DNA of 64,000 bases, taken from positions 33,345-97,344 of the forward strand of contig DASZXH010000053.1 of NCBI GenBank assembly GCA_035545995.1. Reading direction: 5' to 3'. The position numbers and the translations under genes are program-made. The stretch is from Verrucomicrobiia bacterium (GTDB lineage Bacteria > Verrucomicrobiota > Verrucomicrobiia > Limisphaerales > UBA11358). Below, one piece after another: positions 1-64,000 of this stretch (positions are counted from its first letter, which is position 1; the number at the start of each line of letters is the position of its first letter). The notes under the pieces are model-generated. The model was not told the DNA's origin and did not search any database. It saw only the letters and a list, made by a program, of their open reading frames with translations.

Positions 1-130
1 CAATCGGGTTTGCCACAGCGGTAGTGTTAGTTTGCCCCAACGCTTTTCCGCCGCACGACAACGCCGCCAGCGAAATGACCGCCAAGTATAATCTGCGATT
101 TCTATTTTTCTGCTCTCTAAAAGCTTTCAT
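1..130 (-). CDS. N-terminal part of a secreted or lipoprotein-like protein (partial, runs off the left edge)
   Basis: ATG at 128-130 (minus strand) opens an uninterrupted frame to position 1: MKAFREQKNRNRRLYLAVISLAALSCGGKALGQTNTT... The basic n-region plus hydrophobic core looks like a signal peptide. It is too short to appear in the ORF track. Confidence 0.4.
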   Translation of the reverse strand, partial: MKAFREQKNRNRRLYLAVISLAALSCGGKALGQTNTTAVANPI

Positions 131-224
131 AAATTTAATAGGTTAAAATTTCAATTCTCTTCGCGAAATCCATGTGGATTCGCGCTTTGCAAACGCCCAA
201 GGCGATTGCAAAGATTCAGTTAAA

Positions 225-253
225 GGAAAAATTTTCAGGCGAAGCAATTCGCC
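225..253 (-). terminator. putative intrinsic terminator after the 265..582 ORF
   Basis: Hairpin GGCGAA-GCAA-TTCGCC at 238-253 lies 12 nt past the stop codon. On the minus strand it is followed by a T-rich run (plus-strand GGAAAAATTTT). Confidence 0.4.
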
Positions 254-264
254 CGAAACCGGAA

Positions 265-582
265 TCAGGAAACGGAGCAGGGAGCAGGCGGCGCGCGGCC
301 TAATGGAAGGTTTTCAACAAACGGGCTGAAAACGGAAAATTCCACTAACGGCTGAATTTCAATCCAGCCAATTGGAACGGAAACCGGAGCATTAAATGTG
401 GTGGTTTCAGTATTTCCATGAAGCACCACGGCAACCGCGCAATCGTCGTCGTCGGGAATTGAGCCGCCGTGCAGCCACGCGTGAAACGACGGATGGGTTT
501 CGGCGAAACCGATGAGCAGCCAAATCGCGAGCGACAAAGCTCCCGTGGCGATATGCAGTCGTTGGCGATTCCGGCGATTCAT
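265..582 (-). CDS. small membrane-anchored hypothetical protein with His/Asp/Cys-rich segment
   Basis: 105-aa ORF with an N-terminal basic stretch plus one TM helix (IATGALSLAIWLLIGF), then HPSFHAWLHGGSIPDDDDCAV. It has its own copy of the palindromic box also found in front of the ZIP gene. Confidence 0.5.
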   Translation of the reverse strand: MNRRNRQRLHIATGALSLAIWLLIGFAETHPSFHAWLHGGSIPDDDDCAVAVVLHGNTETTTFNAPVSVPIGWIEIQPLVEFSVFSPFVENLPLGRAPPAPCSVS

Positions 583-596
583 CAGTTATCTTTTAT

Positions 597-615
597 ATTG
601 CAAATTGTTTGCAAT
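597..615. promoter_or_regulatory. palindromic operator-like box ATTGCAAAT-T-GTTTGCAAT (Fur/Zur-family-like)
   Basis: 9-1-9 inverted repeat with one mismatch, 15 nt upstream of the start of the 265..582 ORF. It has the same core as the box at 1521-1541. Confidence 0.5.
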
Positions 616-665
616 TCAGCAAATGCCATGCCGCCTTTGATTGAGCATTTAGATTCATTGTCCAA

Positions 666-1514
666 TCAGGCGGCTTCAAATTGTTTGATAATCACCGCGA
701 CCGCCAAGCCCGCAATCAAAGCGGCGGAGAGTTTGAAACGGTCATGCGAATGAAATTGCAGTTCCGGCAACAAATCGCTGCTGGCAATGCAAAGAAATGA
801 GCCGGCGCAGAACGCCAGCGCGCAACCCAGTATCGGTGTGTCAGCACCGACCAAATGGTTCGCGCCAAAATAGAACAATACCGCGCCGAGAGGACTGGCC
901 AGCGAAAAAAGGCCGTTCAAAACGTGGCGCGACGATTTTGATTTTCCGCTCGCGGCCATCAATGTTGAAACGGCCATCGCATCAAACGGCTTGTGCAAAA
1001 TCACGACGAGCGCGACGCCGAGTCCGGCCAGTTTTGCATTGCCCTGTGTGCCGGCAACGACGGCGGCGGCCAATGCCAGTCCATCCAGCAGCGAATGAAA
1101 CGTCAAACCGAGCGCCGTGCCGACCCACGAAAGTTGTTTCGCTGATTTATCCGCCAGCGTATGCGCGTGTTCATCGTCGTGATGATGCTCGTGCGAATGG
1201 TCGTGTTCGCAACAATCTTCGGGATCGCCTTCGGGCAAATCATGGTGATGAAAGTGGAAAAACCGCTGCACAAAAAACATCGCCAGAAATCCGCCGAGCA
1301 TCCACGCGGCGGTTTTATCCAGCGAATGTAATTGCTCATCCGCGTCCGGCAAAAAATGGAGTAGGGCGATGCCGAGCATCAATCCGGCGACAAAGCTGAC
1401 GGCAATTTGCAGGCGGGTGTGCGTGAGATGGATGAACAACAAAAACCAGCCGCCCGCGAGCGACGCGAACAAAACCAGCACACAATAAATGGTCAGCAAC
1501 CAGCCCGGCGACAT
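666..1514 (-). CDS. ZIP-family divalent metal (zinc) transporter
   Basis: 282 aa, polytopic, with a His-rich cytoplasmic loop (HFHHHDLPEGDPEDCCEHDHSHEHHHDDEHAH). Conserved ZIP-like helices HSLLDGLALAAA and ILHKPFDAMAV. Confidence 0.85.
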   Translation of the reverse strand: MSPGWLLTIYCVLVLFASLAGGWFLLFIHLTHTRLQIAVSFVAGLMLGIALLHFLPDADEQLHSLDKTAAWMLGGFLAMFFVQRFFHFHHHDLPEGDPEDCCEHDHSHEHHHDDEHAHTLADKSAKQLSWVGTALGLTFHSLLDGLALAAAVVAGTQGNAKLAGLGVALVVILHKPFDAMAVSTLMAASGKSKSSRHVLNGLFSLASPLGAVLFYFGANHLVGADTPILGCALAFCAGSFLCIASSDLLPELQFHSHDRFKLSAALIAGLAVAVIIKQFEAA

Positions 1515-1520
1515 AATCTT

Positions 1521-1541
1521 AATTGCAAATCATTTGCAATT
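1521..1541. promoter_or_regulatory. perfect 10-1-10 palindrome AATTGCAAAT-C-ATTTGCAATT (Fur/Zur-family-like operator)
   Basis: Perfect inverted repeat 7 nt upstream of the ZIP start codon (1514). AT-rich with a 7-1-7 core TGCAAAT-N-ATTTGCA, as in Fur-family operators. Confidence 0.55.
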
Positions 1542-1591
1542 TAGGGAAATCAAAAAGCGACCGCAAGATTTATTTTTGGATTAAATCGTGA

Positions 1592-4500
1592 TTATTTCCC
1601 GCAGCACTGCTTGTATTTTTTGCCGCTGCCGCAGGGGCAGGGGTCATTGCGACCGACTTTCGGGCCGGTGCGTTTTGGTTTTGGCTTTTGTTTAGAAATA
1701 TCGTCCGCCGCATCACTGACAATATCACTTGGCTTTTTGTCCGGCGTTTTTTTATTGTCGTCAAAAGCACTGGGAGTTTCGTGCGTTGTTGTCGGAGGAA
1801 TATTTCGCAGGAAATCTTCAAAAGCTTTCATGCTCGACGCGCTACGGAAAACGTTGTGGCAGATTTCCGTTTTCACGTTGACCATGAGTTCGCCGAAAAT
1901 CTTGAACGCCTCGGCCTTGTATTCCACGAGCGGATCGCGCTGGCCATGCGCGCGCAGACCGATGCTTTGGCGCAAGCTGTCCATTTCGTAAAGGTGTTCC
2001 TGCCACAATTTGTCAATCGCGCTCAAGATGGTGTAACGCTCAACCATCGCGAGTTTTTCGGGTTCTTCAAAACTGACTTTCAAGTCGTAAGCTTTGCGGA
2101 TGCTGTCAGAAATGAAATTGCAAACGGCAAATTGCGCTTCGTTCAAGCCATCGAAAAGCGAACCGGATACCGGCTTTTCCTTTCCTGATTCGGCGGCTTT
2201 GATGATTTCACTTTCCGGCATTCCGAGCGGGAAATTCAAGTTTACCCAATCGGCCAATTGCCGGATTTTCCATTCCGTGATGTCGGCATCGGCGGAAGTG
2301 AATTGCTCGACTTTCAAGATCACGACTTCTTCGATGATGTCCATCAACCGGTCGCGCACGTCGTCGCTGTTGATGATTTCATTGCGGAAACCGTAAATGA
2401 CTTCGCGCTGCTTGTTCATCACGTCGTCGTATTCGAGCGTGCGTTTGCGTTGCTGGAAATTGTGCTGCTCGACGCGTTTTTGCGCTTGCTGAATGGAACG
2501 GTTCAAAAGCGGATGCGTCAATTCCTGACCTTCTTCAAGTCCCATGCGTTCCATCAATTTCACGATGCGGTCGGAGCCGAACAGCCGCATCAAATCGTCC
2601 TCAAGCGAAATGAAAAAGTGCGATGAACCGGGATCGCCCTGACGCGAGCAACGACCGCGCAACTGCCGGTCAATACGCCGCGATTCGTGACGTTCCGTGC
2701 CGAGAACGTGCAAACCGCCGACTTCGGCGACACCCGGACCGAGTTTGATGTCCGTGCCGCGACCAGCCATGTTCGTGGCGATGGTGATGGCGCCGCGCTG
2801 TCCCGCGCGCGCGACAATTTCCGCTTCCTGCTGGTGAAATTTCGCGTTGAGAACGGAATGAATCAATCCTTCCTTTTTCAGCATCCGCGACAACATTTCA
2901 CTCGTCTCGACGGAAATCGTGCCAACAAGAATCGGCCGGCCATGTGCGTGAAGCTCCTTGATTTCGCCGACAACCGCGCCGAATTTTTCGCGGCGCGTTT
3001 TATAGACCGAATCGTTTTTGTCCTTGCGGATGTTCGGTTTGTTCGTCGGAATCGTCAGCACGCCGAGTTTGTAAATGTCGAAAAATTCCGCCGCTTCGGT
3101 TTCCGCCGTGCCGGTCATGCCCGCGAGTTTCTGATAAAGCCGAAAATAATTTTGGATTGTAATCGTCGCGAGCGTTTGCGTTTCGCGCTCAATCGCCACG
3201 CCTTCCTTCGCTTCAACGGCCTGATGCAAACCGTCGCTCCAGCGGCGGCCCGGCATCAAACGTCCCGTGTGCTGGTCAACGATGATGACTTTGTTTTCCT
3301 GCACGACATATTCCACGTCCAATTGATAAATGGAATACGCCTTGAGTAATTGTGAAATCGCGTGAATCTTCTGCGCCTTCGCCTCGAATTCCTGCTGCAA
3401 TTTATTTTTCGCTTCCAAACGCTGGCGCGCGTCCAAATCCGCTTTGACATCAATTTCATGCAACGCCGTCGTCAAATCCGGCAGCACAAACGCTTCCGGG
3501 TCTTTGGGCGAAATGAAATTCCTGCCTTTCTCCGTCAAATCCGCATCGTGACTTTTTTCGTCAATCGCGAACAGCAATTCTTCCTTTTCGCGATACAAAT
3601 CCACTTTCTTCTGGTCTTTGTGCAATTCCAGTTCCGCGCGATTCATCAATCCGGCGTATTCGGGATTTTCCAAAATTTTCATCAACGCTTCCGATTTCGG
3701 CTGGCCGGTTTTGACGCGAAAAAGTAGCAAACCAAGTTGATGCTCAATTTCCGCAGGGCTTTGTTTTTCCGCGAGCGGATGATCGGATTCTTTGGAATTT
3801 AATTTTCGGATTAAATCTTCTGCTTCCTTCAAAAAGCGTCCGCACAATTGCTGCTGGGCGCGCACCAGACTTTCGACGGTCGGTTTCCATTGCGCGTATT
3901 GTTCGTCGAACGTGTGCATCGAAGGGCCGGAAATGATGAGCGGCGTGCGCGCTTCATCAATCAGGATGGAATCCACTTCGTCCACGATGGCGAAATAATG
4001 GCCGCGCTGGACTTGATGTTCCTTTTTCTGCGCCATGCCGTTGTCGCGCAGATAATCAAAGCCGAATTCCGCGTTCGTGCCGTAAGTGATGTCGCTGGTG
4101 TATTGCTCGCGGCGAACGTGCGGCGGCTGGTCGTGCAAAATCACGCCGACCGTCAGGCCGAGAAATTTGTAAATCGCGCCCATCCATTCCGAGTCGCGCG
4201 CGGCCAGATAATCATTCACCGTCACGACATGCACGCCGCGTCCGGTCAGCGCATTGAGATAAACCGGCAGCGTCGCGACCAAAGTTTTGCCCTCGCCCGT
4301 CGCCATTTCGGCGATTTTGCCGAGATGCAATCCCATGCCGCCGATGAGTTGCACGTCGAACGGAATCATTTCCCATTTCAGCGGATGGCCGCGCACAATC
4401 ACTTCCTGTCCACACAAACGGCGACAGGCGTTTTTCACGACGGCAAACGCTTCCGGCAAAATTTCCTCCAGCCGTTGCGCCAATTCTTTGTTGTCGGAAA

Positions 4501-4663
4501 TTTTGGAAAGCTCGTCTTTCCACGCGGCGGTTTTGGCGCGCAACTCGTCGTCGGAAAGCTTTTGCAATCCGGCTTCAATCTCATTGATTTGCCGGACACG
4601 CGGCCAAAGTTTTTTGACTTCGCGCTCGTTCTTATTAAAAAGATTTTTGAACCAATTAAACAT
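1592..4663 (-). CDS. secA: preprotein translocase ATPase SecA
   Basis: 1023 aa. N-terminus MFNWFKNLF..., Walker A MATGEGKT, DEAD-like DEVDSILIDEARTPLIISG, C-terminal zinc finger CPCGSGKKYKQCCG. Confidence 0.98.
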   Translation of the reverse strand: MFNWFKNLFNKNEREVKKLWPRVRQINEIEAGLQKLSDDELRAKTAAWKDELSKISDNKELAQRLEEILPEAFAVVKNACRRLCGQEVIVRGHPLKWEMIPFDVQLIGGMGLHLGKIAEMATGEGKTLVATLPVYLNALTGRGVHVVTVNDYLAARDSEWMGAIYKFLGLTVGVILHDQPPHVRREQYTSDITYGTNAEFGFDYLRDNGMAQKKEHQVQRGHYFAIVDEVDSILIDEARTPLIISGPSMHTFDEQYAQWKPTVESLVRAQQQLCGRFLKEAEDLIRKLNSKESDHPLAEKQSPAEIEHQLGLLLFRVKTGQPKSEALMKILENPEYAGLMNRAELELHKDQKKVDLYREKEELLFAIDEKSHDADLTEKGRNFISPKDPEAFVLPDLTTALHEIDVKADLDARQRLEAKNKLQQEFEAKAQKIHAISQLLKAYSIYQLDVEYVVQENKVIIVDQHTGRLMPGRRWSDGLHQAVEAKEGVAIERETQTLATITIQNYFRLYQKLAGMTGTAETEAAEFFDIYKLGVLTIPTNKPNIRKDKNDSVYKTRREKFGAVVGEIKELHAHGRPILVGTISVETSEMLSRMLKKEGLIHSVLNAKFHQQEAEIVARAGQRGAITIATNMAGRGTDIKLGPGVAEVGGLHVLGTERHESRRIDRQLRGRCSRQGDPGSSHFFISLEDDLMRLFGSDRIVKLMERMGLEEGQELTHPLLNRSIQQAQKRVEQHNFQQRKRTLEYDDVMNKQREVIYGFRNEIINSDDVRDRLMDIIEEVVILKVEQFTSADADITEWKIRQLADWVNLNFPLGMPESEIIKAAESGKEKPVSGSLFDGLNEAQFAVCNFISDSIRKAYDLKVSFEEPEKLAMVERYTILSAIDKLWQEHLYEMDSLRQSIGLRAHGQRDPLVEYKAEAFKIFGELMVNVKTEICHNVFRSASSMKAFEDFLRNIPPTTTHETPSAFDDNKKTPDKKPSDIVSDAADDISKQKPKPKRTGPKVGRNDPCPCGSGKKYKQCCGK

Positions 4664-4772
4664 GACAATTCTCGAAAAATGGAACAGACACGCTACGCGA
4701 GGAAACGCGCAGCGTCAAAGCGAATCACTCAAGGCTGGCTTCTTTTTGCGCTTCCGGTATTTTGCGCGGATA

Positions 4773-5591
4773 ATGGACATCGCACCCGCATCGCTCGGCC
4801 TCATCGCCGGCAACCGCTCGCTGCCGCTGGAATTCTCCAGATTGGCGCGCGCCGCCGGTGTGAAAAAACTGGTCGCCGTTGCGTTTGAAAACGAGACGGA
4901 ACCGGAATTGGCCAAGCTCGTGGACGAAATTGTCTGGCTCAAGGTCGGCCAGCTTTCCAAAATGATTGCCGCCTTCACCGAACGCGGTATCACGCAATGC
5001 GTCATGGTCGGTCAGATTGCGCCGAAAAATCTTTTCGATTTGCGGCCTGATTTGCGCGCGATGGGCGTGTTGTTCCGGCTCAAGGAAAAAAACGCGCACA
5101 CGATTTTTGGCGCGATTGCCGATGAATTGAAAAAGGACGGCGTGGAATTGATTGACGCGACGCCGTGGCTGAAACCGTTGATGCCCAGACACGATTTTCA
5201 GCTTGGCCCGAAATTATCCGACGAACAAAAAGCCGATGTGGAATTTGGATTTAGAATTGCCAAGGAAATTTCGCGTCTGGAAATCGGACAATTGGTCGTC
5301 GTGAAAAATGGCGTGGTGCTGGCCGTCGAAGGATTTGAGGGTACGGACAAATGTCTCACGCGCGGTGGCGAACTGGCCGGCAAAAATGGCGGCGCGGTGG
5401 CCGTGAAAGTCGCCAAGGAAAAACACGATTTGCGGTTTGACATTCCGTCGCTGGGCGCAAAAACGATTGAAACCTGCGCGGTATCCGGCATTTCCGTTCT
5501 GGCGATTGAGGCGGGCAAAACACTTTTGCTTGAACGCGAGGCTTGCGAAACGCTGGCAAAAAAAAATAAAATTTCTGTCGTCACAATTTAA
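4773..5591 (+). CDS. lpxI: UDP-2,3-diacylglucosamine pyrophosphatase LpxI (DUF1009 family)
   Basis: Start trimmed to the ATG at 4773, because the upstream part of the tracked ORF is antisense to secA. Motifs LGLIAGNRSLP, EIGQLVVVKNGVVLAVEGFEGTD, DLRFDIPSLG and VLAIEAGKTLLL match the LpxI pattern. Confidence 0.85.
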   Translation: MDIAPASLGLIAGNRSLPLEFSRLARAAGVKKLVAVAFENETEPELAKLVDEIVWLKVGQLSKMIAAFTERGITQCVMVGQIAPKNLFDLRPDLRAMGVLFRLKEKNAHTIFGAIADELKKDGVELIDATPWLKPLMPRHDFQLGPKLSDEQKADVEFGFRIAKEISRLEIGQLVVVKNGVVLAVEGFEGTDKCLTRGGELAGKNGGAVAVKVAKEKHDLRFDIPSLGAKTIETCAVSGISVLAIEAGKTLLLEREACETLAKKNKISVVTI

Positions 5592-5593
5592 CC

Positions 5594-6100
5594 ATGCTCA
5601 CATCACACGAATTGTTTGGCTTCATGTCGCCGGATTTGGCGAACGAAATCATTGTCTTTGTCCATGACACGGACAAGCAGACGTATCGCGCCACGCTGGA
5701 TGCCGTGGCCAAGGCGCGCCATGTCCGCACCGTTTTTATGGAACGCCAGCCCAAGCCGCAGCGTTACGCGGCCATCATTTCCACGTTGTCCAAGCCGGGA
5801 TTGGAGCAAGTCGCGGGCGGATTGCTCCGCGTGTGGCTCGTGAAAAAGCACCGGGCGATGCTCGCGGATTTCGTGACGGCGCTAGGCATCGAAAACGAGG
5901 ACGGCGTCGTGGAAGATTTGCCGGCGACGATGGACGATGCGAAATTGAAATCGGCGGTGGAAAGTCTTTTGACCAAATATCCGCCGGAAACGGTGGCGGT
6001 TTATCTGAACGCATTCAACGAAATGAACGAAGCCAATTGGCCAAATCTTAAAAACATATTAGAATCTGAACTGCGCCTGCAACTCGGCGCGCACGCTTAA
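5594..6100 (+). CDS. hypothetical protein
   Basis: 168-aa ORF tightly packed between lpxI (2-nt gap) and gnd (4-nt gap). Codon usage resembles its neighbours. No motif recognised. Confidence 0.6.
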   Translation: MLTSHELFGFMSPDLANEIIVFVHDTDKQTYRATLDAVAKARHVRTVFMERQPKPQRYAAIISTLSKPGLEQVAGGLLRVWLVKKHRAMLADFVTALGIENEDGVVEDLPATMDDAKLKSAVESLLTKYPPETVAVYLNAFNEMNEANWPNLKNILESELRLQLGAHA

Positions 6101-6104
6101 TTTT

Positions 6105-7571
6105 ATGGACGCTCAAGCTGACATCGCACTTATCGGTCTGGCCGTGATGGGCCAGAATCTCATTTTGAACATGAACGACCACAATTTCACCGTCGTGGCG
6201 TTCAATCGCACCGTCGCCAAAGTGGACGAATTTCTCGCCAACGAAGCGAAAGGCACAAAAGTTATTGGCGCACATTCGCTGGAAGAAATGGTCGCTAAAT
6301 TGAAAAAGCCGCGGCGCGTGATGCTTATGGTCAAAGCGGGCGCGCCAGTGGACGAATTCATCGAACATCTGCTGCCGTTGCTGGAGCCGGGCGACATCAT
6401 CATTGACGGCGGCAATTCGCTGTTTGAAGACACGAATCGCCGTGTAAAATACGTTGAATCGAAAGGATTGCTTTACATCGGCACGGGAGTTTCCGGCGGT
6501 GAAGAAGGCGCGCGGCACGGCCCGTCCATCATGCCCGGCGGTTCGCCCGTCGCGTGGCCGCATGTCAAAAATATTTTCCAGAGCATCGCCGCGAAAGTGG
6601 ACGGCGCGCCGTGCTGCGATTGGGTCGGCGAAGGCGGCGCGGGGCATTACGTCAAAATGGTTCACAACGGCATCGAATACGGCGACATGCAGTTGATTGG
6701 CGAGGCTTACAACATTCTGAAAAACGGCCTGGGCATGAGCGACGATGAGATGCACCAAGTTTTTGCCGAGTGGAACACGGGCGAATTGGATTCCTATTTG
6801 ATTGAAATCACGCGCGACATTCTCGCTTACAAAGACACGGACGGCACGCCGCTCGTGGACAAGATTCTCGACACCGCCGGTCAAAAAGGCACGGGCAAAT
6901 GGACGGTGCAAAACAGCGTGGATTTGGGAATACCGATTACGTTGATTGCCGAGGCGGTTTATGCCCGCTGCGTTTCCGCGCTGAAAGACGAACGCGTGAA
7001 GGCGTCGCGCAAATTGAAAGGACTGAAACCGTTGTTGTCCGTCGCCAAAAATCCCGCGAAGAAAAAGCAATTCATTAACGACGTGCGCGACGCGCTTTAC
7101 GCCTCAAAAATCATTTCCTACGCGCAGGGTTACATGCTCATGCGCACGGCGGCGAAGGATTACGGCTGGAATTTGAATTACGGCGGCATCGCGCTCATGT
7201 GGCGCGGCGGCTGCATCATCCGCTCGCGTTTCCTCGGCAAAATCAAAGAGGCTTACGACAATAATCCGAAGCTGCTGAATCTGTTGCTTGACGATTATTT
7301 TCGCGGCGAAATCAAACGCTGCCAAAAAGGCTGGCGTAATGTCATTTCTGCGGTGGCGAAAAAAGGAATTCCCGTTCCCGCGTTCAGCACCGCGCTCGCA
7401 TTTTACGACCAGTATCGCAGCGCCGTTTTGCCCGCGAATTTGTTGCAGGCGCAACGCGATTATTTTGGCGCGCACACTTACGAACGCGTGGACAAACCGC
7501 GCGGTGAATTTTTCCACACGAACTGGACAGGCAAGGGCGGAACGACTTCTTCCAGCACATACAATGTATAA
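6105..7571 (+). CDS. gnd: 6-phosphogluconate dehydrogenase, decarboxylating
   Basis: 488 aa. Motifs [13 protein letters not shown] (NADP fold), [53 protein letters not shown]. Confidence 0.97.
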
Positions 7572-7642
7572 AAATTAGGCAGCTCGTTCAGTTCGTCGCA
7601 AAAACAATTTGCATTTTTATGCGGGTGGCTTTAATTGGCGGC

Positions 7643-9949
7643 ATGAAATTCAATCTCAGAATTTTGCCGGTTGCTGTTTCATTGTCATTTTTAACTTTTA
7701 TGTTTTCAACCGCGCGCGCCGCCGATGTCGGCACCGGCGATTATTTCAAAGGGCCGATTGGCATCCAGCTTTACAGTTTGCGCGCGCAACTGGCGACGAA
7801 TGTGCCAGGCACGCTCGACGAAGTGAAACGCTGGGGCGTCGTGAATGTCGAACTTGCGGGCACTTACAATTTGACGCCGCAGCAATTCAAGGAACAACTC
7901 GACGCGCGCGGCTTGAATGCCGTCAGCGGCCATTTTCCTTACGAACGTTTGCGTGACGACGCGGAAGGCGTAGCGCGCGACGCGCAAATTCTCGGACTCA
8001 AATACGTCGGCTGCGCGTGGATTCCGCATGACGACAACAAACCGTTCGATGAAAAAACCATGCGTGGGGCGATTGCTGTCTTCAATCAGGCGGGCAAGGC
8101 GCTGGCCAAACACGGCCTGAAATTTTTCTACCACGTTCACGGCTACGAATTTCAACCCTATCAGGACGGCACACTGCTGGATTTGTTGATGCGCGAGACG
8201 AATCCGAAATACGTGAATTTCCAAATGGACGTTTTTTGGATTGTGCATCCGGGGCAAAATCCGGTCGCGCTGCTCGAAAAATATCCCAAGCGCTGGCAGT
8301 TGATGCACTTGAAAGGAATGCGCGACAGCACGCCTACGGGTTTGCTCACCGGCCACACGGACGTGACGAACGACGTGGCGCTCGGCACGGGCAAAATTGA
8401 TTACGCACCGATTTTACGCGAGGCGAGAAAAGTCGGCGTGAAATGGTATTTCATCGAGGACGAATCGCCGTCGTCCGAGCAGCAGATTCCGAAGAGTTTG
8501 GGCTATCTCGAAAATGTGAAATGGGGAAAGCTGGGAATTTTTTCGCGTCAAAGCGATGTCGGCGATGTCGCGCAGGAAGGTTCGGCGGAATACAATCATG
8601 AAACCGGCGAATACACCGTTGCGGGCAGTGGCGCGAACATTTGGTCCACCAACGATGCGTTTCATTTCGTCTGGAAAAAATTGTCGGGCGATTTCACGCT
8701 GACGGCCAATATCAAATTTCTTGGCACTGGCGGCAATCCGCATCGCAAGGCGTGCCTGATGGTTCGACAATCGCTTGATACAGATTCCGTTTATGGCGAC
8801 GTCGCGTTTCACGGCAACGGATTGGCGGCGTTGCAATATCGCGAAACGCCGGGCGACACGACGCATGAAATTCAATCGAACATTTCCGCGCCCGCGCGCG
8901 TGCGTCTGGAAAAACGCGGCGATTTTATTTCGATTTGGGTCGAATCCGCCGGTGGAAATTTGAAATTGAACGGCGGTTATCAGCGCGTTCCCATCAAGGG
9001 AGAATTTTACATCGGTCTCGGCGTTTGCGCGCACGACAACAATACGATTGAGCGCGCGGTGTTTTCCAACGTTCAACTTAAGCCCATCTCGACGCCCGCC
9101 AACGCGCAGCCTGCGCTGGAAAGCACGCTGGAAACGATTGCGATAGATTCCACCGACCGCAGCGTGGTTTATCACACGAGCGACCACATCGAAGCGCCGA
9201 ATTGGTCGCGCGACGGAAGTTATTTTATTTTTAACAGCGGCGGGCGAATTTACAAATTGTCCACCAATGGCGTCGCGCCGGAGCTGATTGACACCGGCAA
9301 ACAAATCCATTGCAACAATGACCACGGACTTTCGCCGGACGGTTCATTTCTGGCCATCAGCGACCAGAGCGACCCTGACGGCAAGTCGCGCATTTGCATT
9401 TTGCCCGTCACCGGCGGCGCGCCGCGGCAGGTTACGCTGGACGGGCCGTCTTATTGGCACGGCTGGTCGCCCGACGGCAGAACGCTCGCGTATTGTGCCG
9501 AGCGCAACGGCCAATTCGATATTTACACCATTCCCGTGGACAATATCCACGAAACGCGCCTGACCAGCGCGCTCGGTTTGGCCGACGGCCCGGATTATTC
9601 GCCCGACGGTCAATACATTTACTTCAATTCTGAACGCAACGGCTCGATGCAAATCTGGCGCATGAAACCGGACGGTTCGGAACCGGAGCAAATCACTTCT
9701 GACGATTACAACAATTGGTTCGCGCATCCGTCGCCCGACGGCAAATGGATTGTCTTTCTCACTTACGGTAAATCCGTGGTCGGCCATCCGGCGAATCAAG
9801 ACGTGATGTTGCGTTTGATGAATTTGTCCGACAAAAAAATCCGCGTGCTCGCGAAATTATTCGGCGGGCAGGGGACTATCAATGTTCCATCATGGTCGCC
9901 CGACAGCAAAAATGTGGCGTTCGTCAGTTATCAATTGGTTTATCCGTGA
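7643..9949 (+). CDS. secreted three-domain fusion: xylose-isomerase-like TIM barrel + beta-sandwich + TolB-like PD40 beta-propeller
   Basis: Signal peptide [26 protein letters not shown]. The N-terminal ~280 aa resemble sugar-phosphate isomerase/epimerase TIM barrels. The middle part is a lectin/glucanase-like sandwich. The C-terminus has repeated PD40 motifs ([57 protein letters not shown]). Confidence 0.8.
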
Positions 9950-9999
9950 GCGGAAAACGGAATTGAAGCCATCCAGTTCTTCGCGTAGCCTCAATCGCC

Positions 10000-10626
10000 A
10001 TGCGAAAATATCTCGTTGAATTCATCGGCATGTTTTTATTCGTGCTCACGGTGGGCATGGTGGTCATCAATCCCGGCATCGGCAGTCTCGCGCCATTGGC
10101 CATCGGCTCGGTGCTGATGATTTTAGTCTATGCAGGCGGTCACGTTTCGGGCGGCCATTACAATCCGGCGGTGACGCTGGCTGTGTGGTTGCGCGGACGT
10201 TGCGCAACGGCGGATGTCGTGCCTTATTGGATTGCGCAAATTGCCGGCGCATTTGCCGCGTCGGGCGTCGTCCTGTATCTCAAGGGCAATCCCACTGTGA
10301 CGCCGCAGGAAGTAGAAATCATTCCCGCGCTCATCGCCGAATTCATCGGCACATTTGCGCTCTGTTACGTCGTGTTGAACACCGCCACCGCCAAAGGCAC
10401 GGCGGGCAATTCCTTTTACGGCCTCGCCATCGGCTTCACCGTCGTCGTGATGGCGTTTGCACTCGGCGGCATTTCCGGCGGCGCGTTCAATCCCGCCATC
10501 GCCACCGGCATCACGCTCATGCACCTGGAAAAAGCGGCGAACTTCTGGATTTATCCCGTCGCCAACCTTGCCGCCGCCGCGCTCGCCGCGTTCACGTTCA
10601 AATTCATCAATCCCGAGGACAAATAA
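10000..10626 (+). CDS. MIP-family channel (aquaporin/glycerol facilitator-like)
   Basis: 208 aa, six TM helices, two NPA boxes (HYNPAVT and AFNPAIA). Confidence 0.92.
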   Translation: MRKYLVEFIGMFLFVLTVGMVVINPGIGSLAPLAIGSVLMILVYAGGHVSGGHYNPAVTLAVWLRGRCATADVVPYWIAQIAGAFAASGVVLYLKGNPTVTPQEVEIIPALIAEFIGTFALCYVVLNTATAKGTAGNSFYGLAIGFTVVVMAFALGGISGGAFNPAIATGITLMHLEKAANFWIYPVANLAAAALAAFTFKFINPEDK

Positions 10627-10635
10627 TTTTCGCTT

Positions 10636-10944
10636 TTGCATAAAATGCCGCCGACTTTTCTCAAAGAAACTTCCGGCGGCATTTTGCTTTCGATGAAATT
10701 GCAACCGCGCGCGTCGAAAAATGAAATCGGCGAACCGCTTGGCGACGAATTGAAAGTCAAAGTCACTGCCCCGCCCGTGGATTCCGCCGCGAATGAAGCG
10801 TTGATTAAATTACTCGCGGAGAAATTGCAGTGCGCGCACGGACGAATTGAAATTATTCGCGGCCAAACTTCGCGTCACAAAACGATCTTGTTGCACGGAT
10901 TCAAAATGGCCGACGCAATTCAAGCCATTTCACCGCAATCGTAA
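10636..10944 (+). CDS. DUF167 (YggU-like) protein
   Basis: GGILLSMKLQPRASKNEI...LKVKVTAPPVDSAANEALIKLL...IEIIRGQTSRHKTILL follows the YggU pattern. The start is uncertain (ATG at 10636 or 10645). Confidence 0.8.
   Translation: MHKMPPTFLKETSGGILLSMKLQPRASKNEIGEPLGDELKVKVTAPPVDSAANEALIKLLAEKLQCAHGRIEIIRGQTSRHKTILLHGFKMADAIQAISPQS
10642..10690 (+). terminator. intrinsic-terminator-like hairpin after the aquaporin gene, overlapping the next start codon
   Basis: Perfect 12-bp stem AAAATGCCGCCG (10642-10653) / CGGCGGCATTTT (10674-10685) with a 20-nt loop, followed by TTTTGCTTT. It lies 16 nt after the aquaporin stop. Confidence 0.5.
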
Positions 10945-11010
10945 ATCGCCAGTCAAAAATCGTAAATTCTTTGTCACCTCTTCGGACTTTTCAACCACTG
11001 ATGCGACGTT

Positions 11011-12630
11011 ATGATAACATCCATGATTTCAGTGGCGGCGCAAAACGATTCCGAACTGGTCGGCGAAACCCTTTCCGGCAATCGCGACGCTTTCGGCCAG
11101 ATTGTTTCGCGCTATCAATCGTTAATTTGTTCGCTCGCATACAGCGCGACCGGCAGCCTCGGCCAAAGCGAAGACTTGGCGCAGGAAACCTTCATCGTCG
11201 CGTGGAAACGGTTGAGCCATCTGCGCGAACGCGACAAACTCCGCGCGTGGCTTTGCGGCATCGCGCGCAATCGCATCAATAATTTTCTCCGACGCGAAGG
11301 CCGCGAACCCAATCATCGCGCGGAACCGATTGAAGAAATTGCCGAATCCCATTCGCCCGAACCGTTGCCCATTGAACACACCATCACGAAGGAAGAAGAA
11401 CAAATTCTCTGGCGCTCGCTCGAACGGATTCCCGAAATTTATCGCGAGCCGCTCGTTTTATTTTATCGCGAACATCAATCCATTGAAACCGTCGCGGCGA
11501 ACTTGGATTTGACCGAGGACGCCGTGAAACAACGATTGTCGCGCGGACGAAAATTATTGCAGGAACAAGTTTTGGCATTTGTCGAAGGCACATTGTCGCG
11601 GACAAATCCCGGAAAAACATTCACGCTCGCGGTTTTGGCTTCGCTGCCTTTGCTGACCATCTCAGCAAAAGCGGCAACCATTGGCTCTGCTGCCGCCAAA
11701 GGCGGCGCAAGCGTCAAAGCCGCCGGAGTTGCGGGTTTGCTCGGCGTGATTTTCAGTCCGCTACTGATTCTTTTTGGAAATTATCTTCCCTATCGCATCG
11801 GCCTGGCCGAGGCGCGCTCGGACGAAGAACGCGGCCACGTCAAATTATTTTTCCGAAAAGTCTGGGCGATGACTTTTGGAATGTTCGTTTTATTTGCCGG
11901 AGTTTTTTTATGGCTCGGCAGAAATCATTTCCACGGCGGCGACCTGTTTGGCGTTTTATTTGTCGGCCTCGTTTTGATTTATCTTTTCAACATTTTTGTC
12001 TTTGTCGCCGCCACCAGACATCACCACCGCGCTTATTATTCAAAAATTCTGGCGCAGGAACATGGTGGCGTCTTTCCGAAACCGGCCTGGGAATATCGTA
12101 GCGAAACAAAATTTCTCGGCTTGCCGCTCATTCACATTCGCATCGGCGACCGGTTCGACATGTTGCAAAAGCCGGTCAAGGCGTGGATTGCGTTCGGCAA
12201 TCACGCCATCGGCGGACTGATTGCGTTCGGCGGTCTGGCGATTGCGCCGATCAGTATCGGCGGTTTGACCGTCGGCGTATTTAGCCTCGGCGGATTTGTG
12301 TTCGGCGTTTTTCCGCTTGGCGCGTTGGCGCTTGGTATTTGGGCGTTCGGCGGACTGGCCGTCGGCTGGCAGGCGTTCGGCGGCGGGGCGATTGCTTGGA
12401 ACGCGGCGGCGGGAAATTTTGCCCTCGCGCACGATTTCGCCATCGGCAATGTCGCGCACGCGTCTCAAGCGGGAAACGCGATTGCCCACCAATTCATCGA
12501 ATCGAAATGGTTCTTCCGCTGCATCGAATTCATCAGCCGTCATTGGTTCTGGGTGAATTTTCTTTGGATTACTCCGTTGCTGATTCAGTGGTGGCTCGTC
12601 TCGCGAAAATCGGCAACCGACAAAAAATGA
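11011..12630 (+). CDS. ECF-type sigma-70 factor fused to a ~350-aa polytopic membrane domain
   Basis: The first ~190 aa carry region 2 (AFGQIVSRYQSLI...DLAQETFIVAWKRL) and region 4 (PEIYREPLVLFYREHQSIETVAANLDLTEDAVKQRLSRGRKLL). The remainder has multiple TM helices and Gly-rich pentad repeats. Confidence 0.85.
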   Translation: MITSMISVAAQNDSELVGETLSGNRDAFGQIVSRYQSLICSLAYSATGSLGQSEDLAQETFIVAWKRLSHLRERDKLRAWLCGIARNRINNFLRREGREPNHRAEPIEEIAESHSPEPLPIEHTITKEEEQILWRSLERIPEIYREPLVLFYREHQSIETVAANLDLTEDAVKQRLSRGRKLLQEQVLAFVEGTLSRTNPGKTFTLAVLASLPLLTISAKAATIGSAAAKGGASVKAAGVAGLLGVIFSPLLILFGNYLPYRIGLAEARSDEERGHVKLFFRKVWAMTFGMFVLFAGVFLWLGRNHFHGGDLFGVLFVGLVLIYLFNIFVFVAATRHHHRAYYSKILAQEHGGVFPKPAWEYRSETKFLGLPLIHIRIGDRFDMLQKPVKAWIAFGNHAIGGLIAFGGLAIAPISIGGLTVGVFSLGGFVFGVFPLGALALGIWAFGGLAVGWQAFGGGAIAWNAAAGNFALAHDFAIGNVAHASQAGNAIAHQFIESKWFFRCIEFISRHWFWVNFLWITPLLIQWWLVSRKSATDKK

Positions 12631-12645
12631 TAACCGCTTAAAACC

Positions 12646-13464
12646 ATGAAATCGTCCATACTCGTTCTGATTGTTATTTGCGTCGCGGTAATTAGCGTGT
12701 CACTATTTTACTTGAATCGTCATCAGGCGGAGCCGGTTCCCGCGATGACGGATACCGCGCCGGTTCCGGCGAAAGAAGATGCGCCACCGGAAAAAATTGC
12801 CGTTGCAAAGGTTGAACTGCCGCCAATCATCAAAACCAACGCCGAACCGTCAACGCCGGTCGCCATTCCCGTTGCGGATGAAACAAAACCGGATGATTCC
12901 ACCAATGTCATCGGCAAAGCCGTTGACGCTTTGTTGTCGGCGAAAAGCGGGCGGGAGAAACATGAATTGTTCCAGCAACTTTTGCAGAACGGTCAACTGG
13001 ATCAGGCCATCGCCGAATTGCGGCAGCGCGCGGCAACCGATGTCAGTAATCCCGAAATCTCGACGACTCTGGGCGAGGCATTGTTGAACAAAGTAGCTTC
13101 CATCCACGACGCCGGCGGCGACACCGATCAGATGGGAATTCTGGCGATGCAGGCGGATCAGAGTTTCAACGCCGCGCTGAAGATTGATCCGCAGAATTAT
13201 GAGGCGCAGTTGGTAAAATCCATCTCGATGACTTATTGGCCAACGGATCCCACGCGCGATGCCGAAACGGTGCAGACACTTACCAGCCTGATTGACCGGC
13301 AGGAAACCATGGCGTCGCAGCCGGACTTCGCGCAGCCTTACATCTATCTTGGCAACGAATATCAAAAAATTGGCGAGCTGGACAAGGCGCAAGCGACGTG
13401 GATGCTCGGCTTGCAAAAATTTCCAAACGATTCCGAATTGCAGAAAAAAGTCAACGGACAATAG
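12646..13464 (+). CDS. membrane-anchored TPR-repeat protein
   Basis: N-terminal TM helix (ILVLIVICVAVISVSLFYL), Pro/Ala-rich linker, then TPR-like helices (ALKIDPQNYEA..., YIYLGNEYQKIGELDKAQATWMLGLQKFPND). It starts 16 nt after the sigma gene. Confidence 0.75.
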   Translation: MKSSILVLIVICVAVISVSLFYLNRHQAEPVPAMTDTAPVPAKEDAPPEKIAVAKVELPPIIKTNAEPSTPVAIPVADETKPDDSTNVIGKAVDALLSAKSGREKHELFQQLLQNGQLDQAIAELRQRAATDVSNPEISTTLGEALLNKVASIHDAGGDTDQMGILAMQADQSFNAALKIDPQNYEAQLVKSISMTYWPTDPTRDAETVQTLTSLIDRQETMASQPDFAQPYIYLGNEYQKIGELDKAQATWMLGLQKFPNDSELQKKVNGQ

Positions 13465-14938
13465 GAATTTTTTCCGCCAGTTCTTCCGCCGGATACGTCC
13501 AGATTTCCGCCAGCGTCGGATGATAATGCGGCGTTGCGGCCAATTCATGAACCGTCATGCGTTTTGACATGGCAACGACAACTTCGTGAATCAATTCACC
13601 GCCCACCGGTCCGACGCACGCACCACCAGTGATTTCACCAGTTTTCGGATTCGCTAATAATTTCACAAATCCGTCCTTCGCTTCCATCAATAGCGATTTG
13701 CCGTGGTCGTTAAACGGATAACTCGCGGCGAGGAATGGAATTTTATTTTCACGCGCGGCTTTTTCCGTCAAGCCGACAAATGCGACTTGCGGCTCGGTGA
13801 ACACAATCGAAATCAGCAGCCGATAATCCATTTTGCGCGGAGTCTCCGGCTTCGCGATATTATGTCCTGCAATTTCTCCCTGCGTCACGGCGATGTGGAC
13901 AATTTCATGCGGCCCCGTGCAATCGCCCGTCGCAAAAATGTGCGGCACGCTTGTCTGCATTTTGTCATTCGTGACAACGTAGCCGTCTTCAGTTTTCACG
14001 CTCGCGCTTTCCAGATTCAAAAAATCCGTGTTCGGCGCGCGACCAAGTGCGAACAAAATTTCTTCGGCGGAAACGGAAATTATTTTTCCATTTTGTGCGA
14101 ACGAAATCGTTTTCAATTTCCCGCTGCGTTTGGCGTCCACCAATTTTGTGCTGATGAAAACCTTGATACCTTCGCGCCGGAAAACTTTTTCAATTTCCCG
14201 CGCAGCATCGGAATCAAATTCTTTCAAAATGTGTTCACTGCGCTGAATCAAAATGACTTTGACGCCGAAGCGTGCGAAGAATTGCGCAAATTCACAGGCA
14301 ATCGCGCCGCCGCCGAGAACGATAAGTGATTTCGGCAATTGTTTTAGCGCCACCGCGTCGTCGCTTGTAATAAATCCGACCTTATCCAAAGCGGGCAGGG
14401 GGGACAGCGCAACCCGCGAGCCGGTGGCAATAACGAAATGTTTCGCGGTGATTTTAGTAGGGACGCGCTGCCGTGCGTCCCGGCTGACCGACAGGTCAGC
14501 CCTGCCAAGTTCAATTGTATGTGCGTCCAGGAATTTCGCGTTGGCGCGGATGAATTTGAATTTGCCGGAATTCAGTTGTTGCGCGCGGTAATCGGCAAAA
14601 TCTTTGATTTGCGCGTTTTTGCGCACCATGACTTTTTTGAAATCAAACGAAACTTTTCCCGCGCGCACACCCCAGATTGCCGCGTGTTCGGCGAGATGCT
14701 TCACTTCCGCCGCGTAGAGTAATGCTTTGGTTGGCATACAGCCACGCAGAATGCAAAGTCCGCCAACTTCCTTGCCGCCTTCAATGACGACGGTTTTCAG
14801 TCCCGCATCTGCCGCCGTTCGCGCCGCCGCGTAACCGCCGCTGCCGCCGCCGATGACCACCACATCAAAATCAAATTTGTCCCGCGATTTCACGTGGTCA
14901 AGATGCGTCAGGAATCGGCTCCTGACAAGAAATCGCAT
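13451..14938 (-). CDS. class I pyridine nucleotide-disulfide oxidoreductase (dihydrolipoyl dehydrogenase / mercuric reductase-like family)
   Basis: 495 aa. FAD fold DVVVIGGGSGGYAAA, redox disulfide GGLCILRGCMPTK, NAD fold LIVLGGGAIACEFA, ATGDCTG, C-terminal HYHPTLAEIW. Confidence 0.9.
   Translation of the reverse strand: MRFLVRSRFLTHLDHVKSRDKFDFDVVVIGGGSGGYAAARTAADAGLKTVVIEGGKEVGGLCILRGCMPTKALLYAAEVKHLAEHAAIWGVRAGKVSFDFKKVMVRKNAQIKDFADYRAQQLNSGKFKFIRANAKFLDAHTIELGRADLSVSRDARQRVPTKITAKHFVIATGSRVALSPLPALDKVGFITSDDAVALKQLPKSLIVLGGGAIACEFAQFFARFGVKVILIQRSEHILKEFDSDAAREIEKVFRREGIKVFISTKLVDAKRSGKLKTISFAQNGKIISVSAEEILFALGRAPNTDFLNLESASVKTEDGYVVTNDKMQTSVPHIFATGDCTGPHEIVHIAVTQGEIAGHNIAKPETPRKMDYRLLISIVFTEPQVAFVGLTEKAARENKIPFLAASYPFNDHGKSLLMEAKDGFVKLLANPKTGEITGGACVGPVGGELIHEVVVAMSKRMTVHELAATPHYHPTLAEIWTYPAEELAEKIPIVR
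14460..14501. repeat. REP-like double hairpin embedded in frame in the oxidoreductase CDS
   Basis: GGGACGC-GCTGCCGT-GCGTCCC (14460-14481) is immediately followed by GGCTGACC-GACA-GGTCAGCC (14482-14501). On the minus strand it encodes ...ADLSVSRDARQRVPT... Confidence 0.7.
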
Positions 14939-14997
14939 TTGAATTTCTCATCGAACCAAATTGTTGCAGCATTTTCCCGAAAATCTATAATCGTTGC

Positions 14998-15684
14998 ATG
15001 AACTTCACGATGCTGCTTTCGTTGATTGGCCTTTTAGTTTTCGCGCCGGCGCGACAGATTTTTGGCGACGAGCCGAACCACAATTTTGCGGTTTGGGAAA
15101 AAGAAATTTCGGCGTTTGAAGCGGGAGACCGCACCAATCCGCCGCCGCAAAACGCCATTTTGTTCATCGGCTCCTCGACCATCCGGTTTTGGACGACGCT
15201 GAATCAAGACTTTCCCGGATTGCCCATTATCAATCGCGGTTTTGGCGGTTCGGAGGTTGTGGACTCCACGCATTTTACCGGCCGGATTATTTTTCCGTAT
15301 TCGCCGAAATTCATTTTCTTTCGCGCCGGCGGCAACGACATCGCGGCGGGAAAAGCGCCGGAAGCGGTTTTTCAGGATTTCAAGGATTTTGTTGCGACGG
15401 TTCACGCTCGCTTGCCGGACACGGAAATTTATTTTATTTCGTGGGCGCCTACCATCGCGCGCTGGCAAAATCGCGACAAAGAGAAAACCCTGAACAATCT
15501 GGTGAAAGGTTATGCCGGTCGCACGCCACACGTGAAATACATCGAGACTTCTGATTTGCCGCTGGGCACGGACGGCAAACCGCGAGCGGAACTTTTCCGC
15601 GAAGACGGACTGCATTTCAACGCCGCCGGTTACAAATTGCTGGCCCAACGCGTGCGGCCGTTTCTACCAAAGCTTGGAAATTAA
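14998..15684 (+). CDS. SGNH/GDSL-family hydrolase (secreted esterase)
   Basis: Signal peptide plus the four SGNH blocks: FIGSSTI, GFGGS, GGNDI, DGLHFNAAGY. Confidence 0.85.
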   Translation: MNFTMLLSLIGLLVFAPARQIFGDEPNHNFAVWEKEISAFEAGDRTNPPPQNAILFIGSSTIRFWTTLNQDFPGLPIINRGFGGSEVVDSTHFTGRIIFPYSPKFIFFRAGGNDIAAGKAPEAVFQDFKDFVATVHARLPDTEIYFISWAPTIARWQNRDKEKTLNNLVKGYAGRTPHVKYIETSDLPLGTDGKPRAELFREDGLHFNAAGYKLLAQRVRPFLPKLGN

Positions 15685-15746
15685 AAATTCAAGCCTGACG
15701 TGATTTCAAAATTGAAATTTGCCGCAAATTTTCGGATAATTTTTTC

Positions 15747-16172
15747 GTGAGCAACATCATTTATCCGCGCAGCCCGCGCGAAATCATGGACGGCTGGCAT
15801 TATCTGCCGCGCTACATTGACAAAATCCGTTTACACCTCGCCGGCAAATTGCACGACGATTACAAGGATAATCTTGGCAAAGGTTTCGACGGCATGTGGC
15901 TCAAGGCCGCCGGATTGACGCACGAGCAATTCGTTGAAGTCGTGAAAAATTCCCTCACCGATGGCGAGGTTTATGATTGGATTCGGACCAATGTGAAACG
16001 CTCGCAATCAGAAAAAGACGCGCATTGGCAGGATGTCTTGAGCCGCCCAAAAACCGATGATGCCGCGGCGCTGGCGCGTCTAAAAATGCGGAAAGAACAA
16101 TGCAGCGGCGCGCATCGCGATGACGTCAAAACTTTTGTGGACGTGATTGATCTGGACGAGAAACGGATTTGA
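15747..16172 (+). CDS. DUF5069-like protein
   Basis: GTG start. YPRSPREIMDGWHYLPRYIDKIRLHLAGKL...GKGFDG matches my memory of the DUF5069 N-terminal signature. Confidence 0.65.
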   Translation: MSNIIYPRSPREIMDGWHYLPRYIDKIRLHLAGKLHDDYKDNLGKGFDGMWLKAAGLTHEQFVEVVKNSLTDGEVYDWIRTNVKRSQSEKDAHWQDVLSRPKTDDAAALARLKMRKEQCSGAHRDDVKTFVDVIDLDEKRI

Positions 16173-16421
16173 CCAGCCATGGAAAACAACACGTCACGTC
16201 CGTCGCGCATTCTGGTTTTGTATTACAACCGCGCCGGGACAAACGCCGAATTTGCGCTGGGCCGCTGCGCAATGCCGAGGAACGCGAAGCCTGCCGTCGC
16301 TTGGGTCGCCGCCTATCCGAATGGGTGCAGGTGTTGATTTATCGCCGTGCTGAATATGATCCGCGCAAGGCGACCTACTCCAGAATGGCGGATTGAATGG
16401 ATTATCAACGAAGATTCAAAT

Positions 16422-17027
16422 TTATCTTCGCATGATTTCTCCGCCCGGCGTGATGGCAAATGACTGTTCTAAAATTTGTAACTGACCGCTCTTGTCCCAA
16501 AGCCGGCGCCTGATCCACAACATGCGCGGCGAACCTTCTGTGGCGTCCGCCCAACGAATCGGCGTGTACTCGACGCGCGCAAAATCCGACTGCAGTTTTT
16601 CTTGAATCCCTTGGTTCAAATTGTCCGTCGCGCCAAGGTTGACCCATTTGAACCGGCCATAACTCGTATTCAAGCAGACCAAAACACAACTGGTCGTCTG
16701 ATCCGAAAACGAGATGGCCACGCATGTATTATCGTGCTTCCAAAGAATATTCGTTATGTGAGATAATTGTGTTAAGGCCGCAACTTTTTTTGAAAGCGAG
16801 AAAGTTGCCAGCGTGGTTTTGGTCGCTATCGACATCAAAGCCAATTTCTGGGTTTTTCCTCCGATGGTATCGCGTCCTTCGATGATAAAAAGCCCCAAGG
16901 AATGATCCGGCGACAGCGACCGGTCAATCTGCGTCATCGCGTTGGAAGACACTTCTCCTCGGGAATTGCCGGCGAGAAGCGCGACGGCAAGCAACAACAC
17001 ATAGCGAGCGTGACTAAATTTAATCAT
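16422..17027 (-). CDS. secreted hypothetical protein
   Basis: Start trimmed to the ATG at 17027, giving the signal peptide MIKFSHARYVLLLAVALLAGNSRGE. AT-richer than its neighbours. No motif recognised. Confidence 0.55.
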   Translation of the reverse strand: MIKFSHARYVLLLAVALLAGNSRGEVSSNAMTQIDRSLSPDHSLGLFIIEGRDTIGGKTQKLALMSIATKTTLATFSLSKKVAALTQLSHITNILWKHDNTCVAISFSDQTTSCVLVCLNTSYGRFKWVNLGATDNLNQGIQEKLQSDFARVEYTPIRWADATEGSPRMLWIRRRLWDKSGQLQILEQSFAITPGGEIMRR

Positions 17028-17172
17028 GCAACCAGTTTTTAAATTGAATGACTCGGCTCTTTCAAGCAAGTTCAAAACCGTTTGTGGCGATTCCGGCATT
17101 TCATCAAAGAGCAAATTCAAATTTGCTTTGCGCGGGAACTTTTCTTATCTGTGACACATCTGATTTGAACTG

Positions 17173-17643
17173 ATGAAAAAATATCTGAAATGGACTTTTG
17201 GCGTGTTAATCGCCGGATTTATTTTGTTGCAACTCACTAATCCATCGCACACCAATCCGCCGGTCGCGCGCGACTTTTTGGCCGCAACCATGCCGCCGCC
17301 AGAAATCAATACGATGTTTCGTTCCGCGTGTTACGATTGTCATTCCGACGAAACCAAATGGCCGTGGTATAGCCGCGTCGCTCCCGTTTCATGGCTGGTT
17401 GCGAACGACGTGATAGAAGGCCGCAAAAATCTGAATTTGTCCGAATGGCCGACCGATCCGCTGCGCGCGGCGAAGCGCGTAGAAAACATGAGCGAACAAA
17501 TTGAATATCAAGACATGCCGCCGAAAAAATACACGCTGATTCACCACGACGCGCGGCTCACAGAAAATCAGCGTAAACAAATGGAAGATTGGCTGAATGC
17601 GGAAACGGCGCGCTTGAAATCCTCGGCGACAGCGGCAAAATAG
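17173..17643 (+). CDS. haem-binding-domain protein (Haem_bd-like, CxxCH)
   Basis: N-terminal TM helix, then CYDCHSDETKWPWYSRVAPVSWLVANDVIEGRKNLNLSEW, the pattern of the PF14376-type haem-binding domain. Confidence 0.75.
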   Translation: MKKYLKWTFGVLIAGFILLQLTNPSHTNPPVARDFLAATMPPPEINTMFRSACYDCHSDETKWPWYSRVAPVSWLVANDVIEGRKNLNLSEWPTDPLRAAKRVENMSEQIEYQDMPPKKYTLIHHDARLTENQRKQMEDWLNAETARLKSSATAAK

Positions 17644-17644
17644 T

Positions 17645-18280
17645 TTGATGTTGCACACTGAGCTGATTCCCGCCAAAGAAAAAGATTCCCGGCGTCTGTT
17701 CGTGATGTTGCACGGATTGGGCGACAGCATCGCGGGTTATCGCTGGCTGCCGGAGGCCTTGAATCTGCCGTGGCTGAATTTTTTACTCGTCAACGCGCCG
17801 GACGAATACTACGGCGGTTATTCGTGGTTTGAATTTCCGGATAATTTTGCGTCGGGCGTGGCGCGCAGCCGGAAATTGCTGTTTGAATTGCTTGATGATT
17901 TGGCCGCCCGGAATTTTCCGCCGGAAGAAATCACGCTGGCTGGATTTTCACAGGGCTGTTTGATGACAATTGACGTCGGCCTGCGTTATCCGCAACGGTT
18001 CGCAGGCTTGGTCGGCATCAGCGGCTGGGTTTGCGAACCGGAAAAGTTGCTCAAGGAACTTTCGCCCGTTGCCACGCGGCAACGATTACTCGTCACGCAC
18101 GGCACGTTTGATTCGCTCATTCCGTTCGCCAAAGTGCGCGACCAAATCCAGACGCTCAAAGCCAAAGGCTTGCGCGTCGAATGGCATGAATTTGCCAAAG
18201 CGCACACGATTTACGGCGAAGAAGAACTGGCCATCATCCGCGAATTTGTGCGCGCCGGTTATCCCGGCATCGGAAAATAA
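17645..18280 (+). CDS. alpha/beta hydrolase, phospholipase/carboxylesterase family
   Basis: 211 aa. LFVMLHGLGDS, nucleophile elbow GFSQGC, late THGTFD and H residues. It starts 2 nt after the previous stop. Confidence 0.8.
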   Translation: MMLHTELIPAKEKDSRRLFVMLHGLGDSIAGYRWLPEALNLPWLNFLLVNAPDEYYGGYSWFEFPDNFASGVARSRKLLFELLDDLAARNFPPEEITLAGFSQGCLMTIDVGLRYPQRFAGLVGISGWVCEPEKLLKELSPVATRQRLLVTHGTFDSLIPFAKVRDQIQTLKAKGLRVEWHEFAKAHTIYGEEELAIIREFVRAGYPGIGK

Positions 18281-18327
18281 CCGGCGCGATGTTGTGGTTG
18301 CCGCGCAGGTTCGCGGGCTTGGGAAGT

Positions 18328-18546
18328 TCAGATTTTCACTTCGCGGTTGGCGCCGGGCATCCAGATTTGTTCCGGTCGCGGTTGACCGGTAGCCTGCCAA
18401 TCCATCGCGTTCGCCACGACTTCGCGCATGTGTGCGAACCACCAGCCGGCGCGGGCGATGCGTTTCTCGCGCCGCGCCAATCGCGCGCGCGCGACGCCGT
18501 TGAATCCGAGTTCGAGTTGTTTGTCTGTCGCATTGATTGTCGTCAT
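18328..18546 (-). CDS. small Arg-rich hypothetical protein
   Basis: 72 aa from the ATG at 18546: MTTINATDKQLELGFNGVARARLARREKRIARAGWWFAHMREVV... Coding status is uncertain. Confidence 0.35.
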   Translation of the reverse strand: MTTINATDKQLELGFNGVARARLARREKRIARAGWWFAHMREVVANAMDWQATGQPRPEQIWMPGANREVKI

Positions 18547-18654
18547 AATTGACCTTTCTTGCGCGACAGTGTGGCAGGGCAGGTCAGACAATTGCTGTCC
18601 AACCCAAAAAATAGTTTGGGAGAATTTTTCCGCGCGAAATGGAAGATTTTGCGA

Positions 18655-19017
18655 TTACCGCTCGTTGACCGTGATGATGTCACCTGGCTCCAACGGCACG
18701 TCGCCGCCGCGAAGCAAATCTTTTGGATCGATGTCGGCCTGTTCGCCCTGCCGCTGCAAAATAATCCGCTTCGGGTCATGCAATCCATCGTAGCCCGCCG
18801 CCACAATTGCCCGCGCGAGCGTCAAATCATCCGTCCACGGCAATTCATGATTTTGCACGTCGCCGAGGATGACGATATTCGTGCGCGTGTTCATGCTGTT
18901 CAATGCCGCTGCTTGTCCGGCCAGATAAGCTTTGTGTGCCCGCGCGTTCGCCGTGGATTTACTCACACAGCCTGTCACGACCAGAGCGGAAATCATAATG
19001 ACGGCAAAGAATTTCAT
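18655..19017 (-). CDS. lipoprotein with SLBB-like (polysaccharide-export-type beta-grasp) domain
   Basis: Start trimmed to 19017, giving MKFFAVIMISALVVTGC (lipobox). IVILGDVQNHELPW...LTLARAIVAAGY...LEPGDIITV resembles Wza/SLBB domains. Confidence 0.6.
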   Translation of the reverse strand: MKFFAVIMISALVVTGCVSKSTANARAHKAYLAGQAAALNSMNTRTNIVILGDVQNHELPWTDDLTLARAIVAAGYDGLHDPKRIILQRQGEQADIDPKDLLRGGDVPLEPGDIITVNER

Positions 19018-19057
19018 CTGAAATTGGACAACGCGAAATGCAAAACGTTTAAGCCGA

Positions 19058-19852
19058 TTAAACTTTTTTGCCTGCTGCTTCAACGGAATTTTTCCAGTGG
19101 GTTGCAGCGGATTTGATTTCTGCCGCACAATCGGCCAGCGGTTTGACAAATCGCGGACGAAACCACGGAAACATCCCAATCAAATCCGGCGTCACCAAAA
19201 TCTGCCCGTTACAATCCGTCCCGCTGCCGATGCCGATGGTCGGAATGGAAATTGTTTCGGAAATTTCCTTCGCGACCGGCGGCGTGACTAATTCCAGCAC
19301 AATCGCAAACGCGCCCGCGTCCGCCAAGGCTCTTGCGTCGTCGAGCAACTTTTGATGTTCCGCGTCGCTCTTGCCTTTGATGTGATAACCGCCTTCTTCC
19401 AAAACGTGCTGCGGCAACATTCCGAGATGGCCGCAAAACGGAATGCCTTCCGCGATGATGGCTTTCACCTGCGGCAAAATTTCACGACCGCCTTCCGCCT
19501 TCACAAATTCCGCGCCCGCCGCGACCAATCTTTTTGCGTTCGCCACCGCGTCCGAAACAGTTTCATAACTTTTGAACGGCAAATCTGCGCCGAGCAGCGC
19601 GTTCGGTTTCGCGCGGGCGGCGGCGCGCAGATGATGGACGACTTCCGCCATCGTCACGTGCGTCGTATCGGGATAACCGAGCACGACCATGCCGACGGAA
19701 TCGCCGACGAGCAAAAACGGCACGCCGCATTCGTCCAACAATTTTGCCATCGCAAAATCGTAAGCCGTCAACGCGGCAATTTTTTCGCCGCGACTTTTCA
19801 TCGCGCGAATTTCGGCAATGGTGATTTTTTTAGAATTCATTTTTTCGGCCAC
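19058..19852 (-). CDS. panB: 3-methyl-2-oxobutanoate hydroxymethyltransferase
   Basis: 264 aa. KIAALTAYDFAMAKLLDECGVPFLLVGDS, KAEGG, HLGMLPQ, PTIGIGSG. Confidence 0.96.
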   Translation of the reverse strand: MAEKMNSKKITIAEIRAMKSRGEKIAALTAYDFAMAKLLDECGVPFLLVGDSVGMVVLGYPDTTHVTMAEVVHHLRAAARAKPNALLGADLPFKSYETVSDAVANAKRLVAAGAEFVKAEGGREILPQVKAIIAEGIPFCGHLGMLPQHVLEEGGYHIKGKSDAEHQKLLDDARALADAGAFAIVLELVTPPVAKEISETISIPTIGIGSGTDCNGQILVTPDLIGMFPWFRPRFVKPLADCAAEIKSAATHWKNSVEAAGKKV

Positions 19853-19877
19853 GAATGAAACAATCGCCGCTCAACTT

Positions 19878-20441
19878 TCACTTCTTTCGTTTCAATAAGT
19901 CCACAAATTCAGACGACACCGCTTGTAATGGCACTTTGTAACGGGCAAAGTCAGCATCAATATCCTTAAACTGTCCTTGTTCATCAAACATGCTCTCCTC
20001 AATATGAAGCGGCGGGTTAGTGGACATATTATACATATCTAATCCTTGTGTAACCAACTTCATGGCCAAAGCTCCTTGAAAACCGCCATGCCTGCCATAA
20101 CACATGATACTCACAGGTTTTCCCGCCCACTCATCATAGAGAAAGTCCAACGCATTTTTTAATACGGCCGGATAACCCCAATTATATTGTGGAAAAACCA
20201 ACACAAAACCGTCATATCCACCAACCACTTTGCTCCAAGATTTAGTGTGTTCTTTTTGGTAGTTGTGGCGTGCGGGAATCTCCGGTTCATCCAAAAAAGG
20301 CAGATTGACCTCGGCCAAATCAATCAGCTCCAGATTTAACCCTTCGTGCTGCATTTCCTTCAAAACCCATTTCGCGACAATGTGACAGATACGTTTGGGC
20401 CGGTTACTGCCAATGATAATGCCTATATTTGGTTTATTCAT
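19878..20441 (-). CDS. NADPH-dependent FMN reductase-family flavoprotein
   Basis: MNKPNIGIIIGSNRPKRICHIVAKWV..., FVLVFPQYNWGYP. Visibly AT-richer than panB and the heptose kinase gene that flank it. Confidence 0.75.
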   Translation of the reverse strand: MNKPNIGIIIGSNRPKRICHIVAKWVLKEMQHEGLNLELIDLAEVNLPFLDEPEIPARHNYQKEHTKSWSKVVGGYDGFVLVFPQYNWGYPAVLKNALDFLYDEWAGKPVSIMCYGRHGGFQGALAMKLVTQGLDMYNMSTNPPLHIEESMFDEQGQFKDIDADFARYKVPLQAVSSEFVDLLKRKK

Positions 20442-20469
20442 TTTTACGACTTTGGCTGTATTTCGCGTT

Positions 20470-21483
20470 TCATCCGTGGCTAAAACTTTTCAACAATTCC
20501 TCCGGCGAAGTCGTGGCCGTGCCGACTTTGCCGACAACGATGCCGGCGGCGTGATTGGACAAAATCGCCGCTTCCACCGGCGACGCGCCCGCCGCAATCG
20601 CCAGCGTGAACGTCGCAATCACCGTGTCGCCCGCGCCGGAAACGTCGAACACTTCCTGCGCGACGGTCGGGATGTGAAACGGTTTTTGTCCGCGCTGGCA
20701 CAGCAACATTCCCAATTCGCCGAGCGTGATGAGCAATGCCGCCGGACGCAATTCATTCAGCAACCGTTCCGCGACGAGCAGCAGATTTTTGTCCGCGAAC
20801 GGATTTTCGTTTTTGGTGTCGTCCGGCAAATTGGCCAGTTCAAACGCTTCCTTGCGGTTCGGCGTGATGAGCGAAAGGCCGCTCAAATTGAGATGATGCA
20901 CCGGCTTCGGGTCGAAACTCAACCACACGCCGCGCTCGCGGCACAGCGTTTTGATTTCGTTGAGCAATGGCTGCGTGACGACGCCTTTGCCGTAATCGCC
21001 GACAATCACGGCGTCGGCATTTTTTAATTTGGATTTCAGCGCGCCCAGCAATCGGCTCGTCAATTTCGCGTCCAAGCCGTCGCGTGTTTCGCGGTCAATG
21101 CGGACGACCTGCTGTTTGTGCGCGACGATGCGCGTCTTGATGCTGGTGTGGCGCGCCGGATTTTGAATCAATCCATCGCAGCCAATTTTTTGCACCGCCA
21201 AAAGCTTTTTCAATTGCGTTGCCGCCAAGTCGTTTCCGATGGCGCCAAAAATTTCCGTCGGCGCGTTGAGAGAAACCAAATTGCGCGCAACATTGGCCGC
21301 GCCGCCGGGCATGAAACTTTCGCGCTCGAAATCCACGACCGGCACGGGCGCTTCCGGTGAAATCCGCGCGACGCTACCCCAAATGAATTGGTCGAGCATC
21401 ACATCGCCGACGACGAGAATTTTTGATTTGGTTGCGGCGAACAAAATTTGTTTCGCGCGCGAGGCCGAAAGTTTTGCACTCAT
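20470..21483 (-). CDS. hldA: D-glycero-beta-D-manno-heptose-7-phosphate kinase (RfaE domain I / HldA type, PfkB family)
   Basis: 337 aa. KILVVGDVMLDQFIWG, GGAANVA, TPNRKEA, DVSGAGDTVIATF. Confidence 0.88.
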   Translation of the reverse strand: MSAKLSASRAKQILFAATKSKILVVGDVMLDQFIWGSVARISPEAPVPVVDFERESFMPGGAANVARNLVSLNAPTEIFGAIGNDLAATQLKKLLAVQKIGCDGLIQNPARHTSIKTRIVAHKQQVVRIDRETRDGLDAKLTSRLLGALKSKLKNADAVIVGDYGKGVVTQPLLNEIKTLCRERGVWLSFDPKPVHHLNLSGLSLITPNRKEAFELANLPDDTKNENPFADKNLLLVAERLLNELRPAALLITLGELGMLLCQRGQKPFHIPTVAQEVFDVSGAGDTVIATFTLAIAAGASPVEAAILSNHAAGIVVGKVGTATTSPEELLKSFSHG

Positions 21484-21487
21484 GTTT

Positions 21488-21880
21488 TTAATTTTTGCCG
21501 AAACTACTTAACCAAGAATTCAAATCATTTGCAAATTGCCCCGTGTTAAAATCTGAAAGTTTATATTTGGCGACAATTTCGGGAACTTCCTTGGCGAGCC
21601 GCTGAAAAATAATTCGTCGTCGCGCTTCGTGGGTTTTAGGTTTCATTTCATCAATGTCGAGCATGATGTCCATGTAAAGCATTTTATCCTTTTTTGACAG
21701 ACGGATTCGCTGCTTGAACTTCAAAGACGAGTCCCTGCACATCAGAACCACGCAGATACCAAGCAAACTTGCACCATAATTTTTTGCAATAAAATGTTTC
21801 CGTGTTGAACCGGAAATTTCATAAATCACTCCACCAACTCCAGATTCTTCGTTGCAATCGCCTGTAATTCTGAAATGCAT
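21488..21880 (-). CDS. hypothetical protein (low-GC orphan)
   Basis: 130-aa ORF, AT-rich, wedged between hldA and thiG with 4-nt gaps on both sides. No catalytic motif recognised. Confidence 0.5.
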
Positions 21881-21884
21881 ATTC

Positions 21885-22673
21885 TCAATCCAAAAACGCC
21901 GTCAACGGACTGGTCGGGCTGGCGGTTTCATTTTGCGCGGCCAAACCGGATTCAAACGCCGCGCGTCCGGCTTCGACGGCCAATTTGAACGCGACCGCCA
22001 TTTTGTTCGGTTCATCGGAAACGGCAATTGCGGTGTTTACCAGCACGGCGTCCGCACCCATTTCCATCGCTTCGGCGGCGTGACTGGGCGCGCCCAAACC
22101 GGCGTCCACAACCACTGGCACGGTCGCTTGCTCGATAATAATTTTTATTTGGTCGCGCGTTTGCACGCCGCGATTCGAGCCAATCGGCGAGCCGAGCGGC
22201 ATGACCGTGGCGACGCCGACATCCTGCAATCGTTTCGCCAAAACCGGGTCGGCGTTGATGTAAGGCAAAACGGTGAAACCTTCCTTGACCAAAATTTCCG
22301 CTGCGCGGAAAGTCTCAATCGGGTCGGGCAATAGAAATCGCGGGTCGGGATGGATTTCGAGCTTCACCCATTTCGGCAGACCGGCGGCGACGGCGAGGTG
22401 CGCAAGGCGAACGGCTTCCTCGGCATTCATCGCGCCACTGGTGTTCGGCAGCAGCAGAAATTTTTTCGGGTCAATGAATTCGAGGATGTTCGCGAACGGA
22501 TCACCCTTGCCGGACAAATCGGCGCGGCGCAACGCGACCGTGACCATTTCCGCGCCGCTGGCGTCGAGCGCGTCGCGCATGGCTTCCGGTGACGAAAATT
22601 TTCCCGTGCCCAAAATCAGGCGCGACTGGAAAATTCTTCCCGCGATGACCAATGGCTGATTTGCAAGCGACAT
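21885..22673 (-). CDS. thiG: thiazole synthase
   Basis: 262 aa. [48 protein letters not shown]. Confidence 0.96.
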
Positions 22674-22723
22674 GGCGACAATTTAGAAAATTTCGGCGAA
22701 TTGTCGAGGCACGCTTGAAACAT

Positions 22724-23467
22724 TTAGCGCCGAATTGCGCCATCTGCCGTCATTGGCGCAACGAGCGGGAAAATATCGCGTTGCAGACAAAATGAAACGT
22801 CGTCGCGCAATTCGGGAATGGCCAGCAGATGCCGCGCGTTTTCTGAATTTGCAACGACTGCCGTCAAGGTGGATTTCGATTCGGTGTAAAATCTCAAAGC
22901 GATTTTGGCGGAATCGGAAACGATGGGGCGGGCGTCCGCGCGAGCCGCAAGCAATTCAATCAATGCGCCGGCGGCGAGAATATCTTCGTCAGCTTTATTT
23001 TCGCCCGTGCCGGCGCAAATCAGCAAAACATTTTCAGGATTATTTTCCCGAAGAAATTGCGCCGTTGCGTTCAGATTCAAAAATGAAGACGCCAGAACCA
23101 TTTTTGCGCCGAGACAAGTGCGCAAGGCTCGTGTGCCGTTGGTCGTGGTGGAAACAATCGTTTTGCCGTGAATTTTTTCTGGAATAAATTCGCGCGGCGA
23201 ATTGCCGAAATCGAAATCAATTCCATCGGCGCGGATTTTTACCCCTTTGCGTTCACCGGCCAGCAAAACGTCTGGTCGTGTTTTTTTGATTTGAAGCGCC
23301 TCGGAAATTTCGCTGACGGGGATGATTTCCTTCGCGCCGTTGTGCAGCGCGGTCACGAACGTGCTGGTGGCGCGCAGCACGTCGAACACGACGCACGCAG
23401 TCGCGCGCAAATCGCATTGGGCGAGCGCGGGCAATTCCGCTGGCGTCAGGATGGTTTCAATTTTCAT
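22724..23467 (-). CDS. 2-phosphosulfolactate phosphatase (ComB) family protein
   Basis: 247 aa. VVFDVLRATSTFVTALHNGAKEIIPV and GERKG... are typical of the ComB family. Confidence 0.8.
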   Translation of the reverse strand: MKIETILTPAELPALAQCDLRATACVVFDVLRATSTFVTALHNGAKEIIPVSEISEALQIKKTRPDVLLAGERKGVKIRADGIDFDFGNSPREFIPEKIHGKTIVSTTTNGTRALRTCLGAKMVLASSFLNLNATAQFLRENNPENVLLICAGTGENKADEDILAAGALIELLAARADARPIVSDSAKIALRFYTESKSTLTAVVANSENARHLLAIPELRDDVSFCLQRDIFPLVAPMTADGAIRR

Positions 23468-23476
23468 TTTGCGTCG

Positions 23477-23503
23477 CGCGAAGGACGCGAAGGCGGCGAA
23501 GGA
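23477..23503. repeat. 3 x 9-bp tandem repeat (CGCGAAGGA CGCGAAGGC GGCGAAGGA)
   Basis: Read directly. It lies 10 nt upstream of the comB-like start codon. Confidence 0.8.
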
Positions 23504-23517
23504 AATTTGCAGACTAT

Positions 23518-23958
23518 CTACATATTAGGCCGCTGCGTATCCAATGGAATAAGAGCGTGCCATCCTGCTTTGGCTCGACTGCGAACGCCCTCATAATGTT
23601 TTGGCAATGCCAATAAAGCCTGCGGAAGCAATTCGAGCAACTGACTTCGGATGCTCTCATAACTGGCAGGCGTAATGTCGAACTCTCCTGGTGCGCTGGC
23701 AACAAGACCCGGAAGCCTGCACCAACCAGTCAATGCAGGCTTGCCATCTCTCATAGGAACATCTGAAAACCCAACGGAAATGTTGACGTAAAATCTAAGT
23801 GGGCTGTCGGAAGAATTCCACTGCGAAGACTGAAACTCCACCTGCTGCATCACCGTGTCAATCTCTCGCCGAAAACGCTGCCGCTCTTTTGTAAAGCCGT
23901 TTGGCTTGAAATAGGCGGTGTGCAATTCGGTAAGTAGGCGTTTGAGGATTTCTTGCAT
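23518..23958 (-). CDS. DUF4304-like hypothetical protein
   Basis: Start trimmed to the ATG at 23958 (MQEILKRLLTELH...). FKPNGFTKERQRFRREID...VEFQSSQWN...FYVNISV resembles the DUF4304 pattern as I remember it. Confidence 0.5.
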   Translation of the reverse strand: MQEILKRLLTELHTAYFKPNGFTKERQRFRREIDTVMQQVEFQSSQWNSSDSPLRFYVNISVGFSDVPMRDGKPALTGWCRLPGLVASAPGEFDITPASYESIRSQLLELLPQALLALPKHYEGVRSRAKAGWHALIPLDTQRPNM

Positions 23959-24087
23959 GGCACGAAGCGGCCTAACATTATTGTTTAGCCGCAGTCCATG
24001 CACGCCCGCGCGCATGATTGATTTTTGCAATTACAGTTTTCATCAGGGCTTATGAAAGTTGACCGGCAAATTTTTATCAAGCAAAAG

Positions 24088-24163
24088 CTATTTCAATTTC
24101 GTCCGCATGTAATGGAAAAGATATTGCTGGGCGTAACTGGCGTGCGGGCCAAAATGTGGCGGC
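24088..24163 (-). pseudogene. orphan duplicate of the last ~22 codons plus stop of the ogg-like gene
   Basis: 24097-24163 aligns with 24453-24521 (3 substitutions and a 2-nt indel). It translates to HFGPHASYAQQYLFHYMRTKLK*, versus HFGPHAGYAQQYLFHYMRTKIH* in the intact gene. Confidence 0.75.
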
Positions 24164-24204
24164 GCGGTGGCTTGATTGGGTTTTGATCTGCCCCAATGGG
24201 GCAA

Positions 24205-24385
24205 AATCATTCAGCCCGGCGTTGGCCGATGAAATCGGGCTACGCCGGGTAGCTTCACGAACGGAGAACAACTCTGAAAGAGTTGCATCAAGGGAGGGAT
24301 TTGATTCAACTCTTTTAGAGTTGAGAATATTGTTTGGATGTCAACCCGGCGTAGCCGCTGCGCGTCAACGCCGGGCTGAATGATT
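24205..24385. repeat. 181-bp palindromic (inverted-duplication) element
   Basis: Perfect 20-bp outer arms AATCATTCAGCCCGGCGTTG / CAACGCCGGGCTGAATGATT. Inner matching blocks GGCTACGCCGGGT / ACCCGGCGTAGCC. Twin hairpins CAACTCTGAAAGAGTTG and CAACTCTTTTAGAGTTG. Confidence 0.85.
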
Positions 24386-24443
24386 GAATCCCGTTAGGAT
24401 TCCATTGCAAAATTCTTTGCGTCTTTGCCTCATTGCCCGACAT

Positions 24444-25424
24444 TTAATGTATTTTCGTCCGCATGTAATGAAAAAGATATTGCTGCGCGTAACCGGCGTG
24501 CGGGCCAAAATGCGTGGCGGCAAACTGTTTCAACCGTTTATCTGAAATGCGCCGTCGCGGAAAATAAAGTTGTCGCAACGCGCGTTCCACCCAAACGTCC
24601 ACGGGAAACGCGGAATCGAAGCCGTAGGCGAACAACAAAACGCAATCGGCGATTTTGTGGCCGACGCCGCGCAGTTTCATCAATTCGTGTTGCGCTTCGG
24701 CGTAATCCAATTTGCGGATTTTTTCCAAATCGAATTTGCCGTCAGTGATTTGGCACGCGGCGGCGAGCAAATGCGGCGCGCGAAATCCCATTTTGCACGC
24801 GCGCAATTCGTTTTCGGACAAGGCGGCAATTTTTTGCGGAGACGGAAATGAGAAAAATAAATCGCTCCTCACCCCGGCCCTCTCCTCGTTTGGCGAGGAG
24901 AGGGAGAAATTGCAAGCACGTGTTGCAGGATTGAACGGCGTGGCGGTTTTTCCTTCTCCCCGCTTAAACGGGGAGAAAGTGGCCGAAGGCCGGATGAGGG
25001 GTTCTCCAAATCGCTCGCAGAGCAGGGCGATGATTTGCCGGATTTGGACGATTTGTTTCGTCGAGGACAAAATGAACGAGGCGAGACATTCCCACGGTTC
25101 TTGCCGCAGGATTCGTAAGCCGCGACAGGCGGCGACGGCGCGATTCATCGGCTCATCGTCGGGAAATGTTTTGAGAATTGTTTCCAATTCGATTTCCGTT
25201 TGCAGAAATGCGCGCAGCCAATCCCAATTTTTTTGCGGCGCGACAGTTTCGGCGCAAATGCCCCTTTCAATTTGCGTCAGACGCACATAATTCATTCCAA
25301 TGACACCCACCCAAGAAATTGGGCTGTCAGGACTCCTGACCCAGCGGAATACCTGACCGGAATCGAGCGTCGCGGCCAAATCATAATCGCGCGCAGGCAG
25401 AAAAATTTTAGACACGAATTTCAC
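24444..25424 (-). CDS. ogg: 8-oxoguanine DNA glycosylase (OGG1-type, HhH-GPD superfamily) with a 45-codon in-frame insert
   Basis: N-terminal TLDSGQVFRW, HhH-GPD block LMKLRGVGHKIADCVLLFAYGFDSAFPVDVWV. GTG start at 25424. Confidence 0.85.
   Translation of the reverse strand: MKFVSKIFLPARDYDLAATLDSGQVFRWVRSPDSPISWVGVIGMNYVRLTQIERGICAETVAPQKNWDWLRAFLQTEIELETILKTFPDDEPMNRAVAACRGLRILRQEPWECLASFILSSTKQIVQIRQIIALLCERFGEPLIRPSATFSPFKRGEGKTATPFNPATRACNFSLSSPNEERAGVRSDLFFSFPSPQKIAALSENELRACKMGFRAPHLLAAACQITDGKFDLEKIRKLDYAEAQHELMKLRGVGHKIADCVLLFAYGFDSAFPVDVWVERALRQLYFPRRRISDKRLKQFAATHFGPHAGYAQQYLFHYMRTKIH
24867..25001. mobile_element. 135-bp MITE/REP-like composite element inserted in frame in ogg
   Basis: Terminal inverted repeats CCTCACCCCGGCC / GGCCGGATGAGGGG. 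Internal hairpins CCCTCTCCTCG-TTTGG-CGAGGAGAGGG (24878-24904) and TTCTCCCCG-CTTAAA-CGGGGAGAA (24954-24977). Length is 45 codons. Confidence 0.7.
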
Positions 25425-25506
25425 GAATTAACACGAAAACAAACGACTGACGGGAAAGGATTCATAAGAACAAATCCATTTGCGAAAATTTGTGCGATTC
25501 GTGTCT
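25410..25506. repeat. 97-bp element bounded by 10-bp inverted repeats, filling the GT39-ogg intergenic space
   Basis: AGACACGAAT (25410-25419) / ATTCGTGTCT (25497-25506). Internal CACGAAnT repeats (CACGAATTTCACGAATTAACACGAA). Confidence 0.7.
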
Positions 25507-27728
25507 CATTTCAAATTGTAGCAAGCCCAGAGATGGAGGCGGTGCAAAACGCGGTTGCCCGATTTGATTTCTTTTATGCCCAAATCGGTGACGGTTTGAA
25601 ATTGGCCGGCGATGGTTTCCGGCGTGGTTTCCGGCGCGGGAATTTCCTTGTATCGAATCGGCTCGTGCAAAAGCCATTTCCAAAACCAGCCGTGTTCCAG
25701 CGAATAGGGATTCAATTCTTCGGCGTAAATGGCATTCTCGCCTTTGCGGGTGGCGCGATAATCGTATTCCGGCCAGAAATAAAATTGGTTCACGGGCTGG
25801 CCGGACAGCGCGCTGTAAACCAGCGGCTGGGTGTGAAGCGCAGCTTTGGCTGCGGGCAAATAGAACGAAAACAAGCCGGTAATGCCGTAATGGTCGCAAA
25901 GGATGAACGCGGGTTGATGCGATTGCGCCTGAAGTTTTTCGCGTTCCGCTTCGACCAGCGACACGGCTTGTTTCCATTCGCGCACGCGGTGGGACGGGTC
26001 CCTTTCGCCGGGCAACGGCTGGCCGGTGATTTTGCCGGGCAGGTTGTAGTCATACAAAACGGCGACGACGAAAAAGCCGATGAGCAATCCGATGGCGAGA
26101 AATGGTTTCACAAGGCGCGAACCGTTTTGCAGGCGCGCGTTCCAATAAAGTCCCATCAAAATGAATGCCGGCAAAATGGCGGGCGCAATCCAGTTCGGCA
26201 AAATGCGCGAGTGCAGCGAATAAATCAAATGGCCAAGCAGGATGGGCGCGCTCATGCAAAAGAAATAAAGCCACAACGGATGCTCGCGCCGCCATTTGCC
26301 GATAGCGAACATCGCCCAAATTGCGCCGATGAAAAAGACGGGATTCAGCAATGCAAATTCGCTGAACAAGTAATCCCAAAGGAAACGCAGCGTCGGTTTC
26401 CATTGGGCATTCAAACCGGCGTTGCCAGCGACGTGATGCATGGTGATCCAACCATGTTGCGCGTTCCAAATGATGATGGGCAACGTGCAAATCAGGAAAA
26501 TGAGCAGCGCAAACCACGGACCGCGTCGGCGCAAATGAATCCGCGCGGGCGGCCACAGGATGAAAAAAATTCCGAAACAGAGAATCAGGTAAATCGCGCT
26601 GTATTTGCAGAGGAAGGCCAGTCCGGTTGCCAAGCCGACCGCCAGCCAGTCGCGAAGTTTTCCGTCCGATTGCAACGCGCGCCAGCCCGCGAGGATGGCC
26701 CACGTCCAGCACAACACCAATGGCGAATCAATCGTCATCAAAATCGCGCCGACACCGAGCAACGGCACGGCGGTCGCGACCAGCAACAAATAAAACGCGA
26801 CGCGCGCACCGGCTTCCCGCGCCAGAAACCGGAACACGATGAAACTCAAGATGGCCGCAAACAATGGCGGGAAAAACCGGACGCCGAATTCCGTGTCGCC
26901 GAAGAGGTGCGTGCCGGTGAATTGAATCAGCGCGATGCCCGGCGGTTTGCTGTAATACGACAGCGCAAGATGTTTCGACCAGACCCATTGATACGCTTCG
27001 TCTTGACTTAAATTGATGACGCCGCTGTGAATGTAAAGCCAACGCCCGACGAGCATCGCCACAATCAAAAAATAACCAAGCCGCCGCCATTCGACTTCGG
27101 ATTGCGACGCTTGCGCTTCCAGTTTTGGATTCAACAACGACGGCAATCTCGCCTGCCACGCCGGAAAGAATTTCTTTCCGAAAAATCGCCAGCCTGCTTC
27201 GACAGCGACGGCAATGGCAACGGCATAACCCGCGCCTAAAATATCGCCGGCCAAAACGTCCGATGGATAATGCACGCCGCAATAGACGCGCGAAAACGAA
27301 ACGGCCAGCGCCACCGGCAGCATGAACCACACGCTGCGCCGGTAAAACAGGAAGGCAATCATCGTGGCGGCGAACCAGTTGGCGGCGTGCGCGGACGGCA
27401 TACTGCCCGAATGCGTGCAGCCGAGCCGCTCAATCACGTCCGGTAGCACGATGCACGGTCGCGGACGCGCGACGGCGTGTTTGATGGTGTTGACGATAAG
27501 CGGGTCGCCGATGACCACGACGAGCAGAATCATCAGCACGCACAGCCGCAACCGCAAGTTACCGAAGAAAATCGCAGTTAATCCAGCGATAAGCGCAACC
27601 GGAACGAACCACGCCATCACGCCGTTGCCGCCGCTCAATCGCGGCATGAGCCAGTCAAACAAAGGATTGCTCAACGTGCCGTTGATGAAATGAAAAAGCG
27701 CGATGTCGAGCGATTGCAGCCAGTGCAT
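25506..27728 (-). CDS. fusion of a PAP2 lipid phosphatase with an ArnT/PMT-like family-39 glycosyltransferase
   Basis: 740 aa. The N-terminus has PAP2 motifs KHAVARPRP, PSAHA, SRVYCGVHYPSD. The remaining ~540 aa are polytopic with the GT39/ArnT-like opening (DEAYQWVWSKHLALSYYSKPP) and a C-terminal periplasmic domain. Confidence 0.8.
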   Translation of the reverse strand: MHWLQSLDIALFHFINGTLSNPLFDWLMPRLSGGNGVMAWFVPVALIAGLTAIFFGNLRLRLCVLMILLVVVIGDPLIVNTIKHAVARPRPCIVLPDVIERLGCTHSGSMPSAHAANWFAATMIAFLFYRRSVWFMLPVALAVSFSRVYCGVHYPSDVLAGDILGAGYAVAIAVAVEAGWRFFGKKFFPAWQARLPSLLNPKLEAQASQSEVEWRRLGYFLIVAMLVGRWLYIHSGVINLSQDEAYQWVWSKHLALSYYSKPPGIALIQFTGTHLFGDTEFGVRFFPPLFAAILSFIVFRFLAREAGARVAFYLLLVATAVPLLGVGAILMTIDSPLVLCWTWAILAGWRALQSDGKLRDWLAVGLATGLAFLCKYSAIYLILCFGIFFILWPPARIHLRRRGPWFALLIFLICTLPIIIWNAQHGWITMHHVAGNAGLNAQWKPTLRFLWDYLFSEFALLNPVFFIGAIWAMFAIGKWRREHPLWLYFFCMSAPILLGHLIYSLHSRILPNWIAPAILPAFILMGLYWNARLQNGSRLVKPFLAIGLLIGFFVVAVLYDYNLPGKITGQPLPGERDPSHRVREWKQAVSLVEAEREKLQAQSHQPAFILCDHYGITGLFSFYLPAAKAALHTQPLVYSALSGQPVNQFYFWPEYDYRATRKGENAIYAEELNPYSLEHGWFWKWLLHEPIRYKEIPAPETTPETIAGQFQTVTDLGIKEIKSGNRVLHRLHLWACYNLK

Positions 27729-27779
27729 TGCCGAAAGTGTAACGAAAAAATGCGGTATAGAAAACGGAATTACATCGTT

Positions 27780-28310
27780 TCAATAGGCCACGATGGAGCG
27801 GATGGGATAGCCCTTCAATTTTTCGCGCCCGTTCAGGAATTTCAATTCGATGAGGAAACCGACTTCAAGGATTTGCGCGCCGAGTTTTTTTACGAGCGCC
27901 ACTGCTGCTGCCGCCGTGCCGCCGGTGGCGAGCAAATCGTCAATCAGCAGCACGCGCGCGTTGGGCTTGAGCGCGTCGGTGTGCATGGCGATGACCGCCG
28001 AGCCGTATTCGAGCGCGTAATCCTGTTCGTGAGTCTGGTAGGGCAGTTTGCCTTTTTTGCGGACGGGCACAAAGCCGGCGTTCAATTTCAACGCGGCGGC
28101 GGCGGCGAAGATGAAGCCGCGCGCGTCAATGCCCACGACGGCGTCCACGTCGCTGGGCTTGAATTTTTGCGTGAGCAGTTCAATCGCGCCGGTGAACAGG
28201 CGCGCGTCGGCGAGCACGGGCGTGATGTCCTTGAACTGGATTCCGGGTTTGGGGAAATCGGAAATGTTGCGGATGGCGCGTTCGATTTCGGCGGGCGCGA
28301 CGGATGGCAT
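27780..28310 (-). CDS. apt: adenine phosphoribosyltransferase
   Basis: 176 aa. DFPKPGIQFKDITP, PRPP loop VLLIDDLLATGGTA. Confidence 0.96.
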   Translation of the reverse strand: MPSVAPAEIERAIRNISDFPKPGIQFKDITPVLADARLFTGAIELLTQKFKPSDVDAVVGIDARGFIFAAAAALKLNAGFVPVRKKGKLPYQTHEQDYALEYGSAVIAMHTDALKPNARVLLIDDLLATGGTAAAAVALVKKLGAQILEVGFLIELKFLNGREKLKGYPIRSIVAY

Positions 28311-29300
28311 TTATTGCTCCTTGTTTTTTTGGGCTTCGAGTTTTTCAATCATCTTGCGCAGTTTGCGCAGGGCGAGATTTTGGATTTGCCGGACGCGTTC
28401 GCGGGTGACGCCGAATTTCGCGCCGACTTCTTCCAGCGTTTTTTCCGAGCCGCCATCGAGACCGAAGCGATAGCGCAAAATGGTCGCCTCGCGTTCGTCC
28501 AGATGCTTGACCATATCCTGCAACATGCCGGTGACGGTTTTATCTTCGAGTTGTTCGTAAGGCGTTTCGGCGTTTTCATCCTGGACGATTTCGGCGAAGT
28601 TATTCGATTCGTCGTCGCCAATCGGCGCGTCGAGCGACGCGGGACGAATCGCCGCCAAACGCATCTGGCGGACGCGCGCGGCGGTCATGCCGAGTTCACC
28701 GGCCAATTCTTCGTCGGTCGGTTCGTGGCCGAGTTCTTCCTGCAATTTCATCGCGATACGGCGCATCTTGGAAATTTTGTCCACGAGATGCACGGGCAGG
28801 CGAATGGTCTTGGATTGATTGGCGAGGGCGCGTTTGATGGCCTGCTTGATCCACCACGAGCCGTAAGTGGACAGTTTGCCGCCTTTTTTCGGGTCAAACC
28901 GCTCGACGGCTTTCATCAAACCGATGTTGCCTTCGGAAATCAAATCGAGCAGCGGCAAGCCAATGCCTTCGTAATCGCGCGCGATTTTCACGACGAGACG
29001 CAGATTGGCTTTAATCATCTGCTCGCGCGCTTTTTTGTCGCCCTTTTTTATTTTGGCCGCGAGTTCAATTTCTTCCTGCGGCGTGAGCAATTTGACCTGC
29101 CCGATTTCACGCAGATAAAGTTTGATGGCGGTGTCGGCGTCGTAGCGCGTCGTTTCGTGGCGGATGAACGCGGTCGTGTCGCCTTCCGTCGGCTTGGGCG
29201 GGGATGGTGGCGGCGCAATCACTGGAGCGACCGCCGTCGCGGGAATTTTCACGCGCTTCTGCAATTTGGTCGCCATGCGTTTTTTGGTTTTGGCCGCCAT
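28311..29300 (-). CDS. rpoD: RpoD-family (primary-like) sigma-70 factor
   Basis: Regions 1.2-4 are present: IKLYLREIGQVKLLT, NLRLVVKIARDY, EGNIGLMKAVERFD, YGSWWIKQAIKRAL, TLEEVGAKFGVTRERVRQIQNLALRKLR. The start is uncertain (29300, 29324 or 29339). The stop abuts the apt start. Confidence 0.9.
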   Translation of the reverse strand: MAAKTKKRMATKLQKRVKIPATAVAPVIAPPPSPPKPTEGDTTAFIRHETTRYDADTAIKLYLREIGQVKLLTPQEEIELAAKIKKGDKKAREQMIKANLRLVVKIARDYEGIGLPLLDLISEGNIGLMKAVERFDPKKGGKLSTYGSWWIKQAIKRALANQSKTIRLPVHLVDKISKMRRIAMKLQEELGHEPTDEELAGELGMTAARVRQMRLAAIRPASLDAPIGDDESNNFAEIVQDENAETPYEQLEDKTVTGMLQDMVKHLDEREATILRYRFGLDGGSEKTLEEVGAKFGVTRERVRQIQNLALRKLRKMIEKLEAQKNKEQ

Positions 29301-29355
29301 GAACGGGGAAAACGTTAAACGCATGGAGCGCGGCTGCAAAGAAAATTAGTTCAAA

Positions 29356-30057
29356 TCACCGGCGATTGTCGCGGGCCAAGGTGATGTAATAAAGCAATTG
29401 CAGGATTGAAGTGACCAGCGCAGCCACGTAAGTGAGCGCGGCGGCATCCAGCACCTTTGCCACACCCGCGCGTTCATGCTCGTGAACGAGTCCCAGACGA
29501 AACAATTGTTCCTTTGCGCGACGGCTGGCATCGTATTCGACGGGCAGGGTGACCAGTTGGAACAGCGTGATGACGGAAAAGGTGGCGACGATAATCCACA
29601 AGGCAATCGGCAAAAAGTGCATGAACATTCCCAAAAGCAAAATGCCCATGTAAGCCATGCTGGCGAAATTTGTCACCGGCACGAGCGCCATGCGGAAATT
29701 GAACAGGGCATACGCGGCTTGATGTTGCAGCGCGTGGCCGGATTCATGCGCCGCCACGCCGACCGCCGCAACGGTGCGACCATGAAAATTGTCGGAAGAC
29801 AAAAACAGCGCGCGTTTGGTGGGGTCATAATGGTCAGTCAAACTGCCGGGAACTTCTTCGACCGGCATATCGTTGAGACCGGCGGAGTCGAGAATCCGGC
29901 GAGCCGCCTGCGCGCCGGTCATATTTGAATCCACCGGTATTTTACTGTATTTGGCGTAAGTGTGGTGCAATTTGATTTGCGCCCAGATGCCAAGCAGCAG
30001 GCCGGGAATCAAAAACAGCCAATACAAACCGATAGATTGGAACGAATTGTAAATCAT
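29356..30057 (-). CDS. membrane zinc metallopeptidase (YugP-like, Zn_peptidase_2 family)
   Basis: 233 aa. HESGHALQH zinc motif, with N- and C-terminal TM helices. Confidence 0.85.
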   Translation of the reverse strand: MIYNSFQSIGLYWLFLIPGLLLGIWAQIKLHHTYAKYSKIPVDSNMTGAQAARRILDSAGLNDMPVEEVPGSLTDHYDPTKRALFLSSDNFHGRTVAAVGVAAHESGHALQHQAAYALFNFRMALVPVTNFASMAYMGILLLGMFMHFLPIALWIIVATFSVITLFQLVTLPVEYDASRRAKEQLFRLGLVHEHERAGVAKVLDAAALTYVAALVTSILQLLYYITLARDNRR

Positions 30058-30231
30058 AATTCAAAACAATGGACAGCGCATTTGCTGTTTCATTCAATCA
30101 AGCTGCGTTTGTGCCAATTCAAATCTCCTTTAATTTAATCGTTTTCGCCCGCGATGAAAGAATTTTCTGCGCCAGCGCGGCGCAAGTGAGACAATGAAAA
30201 TTGGCACAGACAATTGTCACGGAGTGACGAT

Positions 30232-30261
30232 TGAAAATAGCCCGCGTTAAAACGGCGGGCT
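30232..30261 (-). terminator. intrinsic terminator (usable in both directions)
   Basis: AGCCCGC-GTTAAAACG-GCGGGCT hairpin (30239-30261), flanked by GAAAAT upstream and GTTATCTTTT downstream. Confidence 0.5.
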
Positions 30262-30319
30262 GTTATCTTTTGGGATTATGTCTTTGACCAACGAACCGCG
30301 AAATAACGAGGATGTTTTC

Positions 30320-30348
30320 TCCCTCTCCCCGTTTGGCGGGGAGAGGGA
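30320..30348. repeat. REP-like hairpin TCCCTCTCCCCG-TTTGG-CGGGGAGAGGGA
   Basis: Perfect 12-bp stem. It belongs to the same sequence family as the two hairpins inside ogg and the decayed copy at the murG 3' end. Confidence 0.8.
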
Positions 30349-30382
30349 ATTAAAATTGTTTGTGAACGGGATAATTCCCATC

Positions 30383-30427
30383 TCATATTTCCAAAACCTT
30401 CTCAAACCGTGTCAGATTTTTCGCGCC
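30383..30427 (-). pseudogene. orphan duplicate of the last 14 codons plus stop of the M24 peptidase gene
   Basis: It translates to GAKNLTRFEKVLEI*, identical to the end of the 33859..34983 gene. The two copies differ at 5 nt, all synonymous. It overlaps the stop codon of the 997-aa ORF by 1 nt. Confidence 0.8.
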
Positions 30428-33420
30428 TACTGGCCGCAGATGTTGGTGGCGACGACCATGGAGAAATAATCCACATCACCCCAATCCTGAATCACCACGC
30501 CAATGTCGTTGGTGCCGTAATGTAGCAGATTCGGCGCGACGTCGTTAAACGCTTTGAAGGATGACCAAACCGCATACATGTTATTGTTGTTTCTTGTGTC
30601 AATATAGACGCCATTGACATACAACCAGTAGACGTTGTCTATGGCGATGGCGTATTGCACCTGCGACAGGACGGCGTTGGTGGGAATATACAGGGCGATG
30701 TGATTTGTCCACGTTGAATCCACGGCATTCGTCGTGGGCGGCCAATAGGTGTTCGGCAACGGATCAAGATTGGGGTATTGATTCGTGCCATAGCTGGAAA
30801 ACGGCGCTTGCAGGTTGCCCAGATGCACCGGATGGTTGGTGTCGGATATATCCGTCACGTCCCAGACGGCGTTCGCCGGTATCAAATCGTTGGGATTTTG
30901 ACCGGACACGGCAATCTCGTTGGAGACGGGCGATTCATGGGTAATGCCGGTGGCATAATCGTAGGATTCAAACGTCACGATGTAATAGTTGGTCTGGCCG
31001 ACGGGAGCGTTGGTGTCCAGATAATTCATCTGGCCGGGGCTGTTGGTGGCGATGGCCGTGTAAGGGCCGCCGGAAACGGCGGAGCGGTAGACGATGAAAT
31101 CCTCAAGGTTGAGATTTTCCTGCTGGTCGTTGGCGTCCAGCGCCCAATCCAGTTGTGACACGATGCTGAAGGGATTGCAGTCTGGAAATAAAACCGGCCC
31201 GTCAACGAATTGCAGGGTGACGGTGCTCGTGGCCGCGTCGCCGCAATCATCACCGACATCAGCGACGATGTAATTGAAAGTGTCCGTGCCGGAGAAATTG
31301 GCGCCGGCGGGAAGGTAAATATAATTCGGGTCGGTGGACAACCCCGACACATTAGTCACCGTGCCATGCGCGGGCTGGAAGAGCGGGGCATAATAGGCTT
31401 CGCCGCAGCCATAATCCCCGCCGGACAGGGTGAAGCTGGCCGGGTTCGTGCCAAAGACCAGCGCCGTAACGGGATTGGCATAGAGTTGGTTGGCAATGGT
31501 TAACGTGACGGTGGCCGGAGTGGAAGTATATTGACCGTCGCTGGCCGTGAAGGTGAAACTATCCTGACCTTCATAACAGGAATTTGGAACGTAAGTGACA
31601 TTGGTCACCTCGCTGCCATAATTTTCATTGGTTACATAAGTTAATGTACCATGTGCGGGATAAGTCAAAATGGAAAAAGTCAATGGCAAGCCACTCTGTG
31701 CAAATGCGGTCAAAGTAATATTATTTGTTGAGTTCGGACATGGAGCTTCGTTATCGCCAAAAGCTATCGGATACACTTGGGGATTGGCGATGAGGTTGTT
31801 GGTGGCTGAATAATATGCCGGGTCAAGCAGGTAATTCGTGTTTTGCAGCAGCGTCAAAATGACAGTCTGGTTGGGTTTCAAGCCGTCGGCAATCGGGTTA
31901 ATATCAACCTCCGCATAACTTTGATTGGGAGAAATAGTGACCATGCCCGTAAGGTTGGAGTAATCAATGCCATTTTGCGCCGTGCCGCCGATGGAATAAT
32001 AAACGGTGACATCATTGGTATGCCGGCCTTGGTCAGCGATATAAAAGCCGCCGGAGTATCCCGGATCGTTGTTGGCGGGATTTGGCTCCTTTGAATCCCC
32101 AATGTCCACAATCACCATGACGGGATTGGCGTGATGCACGCGAAAGAAGGTTGTCGCATTGGTTATCGGCACGGGCGTAAAATCCATATAACTCCCGTAG
32201 GCGCTCGGCAAGATTTGCCCCAAGTCCCAATTGGTGTTCGACAAATTGGTGGTGGAAAGCAGTTGGTAGTTGTCGCCGCTTGCGGGGTTGTGCAACCGCA
32301 AGCCAAGATTGGGAGCTTCATTGCTGGCCTCCAACCATAAACCGTTAGGGTCAATCATCATCGGGGTAAAGCCATTGGGCTGATACTCTTCATTGGCGGG
32401 ATAGAGCATCTGCTGGATGAGCACGGCCATCGTTGCGGCTTGAGTTTGGGCGATGGCAGTCGCCTGCGCGGTGCTCATCCGTCCGGCGGATGCAGGCGCG
32501 AGTTGGCCGCCGGTGTCATCTACAATGAACTCGTTGTTGGTCACCGCATAAATCGGCAGGTCTGACAAACTGGACGGCAGGAAGGGAAAAGGCAGTGCCA
32601 TGAGGTTGTCGTCGGGACTGTTGGTCATTATCCAGAATGTTCCACTGTCAGGCAGGGACGCAGACGATACCGGAGTCAGTCCAGCTTCGTCGGCGGTAGC
32701 TTGCACAACGGAATCCGGTGTGGCATGAACAGATAGAACGGAAGCGGCAAATAATAATGGAACAATCAGCTTGCAACGACGCTTGAAGATATAAACTAAA
32801 AAGCAACTTACTCCAATTAAGGCTAAAGTGGAAGGCTCTGGCACAGAGACAATACCTTCTCGAAACCAGAAGTCTATAGTAGCCCCAGGTAGGCCATTAG
32901 AAAACAGTTGTCCATTGGAATAAGCGTCGTCAGTAAGAACTATTATATCCCACGGATCATCACCGGACAAAACGACTGGTTGCAGGTAATAAGTTTGGCC
33001 GGGAGTCAGGGTGATGGGAGTTGAAAAGAAGAAATTAGTGATGCCAGCAATGCCCAGACCACTATTTACAAATCCGTTGGGCATGAAAACAGGAGCGGTT
33101 GAACCGAGCAAGGTTGCGCCGAAACGAGGGTCTGGCGAACCTGTCCACAGTTCCACAGAAACCGTCGCGCCATTATTGCCATTGTTTGGAATGTCCCAAA
33201 ATTCAAGCGAGACAAATCCAATCGCCGAAAGTGAGGGAATAAAAGATTGCACCAATGGCGAATCTTCTTGGATGTTAAGGCCGTCCGCATTTCCATTGCC
33301 GATAACAGCTACTGGAGCGGTGGCCGACTGCTGGTCATAAACCAGCCCTTGCGCGTGAGCTTGGAGTGAAGCGGTGATAAGCATTACCGCACTGAATAAA
33401 CTGCCAATTATTCTTTTCAT
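30427..33420 (-). CDS. large secreted adhesin-like protein: N-terminal PEP-CTERM module fused to a Calx-beta / Ig-like / FN3 / lectin-like multidomain protein
   Basis: 997 aa. Signal peptide MKRIIGSLFSAVMLITASLQAHA. Internal VPEPSTLALIGVSCFLVYIFKRRCK (aa 193-217). Calx-beta-like VYYSIGGTAQNGIDYSNLTGMVTISPNQSYAEVDINPIADG. Ig-like DSFTFTASDGQYTSTPATVTLTI. FN3-like YRSAVSGGPYTAIA...NYYIVTF. AT-richer than its flanks. Confidence 0.8.
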   Translation of the reverse strand: MKRIIGSLFSAVMLITASLQAHAQGLVYDQQSATAPVAVIGNGNADGLNIQEDSPLVQSFIPSLSAIGFVSLEFWDIPNNGNNGATVSVELWTGSPDPRFGATLLGSTAPVFMPNGFVNSGLGIAGITNFFFSTPITLTPGQTYYLQPVVLSGDDPWDIIVLTDDAYSNGQLFSNGLPGATIDFWFREGIVSVPEPSTLALIGVSCFLVYIFKRRCKLIVPLLFAASVLSVHATPDSVVQATADEAGLTPVSSASLPDSGTFWIMTNSPDDNLMALPFPFLPSSLSDLPIYAVTNNEFIVDDTGGQLAPASAGRMSTAQATAIAQTQAATMAVLIQQMLYPANEEYQPNGFTPMMIDPNGLWLEASNEAPNLGLRLHNPASGDNYQLLSTTNLSNTNWDLGQILPSAYGSYMDFTPVPITNATTFFRVHHANPVMVIVDIGDSKEPNPANNDPGYSGGFYIADQGRHTNDVTVYYSIGGTAQNGIDYSNLTGMVTISPNQSYAEVDINPIADGLKPNQTVILTLLQNTNYLLDPAYYSATNNLIANPQVYPIAFGDNEAPCPNSTNNITLTAFAQSGLPLTFSILTYPAHGTLTYVTNENYGSEVTNVTYVPNSCYEGQDSFTFTASDGQYTSTPATVTLTIANQLYANPVTALVFGTNPASFTLSGGDYGCGEAYYAPLFQPAHGTVTNVSGLSTDPNYIYLPAGANFSGTDTFNYIVADVGDDCGDAATSTVTLQFVDGPVLFPDCNPFSIVSQLDWALDANDQQENLNLEDFIVYRSAVSGGPYTAIATNSPGQMNYLDTNAPVGQTNYYIVTFESYDYATGITHESPVSNEIAVSGQNPNDLIPANAVWDVTDISDTNHPVHLGNLQAPFSSYGTNQYPNLDPLPNTYWPPTTNAVDSTWTNHIALYIPTNAVLSQVQYAIAIDNVYWLYVNGVYIDTRNNNNMYAVWSSFKAFNDVAPNLLHYGTNDIGVVIQDWGDVDYFSMVVATNICGQ

Positions 33421-33503
33421 AAGCCCCTCATCCTGTTTCTGCTGATTTACTGGATTATTCTAAATCCAATACCGGGGCAACGCAAGATGTATCTTAAGTT
33501 TTT

Positions 33504-33522
33504 AACGATATAACGTATCGTT
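33504..33522. promoter_or_regulatory. 7-5-7 inverted repeat AACGATA-TAACG-TATCGTT (candidate XRE operator)
   Basis: Perfect palindrome in the divergent 135-bp region between the 997-aa ORF and the XRE gene, 34 nt upstream of the XRE start. Confidence 0.45.
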
Positions 33523-33555
33523 CATGTTTTTGGGTAAAAAGCGATGTAATATGCC

Positions 33556-33786
33556 GTGGCTATTTCCAAAAAAGAATGGAAACGGATCGAGATTTTCGGC
33601 GCAAATGTCCGCCGTGAACGGGTGCGCAAAGGCTTGACGCAAGATGGATTGGCTGAAAGAGCCGAAATTGCCACGCGCAACCTCCAAAAAATTGAAGCAG
33701 GAGAAATAAATATTCTTGTCACGACCGCTTTCAGGATTCGATTGGCATTGCGATGTCCGTGGAAACGTTTAATGCCTCCTGAATGA
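33556..33786 (+). CDS. XRE-family helix-turn-helix transcriptional regulator
   Basis: 76 aa, GTG start. FGANVRRERVRKGLTQDGLAERAEIATRNLQKIEAGEINILVTT is a canonical Cro/C1-type HTH. Confidence 0.8.
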   Translation: MAISKKEWKRIEIFGANVRRERVRKGLTQDGLAERAEIATRNLQKIEAGEINILVTTAFRIRLALRCPWKRLMPPE

Positions 33787-33858
33787 CACTTGACCATTCC
33801 AGCTATAGTTCATTCGTGTCGAACATGGGAGTGGAGTTTGGTTGGAATGGCGGTCAGT

Positions 33859-34983
33859 TCAAATTTCCAAAACTTTCTCAAAGCGCGTCAGATTTTTTGC
33901 GCCGCTGGCAGTGACGAGCGCGACATCTTCCAAGCGCACGCCGCCGATTTCGGGATAATAAAGTCCCGGCTCGACGGTGACGACATGGCCGGTTTTCAAT
34001 TCGCCGGTCGAAGTCGCGCCCACGCGCGGCGCTTCATGGATTTCCAGTCCGAGTCCGTGGCCGGTGCCGTGAAAAAATCCTTCCATGCGCCCGTTGCACT
34101 TGCCGGTTTTGTAGCCGTGCTTCACAAAATAATCCTGAACGGCTTTGTGAACTTCCGCCGTTTTCACTTTGGCGCGGATTTTTTCAAACGCGATTTTTTG
34201 TCCCTGCCAGACAGTGTCATAAAGTTTTCGCGCCGCTTCGCTCGCGCGCCCGCGAACGACCGTGCGCGTGATGTCGCCGAAATAGCCGGTCTTTTGTGAG
34301 CGCGGGAAAATATCGAGGATAATCAGCTCATTGGCGCGCAACGGGCCGTAACCGCGTTCGTGCGGGTCGCAGGCTTGTTTGCCGCCGGCGACAATGGTGT
34401 TCGCCGCCAATCCGCTCGCCTGCAAAATCGCGCAGTCAATAATCGCGCGCAACCGTTCGGAAGTCAGTGGTGCACTGCGATAAATCAATTGCCGGCGTTT
34501 GCCGATTTTTGAAAGTTGCAGCGCGCGAATGCCTTCGGCCATGCCGACTTCCGCCATCGTCAGCGCGGCGGAAATTTTTTTCACTTCATCCGCGTTTTTG
34601 AATTCGCGTTTCGGGAAAAAATTCGACTGCGGTTTCAATTTGACGCCCAGCTTTTTCAATTCCCGCGCGAGGCCGAGCGGAAAATTGTCGGGAACGAGAA
34701 CGCGCTGGGATTTTTTCTCTCGCAAAATCTCGCGGATGATTTTGGCGAAGCTGATTTTTTTGACGCCGTCAGCGCGTAATTTTCTTTGATGTGCGCTCAA
34801 TGAGGCGACGCGGCAATGCGGCGCTTGCCGTCGTGCGCGGTCAATTTCCAAATCGCTCATCACGAGCAGCGGGCGTCCGCCGAAATTCAGGTAAATAAAC
34901 GGGTCGGGCACGAACAGGCCGGTGGCGTAAAGCATGTTCGCGTCGCGTTCGCTGTCGGCGACAATGAGCAATGTTTCGGGCAT
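33859..34983 (-). CDS. pepP: M24-family Xaa-Pro aminopeptidase
   Basis: 374 aa. Metal ligands in DIFPRSQKTGYFGDITRT, FHGTGHGLGLEIHE, VVTVEPGLY, GGVRLED. Confidence 0.9.
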   Translation of the reverse strand: MPETLLIVADSERDANMLYATGLFVPDPFIYLNFGGRPLLVMSDLEIDRARRQAPHCRVASLSAHQRKLRADGVKKISFAKIIREILREKKSQRVLVPDNFPLGLARELKKLGVKLKPQSNFFPKREFKNADEVKKISAALTMAEVGMAEGIRALQLSKIGKRRQLIYRSAPLTSERLRAIIDCAILQASGLAANTIVAGGKQACDPHERGYGPLRANELIILDIFPRSQKTGYFGDITRTVVRGRASEAARKLYDTVWQGQKIAFEKIRAKVKTAEVHKAVQDYFVKHGYKTGKCNGRMEGFFHGTGHGLGLEIHEAPRVGATSTGELKTGHVVTVEPGLYYPEIGGVRLEDVALVTASGAKNLTRFEKVLEI

Positions 34984-34988
34984 TTTTT

Positions 34989-35066
34989 CCGCAGATTGCG
35001 CCGATTGGCGCCGATTTATTTTTCCAAAATCAATTTTAAGTCCGCGTTAATCTGTGAAATCTGCGG
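34989..35066. repeat. 78-bp element bounded by 9-bp inverted repeats in the upp-pepP spacer
   Basis: CCGCAGATT (34989-34997) / AATCTGCGG (35058-35066). Internal short tandem duplications GATTGCGCC GATTGGCGCC and AATCTGTGA AATCTGCGG, then CAAGTTCAAGTT. Confidence 0.65.
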
Positions 35067-35072
35067 ACAAGT

Positions 35073-35696
35073 TCAAGTTCCAAAAAGCCGGTCGCCCGCG
35101 TCGCCGAGACCGGGCACGATGTAGCCGCGCTCGTTCAATTTCTTGTCCACGGCGGCGGTGTAAATGGGCACGCGCGGATAACTTTTTTGCACAGTGTGGA
35201 TGCCTTCGGGCGCGGCGACCAGATTCACGAGGCGGATGTGTTTCGCGCCTTGTTCGACTAGCAAATCAATCGCGGCGACGGCGCTGCCGCCAGTCGCGAG
35301 CATCGGGTCAATCAAAACGACTTCAAAGCTTTCGAGATTTTTCGGCAGGCTTTTGTGATAAAACATCGCGCGCAACGTGGTTTCCTCGCGTTTCAATCCG
35401 ATGAGGCCGACGCGCGCGTGCGGAATTAATTGCAAAATGGAGTCGAGCATTCCCAATCCGGCGCGTAAAACGGGAACGAGCACGACTTCGCGCTCGAGTT
35501 GAAATCCGTTCGCCACGGCCAGCGGCGTTTCCACGGAAATTTTTTTGACGGAAAAATTGCGCGTGGCCTCGTAAATCATCAGCGAAGCGATTTCGCCAAG
35601 CAAACGGCGGAATTCCTGCGGTTGTGTCCGTTTGTCGCGCAACCGAGTGAGATTGTGCTGCACCAGCGGATGAGCGATGACGGTGACGCTCTTCAT
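35073..35696 (-). CDS. upp: uracil phosphoribosyltransferase
   Basis: 207 aa. LVPVLRAGLGM, PRPP loop VVLIDPMLATGGSA, YIVPGLGDAGDRLFGT. Confidence 0.97.
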   Translation of the reverse strand: MKSVTVIAHPLVQHNLTRLRDKRTQPQEFRRLLGEIASLMIYEATRNFSVKKISVETPLAVANGFQLEREVVLVPVLRAGLGMLDSILQLIPHARVGLIGLKREETTLRAMFYHKSLPKNLESFEVVLIDPMLATGGSAVAAIDLLVEQGAKHIRLVNLVAAPEGIHTVQKSYPRVPIYTAAVDKKLNERGYIVPGLGDAGDRLFGT

Positions 35697-36806
35697 TTAA
35701 TCCATCGGCGGCAGCCAGAGGAAATAACGTTCGCCCGCCTGCAATTTGGGCGCTTCGACGCCGAGGTCAATCTTGATGTCGTGCGCCTTGCTGCTTTGGC
35801 CAAACATGGAAAGAAAATTGGAGATGTCGTAACGCTCGCGATATTCGACCAGATTGGCCTTGCTGATGTTGGCAATCTTTTCCGCGCGATCCACGGCGTC
35901 ATCAAAATCGCCGAGTTCATCCACAAACCCCAATTGCAATGCCTGCGTGCCGGAAACGACACGGCCATCGGCATAATCTTCCCAATCCAACGCGAGCGCG
36001 CGTCCGTCCTTTTTGTTGATGGCGTGAGCCGTGCCGCGACCCGTGCGCACGACGTTCTTGAATTTTTGATACGTCTCGTTGATGAGCGATTGCACAATCA
36101 CGTGTTCTTCCGACGGAATTTCATTCGTTTCGCGCATCCCGCTCAACATGTCCTTGAGCTTGCCGCTTTTATAGACCACCGGTTGCAAGCCGATTTTATC
36201 CATGAGTTGGCGGTAATTGAAACCTTCCATGATGACACCGATGCTGCCGGTAAGCGTCAAATCATTTGCGACAATCCAACGGCATGGCGCGGAAATATAA
36301 TAACCGCCCGACGCCGCGAGACTGCCCATCGAACAAATCACCGGCTTTTTAGAATCATCTTCAAAACTGGCGATCGCCTTGTTGATTTGGTCCGAAGCCA
36401 TCACTTCGCCGCCCGGCGAATTGACTTTGAGAATCACGGCCTTCACGCTTTTGTCATCGGCGGCGCGGTCCAATTGCGCCTGAATTACATCCACCATGTT
36501 GTAACCGGATTGGTCGGTCGTCTGGCCGGTGATGATGCCGTCCACCGTTATGACCGCGATTTTATTGTGCGAATCATTGTCGTCCAAAACAAACTCATCC
36601 AGCTTCGGGCCGGCCTGCCGCGTGATGGCCGGAGTGAAACCGCGACTGAAACTGAACGCGCGTGAGACCATCTGCACGAAATTTCCAAACAGACTGAACG
36701 CCAGCAGCACAATCAAGATGATGGCAAAAATCATCCAGCCGCGACTCTTGCGCGGTTTGGCTGGCGGCGGTGGTGTGATGACCGGCGGCGGAGATAAATT
36801 ATCCAT
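35697..36806 (-). CDS. sppA: signal peptide peptidase SppA, 36K type (S49)
   Basis: 369 aa. N-terminal TM helix, INSPGG, SMGSLAASGGYYIS, GSIGV. The stop abuts the upp start. Confidence 0.92.
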   Translation of the reverse strand: MDNLSPPPVITPPPPAKPRKSRGWMIFAIILIVLLAFSLFGNFVQMVSRAFSFSRGFTPAITRQAGPKLDEFVLDDNDSHNKIAVITVDGIITGQTTDQSGYNMVDVIQAQLDRAADDKSVKAVILKVNSPGGEVMASDQINKAIASFEDDSKKPVICSMGSLAASGGYYISAPCRWIVANDLTLTGSIGVIMEGFNYRQLMDKIGLQPVVYKSGKLKDMLSGMRETNEIPSEEHVIVQSLINETYQKFKNVVRTGRGTAHAINKKDGRALALDWEDYADGRVVSGTQALQLGFVDELGDFDDAVDRAEKIANISKANLVEYRERYDISNFLSMFGQSSKAHDIKIDLGVEAPKLQAGERYFLWLPPMD

Positions 36807-36855
36807 AACGGCTGGAAGCTAATGCAAAATCGGCGCACGGGCAAGGTGTTTAAGC

Positions 36856-37839
36856 TTACCAATACGGATGCACCAGCGGCTTGATTTCCGCGTCATAAAG
36901 CGCGCGGATTTTTTTCAGCGTTGTTTTCGGCAGTGGCTTCAAATCCGACGCCGCGATGTTTTCCGCAACTTGCGCCGGACGTTTCGCGCCGGGAATCGCG
37001 CACGTCACGGCGGGAAATTCCAGAATCCAGCGCAACGCCAGTTGCGCGAGCGAAACATTTTTGGGCGCGAGCGATTTCAATTCCTGCACCGCGCGCAATC
37101 CCGTTTCAAAGTCCACGCCGGAAAAGGTTTCGCCGCGGTCAAACGCTTCACCGTGCCGATTGAAATTCCGGTGGTCGTCTTTTGCGAATTTGCTTTCTCG
37201 CGTGATTTTACCCGATAACAAACCCGACGCCAGCGGCACGCGCGCGAGAATTCCCACTTTGCGTTTGCGCGCCTGCTCAAAAAATAAATCCGCTGGACGT
37301 TGCCGGAAAATGTTGAAAATGATTTGCACGGATTGGACGTTCGGAAATTCAATCGCCTTGAGCGCTTCCTCGACCTTTTCCACGCTCACGCCGTAATGCC
37401 GTAATTTTCCCGCTTTGACCAAATCGTCCAAAATGCCGAAAACTTCCGGCAAATAATAAACTTCCGTCGGCGGACAATGCAGTTGCAACAAATCCAGCGC
37501 GTCCGTTTCCAGATTCTTCAAACTGCGCTCAATCCACGACGTAAGATTTTCGCGATTGTAGCTTTCGGGAACTTGTTTCGGCAACCGGCGACCGGTTTTG
37601 GTGGCGATGTAAAATTTCTCTTTCCGCTCGCGTTTCAATTTCGCCAGCAATCGTTCGCTGCGGCCATCGCCATAAACGTCCGCCGTGTCGAAAAAATTCA
37701 CGCCGCCGTCGAGCGCGGCGTGCAATGCGGCGAGCGAATCTTTGTCGTCCACGTTTCCCCACGCGCCGCCGATGGCCCACGCGCCAAAACTGATTTCAGA
37801 AACTTTCCAGCCGGTTCGACCGAGAGTGCGATAGTTCAT
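36856..37839 (-). CDS. aldo/keto reductase
   Basis: 327 aa. GAWAIGG, FFDTADVYGDGRSE, IATK, LLQLH, PGAKRPAQVEEN-like PGAKRPAQVAEN. Confidence 0.92.
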   Translation of the reverse strand: MNYRTLGRTGWKVSEISFGAWAIGGAWGNVDDKDSLAALHAALDGGVNFFDTADVYGDGRSERLLAKLKRERKEKFYIATKTGRRLPKQVPESYNRENLTSWIERSLKNLETDALDLLQLHCPPTEVYYLPEVFGILDDLVKAGKLRHYGVSVEKVEEALKAIEFPNVQSVQIIFNIFRQRPADLFFEQARKRKVGILARVPLASGLLSGKITRESKFAKDDHRNFNRHGEAFDRGETFSGVDFETGLRAVQELKSLAPKNVSLAQLALRWILEFPAVTCAIPGAKRPAQVAENIAASDLKPLPKTTLKKIRALYDAEIKPLVHPYW

Positions 37840-37894
37840 GGACTTAATTAAAAACTCCCGCGCCGATTTGCCAACACATTTTCGATGGCAGAAA

Positions 37895-38212
37895 TCAACA
37901 GGGCAAAATTTCCTTCATTTTCGATTCGTTCAAATTGGATTCCGTGTTGGTGAATTTGGGGAAACGTTTCAGGAAGCTAATCAACTTTTTGTGCAAAATC
38001 TGACTGGCTTCCGCGCGTTTTTGGCGACGGACGATGATCTCCGCGCTCACACGCTCGCGCAGCGCGTCGCATTTCTGCGCGGCCAATTTATTCTGTTGCG
38101 CCAGTTCGATCATTTGCTTTTGCAATTCGACGAGACGACGATACTGCTCCAAATCGCTTGCGACTTGGTCGGGTCTTTGGATTTCCTCCGCACCTTGAGC
38201 CATTGAATTCAA
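37895..38212 (-). CDS. hypothetical coiled-coil protein
   Basis: 105-aa ORF with heptad-like charged sequence (LEQYRRLVELQKQMIELAQQNKLAAQK). No motif recognised. Confidence 0.45.
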   Translation of the reverse strand: MNSMAQGAEEIQRPDQVASDLEQYRRLVELQKQMIELAQQNKLAAQKCDALRERVSAEIIVRRQKRAEASQILHKKLISFLKRFPKFTNTESNLNESKMKEILPC

Positions 38213-38228
38213 AAATTATTGCCTGCCA

Positions 38229-38300
38229 TTATTTCTGAAATATGCCAGTGCGTTTGACATCCGTGACCGGCATGCCGGTGAAGGCGATTTCGGTGAACAT
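38229..38300 (-). pseudogene. possible truncated 5' remnant of a glyoxalase/VOC-family gene
   Basis: The 23-codon ORF MFTEIAFTGMPVTDVKRTGIFQK* resembles the first beta-alpha unit of VOC proteins (..V.D..R...FY). It stops abruptly at the edge of the AT-rich islet. Confidence 0.25.
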
Positions 38301-38398
38301 AAAATTGAAGTGCCATGTTAAATTTTAATTGCTGCGCAACTCAATCTTTTTTCCAACTTGCGTTGCTATTCCAAATTCAAGTTAATTATCGCCGACAA

Positions 38399-38647
38399 AT
38401 GCGCTACGAAATTGAATTTGTCGAATCAGCATTGCAACAACTTCGCGCGTTGCCGAAAGACGCGCGGCGTTTGATTGGCGCAAAACTCGACCGGGCGCAG
38501 AATGATTTGTCCGGCGACATCAAAAAACTAAAAGGTTTCAAAAACAAATACCGGCTGCGCGCCGGAAATTATCGCGTGTTATTTGAATTGGAAGGCGCTT
38601 GCCTTGTGGTGTATGATGTTGGCGACAGGAAAGACATTTATGAGTAA
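38399..38647 (+). CDS. RelE/ParE-superfamily type II toxin
   Basis: 82 aa from the ATG at 38399: MRYEIEFVESALQQLRALPKDARRLIGAKLD...KKLKGFKNKYRLRAGNYRVLFELEGACLVVYDVGDRKDIY. This is the typical RelE/ParE layout. Confidence 0.8.
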   Translation: MRYEIEFVESALQQLRALPKDARRLIGAKLDRAQNDLSGDIKKLKGFKNKYRLRAGNYRVLFELEGACLVVYDVGDRKDIYE

Positions 38648-38849
38648 CGCCGCTTTGACAGCCAAACCGTCCGGCAACTGGACGCAACTCAACAAACAGC
38701 TTGCGCAAGCCAAAGCCTTGATGCGCCAGATGAGCCGCACTGTCGAAGACATTGAAGATGCGCGCACGATTGAACGCGCCAAACGCGCCAACGGCAACAA
38801 ACTGCGCATCCCGTGGTCGCAGGTCAAAAAGGAATTGCAGTTGGATTAA
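38640..38849 (+). CDS. putative cognate antitoxin (downstream of the toxin)
   Basis: 69 aa. Its ATG overlaps the toxin stop (ATGAGTAA, 8-nt overlap). The acidic/helical segment VEDIEDARTIERAKRANGNKLRIPWSQVKKEL resembles toxin-binding tails of RelE/ParE partners. Confidence 0.55.
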   Translation: MSNAALTAKPSGNWTQLNKQLAQAKALMRQMSRTVEDIEDARTIERAKRANGNKLRIPWSQVKKELQLD

Positions 38850-39697
38850 ACTGGAGGTTGTTCGGGAACAGGAGCAGAGTTTTCTGCAAATGGTGAACCA
38901 CTCGCCAGAATTGGTGTTGAACTGTCGTCTGCCCTTGCAGTTTTCTTTGCTGCTTTATTTTGCGCTTTGGCTAATTTTTTTTGAGCTTCCAAAACTTTTG
39001 GAGCGTGATCGTCCACGACCTCTCCTTTTAGAACATCTTTACGAAGGGCTGACTCGATTTCTTCAATAGTAATTTTGGCATTTGGAGATACGCGCCGCAA
39101 TTCGCGCCGAATAATTTCTCGAACAGGTTTTGTTAGAATCGTCGCTGCAAGCGAAAATCTGTTCAACGCTTGCTGGTGAGCATCGTAATCCTCGAGACAA
39201 CAACGAAGATTGCCTTCCTTCGTGATTAAATAAAGAGATTGTAAATCGGAACTGACTTTATGGTTGAGTTTTAGAAATTCAAACTCTAACACAAGTTCTT
39301 GATTTATTGGTTGACCAAAAATGATTTTATAAACCTGCCAACGAAGCCCATTTGTAAGAATTATCCACTTCACTCCTTCTTTCACACCATAAAAAACAGC
39401 TTGATTTATTTGATTTTCCTTCAGTTCAACGTCAACAGCTTTTCCTTCGATGAGAAGGCAGGGTTTTGTATTATCATTCAGTTTGATGGCAAGGTCGCAA
39501 TATGTGCCTTTGATGGCATGTTCAGATGTGATTTCACGAAACTTGTCATACCCAAATGTCTCGGACAAAATATCTTTTACGATGTCAACCGTGTCAGCTT
39601 CATTACAATCACGGTTCTTTGCATCCGCCAAAATCGGCTGGAATTTTTTGATGCCAGCCGCGAGGCGACTCGCGACTTTGTTTGGAATTGATTTCAT
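38846..39697 (-). CDS. standalone HsdR-N-terminal-like PD-(D/E)xK nuclease-fold protein
   Basis: 283 aa, AT-rich. NEADTVDIVKDILSETFGYDKF...YCDLAIK...LLIEGKAV...NQAVFYGVKEGVKWIILTNGLRWQVY is the HSDR_N_2-type pattern (D...E-x-K). Lys/Ala-rich disordered tail. Confidence 0.7.
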   Translation of the reverse strand: MKSIPNKVASRLAAGIKKFQPILADAKNRDCNEADTVDIVKDILSETFGYDKFREITSEHAIKGTYCDLAIKLNDNTKPCLLIEGKAVDVELKENQINQAVFYGVKEGVKWIILTNGLRWQVYKIIFGQPINQELVLEFEFLKLNHKVSSDLQSLYLITKEGNLRCCLEDYDAHQQALNRFSLAATILTKPVREIIRRELRRVSPNAKITIEEIESALRKDVLKGEVVDDHAPKVLEAQKKLAKAQNKAAKKTARADDSSTPILASGSPFAENSAPVPEQPPV

Positions 39698-39726
39698 GGG
39701 TTTCCCTTCACTTTATTAAACGACTA

Positions 39727-40932
39727 TCATTTTCCGACCGCTTTGACAACTTTCTGCGCCGCGTCGGACATCGAATCGCCGGTGATGATGGCGACACCGG
39801 ATTCGGCGAGCGTTTTCTTGCCGGCGGCGACATTGTTGCCTTCCAGTCGCACGACGAGCGGCAATTTCAGTCCCGTTTCCTTCACCGCCGCGACGATGCC
39901 GGTGGCGATGACGTTGCAATCCATGATGCCGCCGAAAATGTTCACCAAAATGCCTTTCACGTTCGGGTCGCTCAAAATGATTTTGAACGCCGCCGTGACT
40001 TGTTCCTTGCTCGCGCCACCGCCCACGTCGAGGAAATTCGCCGGACTGCCACCAAAATGCTGGATGATGTCCATCGTTGCCATCGCCAGACCCGCGCCGT
40101 TGACGAGGCACGCGATGCTGCCGTCCAGCTTGATGTAATTCAGCGCGTATTTGCTCGCTTCGATTTCCAGCGGCGCTTCTTCGTTCAAATCGCGCATTTC
40201 CTGAATGTCCTTGTGGCGATACAGCGCGTTGTCGTCCAAAGAAATTTTTGCGTCGAGCGCGATGACCGTTTCCTTGCCGTCGCGCAATTCGATGACCGCG
40301 AGCGGATTCAATTCCACCATCGCCGCGTCGCATTCCCACCAAGTGTTATAGACGCCGGTGATCAACTTCACGCCCGCATTGAACAAATCGCCTTTCAGTC
40401 CAAGCGCGGCGGCAATTTTGCGCGCCTGAAACGGCATGATGCCAACGGCGGGGTCAATCCATTCCTTGAAAATTTTTTCCGGCGTGTGCGCGGCGACTTC
40501 CTCGATGTCCATGCCGCCTTCCGTGCTCGCCATGACGAGCGGACGCGAATTCGCGCGGTCGAGCAGCACGGCCAGATAAAATTCTTTTTTAATCTTCGCG
40601 CCTTCGGAAATCAGCAACGTCTGCACCTTGCGCCCATCCGTGCCAGTCTGTTTCGTGACCAAAATTTCGCCGAGCATTTTTTCCGCGAACGAAACCGCTT
40701 CGTTCACCGAGCCGGCGACTTTGACACCGCCTTGAAATCCTGTTTTGAACGTGCCCTTGCCGCGACCGCCCGCGTGGATTTGCGATTTGACGACGACTTT
40801 CGCGCTGCCGCTGGCGGCGATTTTATCCGCCGCCGGACGCACTTCGGCGAGCGATTTGGCGGGAATTTCGAGCGGGACGAGAACGCAGTGGCGGGCGAGG
40901 AGTTGTTTGGCCTGATATTCGTGGATGTTCAT
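39727..40932 (-). CDS. sucC: succinyl-CoA synthetase beta subunit (ADP-forming)
   Basis: 401 aa. [15 protein letters not shown]-grasp [45 protein letters not shown]. Confidence 0.97.
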
Positions 40933-41164
40933 TGCAAATTTGAAAGGCGAATTAAAAAGAATTGCCGATGAAAATCAAACATTTAACGCAAAACATTGCG
41001 CGCCAAAAATCATTGACCACGCAAAATAATTCCCGCAACATCCGTTTGCCATGTTCGTGAAACCAACCAAGCCGATGATTGTTATCGCAACGCTGAAGCG
41101 CGTCGCGTGGCACGTCATTGCGCGCAGGCGGGATTTCCGAAGGGATTAACCTAATCATTTTCTG

Positions 41165-41200
41165 AAAACCCGCTGGAATCTCCGGCGGGTTTTTATTTTT
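41165..41200 (+). terminator. strong intrinsic terminator 37 nt upstream of the EamA start codon
   Basis: AAAACCCGCTGG-AATCT-CCGGCGGGTTTT (12-bp stem, one mismatch) followed by TATTTTT. Confidence 0.6.
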
Positions 41201-41236
41201 CCGCCGCGTCGCGTGTTTCGGAAATCACAAATAAAA

Positions 41237-42154
41237 ATGAACGCAACATCATCATCTGCCGCCGCGAACCGGACTTTATTGATTGTGGCGTTTGCGACAG
41301 TTTACGTCATTTGGGGTTCAACGTATCTGGCGATTCGCGTGGCAGTGGAAACGATGCCGCCGTTTCTTCTGGCGGGAGTTCGGTTTCTGGTCGCGGGCGC
41401 GGCAATGTTCATTTACCTGCGATTGAAAGGCGTGGCGATGCCGAACAGACAACAATGGTTGCACGCGGCGATTGCGGGAATTTTGATGTTGCTCGGCGGC
41501 AATGGATTGGTCGTGTGGGCGGAGCAAACAGTGTCGTCCAATCTTGCGGCCTTGCTGGTGGCGTTGACGCCGGTGTGGTTTGCGTTGTTGGATTGGGCGC
41601 GTCTGGCCGGAAAACGTCCGGCAATTTATACGTGGGCAGGCATTATTGTCGGATTTGTTGGCGTGGCCTTGTTGGTGAGCGGGCATCACGCGCCCAACAT
41701 CAATGCGACGCAAAATCCGTGGGGCGTGGCGGCATTGATTGCGGCAGGATTTTTATGGGCAGCCGGCTCGTTGTGGTCGCGTTACCACGTCAAACCGGAA
41801 TCGCCGTGGATGAACGCGGCGGCACAGATGATTTGTGGCGGCGCTGTTTTGCTGCTGCTTTCATTGTTTCGCCACGAACCGGCGCATTTTCATTTGGCAC
41901 AAGTCTCACTGCAATCGTTTCTAGCACTTTTATATTTGATTGTTTGCGGCTCGTGGATCGCTTTCAGCGCGTATGTGTGGCTGTTGAAAGCGACCACGCC
42001 GTCGCGTTTGGCGACTTACGCTTACGTGAATCCGTTGATTGCCGTGCTACTGGGCGTCGGCATTTTGGGCGAACCGTTGGGAGCGCGAACATTATGGGCG
42101 GCGGCAACAATTTTGGCGGGCGTGGTCATCACGACGCTGCCGAAACGTGAATGA
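41237..42154 (+). CDS. EamA/DMT-superfamily transporter
   Basis: Start trimmed to the ATG at 41237. Ten TM helices in two EamA repeats (VIWGSTYLAIR..., second half WAAGSLWSRY...). Confidence 0.85.
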   Translation: MNATSSSAAANRTLLIVAFATVYVIWGSTYLAIRVAVETMPPFLLAGVRFLVAGAAMFIYLRLKGVAMPNRQQWLHAAIAGILMLLGGNGLVVWAEQTVSSNLAALLVALTPVWFALLDWARLAGKRPAIYTWAGIIVGFVGVALLVSGHHAPNINATQNPWGVAALIAAGFLWAAGSLWSRYHVKPESPWMNAAAQMICGGAVLLLLSLFRHEPAHFHLAQVSLQSFLALLYLIVCGSWIAFSAYVWLLKATTPSRLATYAYVNPLIAVLLGVGILGEPLGARTLWAAATILAGVVITTLPKRE

Positions 42155-42209
42155 AACTTGCAAACCATTTCCTTGAATTGAAAACGACGCGCGGGCAATC
42201 TGCGTGCCG

Positions 42210-43217
42210 ATGAAATTTTTTCGGGTGCTGCTATTGTGGCTGGCGATTTTTGCGTCGCCGGCGCGCGCGGCTTTCATCAACGGACAAAATTACGTTGCGC
42301 TTTCGGGCTGGGCGCACGCCAACGGTTTTCATTTCTCATTCGCCAATCGCAACGATGTTATTTTGTCCAACGGAAATGCGCGTCTGGTTTTTGATGTGGA
42401 TTCGGCGGAAGCGCAAATCAACGGCGTCAACATCCGCCTCTCATTTCCGGTGGCCAAAGGCGCGTTGATTTCGCAATTCGATTTGGACAAAACCATCCGG
42501 CCATTGCTGTCTCCGGGGCGTTATCTACCGCCAAAAAAAATTACGACGATTTGTCTCGATCCCGGTCACGGCGGCAAGGACACCGGCAATCGCGTCGGCA
42601 ATTTTTTTTATGCCCACAACGAAAAAACTTACACGCTCGCGCTGGCGCTGGAATTGCGCGAGCAGTTGCGACGCGCCGGATTCAACGTGATTCTCACGCG
42701 CAGCAAGGATGTTTACGTGGATTTGCCCGCGCGTCCGGCCATCGCGAATCGTGCGGGCGCGGATTTGTTCATCAGTTTGCATTTCAACGCGACGCCCACC
42801 AGCAAAAATGAAGTGCAAGGGACGGAAGTTTATTGCATCACGCCCGTCGGCGCGTCGTCGTCGAATTCGCAGGGCGAAGGCGCGGATCACGGCGCGACGG
42901 CGGCTAACCGCGTCGAACAAAAAAGTTTGCTGCTCGCGTATCAAATGCAAAAATCGCTCGTGCAGAATCTGCGCGTGAATGACCGCGACGTGCGCCGCGC
43001 GCGCTTCGCCGTGCTGCGAGACGCGCAGATGCCCGCCATTTTGATCGAAGGCGGTTACATGACGCATCCGGTCGAGAGCAAAAAAATTTATGACGCGACG
43101 TATCGTCAGCAAATGGCGGCGGCCATCGTAAAAGGAATTCTGGCCTATCAAAAATTGTCCGTGCCGATGGTGATTCAACCGGCAATTAAATCCACGCCCA
43201 AAAAGAAATCGCCATGA
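42210..43217 (+). CDS. N-acetylmuramoyl-L-alanine amidase (Amidase_3, AmiC-like with N-terminal AMIN-like domain)
   Basis: Signal peptide MKFFRVLLLWLAIFASPARA. ICLDPGHGGKDTG, DLFISLHFNA, GTEVYC, ILIEGGYMTHP. Confidence 0.9.
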   Translation: MKFFRVLLLWLAIFASPARAAFINGQNYVALSGWAHANGFHFSFANRNDVILSNGNARLVFDVDSAEAQINGVNIRLSFPVAKGALISQFDLDKTIRPLLSPGRYLPPKKITTICLDPGHGGKDTGNRVGNFFYAHNEKTYTLALALELREQLRRAGFNVILTRSKDVYVDLPARPAIANRAGADLFISLHFNATPTSKNEVQGTEVYCITPVGASSSNSQGEGADHGATAANRVEQKSLLLAYQMQKSLVQNLRVNDRDVRRARFAVLRDAQMPAILIEGGYMTHPVESKKIYDATYRQQMAAAIVKGILAYQKLSVPMVIQPAIKSTPKKKSP

Positions 43218-43759
43218 GCATCGTGACGAAAACGGGAGACTCGGGAACGACGGCGTTGATGTATGGCCGGCGTGTGACGAAAAATCATCCGCGCGTCGAA
43301 GCCTACGGCACGGTGGATGAACTGAACGCCGCGCTGGGATTGGCGCGCGCGACGGCGACGGAAATCTTTGTTGGTGAAAATCTGTTGGCGATTCAAAAAG
43401 ATTTAATCACGCTCATGGGTGAATTATGCGTGCAACCGGAAGATTTGAAACGCTACGTCGAAGACGGCTATTCGCTGGTCACAACGGCGTTGACGACCAA
43501 ATTGGACGCGCTCGTCAAAGAAATTGGAGCGCAAAACGTCAGTTTCAAAGGCTGGGCGACGCCGGGCGCGACGCACAATTCTGCCGCGCTGGACATGGCG
43601 CGAACGATTTGCCGCCGCGCGGAACGGCGCGTGTGCGATTTGAGAGACACCGGCGAAGCGATGAATCCTGAAATCGTGATTTACCTGAACCGCTTGAGCG
43701 ATTTACTTTGGCTGTTCGCGCGCTGGGTGGAAACGAAATCAGGAGCAATCGGGAAATAG
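43214..43759 (+). CDS. PduO-type ATP:cob(I)alamin adenosyltransferase
   Basis: 181 aa. TKTGDSGTTALMYGRRVTKNHPRVEAYGTVDELNAALG. ATGA overlap with the amidase stop. Confidence 0.9.
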   Translation: MSIVTKTGDSGTTALMYGRRVTKNHPRVEAYGTVDELNAALGLARATATEIFVGENLLAIQKDLITLMGELCVQPEDLKRYVEDGYSLVTTALTTKLDALVKEIGAQNVSFKGWATPGATHNSAALDMARTICRRAERRVCDLRDTGEAMNPEIVIYLNRLSDLLWLFARWVETKSGAIGK

Positions 43760-43773
43760 TCGTTTTCAAAAAA

Positions 43774-43808
43774 TAAACGCGCCGATTTCAGGTCGGCGCG
43801 TTTATTTT
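43774..43808. terminator. bidirectional intrinsic terminator between convergent genes
   Basis: TAAACGCGCCGA-TTTCAGG-TCGGCGCGTTTA, flanked by an A-run upstream and TTTTGTTT downstream. Confidence 0.75.
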
Positions 43809-43822
43809 GTTTGCCGGACAAA

Positions 43823-44527
43823 TTATTTTTGCGCGGCGGCGATTTCTGCTTTGGCTTCCGCCAAATCTTTTTGGAAATCAGGATTATTATTCATTTCACG
43901 AACGATGGCTTGCGCCAATACACGACCAGCATAAATATCAGTCGGATAATGCCGCGCGATTTCCACGCGATGCCAGCCGATGGTGCGCGCTTCGCCAATC
44001 AAGGCGTCGCGTTTGTCGGGAAACAATTCCGCGAGCACGAGCGCCAGCGTCATGGATTCGGTCGAATGGCCGCTCGGATAGCTGAAACTTTTCTGCAATG
44101 TGCCGCTGGTGGCGAGACCGGGTTCCAGGACAAATGGACGTGGGCGTTTCCAATGGTCTTTGCAGGAGTTCAGAGTTTCCGAAGCGTCGTGATGCACGCG
44201 TTTCAGGAAGGCTTCCGTTTTTGGCAGTTTGCCGGAAAGCAAATCATCGCCGATGATTGACTCAAAATACGAAAGTGAAACGCCTTTGTTTTCAATCAAC
44301 GCGGCGGCGACGTCGTTGCTCGGCGCGTTGTGGCAAACGGCTTCGACTTCGGCGAGATCATATTTTTGTTCCGGCGAATCCGGCAACGGCGGCGGCGCGA
44401 GCAGGGCAATCGGGTCGAGATGACTGTTGGCGAGATAAAAAGTTTCCCCGGCGCACGATCCTCTTGTGCAAATTCCGAAAAGAATTGCGATTAAAATGCA
44501 AGTGCGACGGAACAAAATGGATTTCAT
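43823..44527 (-). CDS. class A (PAP2) acid phosphatase, secreted
   Basis: 234 aa. Signal peptide. KDHWKRPRP, YPSGHS, HRVEIARHYPTD. Confidence 0.88.
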   Translation of the reverse strand: MKSILFRRTCILIAILFGICTRGSCAGETFYLANSHLDPIALLAPPPLPDSPEQKYDLAEVEAVCHNAPSNDVAAALIENKGVSLSYFESIIGDDLLSGKLPKTEAFLKRVHHDASETLNSCKDHWKRPRPFVLEPGLATSGTLQKSFSYPSGHSTESMTLALVLAELFPDKRDALIGEARTIGWHRVEIARHYPTDIYAGRVLAQAIVREMNNNPDFQKDLAEAKAEIAAAQK

Positions 44528-44570
44528 GTGATTATTTTAATGATTGATTTGACTTCGATTTCAAGCCGGC

Positions 44571-44611
44571 GAAATGAAAAATGGCGCAAGCATTGACTCG
44601 CGCCATTTTTG
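44571..44611 (-). terminator. intrinsic terminator after the LTD/PEP-CTERM gene
   Basis: AAAAATGGCGC-loop-GCGCCATTTTT hairpin starting ~15 nt after the stop at 44625. T-run on the minus strand (TTTTCATTTC). Confidence 0.65.
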
Positions 44612-44624
44612 AATTAATTGAAAA

Positions 44625-45332
44625 TTAGCTCCGGCGATTGCGATAAAAACCAATCAGACTGGCAGCACCTAAACCAAGCATTGCAAAAGTGGTAGGTTCG
44701 GGGACAGGAGACACGTTGCCGGGTGAGCCAATTTCTTTTCCGTCAGCCGAAAGAAACGCGCCATTCACACCGACAACACTTGCTTGTGAAATAGCGCCGC
44801 TCAATCCGGCAGTATTGTCAAAGGTGGCGCCGGTGGGAGCAGAGCCAAAAGTCACTCCGGTCACGGCATTGCCCGAACCGTCAAAGATATTCACGGCATC
44901 GCCGCTCGTGCTAAGCCCAACGCCTGAACCGCCATAATTTCCAATCGTTAATCCCACCGGCGCCGTGCCACCAAACCACGCGCTGATGAAATTTGCATCG
45001 AGCGTGGCGGTCGCAGTGGGTGACAAGAGGGCACCTCCACTACCATTAGGGTCGGTGTTTTCAATGAAGACAACAGTTTGCCCGGCTGCAATGCTGGTCA
45101 CGCCGGTAAGCGGAACCGCATTGGCGATTTTGTCTGAACTGTCATCCATTTCCCAGCCGGTGATGTCCACGGCTGAAGCGCCGGTGTTCTGGAGTTCAAA
45201 CCAGTCGGCGCCGTAGTCGGTATTGCCGCTGCCGGCCGGGTCAACTTCGGAAATGATGATTTGAGCTTGCGTGCAGACGGGCAATAAAGCGACCGCTGCG
45301 GTTGTCAGGGTTAAACGAGTCAGTTTTTTCAT
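44625..45332 (-). CDS. lamin-tail-domain (LTD) protein with PEP-CTERM sorting signal
   Basis: 235 aa. Signal peptide. LTD signature IISEVDPAGSGNTDYGADWFELQNTGASAVDITGWEMDDSS. C-terminal PVPEPTTFAMLGLGAASLIGFYRNRRS. Confidence 0.85.
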   Translation of the reverse strand: MKKLTRLTLTTAAVALLPVCTQAQIIISEVDPAGSGNTDYGADWFELQNTGASAVDITGWEMDDSSDKIANAVPLTGVTSIAAGQTVVFIENTDPNGSGGALLSPTATATLDANFISAWFGGTAPVGLTIGNYGGSGVGLSTSGDAVNIFDGSGNAVTGVTFGSAPTGATFDNTAGLSGAISQASVVGVNGAFLSADGKEIGSPGNVSPVPEPTTFAMLGLGAASLIGFYRNRRS

Positions 45333-45411
45333 AATTTTAACTATTTTATGGTTATGGCGTTACGATTTTAGAATAGATGTTACGATTCAGGAAATGGTTT
45401 CAATAAAAAAA

Positions 45412-46191
45412 TCAATTGGGACTTACACTCGGATCAGTCGTCCAAACGATTTCCGTTTGCGGCAGAATTGCCTCGCCTTCACTTGGGTCGCCGGTCTTGG
45501 TTTGGACGACCTGGTCACCTTTGTATCCTTGAGCGTGTCCGTCCACGAAAGTTAAATTACCTGTGCCGTTGTGCCGCGCAACAAAGCGACTAGCATAACT
45601 GCTGGGCTGACCCAGATTATCGGTCTTCTGTTTTGGATCCACCATCGGTTCACCGTCCAAACGATTTTCTAAAAAGAAGACGGTCGCCGAAGGTTGCCTT
45701 ACGGCAGAAACTTTGATGGTTGTGTTATTTCCCTCAATCAGTTTTGAATTCATCGCCACAGAAAAATAAATATACGGGCTGGCCGTTGTGATGGCGGTGA
45801 AATGCGCGGTGGGACAATGAAATAAACCTTCAGTATTGTAAAAATCAACGTGATTGGTCGGATGATAACTACTGGCAGCCCGTTGGTTGATGACAGGCGG
45901 CAATGCGTTATACCAAGTATCATGGCTGACGCTCGGGCTGCCGACATTGGACCAAAAATCCAGAGTGCTACCGCCGTTGATGGCGGATTCGCGTGGGATG
46001 AAATCGCCGTTGTCCTGCGAATACATCATTTGAGCCAAACCCCATTGCCGAAGTTTGTTCATGCATGACGTTTTTTGTGCCGCGCCCTTTGCGCGAGCAA
46101 GCGCGGGCAAAAGCATCGCCGCCAAAATCGCGATGATGGCAATGACCACCAGAAGTTCAATGAGTGTAAATCCTTTTTGTGATTTTTTCAT
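45412..46191 (-). CDS. prepilin-type N-terminal cleavage/methylation protein of the H-X9-DG (DUF1559-like) class
   Basis: Start trimmed to 46191. [32 protein letters not shown]-terminal [13 protein letters not shown] fits H-X9-DG. Its ATG overlaps the upstream stop (ATGA). Confidence 0.88.
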
Positions 46192-48149
46192 TGGTTCAGG
46201 AGGTTGTATCTGACGCGGTAAAATCGTTGGCTGTCGGTTGCTGGATCGAAAAAGTTCATCACGTTCGTATTGCCGGAATTCAAACTGGTCAGAGTCTGCC
46301 AACTCGCGTCAGTCAAATTGGTTTTGTATTCCACGACATAATTCCAATTCGGTTGCGCCGTCCAAGAAAGCGAAGTTCCGCTGCCCGTCGTCGTGATGTT
46401 GTTGAAGTGCGCAGGATTGATGACGCTTCCGGGCGAACCGATGTCACCGCCATCCGCTGCGGCAAATGCACCATTGGTTCCAGCGACGCTCAAGCCGTCA
46501 GGATTGATGCCGGAGAAAATCTGATTGACTGGATCATAACTGAAAGAAACCTGATTTAAATTAGCCGCGATGCTGACGGAATCAATGTAATCCACAATGC
46601 TCGTGGCGGCGGCGTTCCACACCGTCAACGCATCGCCCGAAGTGCCGCTGAAACTTATGCCGCTGCCGTGATAGGTGACGATTTGCAGATTGGGCGGCAA
46701 TTGATTTGCGCCCCACCATTCGCGGAACTCATCCGGCGTCATGTCTTCGACCAGCACGATGGACTCACCGGGCGCGATGATGACATCGTTGGTGATGGTC
46801 AAGGCTTGCGAAAACGGGGCGGCGGTAAATGCCGAATCATCATCAAAGCGGAAGCCGCGCAAGTTCACCGGAAAATCGCCAAAGTTGCTTAATTCCCACC
46901 AATCGTTATGGCCGGACGATTCGCTCGACATGATTTCGGTGATGCGCAAATCCGGTTTGGGCGTGACGGTCAAAACGGTCGAAGCATTCGTGCTGCCGGC
47001 GGAATTGGACAAGACGACCGTGTAAGTTCCTGATTGATTTGTGTCAGAAACATTGATTTGAAGCTGTGAATCGGTTTGGTCCGGAAGATTATTGCTGTTC
47101 AATTGCCATTGATAAGTTGGTGGCGGATTACCAAACGCGCTGGCGGTCAACGTGACGGTTTGTCCGGGATACGCCGACAAACTCGTCGTGGGTGTTTGGG
47201 TGAAAATGGGCGCGAACGGCGCAGTGTTCACCGTAAGTGTGGCGTTGGAACTCACGACGACGGGCTGGAGGCCATTTGTGACGTTGACCCGAAAAATTCC
47301 GGCATTCGTGATTTGCACGTTTGTAATCGTCAACGTCCCCAAACAAAAATTATTTGTTACCGCGAAAGTGATTTCAGCGACATTTGTGTCCACCGGTATG
47401 CCGTTCAACAACCATTGGAATCTTGGTTTAGGCAGGCCGAACGCCTTGATTTGAAAACTTGCCATGCCGCCGACATTGACCAATACATTCGACGGTTGAT
47501 TGACAATGACGATTGGCCCCGGATTGGTCGAAGCGATTCCCGGTGAACCAACGTCAGTTGTGGTTGCGGCCACAAAAGCGCCATTGACACCGACGACATT
47601 CGTAATTCCAAAAGTGCCGTCATTCGTGTTACAAATCAGCGAATTGCCGGCGGGCGCGCCCAAAGTATCCACTTTGTCCACGAGAAAATCCGGCGCTTGA
47701 TCCAAATCCAGTCCATTGGTGTTTGAACCCAGCGCGGCAATGTTTGTATTCCACAAACGCACGGTATCACCGCCAGCGCCCAAACCCGGGTCGGCGGCGT
47801 TTAACACGACAACTTGAACACTGTCGCCGATGCCCCACCAATCGCGGAATGTTGTGGCGTTTGTCACAACACCCTTTTGTTCCGTCACGACAATGGATTC
47901 TCCCGGATGAATAGTAACGCCGGTGAATGGCGCTGAATCCGCGCCAGAAAATCCGCCGTGAGAATCGTCGTTCCACGAATAACCCGTGAGGTCAACACTG
48001 TTTGTCCCAAAATCGGTTAGCTCCCACCAATCAGGATGACTGCCGTCCACTTCCGAAGTCATCACTTCAGTGATTGCAAGTTGCGCGCGGGCCTGGGAAA
48101 AAGCGCAAAGCCCAATCAATAAAAAAACTGATGAGAATCGTTTGACCAT
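46188..48149 (-). CDS. secreted protein with two LTD domains flanking three Ig (I-set-like) domains
   Basis: Start trimmed to 48149 (AGGTGA 5 nt upstream), giving [25 protein letters not shown]1 is [41 protein letters not shown]2 is [37 protein letters not shown]. Ig-like [11 protein letters not shown] and [10 protein letters not shown]. Confidence 0.85.
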
Positions 48150-48257
48150 AAAATCACCTTTCATGGCAAAATCATGGAAGTAGCGTGTAACGGCAGATTG
48201 TCGGCAATGTGACGATTCGGAAACAAACCCGTTTTTGGCCTGTGAATAACTTGCCAA

Positions 48258-48968
48258 TTACAAACGGGTTAGCGCCGTAAAAAGTTCACCGTCAAAGTTG
48301 TGATAAGATTTCAATCGAAACCGTTTCGCGTCGGCCAGACACCGGAATCCCATCCCATCCGCAATCGTCGGCGCGGCGCGGCCACCAAAGATTTTCGGGC
48401 AAATCGTCAGATGCAATTCGTCCACAAGTCCAGCGCGAATCAGCGCGCCGTGAAGCTCCCCGCCGCCTTCGCAAAGCAGCCGTTTGACATTCCATTTTTC
48501 GCGCAGCCAGAGAAACGCCGCGCGAAAATCAATCTCATGCCCGCCGAAAATGTTCACTTCGTCGGCAACGGCGCGGAGCATTTTTAATTTTGTGCCGGTA
48601 ATCCGATGGGTGGTCAAAATCACGATGGGCGAAAAATGTTTTTGAAAGAGCTTCATCTTCGGATCCATCGCTCCCGAACCGCTGGCGATAACACGCAGTG
48701 GGAATTCCGCCAATCCGTTTTTCAATCGCTGTTCCTGAAATTTTCTTCCGCCGTTGCCTAAAATGGTTTTTGTTACTTCGACGGTTCGCGCGCCGCAGAG
48801 AATCGCATCCGCCGTCGCGCGCAATTCCATCATGTGTTCATGGTCACGCGCACTGCTGAACGGAGCAAATCCGCCGCCGGTGAAGGCAATTTTTCCGTCC
48901 GCCGTCATCGCAAAATTGGAAAAGACAAACGGCAACTTTGGGCTTTGGGCTTTGGACTTTGGACTCAT
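48258..48968 (-). CDS. RibD C-terminal-domain reductase (dihydrofolate-reductase-like fold)
   Basis: 236 aa. NFAMTADGKIA, LCGARTV, LLCEGGGELHGALIRAGLVDELHLTICP. The first 12 codons are encoded by a heptamer repeat. Confidence 0.8.
   Translation of the reverse strand: MSPKSKAQSPKLPFVFSNFAMTADGKIAFTGGGFAPFSSARDHEHMMELRATADAILCGARTVEVTKTILGNGGRKFQEQRLKNGLAEFPLRVIASGSGAMDPKMKLFQKHFSPIVILTTHRITGTKLKMLRAVADEVNIFGGHEIDFRAAFLWLREKWNVKRLLCEGGGELHGALIRAGLVDELHLTICPKIFGGRAAPTIADGMGFRCLADAKRFRLKSYHNFDGELFTALTRL
48936..48963. repeat. 4 x 7-bp tandem repeat CTTTGGG CTTTGGG CTTTGGA CTTTGGA
   Basis: Read directly. It lies inside the first codons of the RibD-C-like gene (minus-strand SPKSKAQSPK). Confidence 0.85.
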
Positions 48969-50035
48969 AAAATCAGCATCGCGTCGCCATAACTGAAGAA
49001 ACGGTATCGTTCGCGAACGGCTTCGGTGTAAGCGGCCAAAATCATTTCGCGTCCGCGTGCCTCGCCCGGCGCGGCGAACGCGCTAACCAGCATCAGCAAC
49101 GTGGAACGCGGCAAATGGAAATTGGTCAGCAAGGCGTCCACGATTTGAAATCGAAACGGCGGAAAAATAAAAATGTCCGTTTTATCCCCATAAACATTGA
49201 GTTTTCCGCTGTTTTGTGCGGCGACGCTTTCCAATGCGCGCACGGTGGTCGTGCCGACAGCGAAGACGCGATGGCCGGATTGTTTTGCGTCGTTCACGGC
49301 GCGAACTGTTTCTTCGTCAATTTCAAATGTTTCCTCGTGCATTTTGTGCGCGGCCAGATTTTCTGTTTTCACCGGCATAAAAGTTCCCAAACCGACGTGC
49401 AACGTGACAAAACAAATTTTCACGCCGCGCGCGCGAATTTTTTCGAGCAATTCCGGTGTAAAATGCAATCCCGCCGTTGGCGCGGCAACTGAACCGTCAG
49501 CTTTCGCATAAACGGTTTGATAACGGTTTTTATCTTCGGGCAATTCACTTTCACGCCGGATGTATGGCGGCAGGGGAATTTCGCCCAAATGTTCAAGTTC
49601 GGCGCGAATTTCCGGCGTGCCGGAAAATTCCAATCGCCAGCGGCCTTCGCCATTTGTTTCAATGACCGTCGCTTGAATTTCAGTCAACTCACCATTTGGC
49701 CTGAAAAAACGGATTTGTGTTCCGATGCGGGCATTTTTACTTGGCCGCAACAAAACGCGCCAGTCATTGGTTTTTATTTCTTCAAACAAAAGAATCTCAA
49801 ATTTCCCGCCGGTTTTCGCATTTTTACCGTGCAATCTGGCGCGAATCACACGCGAGTCGTTCAAAACGAGGACGTCGCCGGCGTTTAAGAAATTCAACAA
49901 ATCGGGAAATTGCCGGTGTTCGAGGCGATGGTCATTTCGATGCAAAATCAAAAGCCGGGATTCATCCCGTTTAGTTGCGGGATGTTGCGCAATCAATTCC
50001 GGCGGCAGGGCAAAATCGAAATCAGCCGTTTGCAT
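48965..50035 (-). CDS. queA: S-adenosylmethionine:tRNA ribosyltransferase-isomerase
   Basis: 356 aa. FDFALPPELIAQHP, PLPPYI, YQTVYA, GSVAAPTAGLHFT, HVGLGTF, AVGTTTVRALES, FFSYGDAM. Confidence 0.96.
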   Translation of the reverse strand: MQTADFDFALPPELIAQHPATKRDESRLLILHRNDHRLEHRQFPDLLNFLNAGDVLVLNDSRVIRARLHGKNAKTGGKFEILLFEEIKTNDWRVLLRPSKNARIGTQIRFFRPNGELTEIQATVIETNGEGRWRLEFSGTPEIRAELEHLGEIPLPPYIRRESELPEDKNRYQTVYAKADGSVAAPTAGLHFTPELLEKIRARGVKICFVTLHVGLGTFMPVKTENLAAHKMHEETFEIDEETVRAVNDAKQSGHRVFAVGTTTVRALESVAAQNSGKLNVYGDKTDIFIFPPFRFQIVDALLTNFHLPRSTLLMLVSAFAAPGEARGREMILAAYTEAVRERYRFFSYGDAMLIL

Positions 50036-50167
50036 CGCGTCAAGTTTCGGGATTCAGGTTCAAGTTTCAAGCTGTCATGCAACAAAATTAAACGACGATG
50101 ATTTTTCATCGATTTTCGGGTTGTGAATAACTTTTGAATAAATCGGCTTTTTTAAGTCGGTTTTTTA

Positions 50168-50212
50168 TTGACATAGTGTGGGTTAAAGTGGATAAAAATG
50201 GGTCGTTGTGGG
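50168..50212 (+). promoter_or_regulatory. dcw promoter with a 4-box MraZ operator
   Basis: TTGACA at 50168-50173, and GATAAA 17 nt downstream (50191-50196). GTGGG / GTGGA / ATGGG / GTGGG start at 50178, 50188, 50198 and 50208, an exact 10-bp phasing. Confidence 0.7.
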
Positions 50213-50245
50213 TTATTATGCCGTTTTAGGAATCGTGGTGAATAA

Positions 50246-50710
50246 ATGGGAAACGCGAAAGTAAATGAACCGACTTATTACAATTCATGCTACCGACATG
50301 GCGTGGATGAGAAGCGTCGCGTTCAAATCCCGGCCAAATGGCGACCGGAAAAAGACGGCGTGGAGTTGACCGTCATTCTCTGGCCGCAACATCAAGCGGG
50401 CGCGTGCCTGCGCGTGTTGCCGCCGGCGCAAATGGCCAAAATGAAAGCGGACATTGACGCGATGCCCAATGGCGACCCAAACAAAGTTGTTTTGAAACGA
50501 TTTATTGGCAGCGAATCCGTCCAATTGCCTTTGGACAAGTCCGGACGGATTTGTCTGCCGGACGAAATGGCGCGCGCGGCGGACATCAAAGATGAAGTGG
50601 TATTCGTTGGTTTGCTCGACCGTTTTGAAATTTGGAATCCAAGTCGTTACGAAAATGTCAAGGCCGCCGACGCGGTGCTCGCGTCCGAAGCCTTCAAATT
50701 GATGGAATGA
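50246..50710 (+). CDS. mraZ: transcriptional regulator MraZ
   Basis: 154 aa. Two SpoVT/AbrB-like halves: GVDEKRRVQIPAKWR and LDKSGRICLPDEMAR. Confidence 0.93.
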   Translation: MGNAKVNEPTYYNSCYRHGVDEKRRVQIPAKWRPEKDGVELTVILWPQHQAGACLRVLPPAQMAKMKADIDAMPNGDPNKVVLKRFIGSESVQLPLDKSGRICLPDEMARAADIKDEVVFVGLLDRFEIWNPSRYENVKAADAVLASEAFKLME

Positions 50711-51243
50711 TTATGAATCTGGGAAAATTATTGGCCGCCGGGAAAAGCATCAAAAACGGGCGTGGAACGGTTTCGTATCGCGAAAGCAAGCGCGTCTATT
50801 TGCCTAAATTCATTTCGCCCAAAAATCCATTTAATGACGTCGCCAAATCTGAACCGGCGGAATCAATAAAGACAGCGCCAGCACAAATCACCGCTTCGCC
50901 GGCAATTGAAAAATCGGAGAGTAAGACACAAAAGTTGCCGGTCGTTTCCGCCAAGCCCGTACGCACGACAAATTGGATTGGGAAATTCAATCCGGTTTCG
51001 ATTTGGCATAGCGCGGAAGAAAAAAAGACGCCGCCGCAACCGGTTCAAGCCGAACTTTCGTTGGAAAAAATCAAAGTCGTTCACAACGATTTGACGGACG
51101 TGGATGTTGAAGTTGTGCCCATCAAATCGCGCACAAACAATCCGGTTTCCGAACCGGCTTTTTCGCCGGTCGTCGGCGTGGAAGCGGGCAAGAATTTTTG
51201 GAATCGTCTGGACGAAAAATTTTTTGGAACGAACGCAGCGTGA
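50707..51243 (+). CDS. hypothetical low-complexity protein between mraZ and rsmH
   Basis: 178 aa from the ATG at 50707, which overlaps the mraZ stop (ATGA). Pro/Ser/Lys-rich, with no TM helix obvious. Confidence 0.5.
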   Translation: MIMNLGKLLAAGKSIKNGRGTVSYRESKRVYLPKFISPKNPFNDVAKSEPAESIKTAPAQITASPAIEKSESKTQKLPVVSAKPVRTTNWIGKFNPVSIWHSAEEKKTPPQPVQAELSLEKIKVVHNDLTDVDVEVVPIKSRTNNPVSEPAFSPVVGVEAGKNFWNRLDEKFFGTNAA

Positions 51244-51264
51244 AAATTTGAAAAATGATGCGCA

Positions 51265-52197
51265 GTGCCAGAATTCATTCACAAACCAGTGATGGTGGCG
51301 GAGGCGCTGGCCGCGCTGAACCCGCGACCGGGCGGTCGTTACGCCGACGGGACGCTCGGTGGAGCTGGTCACGCGGCGAACATTTTGGCCGCGAGTTCGC
51401 CGACTGGATGGTTGTATGGGTGCGATCGCGATGGCGTCGCGGTTGAGGCCGCGCAGAAGCGGCTCGCGGAGAAATTTTCCGGACGATTTGAAATCCGGCG
51501 CGGTAATTTTGCGGAAATGGCCGGCTGGATTCCGGCGGCCAGTTGCGACGGGGTTTTGCTGGATTTAGGCGTAAGTTCGCCGCAATTGGATTTCGCCGAG
51601 CGCGGATTCAGTTTTCAGCAGGATGGCCGGCTGAACATGCGGATGGACGACCGGCAATTGCTGACGGCGGCGGATTTGGTCAATGGCGCGAGCGCGGAAG
51701 AACTGGCGAGAATTTTTTGGGAATATGGCGGCGAACGCGAGTCGCGGCGGTTTGCGAAAGCGATTGTTCACGACCGCGAGCAAAAGAAATTTGAGACAAC
51801 GAAGCAATTGGCGGAATTGATTGAGCGGCTCGCGCCGCGCGCCGGGAAAAAAACGCATCCGGCCACGAAAGTTTTTCAGGCGTTGCGGATTGCGGTGAAC
51901 GACGAAATCGGTTCCTTGAAACTTGGGCTGGAAGCGGCATTGAAAATTTTGAAACCGGGCGGACGGCTGGCGGTCATCACATTTCATTCGCTGGAAGACA
52001 GAATTGTAAAAGAATTTGGCCGCGAGAAAACGCGGGATTACACGTTCAGTGGCAAAGTGGATATCCCGGAATTGCGGCAGCCGCGCGCGCCGGAAATGAA
52101 GTGGGTGAATCGCAAGGCGATAGCGCCGGGCGAAAGTGAATTAAAAGAAAATCCGCGCAGCCGCAGCGCGCAATTAAGGATTTTGGAAAAGATTTAA
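51265..52197 (+). CDS. rsmH: 16S rRNA (cytosine1402-N4)-methyltransferase
   Basis: 310 aa, GTG start. HKPVMVAEAL, DGTLGGAGH, LLDLGVSSPQLD, FHSLEDRIVK, NPRSRSA. Confidence 0.95.
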   Translation: MPEFIHKPVMVAEALAALNPRPGGRYADGTLGGAGHAANILAASSPTGWLYGCDRDGVAVEAAQKRLAEKFSGRFEIRRGNFAEMAGWIPAASCDGVLLDLGVSSPQLDFAERGFSFQQDGRLNMRMDDRQLLTAADLVNGASAEELARIFWEYGGERESRRFAKAIVHDREQKKFETTKQLAELIERLAPRAGKKTHPATKVFQALRIAVNDEIGSLKLGLEAALKILKPGGRLAVITFHSLEDRIVKEFGREKTRDYTFSGKVDIPELRQPRAPEMKWVNRKAIAPGESELKENPRSRSAQLRILEKI

Positions 52198-52198
52198 G

Positions 52199-52570
52199 AT
52201 GGCGAAAAATCGTAAAAGTCAATCGGCGGCAATCCGGTTCGGGCCGGCGTTGAAGGCGTCGTTTTTGTGTCTGCTGATTGCCGGTTCGGCCATCGGTTAT
52301 GTCTGGCAAAAAAGTGAAATCTCGCGGCTTGGCCGGCAAATTTCGGCGGATGAAAAACATTTGTTGCAATTGAAAAACGACAACAAGACGTTGTCGGATC
52401 AATTGGCGGCGTTGCGTTCGCCCGTGATGCTCGACCAGCGGGTGAAGGAATTGAATCTCGGTCTGGTGCCGGCGCAGCCGATGCAGGTTGTTCGGTTGCC
52501 CGAACCGCCGGAAAATAAAAATGTGTCACGTCAGCTTGCCGCGCGGCAAATGGACGTGACGACACCATGA
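52199..52570 (+). CDS. ftsL: FtsL-like cell division protein
   Basis: 123 aa. Single TM helix (ASFLCLLIAGSAIGYVW) followed by a coiled coil. Position between rsmH and ftsI. Confidence 0.7.
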   Translation: MAKNRKSQSAAIRFGPALKASFLCLLIAGSAIGYVWQKSEISRLGRQISADEKHLLQLKNDNKTLSDQLAALRSPVMLDQRVKELNLGLVPAQPMQVVRLPEPPENKNVSRQLAARQMDVTTP

Positions 52571-52648
52571 TATGAATTTTTGGCCGCCGCTCGTGACGCC
52601 GTCGGGTGAGGAACCGATCGCCACGGGCGGCTGGCTGATTTTGGAGCG

Positions 52649-54559
52649 ATGACTGGAAAAATGCAAATTCGACGGATGCTGCTGCTGGCGTTGCTGGTGA
52701 GCGCGGCTTTTGCCGGGCTGGGTTACCGGCTCGTGGATTTGCAGGTGTTGCGTCACGATGAATTGGCAAGGCAGGCGGAAGACAACACGCAGCGTGAATT
52801 CTGGCAAGCGCCGCGGCGCGGCAACATTTTGGACACGCACGGAAATCTGCTGGCTACGAGCGTTTCGGTGGAGACCGTTTGCGCCGACCCGACTTTGATT
52901 GGAAATCAACAGCCGGTGGTCGCCCGCGCGATTGCGCCGCTGCTGCAAATGAACGAAGGCGACCTTTTTCAAAAATTGTGTCCGCGCGTTTCAAAAAATG
53001 AAAAAGGCGAAACCATCACCAACGGTTTGCATTACGTCCGGTTGCAGAAAAATGTTCCCGAAGAAGCCTGGCAGAAAATTCAATTGGCCATGAACCAGCT
53101 TTCATTTGGTGTGGACGAAAAAAGCCTGTCAAAAACCGACCGCGCCTTTTTCCGCAATCTGCGCAAGAGCGCGATTTTCGCCGAGCCGAATCAATTACGC
53201 GTTTATCCGAACGGCGCGCTGGCGGTGCATGTACTTGGATTTGTCGGTGCGCGAGACACAACCAATCACACCTCGGAATTGTTCGGTTACGACGGCATCG
53301 AAAAATCTTTCAACGCGAAACTGACCGGCGCGGCGGGCTGGCGCGTGACGGGAATTGACAGCCGCAAAAATCAACTCGCCGAATTGCGCGACGAAGACGT
53401 TTCCGCGCGCGACGGCTTGAACGTCGTACTGACAATTGACACGGCGGTGCAAAACATCGTTGAAACGGCATTGGCCGACGCGATGCGCGAGCACTCGCCC
53501 GCAAACATCACTGGAATTGTCATGCGCCCGCGCACCGGCGAAATTTTGGCGCTGGCATCCCTGCCGGATTTTGACCCGAACAATTTGAGTTCCATCAACA
53601 CCAACAACGAACCGAATCGCGTCATCAGCGACGTGATGGAACCGGGTTCGACCTTCAAAACCATCGTGATTTCCGGCGCGCTCAACGATCACGTGGTCAC
53701 GCTACAAGACAAAGTATTTTGCGAAAATGGCGTTTTTCATTACGGCGGAATTGTTCTGCACGATGCCGAACACGATCATTTCGGTGATTTGACGGTTGAA
53801 CAAGTGCTGCAAAAATCGTCGAACATCGGCGCATCCAAAATCGGTATCAAACTTCAAGCGCCGCGGCTTTACGATTACATGACCGATTTCGGATTGGGCG
53901 CTTACACCGGAATTCCATTGCCGAACGAAGTCAGCGCCAAAAATTTCGTCCGACCAGTTGACAAATGGGGCAAGTATTCCATCGCGCAAATTCCCATGGG
54001 ACAAGGCGTGGCGGTGACGCGGTTGCAAATGCTCATGGCCATCGGCGCGCTCGCCAACGACGGCGTGCTCATGCGTCCGATGCTGGTGAAATGCCTGCAA
54101 GATCGCGACGGAAACGTCGTCGAGCAATACGAACCGCAAATCGTTCGTCGGGTCGTGAATGAAGAAACCGTTCATGAAATGGTCGAAGCGTTGAAAACCG
54201 TCGTGAGCAGCGATGGAACCGCGCCATTGGCCGCGTTGACCAATTACACGGTCGCCGGCAAAACCGGCACGGCGCAAAAAGTCATCAATGGGAAATACTC
54301 CGACAATCATTTCATCATTTCCTTCATCGGATTTTTTCCGGCCAATGACCCGCAACTGTGCATTTCCATCGTCATGGATTCGCCGAAGGAAGGTGGACGC
54401 GCATTCGGCGGCGCATTGTGCGGTCCGGTTTTCCATGACATCGCCGAGCGTTGCGCCAGCTATCTGAACATCCCGCCGGACAAAAATCTGGAACCGCCTT
54501 TTTCGCAGCAGCCGATGGTCGCGACGGGAATTTCGCGCCCGATGGCGGGCGTGCAATGA
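52649..54559 (+). CDS. ftsI: peptidoglycan D,D-transpeptidase FtsI (class B PBP)
   Basis: 636 aa. N-terminal TM helix, STFK (EPGSTFKT), SSN (KSSNIG), KTGT (AGKTGTAQ). Confidence 0.93.
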   Translation: MTGKMQIRRMLLLALLVSAAFAGLGYRLVDLQVLRHDELARQAEDNTQREFWQAPRRGNILDTHGNLLATSVSVETVCADPTLIGNQQPVVARAIAPLLQMNEGDLFQKLCPRVSKNEKGETITNGLHYVRLQKNVPEEAWQKIQLAMNQLSFGVDEKSLSKTDRAFFRNLRKSAIFAEPNQLRVYPNGALAVHVLGFVGARDTTNHTSELFGYDGIEKSFNAKLTGAAGWRVTGIDSRKNQLAELRDEDVSARDGLNVVLTIDTAVQNIVETALADAMREHSPANITGIVMRPRTGEILALASLPDFDPNNLSSINTNNEPNRVISDVMEPGSTFKTIVISGALNDHVVTLQDKVFCENGVFHYGGIVLHDAEHDHFGDLTVEQVLQKSSNIGASKIGIKLQAPRLYDYMTDFGLGAYTGIPLPNEVSAKNFVRPVDKWGKYSIAQIPMGQGVAVTRLQMLMAIGALANDGVLMRPMLVKCLQDRDGNVVEQYEPQIVRRVVNEETVHEMVEALKTVVSSDGTAPLAALTNYTVAGKTGTAQKVINGKYSDNHFIISFIGFFPANDPQLCISIVMDSPKEGGRAFGGALCGPVFHDIAERCASYLNIPPDKNLEPPFSQQPMVATGISRPMAGVQ

Positions 54560-54568
54560 GGTATTGCA

Positions 54569-55951
54569 GTGGAAAAATGCTCTTTGAAATTTGTTGCCGA
54601 AGCCTGCGGCGCTGAAATCCGGCGCGGCGCGGCGGAGACCATCGTACAATCGGTTTGCACGGATTCACGTCAGGCGAAATCGGGCGATTTGTTTTTCGCC
54701 ATCAAAGGCGAGAAATTTGATGGCCATGATTTCTTGAATGAAGTTGCGGCCAAAGGCGTCGTGGCCATTGTCGTCGAAACAAAAAAAATTCCGGCGCGAT
54801 TGCCGGAATGTGCGGTTCTGGTTGTGGACGATGTGCGAATCGCGCTGGGAAAATTGGCGGCGACTTATCGGAGGCAATTTAATTTGCCGGTTATCTGCGT
54901 CGGTGGTTCAAACGGCAAGACGACGACGAAGGAATTGCTCGCGTCGGTTTTGCGCCAAAAATTTTCGACGTTGGCGAGCGAGGCGAGTTTCAACAACGAC
55001 ATCGGCGTGCCGTTGACGTTGTTGAAATTGGAAAAGTCGCATCAGGTTGCCATTTTGGAAGTCGGCACAAATCATCCGGGTGAACTCGCGCCGCTGGTGA
55101 AAATGGCGCAGCCGAAATTCGGCGTGCTGACAAATATCGGACGCGAGCATCTGGAATTTTTCGGCGACGTCGCGGGCGTCGCGCAGGAAGAAGGCTGGCT
55201 GGCGGAATTGCTTCCGGCGGACGGGAAATTATTTCTGAACGGCGACAATGATTGGACGGAAAAAATCGCGGCGCGGACGAAAGCGAAAGTTGTCCGCGTT
55301 GGACTCGGCAAGAAAAACGACTGGCGCGCGGAAAAAATTCGTTTGAACAAAAACGGCGCGACATTTCGAGTCGCCACGGCGAAGGAAGAATTTTGCGGCG
55401 AGTATCGGGTCAATTTGCTGGGACGGCATCAGGTCGTGAATGCTTTGTTTGCGATGACGGTCAGTGAGGAACTCGGTCTGGGCCGCGCTGAAATCCAGCG
55501 CGGCCTGGCCGAATGTCAGCCGCCGAAAATGCGGTTGCAATTTTGGGAAGCCAACGGCGTGCGCGTGCTGGACGACGCCTACAACGCGAACGCGGATTCG
55601 ACGATTGCCGCACTGGAAACGCTCTGCGATTTGCCGCTGCAAGGCCGTCGCGTGGCGGTTCTCGGCGACATGGAAGAGCTCGGCGCGCACAGCGCAGCGG
55701 CGCACGCGGAAATCGGCAAACGCGCGGCGGAGTTGAAAATCGGCCAATTGTTCGCCGTCGGTAAAAATGCAAGCGTCGTTGCCAAGGTGGCGCGCGACGC
55801 TGGTTTGGCGCGCGTGATTGAATTTGAAAACGTGGAAGCGGCGATGAAAGCGGTGAAGAATTTTTTGAAAGCGGGCGACGTGGTTTTGTTGAAGGCGTCG
55901 CGCGCGGCGCGGCTGGAACGGATTGCGGAGACGTTGAAAGCGGAAAAATGA
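54569..55951 (+). CDS. murF: UDP-N-acetylmuramoyl-tripeptide--D-alanyl-D-alanine ligase
   Basis: 460 aa, GTG start. DSRQAKSGDLFFAIKGEKFDGHDF, GGSNGKTTTKE, FNNDIGVPLT, DAYNANADS. Confidence 0.93.
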   Translation: MEKCSLKFVAEACGAEIRRGAAETIVQSVCTDSRQAKSGDLFFAIKGEKFDGHDFLNEVAAKGVVAIVVETKKIPARLPECAVLVVDDVRIALGKLAATYRRQFNLPVICVGGSNGKTTTKELLASVLRQKFSTLASEASFNNDIGVPLTLLKLEKSHQVAILEVGTNHPGELAPLVKMAQPKFGVLTNIGREHLEFFGDVAGVAQEEGWLAELLPADGKLFLNGDNDWTEKIAARTKAKVVRVGLGKKNDWRAEKIRLNKNGATFRVATAKEEFCGEYRVNLLGRHQVVNALFAMTVSEELGLGRAEIQRGLAECQPPKMRLQFWEANGVRVLDDAYNANADSTIAALETLCDLPLQGRRVAVLGDMEELGAHSAAAHAEIGKRAAELKIGQLFAVGKNASVVAKVARDAGLARVIEFENVEAAMKAVKNFLKAGDVVLLKASRAARLERIAETLKAEK

Positions 55952-56268
55952 AAATGCAAATTATGAAAACCAAATTCATTTTTTTGATTGCGGTTGTATT
56001 TGTTACGACCGTTTTTGCAAGTGTGGTTTTGCCACCTTACGACAATTCAAAGCCGCCAACGCTTTCTTTGCCGGACGCATATCAATTAGCGATTGTTGCA
56101 CTCGGTTCGACTACAAATCAGTTTCATTGCGTTGACGCAAAAATCACAACTGATTTTGGAAATCCGCGATGGTCTTTTGACTTTTATTCAACAAATACAC
56201 CGCCGAGATGGAAATGTATGACTGTTGATTTTTCCGGAAAAACTCAAGAGGACAATGGCTTGAGATAA
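55948..56268 (+). CDS. small secreted hypothetical protein inserted between murF and mraY
   Basis: 106 aa, AT-rich. Signal/anchor MKTKFIFLIAVVFVTTVFA. ATGA overlap with the murF stop. Confidence 0.5.
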   Translation: MKMQIMKTKFIFLIAVVFVTTVFASVVLPPYDNSKPPTLSLPDAYQLAIVALGSTTNQFHCVDAKITTDFGNPRWSFDFYSTNTPPRWKCMTVDFSGKTQEDNGLR

Positions 56269-56281
56269 AATTGATGCAAAA

Positions 56282-57430
56282 ATGTTTTTTTATTTGAGCC
56301 AGCAAATTTTGGATTGGTCGCACGGAACAACTTGGGAAAGTCGTCTCTCGTTTTTGCGATTGTTCCGCTACATCACCGTTCGCAGCGCAGGCGCGGCGGT
56401 GACGGCGTTGATTTTGAGCTGGTGGTTTGGGCCGAAAATCATCCGCTGGCTCAAACAGTTGAAGTTCGGTCAAGATTACAAAGACAAGGCGGAAGAAGCC
56501 GGCGGTTTGGCCGCGCGTATCTTGAGTAAAAAAGGAACGCCAACGATGGGCGGAGTTTTAATTATCACCGTTCTGGTGTTTTCGACGATGCTCTGGGCGC
56601 AATGGAATGCGTTCGTGGAACTGACGTTGCTTTCGGTCTTGGTTCTGGCGGGTTTGGGGTTTTACGACGATTACGCAAAAATCATCCAGCAAAGCGGCGG
56701 CGGCACGCCACCACGATTAAAGTTGTGGGTGCAACTGTTGTTGGCGACGTTCATTGGCGTTTATCTTTGGCTCACGCCTTCGACGCATACGTTGGTTGCG
56801 GAAATCATGGTGCCGTTTTACAAATATCCGGTCGCAAAAGACGCGCTCTGGCTCGGTTTGGTGATTGTTGTGCTGGCAATCGTCGGCAGTTCCAACGCGG
56901 TGAATTTGACGGATGGACTCGACGGATTGGCCATCGGCTGCACGTTGATTGTCGGGTTCGTGTTTTTGTTTTTCACATATCTCGCCGGGAATTTGAAAGC
57001 GGCGAATTATTTGCAAATTCCGTTTGTGCCGGGCACGGGCGAATTGACGGTTTTTTGCGCGGCGCTCATCGGCGCGGGTCTCGGATTTTTATGGTTCAAT
57101 TGTCATCCGGCGCAAGTGTTCATGGGTGACACCGGCTCGCTCGCATTGGGCGGCGCGTTCGGCATCATGGCGGTGTTGATTCATCAACCGTTTGTACTGG
57201 TGATTGCGGGCGGCGTGTTCGTGCTCGAAGCCGTTTCGGTGATGTTGCAAACCGGCTGGTTTCGGATTACGAAAAAGTATTACGGCACGGGCCGGAGAAT
57301 TTTTTTGATGGCGCCGTTGCATCATCATTTCGAGAAAAAAGGCTGGTATGAATCGCAGGTGGTCATGCGCTTTTACATTTTGTGCGTGTTATTTGCAGTC
57401 ATCGCGCTGGCCTCGTTGAAATTGAGATAA
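56282..57430 (+). CDS. mraY: phospho-N-acetylmuramoyl-pentapeptide transferase
   Basis: 382 aa. KGTPTMGG, NAVNLTDGLDGLA, FMGDTGSLALGG, APLHHHFE. Confidence 0.97.
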   Translation: MFFYLSQQILDWSHGTTWESRLSFLRLFRYITVRSAGAAVTALILSWWFGPKIIRWLKQLKFGQDYKDKAEEAGGLAARILSKKGTPTMGGVLIITVLVFSTMLWAQWNAFVELTLLSVLVLAGLGFYDDYAKIIQQSGGGTPPRLKLWVQLLLATFIGVYLWLTPSTHTLVAEIMVPFYKYPVAKDALWLGLVIVVLAIVGSSNAVNLTDGLDGLAIGCTLIVGFVFLFFTYLAGNLKAANYLQIPFVPGTGELTVFCAALIGAGLGFLWFNCHPAQVFMGDTGSLALGGAFGIMAVLIHQPFVLVIAGGVFVLEAVSVMLQTGWFRITKKYYGTGRRIFLMAPLHHHFEKKGWYESQVVMRFYILCVLFAVIALASLKLR

Positions 57431-57713
57431 AATGACGCTGATTTGGAACAAATATACATTTGAAAACAAGCGGTTTGCCGCTTGCGTGCCGGAGGTGCAA
57501 ATGGTAACAATTTGGCCGGCGGCAATGGCTCAAAAGCTGCTGTTATTCCAATTTGGCATCTTGAAGTTAAGAGGATTTTTCAAGTCGTCGAAAAACGAAT
57601 TTAATTTAACGCGCTGCGGGATTTTTCGAGGGAAAATTTTGCGGCGAAAAAATCAAAACATTAAAAATAAAACTGACCTCAAATAAAGAAAGGACGCAAC
57701 CAGCGCCAAACCA

Positions 57714-58463
57714 ATGAACAATCCTAATCCATTCGTCCCCAAAGGCTCGCTTCTGGAGCAACAAAGCAAACGCCGCTCACGCATGAAGCTGGGCGTCTTC
57801 TGCGTCCTCGCCGTCAGCGTCACCGGCTTGATGGCCATGCTGATTCAAGGTTGCAAGCGCGAAAATGAAACCGCCGATAACACCGACAATTCCACGCCGA
57901 CAGTGGACACCAATAATTTTGCCGCCGACACGAATCCTCCGACGATGGAAGTGTCCAATCCACCCGTGCCCGCGCCGACGCCGGCGGTGGCACCGACATC
58001 CGCGCCTGCACCGGAGCCGGCGACGACTGAATACGTCGTGGTCAAAGGCGATACGCTCGGAAAAATTGCCAGGAAAAATGGCGTCACGCTCAAAGCGCTC
58101 GAAGATGCCAATCCAAACGTGCAGCCGTCCCGATTGAAAGTCGGACAGAAAATTGTCATTCCTGCTTCCTCAAGTGGCGCGACTGTGGCTCCCGCCGCGA
58201 ATGAAACGAGCACCGGCGAAGAACTTTATACCGTCAAATCCGGTGACTCGCTGACCAAAATTGCAAAAGCGCACGGTGTCACCGTCAAAGCTTTGGAATC
58301 TGAAAATGGTTTGACCACCACAAAAATCAAAGTCGGTCAGAAATTGAAGATTCCGGCGAAGACGGAGCTGGCTCCGACGCCAGAAGCCACGCCTGCTCCT
58401 GCTCCCGCAACGGTTGCTCCGGCTCCGACTGCGCCAACCGGCGCACCGGCCGGACAACAATAA
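57714..58463 (+). CDS. membrane-anchored protein with two LysM domains
   Basis: 249 aa. TM anchor LGVFCVLAVSVTGLMAMLI, Pro/Ala/Thr linkers. LysM1 is YVVVKGDTLGKIARKNGVTLKALEDANP...LKVGQKIVIP. LysM2 is YTVKSGDSLTKIAKAHGVTVKALESENG...IKVGQKLKIP. Confidence 0.85.
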   Translation: MNNPNPFVPKGSLLEQQSKRRSRMKLGVFCVLAVSVTGLMAMLIQGCKRENETADNTDNSTPTVDTNNFAADTNPPTMEVSNPPVPAPTPAVAPTSAPAPEPATTEYVVVKGDTLGKIARKNGVTLKALEDANPNVQPSRLKVGQKIVIPASSSGATVAPAANETSTGEELYTVKSGDSLTKIAKAHGVTVKALESENGLTTTKIKVGQKLKIPAKTELAPTPEATPAPAPATVAPAPTAPTGAPAGQQ

Positions 58464-58505
58464 ATGGCATTGGCTTAAATCGCGGTTCATTGGTTTGACT
58501 CTTGC

Positions 58506-59639
58506 ATGAGAGTTGCCGTTACAACTTTGGCATTTTGCGTCGCTGCGCTTTTGGCATTGGGACTGGTGATGCTTTATAGTTCAAGTATGACGCAAGTCGG
58601 CGCGCGCGACTTGATGACTCAACTGGTCTGGTGCGCTGCCGGATTTCTCCTGTGTGTCATTATTACCACGCTGAATTACCAATTGTTCAAAAAACTGGTT
58701 TGGCCGATTTATCTGCTCGCGCTGATTTCACTCGCATTGGTGTTTGTGCCGCACGTTGGTCATGCCAGCCACGGTGCGCATCGGTGGATCGGCTGGGGAC
58801 GATTGAATTTTCAACCTTCCGAACTCGGCAAAATGGCATTGATTGTCTGGCTCGCCTGGTATGGTGACCGCTCCCAACGACAAATGCAAAATTGGAAACG
58901 CGGCATTGTTTTGCCCGCGTTGTTTGCTGGTCTGATTCTCGGTTTGATTTTTATTGAACCGGATCGCGGCACAACCATATTGCTCGCTGCTGTCAGCGGT
59001 TCAATGTTGTTGCTCGCGGGTGTTCGCTGGAAACATATTTTCATGCCTGCTCTGCTCGGCGTCGTGTTTTTTGTGTTTTCCATTCTGCGCGACCCGATGC
59101 GTATGGGCCGCATTTTTGCGTGGCTGCATCCTGAAAAACATTTGCAAGGCGCGGCGCTTCAAGCGCAACAAGCAATGATTGGTCTCGGTTCCGGCGGCTG
59201 GTTCGGCGTCGGCCTCGGCAACGGAATGCAAAAGCACGGTTACTTGCCGGAAATCCAGACCGATTTTATTTTCGCCAATATCGGCGAAGAATTGGGATTG
59301 GTCGCCACATTGCTCGTCGTGCTGGCTTTTGTCGTCATTCTGATTTGTGGAATTTCCATCGCGCTGAATTCCCGCGACACCTTTGGTTTCCTGCTCGCGT
59401 CCGGCATCACGTTTTTGATCGGGTTGCAGGCGGCCATCAACATCGGCGTCGTCACCAGTGCCTTGCCCAACAAAGGATTGCCGTTGCCGTTCATCAGTTA
59501 TGGCGGCTCAAATCTGCTGGCCATGTTCGCGTGCGTCGGCATTTTATTCAGCGTCGCCCGCCACGCGCCCGCGCGCGAAAAAATTTCCAAATCGTCTGAC
59601 GAAATCAGCGATAATCCTTTCGCCGCCAAAGCCACATGA
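58506..59639 (+). CDS. ftsW: SEDS-family peptidoglycan glycosyltransferase FtsW
   Basis: 377 aa, polytopic. FQPSELGK, EPDRGT, LPEIQTDFIFANIGEELG, LPLPFISYGGSN. Confidence 0.93.
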   Translation: MRVAVTTLAFCVAALLALGLVMLYSSSMTQVGARDLMTQLVWCAAGFLLCVIITTLNYQLFKKLVWPIYLLALISLALVFVPHVGHASHGAHRWIGWGRLNFQPSELGKMALIVWLAWYGDRSQRQMQNWKRGIVLPALFAGLILGLIFIEPDRGTTILLAAVSGSMLLLAGVRWKHIFMPALLGVVFFVFSILRDPMRMGRIFAWLHPEKHLQGAALQAQQAMIGLGSGGWFGVGLGNGMQKHGYLPEIQTDFIFANIGEELGLVATLLVVLAFVVILICGISIALNSRDTFGFLLASGITFLIGLQAAINIGVVTSALPNKGLPLPFISYGGSNLLAMFACVGILFSVARHAPAREKISKSSDEISDNPFAAKAT

Positions 59640-60811
59640 CCGCCGCCGGAACCAAAACGCCCTACGTCGCCATCGCCTGCGGCGGGACGGGCGGACATCT
59701 CTTTCCGGGCTTGGCCGTTGCCGAAGAATTGAAAAAACGCGGCGGCAAAATCGCCTTGCTGATTTCGCCCAAAGACGTGGACCAGCAAGCCGTAAAATCC
59801 TTGCGCGGCTTTGACATCTTCACGCTGCCAGCGGTCGGATTGCAGAACCGGAATTACTTCTCCTTCGGCTGGAGTTTCTGGAAATCGCTTTGCGCGGCGC
59901 GTGCCATTTTCAAAAAACAAAAACCCGACGCGGTTTTGGCGATGGGCGGATTCACTTCCGCGCCGCCGGTTCTCGCTGCCAAAAGATTTGGTGCAAAAAC
60001 TTTTTTACACGAATCCAACACGATTCCCGGACGCGCCAACCGGTTTCTCTCGCGATTTGTGGACGAAGCGTTTGTCGGATTTCCCGAAGCCGCCGCGCGT
60101 TTGCGGGCAAAAACAATTTCCGTGACCGGCACGCCCGTCCGTCCGCAGTTTTCCCAATCCGCAATCCGCAATCCGCAATCCGCGATAAGTCTTGGCCTTG
60201 ACCCAAATCTTCCGATGGTTCTCGTTGTTGGTGGCAGTCAGGGCGCGAGCGGCCTGAACGAAATGATTTTGTCCACGTTGCCGCTGCTCGCGGGAAAAAA
60301 TTGGCAATGGCTGCATTTGACCGGCGCGAACGATTTTGAAAAAGTGAAATCCGCCTACGCCGCGCAAAATTTGAAAGCCGTCGTCAAACCGTTTCTCGCC
60401 GAAATGGATTTGGCGCTGGGTGCGGCGACCATTTCCGTCAGCCGCTCCGGCGCGTCGTCACTCGCGGAAATCGCCGCGATGCGATTACCATCGTTGCTCG
60501 TGCCGTTTCCAGCGGCGGCGGATAATCATCAATTTTTCAACGCGCGCGCGTTTGAAAAATCCGGCGCGGCGAAATTACTGGAACAAAAGAATTCCACGCC
60601 GGAAAAAGTTGCCGCAATTTTGACTGAATTGATTGAAAATGAAAATGCGCGCGCCAAAATCCAATCCGCGCTCGCGCAATGGCACGCGCCGAAATCGGCG
60701 GAGCAGATTGCCGAAAACATTTTAGCTGCGATTGCAGAAAATTTTTCCCTCGCCCCGCAAAGCGGAGAGAGCGCCGGGGCGCGGGGTGGAACTTTGAAAG
60801 TTGCGGCATGA
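59636..60811 (+). CDS. murG: UDP-N-acetylglucosamine--N-acetylmuramyl-(pentapeptide) pyrophosphoryl-undecaprenol GlcNAc transferase
   Basis: 391 aa. ACGGTGGHLFPGLAVAEEL, GTPVR, VVGGSQGA, SRSGASSLAEIAA. ATGA overlaps with ftsW and murB. Confidence 0.95.
   Translation: MTAAGTKTPYVAIACGGTGGHLFPGLAVAEELKKRGGKIALLISPKDVDQQAVKSLRGFDIFTLPAVGLQNRNYFSFGWSFWKSLCAARAIFKKQKPDAVLAMGGFTSAPPVLAAKRFGAKTFLHESNTIPGRANRFLSRFVDEAFVGFPEAAARLRAKTISVTGTPVRPQFSQSAIRNPQSAISLGLDPNLPMVLVVGGSQGASGLNEMILSTLPLLAGKNWQWLHLTGANDFEKVKSAYAAQNLKAVVKPFLAEMDLALGAATISVSRSGASSLAEIAAMRLPSLLVPFPAAADNHQFFNARAFEKSGAAKLLEQKNSTPEKVAAILTELIENENARAKIQSALAQWHAPKSAEQIAENILAAIAENFSLAPQSGESAGARGGTLKVAA
60156..60183. repeat. 4 x 7-bp perfect tandem repeat AATCCGC inside murG
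   Basis: Read directly. It encodes QSAIRNPQSAI in the variable linker between GTPVR and VVGGSQGA. Confidence 0.9.
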
Positions 60812-61752
60812 ATGCGACCGAAACCATTTTAGAAATGCCAGTCGAAAACCATTTTGCCGACGAATTGAGCAAACGTCTTTCGCGCGCGGCAGTTTTTCGC
60901 CGCGACGAGCCTTTGGCCAAACACACGACGCTGCGCGTCGGCGGGCCGGTGGATTTTTACATTGAACCGGCAAATGAAAATGATTTGACGGCGATTTTGA
61001 AACTTTGCCGAGCGCGCGAAGTAAAATTTTTTATTTTGGGTCGCGGCTCGAATTTGCTGGTGCGTGACGGCGGTTTTCGCGGCGTCGCGATTGGTCTATC
61101 GCAACCAGCGTTCGGCAAAATTGAAATTGACGGTGAACAGTTGATTTGCGGCGCGGGCGCAAAATTGAAGGACGTTTCCATTTTTGCGAAGCGGAACCAT
61201 TTGAGCGGCGTGGAATTTCTCGAAGGCATTCCCGGCAGTGTCGGCGGCGCGTTGCGGATGAACGCGGGCGCGATGGACGGCCGGACGTTTGACGTGGTGG
61301 AATCCGTTCGCGTGATGGATTTTGTCGGCGAAATTTCCGAATTGTCGCCGCGCGAAATGGCCGTGACGTATCGCAGTTGCGGCGCGCTGAAAAATCACGT
61401 CGCGCTCGGCGCAATTTTCAAATGCAAAACGCTGCCGCGCGAAGAAATTGAAAGACGAATGAAGGCGTTCAGCGAAAAACGCTGGGAATCGCAGCCCGCC
61501 GCGCCGAGCGCGGGTTGCATTTTCAAAAATCCCGAAACAATTCCGGCGGGCAAATTGATTGAAGAATTAGAATTGAAAGGTGCGCGCGCGGGCGGCGCGG
61601 TGGTTTCCGCCGAGCATGGAAATTTCATCGTCAACGACGGCAAGGCGACGGCGCGCGATGTTTTGGAATTGATTTCAATTTTGAAGGCGAAGGCGAAGGC
61701 CGAACGCGGAATCGAATTGCAAACGGAAGTGGAAATAATTGGCGAGGATTAA
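60808..61752 (+). CDS. murB: UDP-N-acetylenolpyruvoylglucosamine reductase
   Basis: Start trimmed to the ATG at 60808. LAKHTTLRVGGPVDFY, GRGSNLLV, GIPGSVGGALRMNAGA, PSAGCIFKNP, SAEHGNFIVN. Confidence 0.93.
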   Translation: MNATETILEMPVENHFADELSKRLSRAAVFRRDEPLAKHTTLRVGGPVDFYIEPANENDLTAILKLCRAREVKFFILGRGSNLLVRDGGFRGVAIGLSQPAFGKIEIDGEQLICGAGAKLKDVSIFAKRNHLSGVEFLEGIPGSVGGALRMNAGAMDGRTFDVVESVRVMDFVGEISELSPREMAVTYRSCGALKNHVALGAIFKCKTLPREEIERRMKAFSEKRWESQPAAPSAGCIFKNPETIPAGKLIEELELKGARAGGAVVSAEHGNFIVNDGKATARDVLELISILKAKAKAERGIELQTEVEIIGED

Positions 61753-62715
61753 ATGCCGAAAAAATTGAACATTGTCGTGATGTTGGGCGGGCCAAGCGCT
61801 GAGCGCGAAGTGTCGCTCAAATCCGGTGCGGGCGTGGCGAAGGCGTTGCGTTCGCTTGGCCACACGGTTTTTGAGATTGACCCGAAAACGCCGGATTGGA
61901 TTTTGCCGCCGCAAACCGACGTGGTTTGCCTCGCGCCGTTGCACGGAACTTACGGCGAGGACGGGCAGGCGCAGGCGCAATTGGAAAAACTCGGCGCAAT
62001 TTACACGGGCTGCGACGCGGAATCGAGCCGCATCGCGTTCGACAAGGTTTTGACGAAGCAAAAGTGCATCGAGGCCGGAGTGCCGACGGCAAAATTTTTG
62101 GTCGTCAATTCGGAGCAAACACCGTTGCCGAAGGATTTGCGATTGCCGTTGGTCGTGAAACCGGTGCGGCAAGGTTCGAGCGTGGGACTGCAATTTGTCG
62201 AACATGCCGAAGATTGGCCGAATGCGCTGGCCGAGGCATTGAAGTTCGATTCGGAAGTTTTGGTCGAGGAAAAAATCATCGGGCGCGAAACGACGGTTGG
62301 CATTTTGGACGACGAAGTACTGCCGATTGTCGAAGTTCGCCCGAAGATTGGCAGTTACGATTACAAGAATAAATACACCGTCGGCTGCACGGAATATTTT
62401 TGCCCGGCGGATTTTGATTTGACGACGACCCGCAAAATCCAGAATGCTGCGCTTGGCGCGTTTCGCGCGGTTGGCGGACGCGATTACGGTCGCGTGGACG
62501 TGATGGTTCGTTCCGACGGCGAGCCAGTTGTGCTCGAAGTCAACACGCTGCCAGGAATGACCGAAACGAGTTTGTTACCGAAAGCGGCGGCGGCGGCAGG
62601 AATCAATTACGAACAACTTTGCCAGCGTATGATTGATTTGGCTTTGAGAAGAAAAGCAGCAACCGAATTGGACAAACGCCGCCGAACAGCGGCAGTTATC
62701 GCGGCAATCAGCTAA
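61753..62715 (+). CDS. ddl: D-alanine--D-alanine ligase
   Basis: 320 aa. GGPSAEREVSLKSG, HGTYGEDGQAQAQLE, VVKPVRQGSSVG, EVNTLPGMT. Confidence 0.95.
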   Translation: MPKKLNIVVMLGGPSAEREVSLKSGAGVAKALRSLGHTVFEIDPKTPDWILPPQTDVVCLAPLHGTYGEDGQAQAQLEKLGAIYTGCDAESSRIAFDKVLTKQKCIEAGVPTAKFLVVNSEQTPLPKDLRLPLVVKPVRQGSSVGLQFVEHAEDWPNALAEALKFDSEVLVEEKIIGRETTVGILDDEVLPIVEVRPKIGSYDYKNKYTVGCTEYFCPADFDLTTTRKIQNAALGAFRAVGGRDYGRVDVMVRSDGEPVVLEVNTLPGMTETSLLPKAAAAAGINYEQLCQRMIDLALRRKAATELDKRRRTAAVIAAIS

Positions 62716-62716
62716 A

Positions 62717-63673
62717 ATGTGGTTTAAGCGCGAACAAAAAAACCGGCGATTGCATCGCGGGCATGTGCTCGACGTGAAACTGCGTTCGGATCAAGTCCGT
62801 GCGACGCGCACACGATTGGCGACAATTGCCTGCGCCGTCACGTTTGGCACGGTGTTCGGATTGTATCTGCTGTGGCGCACGGGCGAATGGGCGCTCGACA
62901 AATTTGTTTATGAAAATTCCACGTTTGCGATCCAAAACATTCAGGTGCAGACGGACGGCGTCATCGCGCCGGAGCAACTGCGCCGTTGGGCGGGCGTGAA
63001 GCTCGGCGCGAATCTCATCGCGTTGGATTTGGCGACGGTGAAACGCAATCTGGAATTGGTTTCGCTGGTTGATTCGGTTGCCGTCGAGCGCGTGCTGCCG
63101 CGCACGTTGAAAATCCACGTGAAGGAACGCGACCCGGTTGCGCAGGTGAACGTGCCGCGTGCCGGCGCGGGAAATGGAATCGCCGTTTCCGTTTTTCAAT
63201 TGGACGCGAACGGATATGTGATTCAACCGCTTGATCCTCGGCTCTGCACCGTTCTGCTGGCGCAAATCAGCGAGCAATTGCCGGTCATCACCGGCTTGAA
63301 TCTGTTTCAATTGCAACCCGGCCATCGCGTCGAAGCGCCACAGGTGCAGGCGGCGTTGCAATTGCTCCGCGCATTTGATCATTCGCCGATGATGGGGCTG
63401 GTGGATTTGCGGCGCGTGGACGTTTCATCGCCCAACGTCGTGGTCGTGACGACCGGGCAGGGGAGCGAAATTACTTTCGGTTTGGACAATCTGGAGCAAC
63501 AATTGGCGCGTTGGCGGCAGATTTATGATTTGGGCCAGCGCAGTGGTCGAACGATTGCGTCGGTGGATTTGGCGGTGGCGAACAATGTTCCGGTGCGCTG
63601 GGCGGAAATGAATTCCGCGCCGGCAACGCCCCAAAAAGTGAACCCCAAAAATTCGCGGAGGAAAAATGTTTGA
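62717..63673 (+). CDS. ftsQ: cell division protein FtsQ (POTRA domain)
   Basis: 318 aa. N-terminal TM helix (LATIACAVTFGTVFGLYLLW). POTRA-like IQNIQVQTDGVIAPEQLRRWAGVKLGANLIALD. Position between ddl and ftsA. Confidence 0.8.
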   Translation: MWFKREQKNRRLHRGHVLDVKLRSDQVRATRTRLATIACAVTFGTVFGLYLLWRTGEWALDKFVYENSTFAIQNIQVQTDGVIAPEQLRRWAGVKLGANLIALDLATVKRNLELVSLVDSVAVERVLPRTLKIHVKERDPVAQVNVPRAGAGNGIAVSVFQLDANGYVIQPLDPRLCTVLLAQISEQLPVITGLNLFQLQPGHRVEAPQVQAALQLLRAFDHSPMMGLVDLRRVDVSSPNVVVVTTGQGSEITFGLDNLEQQLARWRQIYDLGQRSGRTIASVDLAVANNVPVRWAEMNSAPATPQKVNPKNSRRKNV

Positions 63674-64000
63674 TGATTCGAACATCATTGTCGGTCTGGA
63701 AATCGGCACATCCAAAGTGTGCGCCGTCGTGGGCGAACAAACCGCCGACGGCGCGCTGAACATCATCGGCCTCGGACAGGCGCGGTCGCGCGGCGTGCGC
63801 AAAGGCGAAATCGTGGACACCGCGCAGGCCGAGGAAGACGTGCGCAACGCCATTGTCGAAGCCGAGCAGATGGCTGATGTGGAAATCCGCAACGTGTATC
63901 TTGGCGTCACGGGCGGGCATGTTCGCGGGTTCAACAATCGCGGCGTGCATCCGGTGGTCAGCGCCGACCGCGAGATTTCTGATGACGACGTTCAGGACGT
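63666..64000 (+). CDS. ftsA: cell division protein FtsA (5' part, runs off the right edge)
   Basis: The ATG at 63666 overlaps the ftsQ end by 8 nt. MFDDSNIIVGLEIGTSKVCAVVGE...LNIIGLGQARSRGVRKGEIVD... is the FtsA N-terminus. There is no stop before the window ends. Confidence 0.9.
   Translation, partial: MFDDSNIIVGLEIGTSKVCAVVGEQTADGALNIIGLGQARSRGVRKGEIVDTAQAEEDVRNAIVEAEQMADVEIRNVYLGVTGGHVRGFNNRGVHPVVSADREISDDDVQD

Follow-up and report, generated by a model that had tools for sequence, protein, structure and literature searches.

The ogg locus and its repeated 3′ end

The window is the whole stretch of DNA that we analyzed, 64,000 nucleotides from a soil Verrucomicrobium. Within it, an ogg-like gene for an 8-oxoguanine DNA glycosylase carries its 3′ end twice, once inside the intact gene and once again behind a short stretch of non-coding DNA. 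The features of the locus, in the direction in which ogg is read, are as follows.

24444 to 25424, minus strand: intact ogg-like 8-oxoguanine DNA glycosylase gene, 326 aa (Pfam OGG_N 1.2e-18, HhH-GPD 8.2e-08)
24453 to 24521, minus strand: S1, the in-gene copy of the duplicated segment, about codons -25 to -3 of ogg, delimited by the repeat alignments
24444 to 24452, minus strand: new tail ATA CAT TAA (I-H-stop), the first 9 nt of the insert, unique among the 120 closest homologues
24164 to 24452, no strand: the insert, 289 bp without a recognizable gene and missing from the empty sites of relatives
24097 to 24163, minus strand: S2, the ancestral ogg end, displaced and decaying (Gly-to-Ser, and a 2-nt gap at its 5′ edge)
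24088 to 24096, minus strand: ancestral ogg tail TTG AAA TAG (L-K-stop); RTKLK-stop is the commonest tail in relatives, in 43 of the 120 closest homologues
24031 to 24087, minus strand: ancestral downstream flank or leader, CTTTTGCTTGATAAAAATTTGCCGGTCAAC..., which adjoins the ogg stop directly in relatives
23518 to 24030, minus strand: DUF4304-like ORF (Pfam DUF4304 1.1e-08), an older cargo of the slot between ogg and comB, with no DNA-level conservation in the related genomes G023 and G012
22724 to 23467, minus strand: comB-like 2-phosphosulfolactate phosphatase gene (Pfam 2-ph_phosp 2.1e-65), the right border of the variable slot

The end of the gene, at 24453-24521, has a second copy at 24097-24163 that differs from it by 3 substitutions and a 2-nt gap. 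Without gaps, the match of 24097-24156 to 24453-24512 covers 60 nt at 95% identity (3 mismatches), and when the 2-nt gap is allowed the alignment runs on to the GCCGCCA at 24163 and 24521. A BLAST comparison of the left and the right flank of the insert reports 69 nt at 92.8% identity, with E = 2e-22. The frame of the intact 326-aa gene ends in ...HFGPHAGYAQQYLFHYMRTKIH and a stop, and that of the downstream copy in ...HFGPHASYAQQYLFHYMRTKLK and a stop at 24088-24090. Thus, both the repeat of about 67 nt and the two open frames, each with a stop of its own, are as the preliminary description gave them. That description also considered that the repeat might be found at many loci unrelated to ogg, and in the 2.9-Mb genome we find two copies only, both of them here.

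The two copies have not fared alike. We find ogg orthologues in 37 of 41 relatives. Across relatives the S block varies by 1-5 nt in 62, and the tails and the DNA downstream are variable. The Gly-to-Ser change of S2 occurs in none of 43 relatives. S2 is a dead relic, and it is S1 that keeps the ogg frame open.

The empty site in relatives

In G023, G012, G005, and other genomes of the genus, ogg ends in ...AAATTGAAATAG (the tail MRTKLK-stop), and the next bases are CTTTTGCTTGATAAAAATTTGCCGGTCAAC, identical to the flank that in our genome lies behind S2. When we join the sequence in silico from 24453 directly to 24096, the result is colinear with relatives across the junction, over 364 nt at 86% identity, 332 nt at 86%, and 321 nt at 83%. 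Because the ogg of relatives is followed by the same flank as S2, S2 is the displaced original end, and the 289 bp were inserted. The comparison demonstrates an ancestral order of ogg, ending in RTKLK-stop, and then its flank, and the insert now sits two codons before the old stop. The original last 22 codons of ogg have been pushed downstream by the insert. The order that had been proposed, gene body, new end, insert, and displaced old end, thus holds, given the empty sites and the ancestral tail and flank on S2.

The insert and its hairpin element

The insert comprises three parts beyond its first 9 nt, the middle one of which is a palindromic element.

24402 to 24443, no strand: unique left part, past the new stop, with no match anywhere searched
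24192 to 24401, no strand: REP/BIME-like palindromic element, two inverted three-hairpin modules of about 105 nt each (roughly 24298-24403 read on the minus strand and 24189-24296 read on the plus strand), 4 copies in the genome
24164 to 24191, no strand: unique right part, with no match in searches, reaching up to the putative illegitimate joint ...CCACCGC/GCCGCCA

The joint between the insert and S2 reads ...CCACCGC and then GCCGCCACATTTTGG. The unique flanks of the element have no match in the genus genomes or in this genome itself, nor do two 24-mers taken from them match JGI metagenome contigs.

Folded as RNA, the insert reaches -122.7 kcal/mol, with z = -10.2 relative to shuffles. Its inverted arms pair 24192-24224 with 24366-24398, 24238-24250 with 24344-24356, and 24269-24291 with 24301-24323. 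Two small hairpins and a long palindrome had been reported in the preliminary description, and they are present; the palindrome, however, does not end at 24205 and 24385 as proposed, since the unit extends over about 24192-24401 and includes both hairpins. The short ORFs of the insert (40-75 aa) match no Pfam family.

Of the 163 genomes of the genus, 133 carry the element, and when 38 modules are aligned, 11 of 22 stem pairs have compensatory changes on both sides. It resembles REP/BIME sequences in consisting of short hairpin modules with compensated stems, often in inverted pairs, which are dispersed and lie in intergenic DNA just after stop codons. It differs from them in its low copy number (4 here), in belonging to no Rfam family (none is found at the gathering threshold in the whole window), and in that the one RAYT-like gene is located beside another repeat family. 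That gene, a single Y1_Tnp at 42691-43035 of contig C27, is flanked by GCGCCGTAGGCGCGGCATCTTTGTAG..., and this genome does not have the arrangement of a REPtron, in which a RAYT is flanked by the same REP family.

Could this be a tiny element aimed at gene ends, as had been suggested? The proposed check was to ask whether its other copies are also bracketed by duplicated gene ends, and they are not: none of the 3 other copies in this genome has flanking direct repeats within 20 kb, and in relatives about 23 of the 27 copies that could be tested lack them within 1.5 kb. The palindrome is a repeat dispersed throughout the genus, and given that its other copies are not bracketed by duplications, it is a passenger and not an element that seeks gene ends. 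These flank tests also lead us to reject it as the agent of the duplication. The palindrome now lies in the 3′ untranslated region of ogg, and a possible function there is that of a hairpin at the transcript end. A gene may also have been present in the cargo at one time and since been deleted.

The new tail and the search for a donor

The insert contributes the last two residues of the present ogg product. A search of about 15 billion proteins yielded 5790 homologues, and our set consists of the 120 closest. Exactly two residues follow the conserved K in 91 of 113 close homologues, and the first of them is L, M, or I in 84 (74%). By our own calculation, random DNA would be expected to produce this canonical form in about 0.7% of cases. 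The likelihood ratio of allele versus chance for the KIH-stop form is then about 100, an estimate of our own, made with no donor found in searches. On this reasoning, IH-stop has the look of a genuine ogg tail that came from another allele. The differences between the copies are also unevenly distributed, with 3 in the 60 conserved nucleotides and yet 5 in the 9 nucleotides of the tail, and divergence concentrated in this way is more easily explained by two alleles than by in-place duplication.

An ogg with the KIH-stop tail followed by this insert is found neither in the 163 genus genomes, nor in the 120 closest of the 5790 homologues, nor in JGI metagenome contigs, and the ogg-end pattern has 0 matches in IMG/VR viral contigs. 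S1 and S2 both carry a rare T at position 8, where 41 of 43 relatives have C. This shared T implies that the donor was close kin, or that a crossover fell inside S, or that the duplication occurred in place.

The junction of ogg and comB across the genus

The ogg end is a place where such additions recur. comB lies downstream of ogg at 64 of 74 informative loci, and at these 64 loci the spacing varies from -4 to 2749 nt. Extra copies of the ogg end are present in 5 other genomes of 163 (G072, G074, G075, G146, and G142), and their duplications range from about 54 to 230 nt. Lengths of about 54, 67, 90, 125, and 230 nt occur at this gene end, and the boundaries differ in every case. In G142, a contig break in the ogg end proved to be a real case of an extra copy, and the corresponding copy has two frameshifts. 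Contig breaks in the ogg end of two further candidates, G021 and G081, were also checked and these genomes rejected, the former being a second GC-rich ogg and the latter a plain contig overlap.

The cargo of the relatives' brackets is unrelated from case to case: a BD-FAE esterase, a DUF4288-like ORF, a TPR-like ORF, and unknowns. The ogg-end copy of G072 and that of G146 have a 5′ piece of comB attached directly to them, which we read as allelic DNA having been added, not swapped. No integrase or tyrosine recombinase is found inside any of the six brackets, and in 4 of the 5 other genomes there is no tyrosine recombinase on the ogg contig either. In G000, our genome, the insert has ogg, the DUF4304 ORF, and comB as neighbors, is shorter than 20 kb, and has no mobility gene in it or beside it; a PF00589 match comes no closer than about 96 kb. 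The junction of ogg and comB is a variable slot, a recurrent insertion hotspot without recombinases.

Comparable scars are found elsewhere in this genome, at unrelated sites. Eight of them were compared, and as their duplicated targets share no word of at least 9 nt, we reject a common recombinase core. One more candidate, at 31354/31819 of contig C17, was dropped as it probably represents tandem AHSA1 paralogues.

How the scar may have formed

The scar fits an integrase-free insertion driven by recombination at a hotspot. We lean, with a little better than even confidence, toward an insertion with long target duplication at the ogg 3′ end that needed no integrase, a reading drawn from the sequence comparisons above. 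DNA from a related strain would have entered the cell carrying the conserved ogg 3′ block, its own KIH-stop tail, and the REP-like hairpin behind the stop, arranged in the donor as ogg with ...RTKIH-stop, then ATGTCGGGCAATGAGG..., and then the hairpin element. The conserved ogg block would have served as the anchor for homologous recombination, and the S block does lie directly upstream of a variable region, where such an anchor is expected. An illegitimate join would then have connected the far end of the donor DNA with the beginning of the resident block, at ...CCACCGC/GCCGCCA. Because this illegitimate joint would lie upstream of the anchor, the resident end would have been displaced and not deleted. 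No function encoded by the cargo would be necessary for the insertion. The putative microhomology at this joint, GCCGCCA, is 2 nt out of register, which speaks against the model, and at the G072 junction there is only TT.

The route would be homology-facilitated illegitimate recombination (HFIR) of a linear fragment or, as an equal alternative, circularization of the fragment and a single crossover, which would give an identical topology. A single sequence fits HFIR of a linear fragment, integration of a circle, and a staggered break with fill-in alike. The genome does have ComEC, involved in DNA uptake, which is a widespread protein and no proof of competence.

A rival account, a true target-site duplication, does without any homology. 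Two nicks, or a staggered break, would have opened the resident ogg end over about 67 nt; a random 289-bp fragment would have been captured there and the stretch between the nicks duplicated by fill-in, so that both copies would be resident and IH-stop would have arisen by chance. The derived T shared by S1 and S2 agrees with this, as do the donor allele not being found in genus genomes, homologues, or metagenome contigs, and the presence of like scars without a common motif at unrelated sites of the genome. We nevertheless regard this account as doubtful, while giving it real weight, since the form of the tail would be a rare accident in random DNA and is the usual one in real alleles, and the divergence of S1 from S2 is concentrated in that tail. 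Moreover, the cargo of G072 and G146 with its comB 5′ fragment from the same locus points to homology-guided and not random joining, and Ku is not found in the genome, which is 93% complete, so that there is no sign of end joining and Ku/LigD end joining is without support. The geometry of the bracket is that of attL and attR at a gene 3′ end, and this genome does have islands with tyrosine recombinases elsewhere. One may then suppose an attP that mimicked the ogg end, and an island that later lost its integrase and cargo, leaving attL, 289 bp, and attR in the manner of a CIME. CIMEs were reportedly described in streptococci by Pavlovic et al. in 2004 and are said to lack an integrase and to have att sites at gene 3′ ends. 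They are like the ogg scar in being small recombinase-less elements between direct repeats of a gene 3′ end, and unlike it in being derived from or mobilized by ICEs with a defined att core, whereas here neither such an element nor a core was found and the boundaries of the duplication vary case by case, from about 54 to 230 nt. With no integrase in any of the six ogg-end brackets of the genus, no match of the ogg end in IMG/VR viral contigs, single ordinary genes as the cargo of relatives, and a comB fragment in place of an element end at the right of the G072 and G146 cargo, a decayed site-specific island is quite unlikely. The suggestion that the locus is the remnant of a larger island gains, in this integrase sense, no support from the comparison. 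No tRNA or tmRNA gene that could be an att site is present in the window.

The palindrome itself might be a small mobile element of the MITE or REP type, inserting at gene ends with long target duplications as IS1634-type elements do; it has terminal inverted repeats, it is dispersed throughout the genus, and the genome has a Y1/RAYT-like transposase. This would be very improbable, and we consider it largely refuted: direct repeats flank none of the 3 other copies here and are lacking around about 23 of 27 testable ones in relatives, the insert has 42 + 28 nt of unrelated DNA outside the element in addition to the 9-nt tail, and the RAYT-like gene has a different repeat family on its flanks. 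Still less credible, indeed extremely so, is that S2 is all that is left of a second complete ogg gene. G142 retains a longer fragment, of about 230 nt, as a decaying tandem copy might, but no relative has a tandem pair of whole ogg genes, contrary to what the preliminary description had allowed for; the DNA ahead of S2 consists of a REP-like element and unique sequence rather than the remains of an ogg gene; and the ancestral flank behind S2 identifies it as the original end. A diversity-generating retroelement, which pairs a template repeat with a variable one at a gene 3′ end, was considered and rejected, given an adenine in the downstream copy at only 1 of 3 mismatches, no neighboring reverse transcriptase, and the plain empty site in relatives.

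Comparison with known systems

Insertions with long target duplication were described in 2000 (Gene 259:99) and later screened for by Furuta, Abe and Kobayashi (2010, NAR 38:2428, PMC2853133). As in those cases, the repeat at ogg is longer than 30 bp (67 nt), it aligns once with the empty site of relatives, it is unique in the genome, and no mobility gene is present. The repeats described there likewise often lie across a start or stop codon, and the host gene survives. The screen of Furuta et al. required a restriction-modification cargo, and DNA breakage by the cargo itself was suggested as the driver (PMC2853133). The cargo at ogg is, in contrast, free of genes, and its new tail points to an allelic donor; the locus belongs to the footprint class and is not a restriction-modification case.

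A second parallel is the displacement of C-terminal ends at rhs loci and in arrays of T6SS effector and immunity genes, attributed to HFIR (Jackson et al. 2009, BMC Genomics 10:584; Kirchberger et al. 2017, Sci Rep 7:45133, PMC5361080), a mechanism taken from de Vries and Wackernagel 2002 and Prudhomme et al. 2002. The order of gene body, new 3′ end, cargo, and orphaned old end is the same, an upstream anchor and an illegitimate join were proposed there too, and no integrase is involved. The ends exchanged in those systems are variable toxin tips under diversifying selection, accompanied by an immunity gene, whereas at ogg the two ends encode a near-identical peptide, the enzyme is a housekeeping one for DNA repair, and non-coding DNA makes up the cargo. 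Near-identical ends and a non-coding cargo make the ogg scar look like a by-product rather than an adaptation.

What the scar means

A gene boundary duplicated around a cargo without an integrase is a footprint known since 2000. What distinguishes the ogg locus is a gene-free cargo at a site that recurs in the genus, which makes it a natural control for the idea that the cargo drives its own insertion. For annotators, orphan fragments of gene ends and slightly altered C-termini are likely at such hotspots. The junction of ogg and comB could be used as a marker for cassette turnover in populations of Limisphaerales. Both uses are of modest practical value.

We also entertain, as an unlikely idea, that in Limisphaerales, and perhaps in Verrucomicrobiota and CPR too, DNA segments are added seamlessly at gene boundaries by a dedicated pathway of the host, possibly by means of circles carrying the boundary, of which the ogg scar would be an empty-cargo product. 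At 28046-28614 of contig C74 in this genome, a cargo ORF begins in one repeat copy and finishes in the other, which hints at a gene permuted around a circle. If such a pathway existed, the ogg scar would show that it needs nothing from its cargo. For the scar itself, the gene-free cargo favors a process of host recombination over one driven by the cargo, and the allele-like ogg tail and the comB fragments joined to ogg-end copies in relatives point in that direction too.

The duplicated gene end

The duplication lies at the 3' end of an 8-oxoguanine DNA glycosylase-like gene (ogg):

24444..25424, minus strand, ogg-like gene, 326 aa, Pfam OGG_N + HhH-GPD

The last codons of this gene (24453-24521, copy S1) are present again at 24097-24163 (copy S2), beyond a 289 bp insert (24164-24452). 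The copies align over 60 nt ungapped with 95% identity, and a 2-nt gap lengthens the match to GCCGCCA; BLAST of the left against the right flank of the insert reports 69 nt at 92.8% identity (E = 2e-22). The ogg frame ends in ...MRTKIH* in the gene and in ...MRTKLK* downstream. Alignment, BLAST and translation confirm the repeat of the ogg end, with two open frames and their own stops, claimed in the preliminary description. Nor is this ~67-nt repeat spread over many non-ogg loci, as the 2.9-Mb genome has just these two copies of it.

The gene itself carries an in-frame insertion of ~45 codons, made up of hairpin repeats, at window 24867-25001 (...SPFKRGEGK...SSPNEERAGVRS...). Most relatives lack it, because their ogg matches split into two pieces (residues 1-146 and 190-325); in G019 (the closest relative) and a few further genomes the match is unbroken across it.

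Which of the two ends is ancestral? In many relatives of the same genus the ogg tail ...CGGACGAAATTGAAATAG is followed directly by CTTTTGCTTGATAAAAATTTGCCGGTCAAC, exactly the arrangement at S2. When an empty site is reconstructed by script (window ..24453 joined to 24096..), the join is colinear across the junction with G023 (364 nt, 86%), G012 (332 nt, 86%), G005 (321 nt, 83%) and other genomes. Thus, the relatives hold the empty site. By this comparison S2 and its flank are the ancestral gene end, and the 289 bp were inserted two codons before the old ogg stop. The proposed order of gene body, new end, insert and displaced old end is right, given the empty site in relatives and the ancestral tail and flank on S2. 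S2 is decaying: its 5' edge has a 2-nt gap, and the invariant motif HAGYAQQ has acquired a Gly-to-Ser change that none of 43 relatives shares.

After the ancestral ogg stop there is a leader of ~45-110 nt (window 23975-24087; CTTTTGCTTGATAAAAATTTGCCGGTCAACTTTCATAAGCCC..., then a GC-rich hairpin-like stretch). It is conserved across genomes with differing downstream cargo ORFs, and could serve whichever gene occupies the slot as a common promoter or 5' leader.

The insert and its palindromic repeat

The insert folds at -122.7 kcal/mol (z = -10.2), and none of its ORFs has a Pfam match. Only its middle part, ~24192-24401, is found elsewhere. This hairpin-module element has three further copies in the genome (73-82% identity), and matches in 133 of the 163 genus genomes scanned, as full palindromes of ~200 nt and single modules of ~100 nt. 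An alignment of 38 modules has three local hairpins per module, with 11 of the 22 predicted pairs staying paired through changes on both sides. No Rfam family matches the element, which behaves like a REP/BIME-type hairpin repeat. Searches of the genus, of the same genome and of JGI metagenome contigs give no match for the two ends of the insert, which are 51 nt (the new 9-nt tail and 42 nt more) and 28 nt long.

The preliminary description suggested that the palindrome targets gene ends, and this is not borne out. None of the other three genomic copies has a flanking direct repeat within 20 kb, and no such repeat lies within 1.5 kb of ~23 of the 27 copies that could be tested in relatives; therefore, the palindrome is a passenger and did not cause the duplication.

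The only Y1/RAYT-like transposase gene of the genome (C27:42200-43600; PF01797, 85.9 bits, a 171-aa open frame) has copies of another palindromic family (GCGCCGTAGGCGCGGCATCTTTGTAG...CTACAAAGATGTCGCGCCTACGG) on either side, in a REPtron-like layout. This flanking family differs from that of the hairpin modules. It also adjoins hairpin-module copies on contigs C78 and C24.

The ogg-comB interval in relatives

The ogg-comB locus is a hotspot. Of 74 informative loci, 64 have the 2-phosphosulfolactate phosphatase-like gene comB 3' of ogg in the same orientation, at a distance of -4 to 2749 nt; the gap is <=30 nt in 18 loci, and holds 0.5-2.7 kb of unrelated cargo in 32. Searching the 163 genus genomes with the last 59 ogg residues, we find extra ogg ends just downstream of ogg in G072, G074, G075 and G146, and one across a contig break in G142, with duplications of roughly 125, 100-125, 90, 54 and 230 nt. 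The bracketed cargo is a BD-FAE esterase, a DUF4288-like ORF, a TPR-like ORF or unknown ORFs.

In G142, the displaced ogg 3' fragment (L057, C28:557-790; ~230 nt) has two frameshifts and a flank nearly identical to that of the window, and the intact ogg (L053, C11:1-170) runs off the end of a contig; a larger insertion at the site used in the window seems to have broken the assembly.

At two loci, L048 (G072 C6:34087-35070) and L061 (G146 C3:134778-136246), a comB 5' fragment, together with the sequence upstream of it, is joined directly to the displaced ogg end; the real comB of G072 lies further downstream, beyond a second, different cargo ORF. So the segment from ogg end to comB start of an allelic locus has been added beside the resident one, not replacing it.

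How the duplication may have arisen

We lean, by a small degree, towards homology-anchored recombination with a foreign ogg allele rather than a blind staggered cut, because the comB fragments show added DNA coming from the same locus of another genome, because the new tail, IH*, is built like that of a true ogg, and because the copies have diverged unevenly (5 differences in the 9 tail nt, 3 in the 60 conserved nt), resembling two alleles of a constrained gene. In a set of 113 close homologues, the conserved K is followed by exactly two residues in 81%, and in 74% these two also start with L, M or I, a form expected by our own calculation in ~0.7% of random sequence. A related-strain fragment would have carried an ogg end with the tail KIH* and, after the stop, a REP-like element. 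It would have paired with the resident ogg through the conserved block, its far end joining illegitimately between ...CCACCGC and GCCGCCA; with that join upstream of the anchor, the resident end would be displaced, not deleted. One crossover with a circularised fragment would yield an identical product.

Several observations count against an anchored event. No donor allele was found among the 163 genus genomes, the 120 closest of 5790 ogg homologues or JGI metagenome contigs; the microhomology at the joint is 2 nt out of register; and S1 and S2 have in common a rare T, absent from 41 of 43 relatives, implying that the donor was close kin, that the crossover fell inside the block, or that the duplication happened in place. 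This last reading would be a true target duplication, which we think unlikely, as the comB fragments, the canonical tail form and the uneven divergence favor homology. A decayed integrase island is more doubtful still: there is no tyrosine recombinase inside any ogg-end bracket, nor on the ogg contig in 4 of the 5 relatives, and the nearest one in the genome of the window is ~96 kb away. The idea of a remnant of a larger island, read this way, is unsupported. The ogg-end pattern was not found in IMG/VR viral contigs. We give very little credence to each of the remaining rivals. The genome has ComEC, and Ku was not found in it; neither is decisive.

Similar duplications in the same genome

A self-comparison of the genome finds further integrase-free scars of the same kind.

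Further boundary duplications (site; positions of the two copies; duplication; cargo)
pepP-like M24 peptidase 3' end; window 30383-30427 / 33859-33903; 45 nt, 89% identity, copies 3.4 kb apart; 997-aa Big_9/cadherin-like surface-protein ORF, no integrase
carB-N 3' end; C44:12247 / 12926; 76 nt; ORF6N
gene 3' end; C84:25738 / 26318; 73 nt; HicAB, no recombinase
gene 3' end; C48:66939 / 67919; 89 nt; outer-membrane beta-barrel, no recombinase
gene junction; C74:28046 / 28559; 56 nt; secreted-protein ORF
gene 5' end; C34:11973 / 12463; 65 nt; small membrane ORF, no recombinase
ribH 5' end; C17:8670 / 9324; 67 nt; unclassified toxin-antitoxin-like pair, no recombinase

The duplicated targets share no common motif. 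At C74:28046-28614, the 56 nt take in the final 8 codons of a gene with its stop, 8 nt of spacer and the opening 9 codons of a response-regulator gene. The cargo ORF (168 aa) begins within one copy and terminates within the other, so its start and stop are borrowed from the duplicated junction, a layout like that of a gene permuted around a circle.

Insertions with long target duplication (Nobusato 2000; Furuta, Abe and Kobayashi 2010, PMC2853133) have repeats >30 bp, an empty site and no mobility genes, and their repeats often span start or stop codons (PMC2853133). The ogg scar is a further member of this known class. Its order of new end, cargo and orphaned old end is also that of C-terminal displacement at rhs loci and T6SS effector-immunity loci. 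The only distinctive point of the ogg scar is its gene-free cargo. Weakened as the argument is by the chance of later gene loss from the insert, such a cargo argues for a process independent of anything that the cargo encodes.

Follow-up and report, generated by a model that had tools for sequence, protein, structure and literature searches.

A duplicated M24 peptidase gene end around a putative insert without a recombinase in Limisphaerales

In the 64-kb stretch of Limisphaerales DNA analysed here (the window), the end of an M24 peptidase gene is present twice, and an XRE regulator gene and an adhesin-like gene lie between the two copies. How did this pair come to stand between two readable ends of one gene, and was an integrase involved?

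Two copies of one gene end

The M24 (Xaa-Pro) peptidase gene (33859..34983, minus strand; PF00557, E = 6e-45) is intact, and its 374-aa product is 100% identical to an annotated protein of a Verrucomicrobiae MAG. We found the last 14 codons and the stop codon of this gene at 33859-33903 and again at 30383-30427, as had been read from the letters alone. Both copies encode GAKNLTRFEKVLEI and terminate exactly at the stop codon. The first is the working copy (33859..33910, minus strand, with weaker similarity reaching ~33910) and the second is the orphan (30383..30435, minus strand). The two are identical at 40 of 45 positions, and all five differences (ATT/ATA, AAA/AAG, CGC/CGG, ACG/ACA, and GCA/GCG) are synonymous third-position changes, for which we estimate p ~0.004-0.01 if the orphan were decaying neutrally. 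In addition, the identity of this 45-nt end between species has a mean of 35.3/45 and a 95th percentile of 41, and the window pair falls inside this range. Thus, the pair resembles two selected alleles more than a gene end and its decayed local duplicate, in line with the diverged-allele origin put forward in the sequence-only reading. Judging from its codons, the orphan is evidently a displaced gene end on which coding selection acted until recently.

The XRE gene and the 997-aa ORF are, as first described, the only genes between the copies. The 997-aa ORF (30427..33420, minus strand; adhesin-like, Big_9/PEP-CTERM) has a signal peptide, an N-terminal domain that contains an internal PEP-CTERM-like motif at residues 192-215, a second hydrophobic segment, and a Big_9/Cadherin-like Ig domain. 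Its C-terminus (...NICGQ) is typical for its family, and its TAG stop codon shares 1 nt with the start of the orphan, which confirms the overlap noticed earlier. The XRE-family HTH regulator gene (33556..33786, plus strand; 76 aa, PF01381, E = 1e-7) is transcribed divergently from the adhesin gene and converges on the peptidase gene. The divergent intergenic (promoter) region at 33421..33555 had no further copy in 1.5 Mb of related DNA, except in the same-sample contig L001. Meanwhile, a 72-nt spacer (33787..33858) with an imperfect inverted repeat (33794-33815/33829-33850) runs from the peptidase stop to the XRE stop and forms the left cargo edge.

The source is a metagenome-assembled genome, so two strains might have been joined chimerically at the repeated segment, and the Logan contig L001 ends within the REP-like hairpin described below. 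However, this independent assembly matches window 30324-35529 with 100% identity, five positions distinguish the two copies and both have coherent flanks, and the same architecture is seen in many unrelated assemblies, including long-read MAGs (contigs of 0.3-4.6 Mb). We therefore give an assembly artefact almost no weight.

Empty sites and the source of the cargo

The gene order S49, UPRT, M24 peptidase, Zn-peptidase is common to related Limisphaerales genomes. Many of these relatives have an empty site, with a gap of 140-160 nt from the peptidase stop to the Zn-peptidase gene. In the window, this conserved downstream neighbour is the Zn-metallopeptidase gene (29356..30057, minus strand; PF04298; synteny in relatives), adjoined by a native intergenic region (30058..30208, minus strand). 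In our alignment A3 of five empty-site relatives (L005, L007, L016, L018, and L024), the peptidase stop runs straight into the motifs of this region, past the orphan, which is the empty-site arrangement expected from the sequence-only reading. Because relatives have empty sites and the orphan occupies the ancestral gene-end position, the XRE and adhesin block is, on this comparison, clearly best read as an insertion in the peptidase gene 3′ end, ~50 nt upstream of the old stop. The ancestral order is accordingly peptidase stop, ~150 nt, and Zn-peptidase gene. Neither a same-species genome with an empty site nor a donor genome with XRE and adhesin genes behind the peptidase gene was found.

The conserved native sequence begins at 30208, and the 174 nt between it and the orphan (30209..30382) are absent from all five aligned relatives. 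This segment contains a REP-like hairpin (30321-30347; one additional copy within the window) and a terminator-like hairpin (~30239-30261) that was not called by the terminator scan. The REP hairpin thus exists as proposed, but the two hairpins cannot be taken for the original downstream region of the peptidase gene.

The GC content of the island was 0.506 vs 0.527 ± 0.015, and 8% of equal-sized windows were equally low. The AT-richness remarked on earlier is therefore a mild excess, and the composition of the island is not distinct from the backbone. Furthermore, the divergent XRE and adhesin pair was also found at three unrelated loci (L082, L083, and L085). Since the pair recurs elsewhere and its composition is not distinct, the cargo appears to be native to the same order.

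To find a recombinase, XerD, lambda Int, and Hin were used as queries in phmmer searches against every six-frame ORF from the window and from 81 related loci, and nothing was obtained at E < 0.01; these single-sequence queries cover 64 kb of the source genome and could miss divergent recombinases. We also found no tyrosine or serine recombinase among the cargo genes, and no copy of the peptidase gene end on a phage (a viral attP mimic). There is thus no recombinase in or near the insert, as had been noted for the insert itself. The same results speak against the attL/attR signature of site-specific integration that had been seen in the repeats. This reading is further disfavoured by the composition, by a left repeat edge that shifts with the cargo (see below), and by the position of the orphan, which is flush with the adhesin stop codon and leaves no room for an att arm.

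Recurrence at the peptidase gene and at other gene ends

A second case, suspected from the start, lies in the window itself. The OGG1-like 8-oxoguanine glycosylase gene (24444..25424, minus strand; PF07934/PF00730) has its last 22 codons and stop codon at 24444-24512 (minus strand), and an orphan copy of this end, HFGPHASYAQQYLFHYMRTKLK, at 24088..24156 (minus strand). The orphan tail TKLK before the stop codon is the most frequent form among relatives. The insert between them (24157..24443) is gene-free and is an inverted repeat that folds as a long hairpin (predicted fold of 24133-24443: MFE -136 kcal/mol, z = -9.5); it had no further copy in 1.5 Mb of related DNA. When the last 45 nt of each ORF of at least 120 codons were compared with the whole window, only the peptidase pair and this case (24444-24488/24088-24132) reached at least 33/45 matches. 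Beyond the peptidase gene, the OGG end was also the sole orphan among 2216 ORF ends scanned; the other matches were tandem paralogues or segmental duplications.

The architecture recurs in relatives, too. Of 82 genome loci, 15 have a duplicated peptidase end, as do several metagenome contigs, and at least six cargo types are represented, including XRE and adhesin, two toxin-antitoxin-like pairs, and a hairpin. For instance, the cargo genes include a PIN/VapC-family toxin gene preceded by a small partner ORF, an NTase pair with a weak likeness to AbiEii, and a gene for a CarboxypepD_reg protein. The left repeat edge differs by cargo type (-64/-62, -56, -54, -51, and -48 nt relative to the stop), and all edges fall within 16 nt. 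The last cargo gene of the NTase cassette runs into the orphan and terminates at an out-of-frame TGA.

The strong preference for the peptidase gene (15/82 loci vs one OGG end) and the clustered left edges are what a site-specific system would give. The inserts could then be decayed or non-autonomous integrative elements with attL/attR. A tyrosine recombinase that recognizes the final 50-64 nt of the peptidase gene would have integrated them originally, and it would now be lost or be encoded elsewhere and act in trans. A frame-preserving direct repeat of a housekeeping gene 3′ end is the classic signature of such elements, and one site with at least six cargo types suits them as well. Furthermore, the sizes of the island and the gene-free hairpin inserts fit those of streptococcal CIMEs, which measure 1.2-13 kb with their cargo, and of gene-free microCIMEs (130-220 bp) at rpmG, rpsI, fda, and rplL 3′ ends (PMC7563491). 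However, no integrase-bearing parent was seen at the site in 82 genome and 11 metagenome loci, no recombinase homologue was found in ~1.1 Mb, and the gene end was found on no phage or viral contig. The repeat edge changes with the cargo, and no arm-type DNA is left where the orphan meets the adhesin stop codon. Elsewhere, this cassette family is bounded by repeats that vary from 29 to 275 nt, the pattern of the NTase cassette is one of co-divergence with the host and not of recent mobility, and the OGG case would require a second integrase of different specificity. We consider this explanation unlikely, though it deserves to be kept in view.

The NTase cassette also bears on the age of the arrangement. 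Its divergence tracks that of its hosts (78 pairs, r = 0.86; mean identity 76% vs 78%), so much of the recurrence would be inheritance and not repeated events, and the independent insertions may number about six. One could thus suppose a single ancient duplication of the peptidase end with this toxin-antitoxin-like cassette, inherited vertically while gene conversion held the orphan close to the working copy. The old cargo would later have been swapped in situ for XRE and adhesin in the lineage of the window, and no new end would have been imported. Orphan-bearing genomes are indeed spread over three clades, including the nearest relatives of the window (L086, L079, and L015). Orphans also agree with the working copy of their own genome in synonymous variants specific to a clade or host (own vs other-host 35.0 vs 33.2 of 48, p = 0.003), for example a 28-nt identical run in L079 and 60/63 in L086, and the orphans next to other cargo are shorter on the left, as though nibbled. 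However, neutral decay would be expected after conversion, which makes five synonymous differences out of five unlikely, the window island has no trace of an NTase cassette, and the first duplication would still need one of the insertion mechanisms considered here, with or without an integrase. This history seems improbable to us.

Repeats at other loci measure ~29, ~75, and ~275 nt. At the unrelated locus L135, an NTase cassette is flanked by an orphan (~275 nt) of the end of a WYL-regulator gene. The 30 differences in this orphan fall 6/5/19 on the three codon positions, which suggests the same allele-like signature with more power. Alternatively, an unknown process resembling transposition might have produced a true long target-site duplication, with staggered cuts ~50-65 nt apart by a cassette or host enzyme and later divergence of the copies. 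Such an origin would suit the near-identical L086 repeats and the known class of insertions with long target duplication of addiction modules (PMC2853133). This process is nevertheless very improbable: in both window genes and in relatives the similarity ends at the stop codon or at most 4 nt from it, a boundary that staggered cuts have no reason to respect, the copies in the window and in L135 diverge like alleles, the repeats vary from 29 to 275 nt, and the cargo has no candidate enzyme.

A proposed route and its relation to known systems

We regard ordinary recombination as likelier than an integrase to have caused the insertion. Our preferred explanation, held with about even confidence, is recombinase-free accretion at a long-lived hotspot, by a homologous crossover in a conserved gene and an illegitimate join, with a diverged allele supplying the working end. 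DNA of a related strain carrying the peptidase gene, the XRE gene, and the adhesin gene in this order would enter and recombine with the resident chromosome within the conserved peptidase gene. The other end would be closed by an illegitimate microhomology join of the adhesin stop codon (...TGCGGCCAGTAG) to the resident ...GCCAG(C/T)GGCGC, ~50 nt before the resident stop. Taken together, these steps would amount to homology-facilitated illegitimate recombination (HFIR), with 'insertion with long target duplication' as the descriptive name. HFIR is usually accompanied by a deletion of recipient DNA and not by a short duplication.

At the adhesin/orphan junction, we found a 5-nt match (GCCAG) with the window's own working copy and 8 nt (CGGCCAGT) with alleles such as that of L015. 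A microhomology of 5-8 nt is thus possible, as judged from the alleles of other genomes, the resident allele upstream of the orphan having been lost. In addition, compared with six control genomes, nt 841-1068 of the peptidase gene are relatively nearer to another clade, a weak hint that the gene may be a mosaic. The site preference and the edges within 16 nt count against HFIR; persistence of short repeats only, together with a hotspot, might account for both, and this account is post hoc.

The short duplicated end could then serve as a second homology arm. With such an arm, the cassette could spread to alleles that are still empty, be lost precisely by deletion between the repeats, or exchange its cargo, and the orphan could occasionally undergo gene conversion by the working copy. 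The XRE and surface-protein pair would be accessory cargo of a long-lived insertion hotspot directly behind the Limisphaerales M24 peptidase gene, a view for and against which we see about equal weight.

Several known systems resemble this locus. Prophage e14 and phage 21 in the icd 3′ end of E. coli bring an alternative gene end with mostly silent differences and leave the native end downstream as an orphan. They share with our case the replacement end and the displaced orphan. However, they encode their own integrase, and their duplicated segment (~165 bp) is a defined att site.

As presented in PMC6382021, HFIR in transformable bacteria (de Vries & Wackernagel 2002; Prudhomme et al. 2002) resembles our proposal in its one-sided homologous anchor in a conserved gene, its other end joined by a microhomology of 3-10 bp, the lack of a dedicated recombinase, and incoming DNA that is foreign but related. 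There it is a laboratory phenomenon, whereas here it is deduced from sequence, microhomology included.

The streptococcal CIMEs and microCIMEs (fda, rpsI, rpmG, and rplL 3′ ends) are likewise inserts without a recombination or transfer gene, bounded by direct repeats in which the 3′ end of a housekeeping protein gene is duplicated, with kb-scale cargo-bearing and gene-free (~100-350 bp) forms and with occupied and empty alleles among relatives (PMC7563491). However, CIMEs stand in tandem with and derive from integrase-encoding ICEs or IMEs (PMC7563491), and no such parent was found in ~93 loci here. Our repeat edge also varies with the cargo, and one junction is flush with the stop codon of a cargo gene.

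Finally, the 'insertion with long target duplication' of restriction-modification systems (Nobusato et al. 2000; Furuta et al. 2010, PMC2853133) is also recognized against the empty site of a related genome and has no mobility genes. Its direct repeats exceed 30 bp, and such recombinase-free insertions include target duplications of 46 bp and longer that overlap gene 3′ ends (PMC2853133). As in that class, relatives frequently carry an addiction-type module as cargo (PIN/VapC-like or AbiEii-like NTase pairs), whereas the window carries a regulator and a surface protein in place of a restriction-modification system. The published repeats are near-identical. In contrast, the repeats here are allele-like (89% identical, with synonymous differences only) and stop at the stop codon, and one gene end is used across the entire order.

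A repeated end of the M24 peptidase gene

The M24 peptidase gene (PF00557 by family match; 33859-34983, minus strand) ends in 14 codons and a stop codon (33859-33903) that occur a second time at 30383-30427. The working copy (the intact gene end) and the second copy (the orphan) are identical at 40 of 45 bases, encode the same peptide GAKNLTRFEKVLEI, and each terminates at the stop codon. All five differences between them (T/A, A/G, C/G, G/A, and A/G) are silent third-position changes, just as the sequence-only reading had claimed. In addition, weaker similarity with a 1-nt indel extends the repeat to about 30435 and 33910. When the last 45 nt of each ORF of at least 120 codons were searched against the whole window, second copies with at least 33 of 45 identical bases were found only for the M24 gene and for the 8-oxoguanine glycosylase (OGG) gene.

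Between the two copies lie an XRE HTH regulator gene (PF01381 by family match; 33556-33786, plus strand) and a 997-aa adhesin-like ORF (30427-33420, minus strand) with a Big_9/Cadherin-like Ig domain and an internal PEP-CTERM-like motif; the orphan shares one base with the TAG of this ORF. UPRTase and S49 peptidase genes are found upstream of the M24 gene, and a Zn-peptidase gene (PF04298 by family match; 29356-30057, minus strand) lies beyond the orphan. An annotated protein of a Verrucomicrobiae MAG matches the M24 protein at 100% identity, and the next closest relatives of the M24 protein (80-86% amino-acid identity) come from Limisphaerales or Verrucomicrobiia MAGs. Look-ups for same-species contigs gave no exact-protein match on record for the Zn-peptidase or UPRTase of the window.

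The independent Logan assembly of SRR12170508 (L001) is base-for-base equal to the window from 30324 to 35529. Thus, the structure is no assembly quirk, and an artefact of that kind is hardly credible. Several other explanations were rejected. A simple tandem duplication is excluded by the differing DNA downstream of the two copies, and the orphan is not part of the adhesin ORF, which is read in another frame and terminates with the C-terminus usual for its family. For a diversity-generating retroelement (TR/VR), the insert has no RT gene and the differences are not adenine-specific. For an integron cassette with attC, an integrase was not found, the window gave no match to any Rfam family, and the repeated segment is the end of a coding gene. 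Finally, no tRNA or tmRNA that could serve as target lies within the window.

The same architecture is present at the OGG gene, where a second case had been proposed near 24088-24521. The last 22 codons and stop of this OGG1-like gene (24444-24512) have a copy at 24088-24156 with 61 of 69 bases identical and no second-position differences, and each of the two copies terminates at a stop codon. The insert between them is gene-free and has a long hairpin fold (24133-24443: z = -9.5). The orphan ends in TKLK, the commonest tail in relatives, and the working copy ends in TKIH. No OGG orphan was found in 21 relatives, most of them with only a few hundred nucleotides downstream.

As a side observation, residues about 1-235 of the 997-aa ORF comprise a signal peptide, a roughly 190-aa domain, and the PEP-CTERM-like motif with KRRCK (192-215), after which a second signal-peptide-like segment precedes the Big_9 part. 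The ORF looks like a small PEP-CTERM protein joined in frame to the adhesin. Some homologues are full-length; in others the start lies at about residue 220, or separate paralogues are found upstream (L085).

Empty sites and recurrent cargo

The order S49, UPRT, M24, Zn-peptidase, orf542, and orf740 is conserved across 80 species-representative genomes, many of which have only 140-160 nt between the M24 stop and the Zn-peptidase start. We aligned the window with five relatives whose M24 stop has no cargo behind it (L005, L007, L016, L018, and L024). In these relatives the stop is followed by TGTGCCAA ... TGGCGCA ... TTGGCAC ... TTGAATGA ... GCTGTCAAT ... ATG, so that the empty site anticipated by the sequence-only reading does exist. 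In the window these motifs sit at 30058-30208, beyond the orphan and a further 174 nt. This placement indicates that the ancestral gene end lay at the orphan and that the XRE and adhesin block is an insertion. The 174 nt (30209-30382) hold REP-like and terminator-like hairpins, which had been taken for the original downstream region of the peptidase gene. However, this segment is absent from all five aligned relatives and the conserved motifs start beyond it; it is a separate small insertion immediately outside the repeats. An exact search of JGI metagenomes for the orphan/downstream junction gave 0 matches. The REP-like hairpin, CCCTCTCC(C/T)CG...GGGAGAGGG, occurs once more at 24878-24904, in frame within the OGG ORF (24444-25424). 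There it belongs to an extra segment of ~40 codons, which is missing from L016 and partly present in L020.

Of 82 genome loci, 15 have an M24-end orphan downstream of the intact gene, and such orphans are also present in most metagenome contigs with a nucleotidyltransferase (NTase) cassette behind the M24 gene (L086-L094). Together with the OGG case, they show that the architecture recurs. There are at least six kinds of cargo between working copy and orphan: the XRE and adhesin genes in the window; a 65-aa gene with a gene for an 890-aa CarboxypepD_reg protein (L015); a gene for a 170-aa, weakly AbiEii-like NTase with a 65-aa gene (L086, L059, L067, L079, and L087-L094, with remnants in L052 and L063); a PIN/VapC toxin gene with a small upstream partner ORF (L066 and L047); a hairpin of about 83 nt (L055, L060, L064, and L065); and a 137-aa ORF (L062). 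Among 2216 ORF ends (1.13 Mb of loci), orphans were found for the M24 gene only, plus OGG in the window, and the remaining matches were tandem paralogues or segmental duplications. At the peptidase gene, there may have been only about six independent events. In L019 (about 960-12007), three ORF ends repeat at a spacing of ~2612 nt with 42-44 of 45 bases identical, a sign that a segment of ~2.6 kb was recently duplicated in tandem.

The right edge of the M24 repeats is invariably the stop codon (+/- 0-4 nt). The left edge varies with the cargo (-64/-62, -56, -56, -54, -51, and -48 nt); these positions are clustered, not identical, and orphan decay blurs them. One reading is that the terminal 50-64 nt of the M24 gene could be a dock for integron-like Limisphaerales cassettes with silent-variant ends and a recombinase elsewhere, with a parallel system at OGG. 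The integrase-less cassettes would then be the toxin-antitoxin-like pairs, the XRE and adhesin genes, and the gene-free hairpins. We regard this reading as quite unlikely.

Some further features of the NTase cassettes are worth recording. The NTase gene starts 3-17 nt past the peptidase stop (L086, position 9138; also L059, L067, and L079), and its first residues, MKLTSFEKIV, are similar to the peptidase C-terminus KNLTRFEKVLEI; this likeness may be chance or a recombination substrate. In three contigs of other taxa (L135, L133, and L129), the NTase and 65-aa pair lies behind an HTH-WYL-WCX regulator gene. Several unrelated contigs have a conserved promoter/operator-like motif, CCTG(T/G)TCA(G/C)GTTTTGACAGG with GGTATAA ~10 nt later, in front of NTase cassettes and of neighbouring genes (L133, 3445-3480 and 4320-4354; L120, 3440-3475 and 4524-4559; L106, 351-372 and 1167-1188).

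Origin of the repeats and of the island

Functional M24 45-mers of different species are identical at 35.3 of 45 bases on average (95th percentile 41). From the sequence comparison, the 40 of 45 in the window is the level that would be expected of two alleles. In addition, five third-position changes out of five are unlikely under neutral decay after a local duplication (p 0.004-0.01, an estimate). The claim of a diverged allele is supported in that the two copies look like two selected alleles. A larger example is L135 (2457-6091), in which an NTase cassette and a further two-gene pair, a putative toxin-antitoxin module with no family match, lie behind the WYL-regulator gene and are followed by a roughly 275-nt orphan of the regulator end and then by a second, diverged NTase pair. 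This orphan has 30 differences (6/5/19 by codon position), with 16 silent vs 9 replacement codons. Similar regulator-end orphans of about 75 and 29 nt are present in L133 (2458-4354) and L129 (3390-4234). Repeats thus differ in length, and their copies act as diverged alleles. A true long target-site duplication would be near-identical at birth, as the L086 repeats (60 of 63 bases identical) are; however, the window and L135 look allele-like, and we consider such a duplication very unlikely.

Furthermore, orphans have kept their similarity to the working copy and carry host- or clade-specific silent variants in common with it. For instance, the AAA-AAT (Lys-Asn) form is common to the window, L086, and L015, the L079 copies share a 28-nt identical run, and the L086 copies show the 60 of 63 identity given above. 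Out of 48 bases, orphans match their own host at 35.0 and other hosts at 33.2 (p = 0.003). Thus, the orphans were refreshed by recombination with functional copies, or were re-created. A single ancient duplication kept by gene conversion, with its cargo replaced in situ, is in our view an unlikely origin. The NTase cassette co-diverges with the host peptidase gene (Pearson r = 0.86, 78 pairs; mean nucleotide identity 76.3% vs 78.2%), which implies long residence there. The orphan-bearing genomes are spread over three clades and interspersed with empty sites, a pattern that fits repeated precise loss via repeat-to-repeat deletion.

The insert was said to have no recombinase, and indeed its only genes are those for the XRE regulator and the adhesin; every cargo gene across the loci likewise has a non-recombinase identity. 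Single-sequence phmmer queries with XerD, lambda Int, and Hin gave no match at E<0.01 among the six-frame ORFs of the 64-kb window and 81 loci. Among 82 genome loci and 11 metagenome loci, none had an integrase-bearing element at the 3' end of the peptidase gene, and searches of IMG/VR viral contigs with a degenerate gene-end pattern and with the peptidase protein gave no match. BLAST against 1.5 Mb of related DNA gave no informative copies of the OGG hairpin insert or of the non-coding parts of the island. In loci without the downstream Zn-peptidase, the top 25 Pfam families listed for 78 downstream ORFs include housekeeping genes, which points to altered synteny and not to mobile elements. 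Of the hallmarks of a self-mobile integrative element (genomic island, ICE, IME, or prophage), the direct repeats (attL/attR) restoring the 3' end of the target gene and the empty site are present, and an element-encoded tyrosine or serine recombinase was not found in the window or the 81 loci. A cis-mobilizable element (CIME)-like element with an integrase acting in trans is kept alive by the strong site preference and the clustered left edges; however, an ICE/IME of the same specificity was found neither in the 82 genome and 11 metagenome loci nor in the viral contigs, and we hold this origin to be possible and rather doubtful.

The C-terminal end of the adhesin, ...YFSMVVATNICGQ, is conserved in its family. 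The cargo gene is therefore complete, with the orphan starting at the adhesin stop codon. The junction, ...TGCGGCCAGTAG followed by GCGCG, matches ...GCCAGCGGCGC of the window working copy over 5 nt (GCCAG). With ...ACGGCCAGTGGCGC, found in relatives' alleles (L015, for example), the match is 8 nt (CGGCCAGT); the resident allele is lost. In the NTase cassette, the 65-aa gene has lost its stop codon, runs into the orphan, and ends at an out-of-frame TGA. The flush adhesin junction and the NTase read-through are what would be expected of illegitimate joins rather than of att sites that retain arm DNA.

The divergent XRE and adhesin pair also occurs at the unrelated loci L082, L083, and L085, and is a conserved two-gene module of Limisphaerales. 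At those loci it has no flanking gene-end repeats, and the repeats there are adhesin paralogue fragments. In L082 (5574-5627 vs 7113-7166) and L083 (5560-5626 vs 7373-7439), a fragment of 54-67 nt just past the XRE gene matches an internal stretch of the adhesin gene next to it with 81-93% identity, which suggests recombination among adhesin paralogues. The island had been described as visibly AT-richer than its flanks. However, its GC content (0.506 vs 0.527 +/- 0.015) is equalled or undercut by 8% of equal-sized windows, so a foreign composition is not significant, and the GC3 of the adhesin (0.594) is inside the host range. These values imply that the cargo came from the same kind of genome.

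We propose that the island might have arisen by recombinase-free accretion, and we judge this reading, the best supported one, about evenly balanced between right and wrong. DNA from a related strain would have brought in a peptidase gene with the cargo behind it. This DNA would have crossed over homologously in the conserved peptidase gene, and on the other side an illegitimate microhomology join would have occurred ~50 nt before the resident stop. The gene would thereby have received the end of the donor allele, and the resident end would have been stranded. Such accretion accounts for repeats that differ only at silent sites, end at the stop codon, and vary in length, as well as for the flush junction, the native-like composition, and the lack of recombinases; however, it explains the strong site preference and the clustering of left edges less well. 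A sliding-window nearest-neighbour analysis gave a weak mosaic hint at nt 841-1068 of the peptidase gene, which is weakly in accord with it.

Meaning and comparison with known systems

If accretion without a recombinase is true, the M24 end is a clear natural case in which accessory genes are captured, stacked, swapped, and cleanly lost with only homologous and illegitimate recombination, in a widespread uncultured soil and peat order, Limisphaerales. The short duplicated gene end would then serve as a movable homology arm, a possibility relevant to the question of why most horizontal-transfer hotspots have no recognisable mobile-element genes. If instead an integrase acts in trans, there would be a new cassette system aimed at protein-coding gene ends. 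In practice, such orphans are no proof of an integrase-driven island. Their signature, an orphan gene end with silent differences only that terminates at a stop codon, could be used in genome-wide scans.

Insertions with long target duplication are defined by an insert of <20 kb, repeats of >30 bp, a single copy in the empty site, and no mobility genes (PMC2853133). Descriptively, the window island has all of these properties. Some of the published restriction-modification cases have 46-bp repeats that overlap the 3' ends of genes, with the mechanism left open (PMC2853133). The island also matches, in descriptive terms, the CIMEs and microCIMEs known from the 3' ends of streptococcal genes, which are repeat-flanked inserts without recombination or transfer genes (PMC7563491), but the ICE/IME of the same specificity that defines them was not found in the loci and viral contigs covered here. 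Homology-facilitated illegitimate recombination is a tested mechanism that combines a one-sided homologous anchor with a microhomology join (PMC6382021). Its junctions are on the scale of 3-10 bp; the putative microhomology at the adhesin junction is 5 nt with the window's own allele and 8 nt with the alleles of relatives.

Follow-up and report, generated by a model that had tools for sequence, protein, structure and literature searches.

The gene described here lies on the minus strand of a 64,000-nucleotide stretch of DNA from an uncultured Verrucomicrobiia bacterium (the whole stretch that was analysed, called the window below). Definition, annotation and searches all treat PEP-CTERM signals as C-terminal tags, but the chain encoded here has one in its interior, and this leads directly into a segment that resembles a second signal peptide. 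The layout itself is confirmed. We consider it rather probable that the gene is selectively maintained, and that it codes for a two-module secretory precursor which arose by an old in-frame fusion and is split into two exported products by the action of signal peptidase I and exosortase. The fusion partners were probably a small PEP-CTERM protein, of the exosortase-substrate type, and a large adhesin-like protein, the two being functionally linked. About 100 relatives conserve the layout, and one chain therefore probably yields two exported proteins.

The gene and its junction

The features of the region are the following (residue numbers refer to the 997-residue chain).

30427..33420, minus strand: open reading frame of 997 codons plus stop, read as a two-module secretory precursor; the exact product is recorded in NCBI and Logan
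33352..33420, minus strand: putative signal peptide (signal peptide 1), residues 1-23 (MKRIIGSLFSAVMLITASLQAHA, then QG), from the n/h/c layout read from the sequence
32845..33351, minus strand: module 1 domain, residues 24-192, a beta-sandwich ending in an invariant W-F-x-E-G (AF2)
32770..32844, minus strand: internal PEP-CTERM signal, residues 193-217, made of VPEP, a 16-residue helix (S197-F212) and KRRCK (TIGR02595, PF07589)
32722..32769, minus strand: H2, the hydrophobic stretch after the PEP-CTERM signal, residues 218-233 (LIVPLLFAASVLSVHA), which resembles the h- and c-regions of a signal peptide (homologue comparison)
30430..32721, minus strand: module 2, residues 234-997 (764 aa; Pfam, AF2, Foldseek and stand-alone homologues)
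33556..33786, plus strand: XRE-type HTH gene of 76 aa, divergently transcribed (PF01381, 32.2 bits)
30383..30435, no strand assigned: second copy of the 3' end of the M24 peptidase gene, about 45 of 52 bases identical to the first copy (alignment)

From the N- to the C-terminus, the chain is composed of signal peptide 1, a beta-sandwich of about 170 residues, the PEP-CTERM signal, the KRRCK loop, H2 ending in VHA, and module 2. The frame is uninterrupted over its 997 codons. The codons at the junction (TGC AAG CTG) are all sense codons, so that stop-codon read-through or an alternative genetic code is irrelevant here. An identical fragment of 885 residues, with the same junction, is present on a separate 5.2-kb Logan contig; with the identical junction in this independent assembly, an assembly error is practically excluded. 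The frame was originally read as open after RRCK, and indeed no stop codon or frameshift occurs there in the window, in the second assembly or in 32 full-length homologues. The statement that no start codon separates the two parts also holds: from V193 to V239 the frame of the window sequence is free of ATG, GTG and TTG.

The HTH gene is a conserved neighbour of the family, and an HTH_3 gene is found upstream in L016, L017 and L018. The two copies of the M24 peptidase 3' end, the first of which is at 33859-33910, flank a 3.47-kb cassette that consists of the HTH gene and the precursor gene.

The internal PEP-CTERM signal

Residues 193-217 read VPEPSTLALIGVSCFLVYIFKRRCK (nt 32770-32844). TIGR02595 matches them with 22.1 bits (cut-off 16) over the whole model (1-24 of 24), and the match ends exactly at K217, which bears out the original prediction of a complete PEP-CTERM signal inside a 997-aa ORF. 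PF07589 gives 23.9 bits (cut-off 20.7) on the first 217 residues alone, and 20.0 bits, just under the cut-off, on the full 997-aa protein. In a six-frame search of the genome the internal signal scores 27.3 bits and ranks third of 21 matches.

The position of the signal is not C-terminal, since 780 residues follow K217. According to a pattern scan, the other PEP-CTERM-like signals of the genome are 24-35 residues from the stop codon, compared to 804 for the internal one. Haft et al. 2006 (PMC1569441) found that 87% of canonical PEP-CTERM signals are followed by fewer than 10 further residues, and set the long-tailed cases aside as possibly non-functional.

The second hydrophobic segment

The n-region of H2 is KRRCK, which is shared with the basic cluster of the PEP-CTERM signal, and its h-region is LIVPLLFAASVLS; the segment ends in V-H-A, then T, and the sequence downstream of LIVPLLFAASVLSVHA (nt 32722-32769) is TPDSVVQ. 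This n/h/c organisation, originally noticed in the single sequence, is kept in the 32 homologues despite indels. The signal-peptide features and the cleavage site were assessed with general rules in place of a trained predictor: H2 has a positive n-region, an h-region, small residues at -3 and -1 and no proline at +1, and a signal peptidase I site is predicted after A233. Counting KRRCK, H2 begins at residue 213 and not at the N-terminus of the chain, and there is no start codon nearby.

H2 of the window has 14 uncharged residues, which is short for a stable membrane span. In the 32 homologues the segment has 14-22 uncharged residues, contains indels and drifts in sequence, while its hydrophobicity is retained, and across homologues it ends in a small-x-small motif (VHA, YSA, IHA, VQA, VNA, TYA). 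Its position is that of the N-terminal signal peptide in the stand-alone relatives L002, L003, L007, L050 and L051, in which the DSxVQ domain starts about 5-28 residues past a signal peptide ending in HAQ, AQ or similar. Two natural recombinants, P0050 and P0076, exchange parts between H2 and signal peptide 1, and the only signal peptide of P0050 ends with the c-region of H2. We infer that H2 acts like a signal peptide, which drifts freely but keeps its hydrophobicity and its small-x-small end. In the AF2 model of the full chain, residues 214-235 are unstructured (pLDDT <50) and form no packed hairpin; the model does not inform the topology.

Two other kinds of export signal were rejected on inspection. 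The arginine pair is followed by C-K-L (S-K-L in relatives), unlike the S/T-R-R-x-F-L-K of a Tat signal, and such a pair belongs to every PEP-CTERM basic cluster. A lipoprotein signal was discarded as no cysteine follows the c-region of H2.

The two modules

The signal peptide 1 segment is conserved in homologues (consensus ...AASxQTHAQG) and its n/h/c layout was read by eye. AF2 predicts a confident fold for the 217-aa piece (pLDDT 86.8, pTM 0.77), and module 1 has many residues that are invariant across homologues. Foldseek returns only generic jelly-roll or CBM-like matches for module 1 (TM <=0.5), and the match to NF041539 (choice-of-anchor R) is weak (E 0.0065). Where module 1 stands alone, in relatives of about 200 aa, its PEP-CTERM signal is terminal in the ordinary way.

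Module 2 is homologous to stand-alone secreted proteins and has no sorting tag of its own. It opens with a conserved DSVVQATADEAGL domain, continues with beta domains of Calx-beta-like, Big_9 and cadherin-like type, and closes with another conserved domain, whose last residues are CGQ. Big_9 is matched at residues 563-641 with 43.6 bits (cut-off 23.6) and Cadherin_5 with 30.6 bits (cut-off 26.5). The AF2 model of module 2 is a confidently folded string of Ig/FN3/cadherin-like beta domains, and the full model finds only generic multi-Ig, FN3 and cadherin chains with Foldseek. The earlier description of this part as a Calx-beta/Ig/FN3 adhesin thus agrees with the fold and with the Big_9 and Cadherin_5 matches, but Calx-beta itself (PF03160) stays below its cut-off (13.6 bits against 27). 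Precomputed Calx-beta matches are carried by the relatives L017 and L018.

Exosortase and unfused operons

The exosortase gene, which remained to be located, is present in a single copy on contig C79 of the same genome (PF09721, 137 bits; TIGR04178, 56 bits; TIGR02602, 105.8 against 105.55). It is adjoined by genes for an EpsI-like protein and a WecB/TagA glycosyltransferase. The gene of one homologue, P0045, is followed immediately downstream by genes for exosortase, EpsI and Bac_transf (a priming transferase).

In four loci (L017-L019 and L004), one to four small PEP-CTERM genes share a tight operon with an HTH gene and a large homologue of the adhesin (E 5e-40 and 2e-21). These unfused operons have both protein types and the HTH neighbour, as in the window, but their genes are separate, each with its stop codon, and they overlap or are spaced by a few bases up to about 15 nt. 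The adhesin gene comes first and the PEP-CTERM gene second, which is the reverse of the fused order. This co-occurrence suggests that the two halves are functionally linked.

Conservation and origin of the fusion

The hairpin and a continuing chain are found in 92 of the 153 retrieved proteins that have module 1. The 32 full-length homologues, which are 47-66% identical, have W185, F186, E188, G189, P194, E195 and P196 invariant, a first helix of 15-17 residues and a loop of 4-7 residues with 3-4 K/R. The junction is free of stop codons in about 90 relatives from many samples, and the homologue P0010 is present in two assemblies. A tree built on the N-domain only separates 16 terminal-only proteins from a clade of 98 rows (SH-aLRT 100), which includes 79 fused members and 19 degenerate "terminal" forms. 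Truncated or rearranged copies are numerous, and 21 proteins have other tails. The fused layout appears to have had one origin.

The invariant PEP motif and the persistence of the layout across the 98-row clade speak against a lineage-specific, inactivating fusion, which the original prediction had named as one of two outcomes that would undo it. The same observations, with the junction open in the 32 homologues, fit the alternative of a genuine helical-hairpin precursor. The other proposal, that a deletion fused two adjacent genes, holds for the distant past only; distant relatives still encode the modules in two genes that lie side by side. As a recent event it does not stand.

In 40 genomes of related species no orthologue was found but only partial domain matches, from which the stand-alone relatives came; 24 genomes of species of the same genus gave no orthologue either. 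A hairpin profile specific to the family found no second full-length match in 300 genomes of the phylum: among the matches listed, the others end near model position 24 or cross stop codons, and all 29 loci examined carry terminal signals. This profile is biased to its own family and is therefore no measure of generality.

Proposed maturation of the precursor

The topology and both cleavages, by exosortase at PEP and by signal peptidase after VHA, are proposed here. Signal peptide 1 would direct the chain to Sec and be cut after AHA23, and the beta-sandwich domain of 170 residues would be exported. The helix S197-F212 would then act as a stop-transfer sequence, with KRRCK remaining in the cytoplasm. 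The 14-residue H2 would re-enter the translocon in an N-in/C-out orientation, using KRRCK as its n-region, and export of 764 residues would resume. Cleavage by signal peptidase I after VHA233 would free the adhesin-like module with TPDSVVQ at its N-terminus; if the cut is after A233, the free end of module 2 is expected to begin TPDSVVQATADEAGL. What is left in the membrane would correspond to a normal PEP-CTERM protein whose tail is 16 residues long, and the single exosortase would process it at PEP. In this way, one translation event would give two exported partners in a 1:1 ratio at the same site. Several observations weigh against this scheme: the reversed gene order of the unfused operons, the numerous truncated or rearranged copies, the missing orthologue in the 24 genomes of the genus and the lack of a packed hairpin in the AF2 model.

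Alternative explanations

The chain could instead be a hairpin anchor that is not cut after VHA, in which case module 2 would be tethered to the inner membrane and exosortase, if active, would release or transfer module 1 only. The short loop between the two hydrophobic segments (+3/+4) fits a hairpin, and in some homologues H2 reaches 18-22 residues, a membrane-spanning length, but in the window it has the 14 uncharged residues noted above. The small-x-small end is kept while H2 drifts, and is enriched in other families as well (103/120 against 51/120, see below); the stand-alone relatives of module 2 have AxA-type signal peptides at the same position, and in P0050 the c-region of H2 terminates the sole signal peptide. 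This uncleaved anchor is unlikely, with perhaps one chance in five. It is less probable still that the fusion is merely tolerated and the tag vestigial, so that the internal PEP-CTERM signal is only a stop-transfer helix and module 1 a leftover or a membrane-bound pro-piece. Long-tailed signals were held to be possibly non-functional by Haft et al. 2006 (PMC1569441), and the family has many rearranged or truncated copies. However, none of the 32 homologues, at 47-66% identity, departs from PEP or from the WF-EG before it; the signal ranks third among the 21 matches of its genome, contrary to the decay that Haft et al. described; P0045 adjoins exosortase and EpsI; and module 1 keeps its confident fold and its many invariant residues.

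Two further readings concern the junction itself, and we give both very little weight. According to one, translation starts internally near the junction and makes the adhesin alone, the fusion being only apparent. CTG (L218) and ATT (I219) are rare alternative starts, and P0010 has in-frame TTG codons within H2. The window offers no common start codon from V193 to V239, no Shine-Dalgarno-like purine run is found immediately upstream of L218 among the codons inspected, and the TTG codons of P0010, which are inside the h-region, would yield a signal peptide without an n-region. As module 1 has no stop codon, the full-length chain is made regardless of an internal start. The other reading, the least probable of all, is an artefact or a pseudogene: two ordinary genes would have been joined in this genome only, either through an error in sequencing or assembly or through a deletion of recent date. 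The genome is a draft of 91 contigs, but the separate Logan contig has the identical junction, the roughly 90 relatives from many samples share it with no stop codons, and the 764 further open codons encode confidently folded domains.

Comparison with known systems

The precursor, as we read it, has the tripartite signal of the canonical substrates of exosortase (EpsH, Xrt), above the curated cut-off, an N-terminal signal-peptide-like segment, and a genome with an exosortase and an EpsI-like neighbour. It differs from them in that the signal is followed by 780 residues and runs directly into a second signal-peptide-like segment, and that the last module is untagged.

In the flavivirus C-prM-E-NS1 polyprotein, the host signal peptidase cuts an internal signal sequence that comes after a stop-transfer helix. 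The logic is shared, to judge from the sequence of the window: an anchor helix, a short basic cytoplasmic loop, a second hydrophobic segment with a signal peptidase site, and several exported products per chain. However, the window gene, which is unrelated in sequence, is a bacterial chromosomal gene that would depend on Sec and signal peptidase I where the viruses use the ER, and its anchor helix would double as the sorting signal for a second enzyme, exosortase. A bacterial precedent, in which one gene gives two membrane or periplasmic proteins via an internal signal-peptide-like segment, is FbcH, the cytochrome b-c1 precursor of Bradyrhizobium japonicum, which Thony-Meyer et al. are said to have described in 1991 as split at an internal signal peptide. 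FbcH belongs to a respiratory complex, has no sorting tag and is known only as an isolated example instead of a modular layout that recurs.

A literature search found no published account of an internal PEP-CTERM signal followed by a signal peptide. The original prediction knew of no such arrangement either, and the literature agrees with it, save for the one sentence of Haft et al. 2006 on possibly non-functional cases.

Similar junctions in other families

In a profile search, 82 proteins from other families proved to have one to eight such junctions per chain, 120 in all. In 103 of the 120, H2 has a small-x-small motif close to its end, compared to 51 of the 120 in a control on the first helix. 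In chains made of repeated units, H2 aligns with the signal peptide of the first unit. The multi-unit chains, for example P0261, P0199 and P0196 (2500 aa, with 10 matched stretches), follow the order seen in the window: a PEP-CTERM signal, a basic loop, then a stretch that resembles a signal peptide and closes with small-x-small. They belong to other families, their units are repeated and the last one usually has a terminal PEP-CTERM signal, whereas the second module of the window has none.

Repeating "signal peptide - domain - PEP-CTERM" units may be a general, undescribed route to several exported proteins per chain, an idea to which we give even chances. Each PEP-CTERM helix would stop transfer and anchor the chain, and the basic cluster behind it would also serve the following signal peptide as its n-region. 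The units would be separated by signal peptidase I together with exosortase, and the window gene would be a two-unit member with an untagged adhesin in second place.

Significance

The PEP-CTERM signal of the window gene is non-terminal, yet it is as conserved as any terminal one, it is joined to a second export signal and, in one relative, the gene is a neighbour of exosortase. If the proposed maturation is correct, bacteria use stop-transfer and re-initiation, known mainly from viral polyproteins, to make partner surface proteins in a fixed ratio. It would also follow that exosortase tolerates a further membrane segment behind the helix of its substrate, which would constrain models of substrate recognition, and genome annotation and secretome prediction would undercount the exported products.

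The probable precursor and its internal PEP-CTERM signal

The window carries the following PEP-CTERM genes:

30427..33420, minus strand: single open frame of 997 codons, with the internal signal
44625-45332, minus strand: second, ordinary PEP-CTERM gene, terminal signal of 25.1 bits (C53:77975-78049)

The 997-residue protein starts with a putative export signal of typical layout, MKRIIGSLFSAVMLITASLQAHA, followed by QG. VPEPSTLALIGVSCFLVYIFKRRCK spans residues 193-217 and LIVPLLFAASVLSVHA residues 218-233; TPDSVVQATADEAGL comes next. The original prediction of a full PEP-CTERM inside this frame is borne out: the curated model TIGR02595 aligns over its whole length to the internal segment, ends exactly at K217 and scores 22.1 bits (cut-off 16). 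PF07589 gives 23.9 bits (cut-off 20.7) when residues 1-217 are scored alone. The source genome, a 2.9 Mb draft of 91 contigs, has 20 PEP-CTERM matches over the cut-off, among which the internal one is the third by score. In a six-frame pattern scan of this genome, the other signals lie 24-35 residues from the stop codon and the internal one 804 residues from it, which confirms its exceptional position.

This genome encodes a single exosortase, on contig C79 (PF09721, 137 bits; barely above the cut-off of an exosortase subfamily model), adjoined by an EpsI-like gene and a WecB/TagA-type glycosyltransferase. In a relative (L053:3994-10164), genes for an exosortase (PF09721), for EpsI and for a Bac_transf priming transferase come immediately downstream of the fused homologue P0045, which is itself closely preceded by two partial family copies: a module 1 remnant of 199 aa and a truncated fused copy of 427 aa.

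The two modules and their stand-alone relatives

Module 1 (residues 24-192) is confidently modelled as a beta-sandwich (pLDDT 86.8, pTM 0.77), whose structural matches are generic jelly-roll or CBM-like folds only. Residues 1-217, used as query, found 154 relatives. When both protein searches are pooled, 153 retrieved proteins have module 1: 92 have the hairpin (PEP-CTERM helix, basic loop and second hydrophobic stretch, H2) and a continuing chain, 35 stop right behind the basic cluster, as ordinary ~200-aa PEP-CTERM proteins do, and 21 have other tails (frameshifts, deletions, read-through into flanking DNA).

Module 2 begins with a conserved DSVVQATADEAGL domain, followed by Calx-beta-like, Big_9 and cadherin-like beta domains. 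In stand-alone relatives from genomes of related species (L002, L003, L007, L050, L051), the DSVVQATADEAGL domain lies ~5-28 residues behind an ordinary N-terminal signal peptide, as read from the sequences. Thus, H2 sits at the position of a true signal peptide.

Natural variants point in the same direction. In P0050, the only signal peptide combines the n/h-region of signal peptide 1 with the c-region of H2; the opposite combination occurs in P0076, where it precedes another copy of module 1. In P0048 and P0063, the module 1 domain is missing and the loop and H2 are retained. The locus L052:5351-8769 is re-split: a module 1 gene of 201 aa, whose tail is degenerate, stands 44 nt before a 922-aa gene that opens, as in P0048 and P0063, with signal peptide 1 fused to the last part of the first helix, the basic loop and H2. 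In several homologues (e.g., P0018, P0028, P0031, P0043, P0089, P0097), the same module 1 and hairpin precede a different downstream N-terminal domain; P0071 and P0073 carry that domain as a stand-alone protein, behind a signal peptide of its own. H2 is therefore exchangeable with a genuine signal peptide, and accompanies whichever exported module comes next.

Conservation of the junction

The protein search returned ~68 close homologues from Verrucomicrobiae/Limisphaerales metagenomes (45-66% identity), and the layout is kept in every full-length one examined; one of them, P0010, was found in two assemblies. In an alignment of 32 full-length homologues (47-66% identity to the protein of the window), W185, F186, E188, G189, P194, E195 and P196 never vary, and K213 is conserved at 90% or more. 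The loop has 4-7 residues, 3-4 of them Lys/Arg, and the first helix always 15-17. H2 consists of 14-22 uncharged residues, drifts freely and tolerates indels, and always ends in a small-x-small motif (VHA, YSA, IHA, VQA, VNA, TYA). Two functional signals would be expected to look like this: the PEP segment is constrained, while the H2 behind it is free in sequence, yet hydrophobic in every case and with its c-region preserved.

The extreme C-terminus, TN(T/I)CGQ (window 30430-30450, residues 991-997), is also conserved, N993, C995 and G996 each at 90% or more; it could possibly serve in a disulfide or as another signal.

Occurrence in other families

A 43-position profile restricted to the hairpin, run against 1.84 billion representative proteins, gave 228 matches at E ≤0.001, many with 2-10 matched stretches. 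The listing includes 138 new proteins. In 91 of them, one or more internal PEP-CTERMs lead into a basic loop and then another hydrophobic stretch; the module 1 motif is absent from 82 of the 91, which are therefore members of other families. Their 120 junctions have a median loop of 7 residues with 5 Lys/Arg (8 acidic residues in total) and a median H2 of 17 residues. Small-x-small occurs near the end of H2 in 103/120 junctions, compared to 51/120 for the first helix, taken as control. In the repeated-unit chains P0261, P0197, P0199 and P0283, H2 aligns with the N-terminal signal peptide of the first unit, and the residues past H2 repeat its mature N-terminus.

Chains of other families (P0196, P0205, P0261, P0199) have up to 10 profile matches, 10 being reached in P0196 (2500 aa). 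Their internal PEP-CTERMs run into a signal-peptide-like stretch and the final unit has a terminal PEP-CTERM.

In 300 genomes of the phylum, a family-specific hairpin profile found no second full-length match, and its best 29 loci all have terminal signals. The layout thus recurs, but rarely. In further genomes of the phylum, some matches of the family-specific profile extend over one to three stop codons, for example:

G316:C15:48579-48713
G253:C1:360784-360912
G111:C1:561923-562075

These may be terminal PEP-CTERM genes with the signal peptide of the next gene close by in the same frame, a possible raw material for fusions.

Unfused operons and origin of the fusion

In distant relatives, the modules are separate, tightly packed adjacent genes behind a divergent XRE-type HTH gene (seen in L017 and L018):

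L017:2983-7366: HTH, 906-aa adhesin, two small genes; the queried one (199 aa) is a module-1-type PEP-CTERM
L018:2287-6585: HTH, adhesin pieces, two module-1-type PEP-CTERM genes
L019:2044-6639: 660-aa adhesin, four small genes; upstream HTH gene not called on the contig
L004: same pairing of adhesin and small PEP-CTERM

In L017-L019, a large Calx-beta-type adhesin precedes 1-4 tandem small PEP-CTERM genes, with gaps of 8-15 nt or overlaps. The large proteins are homologous to residues ~250-560 of the window protein (E 5e-40, 2e-21). The suggestion that two adjacent genes were fused thus holds as regards separate neighbours, but their order is reversed: since the adhesin comes first, a rearrangement or a tandem array was required for fusion.

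A tree of the N-domain alone, which leaves out the sorting signal and everything beyond, separates, with SH-aLRT 100, 16 terminal-only proteins from a 98-row clade to which every one of the 79 fused rows belongs. Scattered through this clade are 19 "terminal" rows, several with degenerate tails. The simplest reading of the tree would be one old fusion, long retained and later lost in places.

The surroundings of the precursor gene in the window are as follows:

33556..33786: divergent HTH gene
30383-30435 and 33859-33910: last ~14 codons of an M24 peptidase gene, present twice (~45/52 bases identical)

The M24 copies flank a 3.47-kb cassette of HTH and precursor genes, inside which no recombinase gene was found. 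The cassette looks like an insertion with target duplication, which agrees with the absence of orthologues from genomes of the same genus and with the differing neighbours in L015.

Proposed maturation and alternatives

Signal peptide 1 would be cut and module 1 exported; the PEP-CTERM helix would then stop transfer, keeping KRRCK inside the cell. H2 may re-enter the translocon and restart export, after which signal peptidase I would cut behind VHA233 and exosortase would process the remaining PEP-CTERM protein. Viral polyproteins alternate stop-transfer and internal signal sequences, and the cytochrome b-c1 precursor FbcH of Bradyrhizobium japonicum follows the same logic, which the precursor may share by analogy.

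An assembly artefact, a concern of the original prediction, is nearly excluded: the exact 997-aa product is recorded from both NCBI and Logan, and a separate 5.2-kb Logan contig encodes a fragment of 885 aa that is identical, including the junction, whose layout is kept in the full-length homologues examined. Independent translation of module 2 from an internal start is also nearly excluded since, as first noted, no in-frame ATG, GTG or TTG occurs between V193 and V239. The rivals that still compete with two cleaved signals are an uncleaved hairpin anchor and a vestigial tag. The AF2 model leaves residues 214-235 unstructured, which speaks neither for nor against the proposed mechanism. As for a vestige, Haft et al. 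(2006, PMC1569441) reported decay for PEP-CTERM signals at atypical positions and regarded those with long tails as possibly non-functional, whereas the conserved junction of this family is the opposite of such decay.

No paper describing an internal PEP-CTERM with a signal peptide behind it was found in a literature search. The proposed two-module precursor is open to testing with simple constructs, and an internal PEP-CTERM with a second export signal changes how exosortase substrates are defined and counted.
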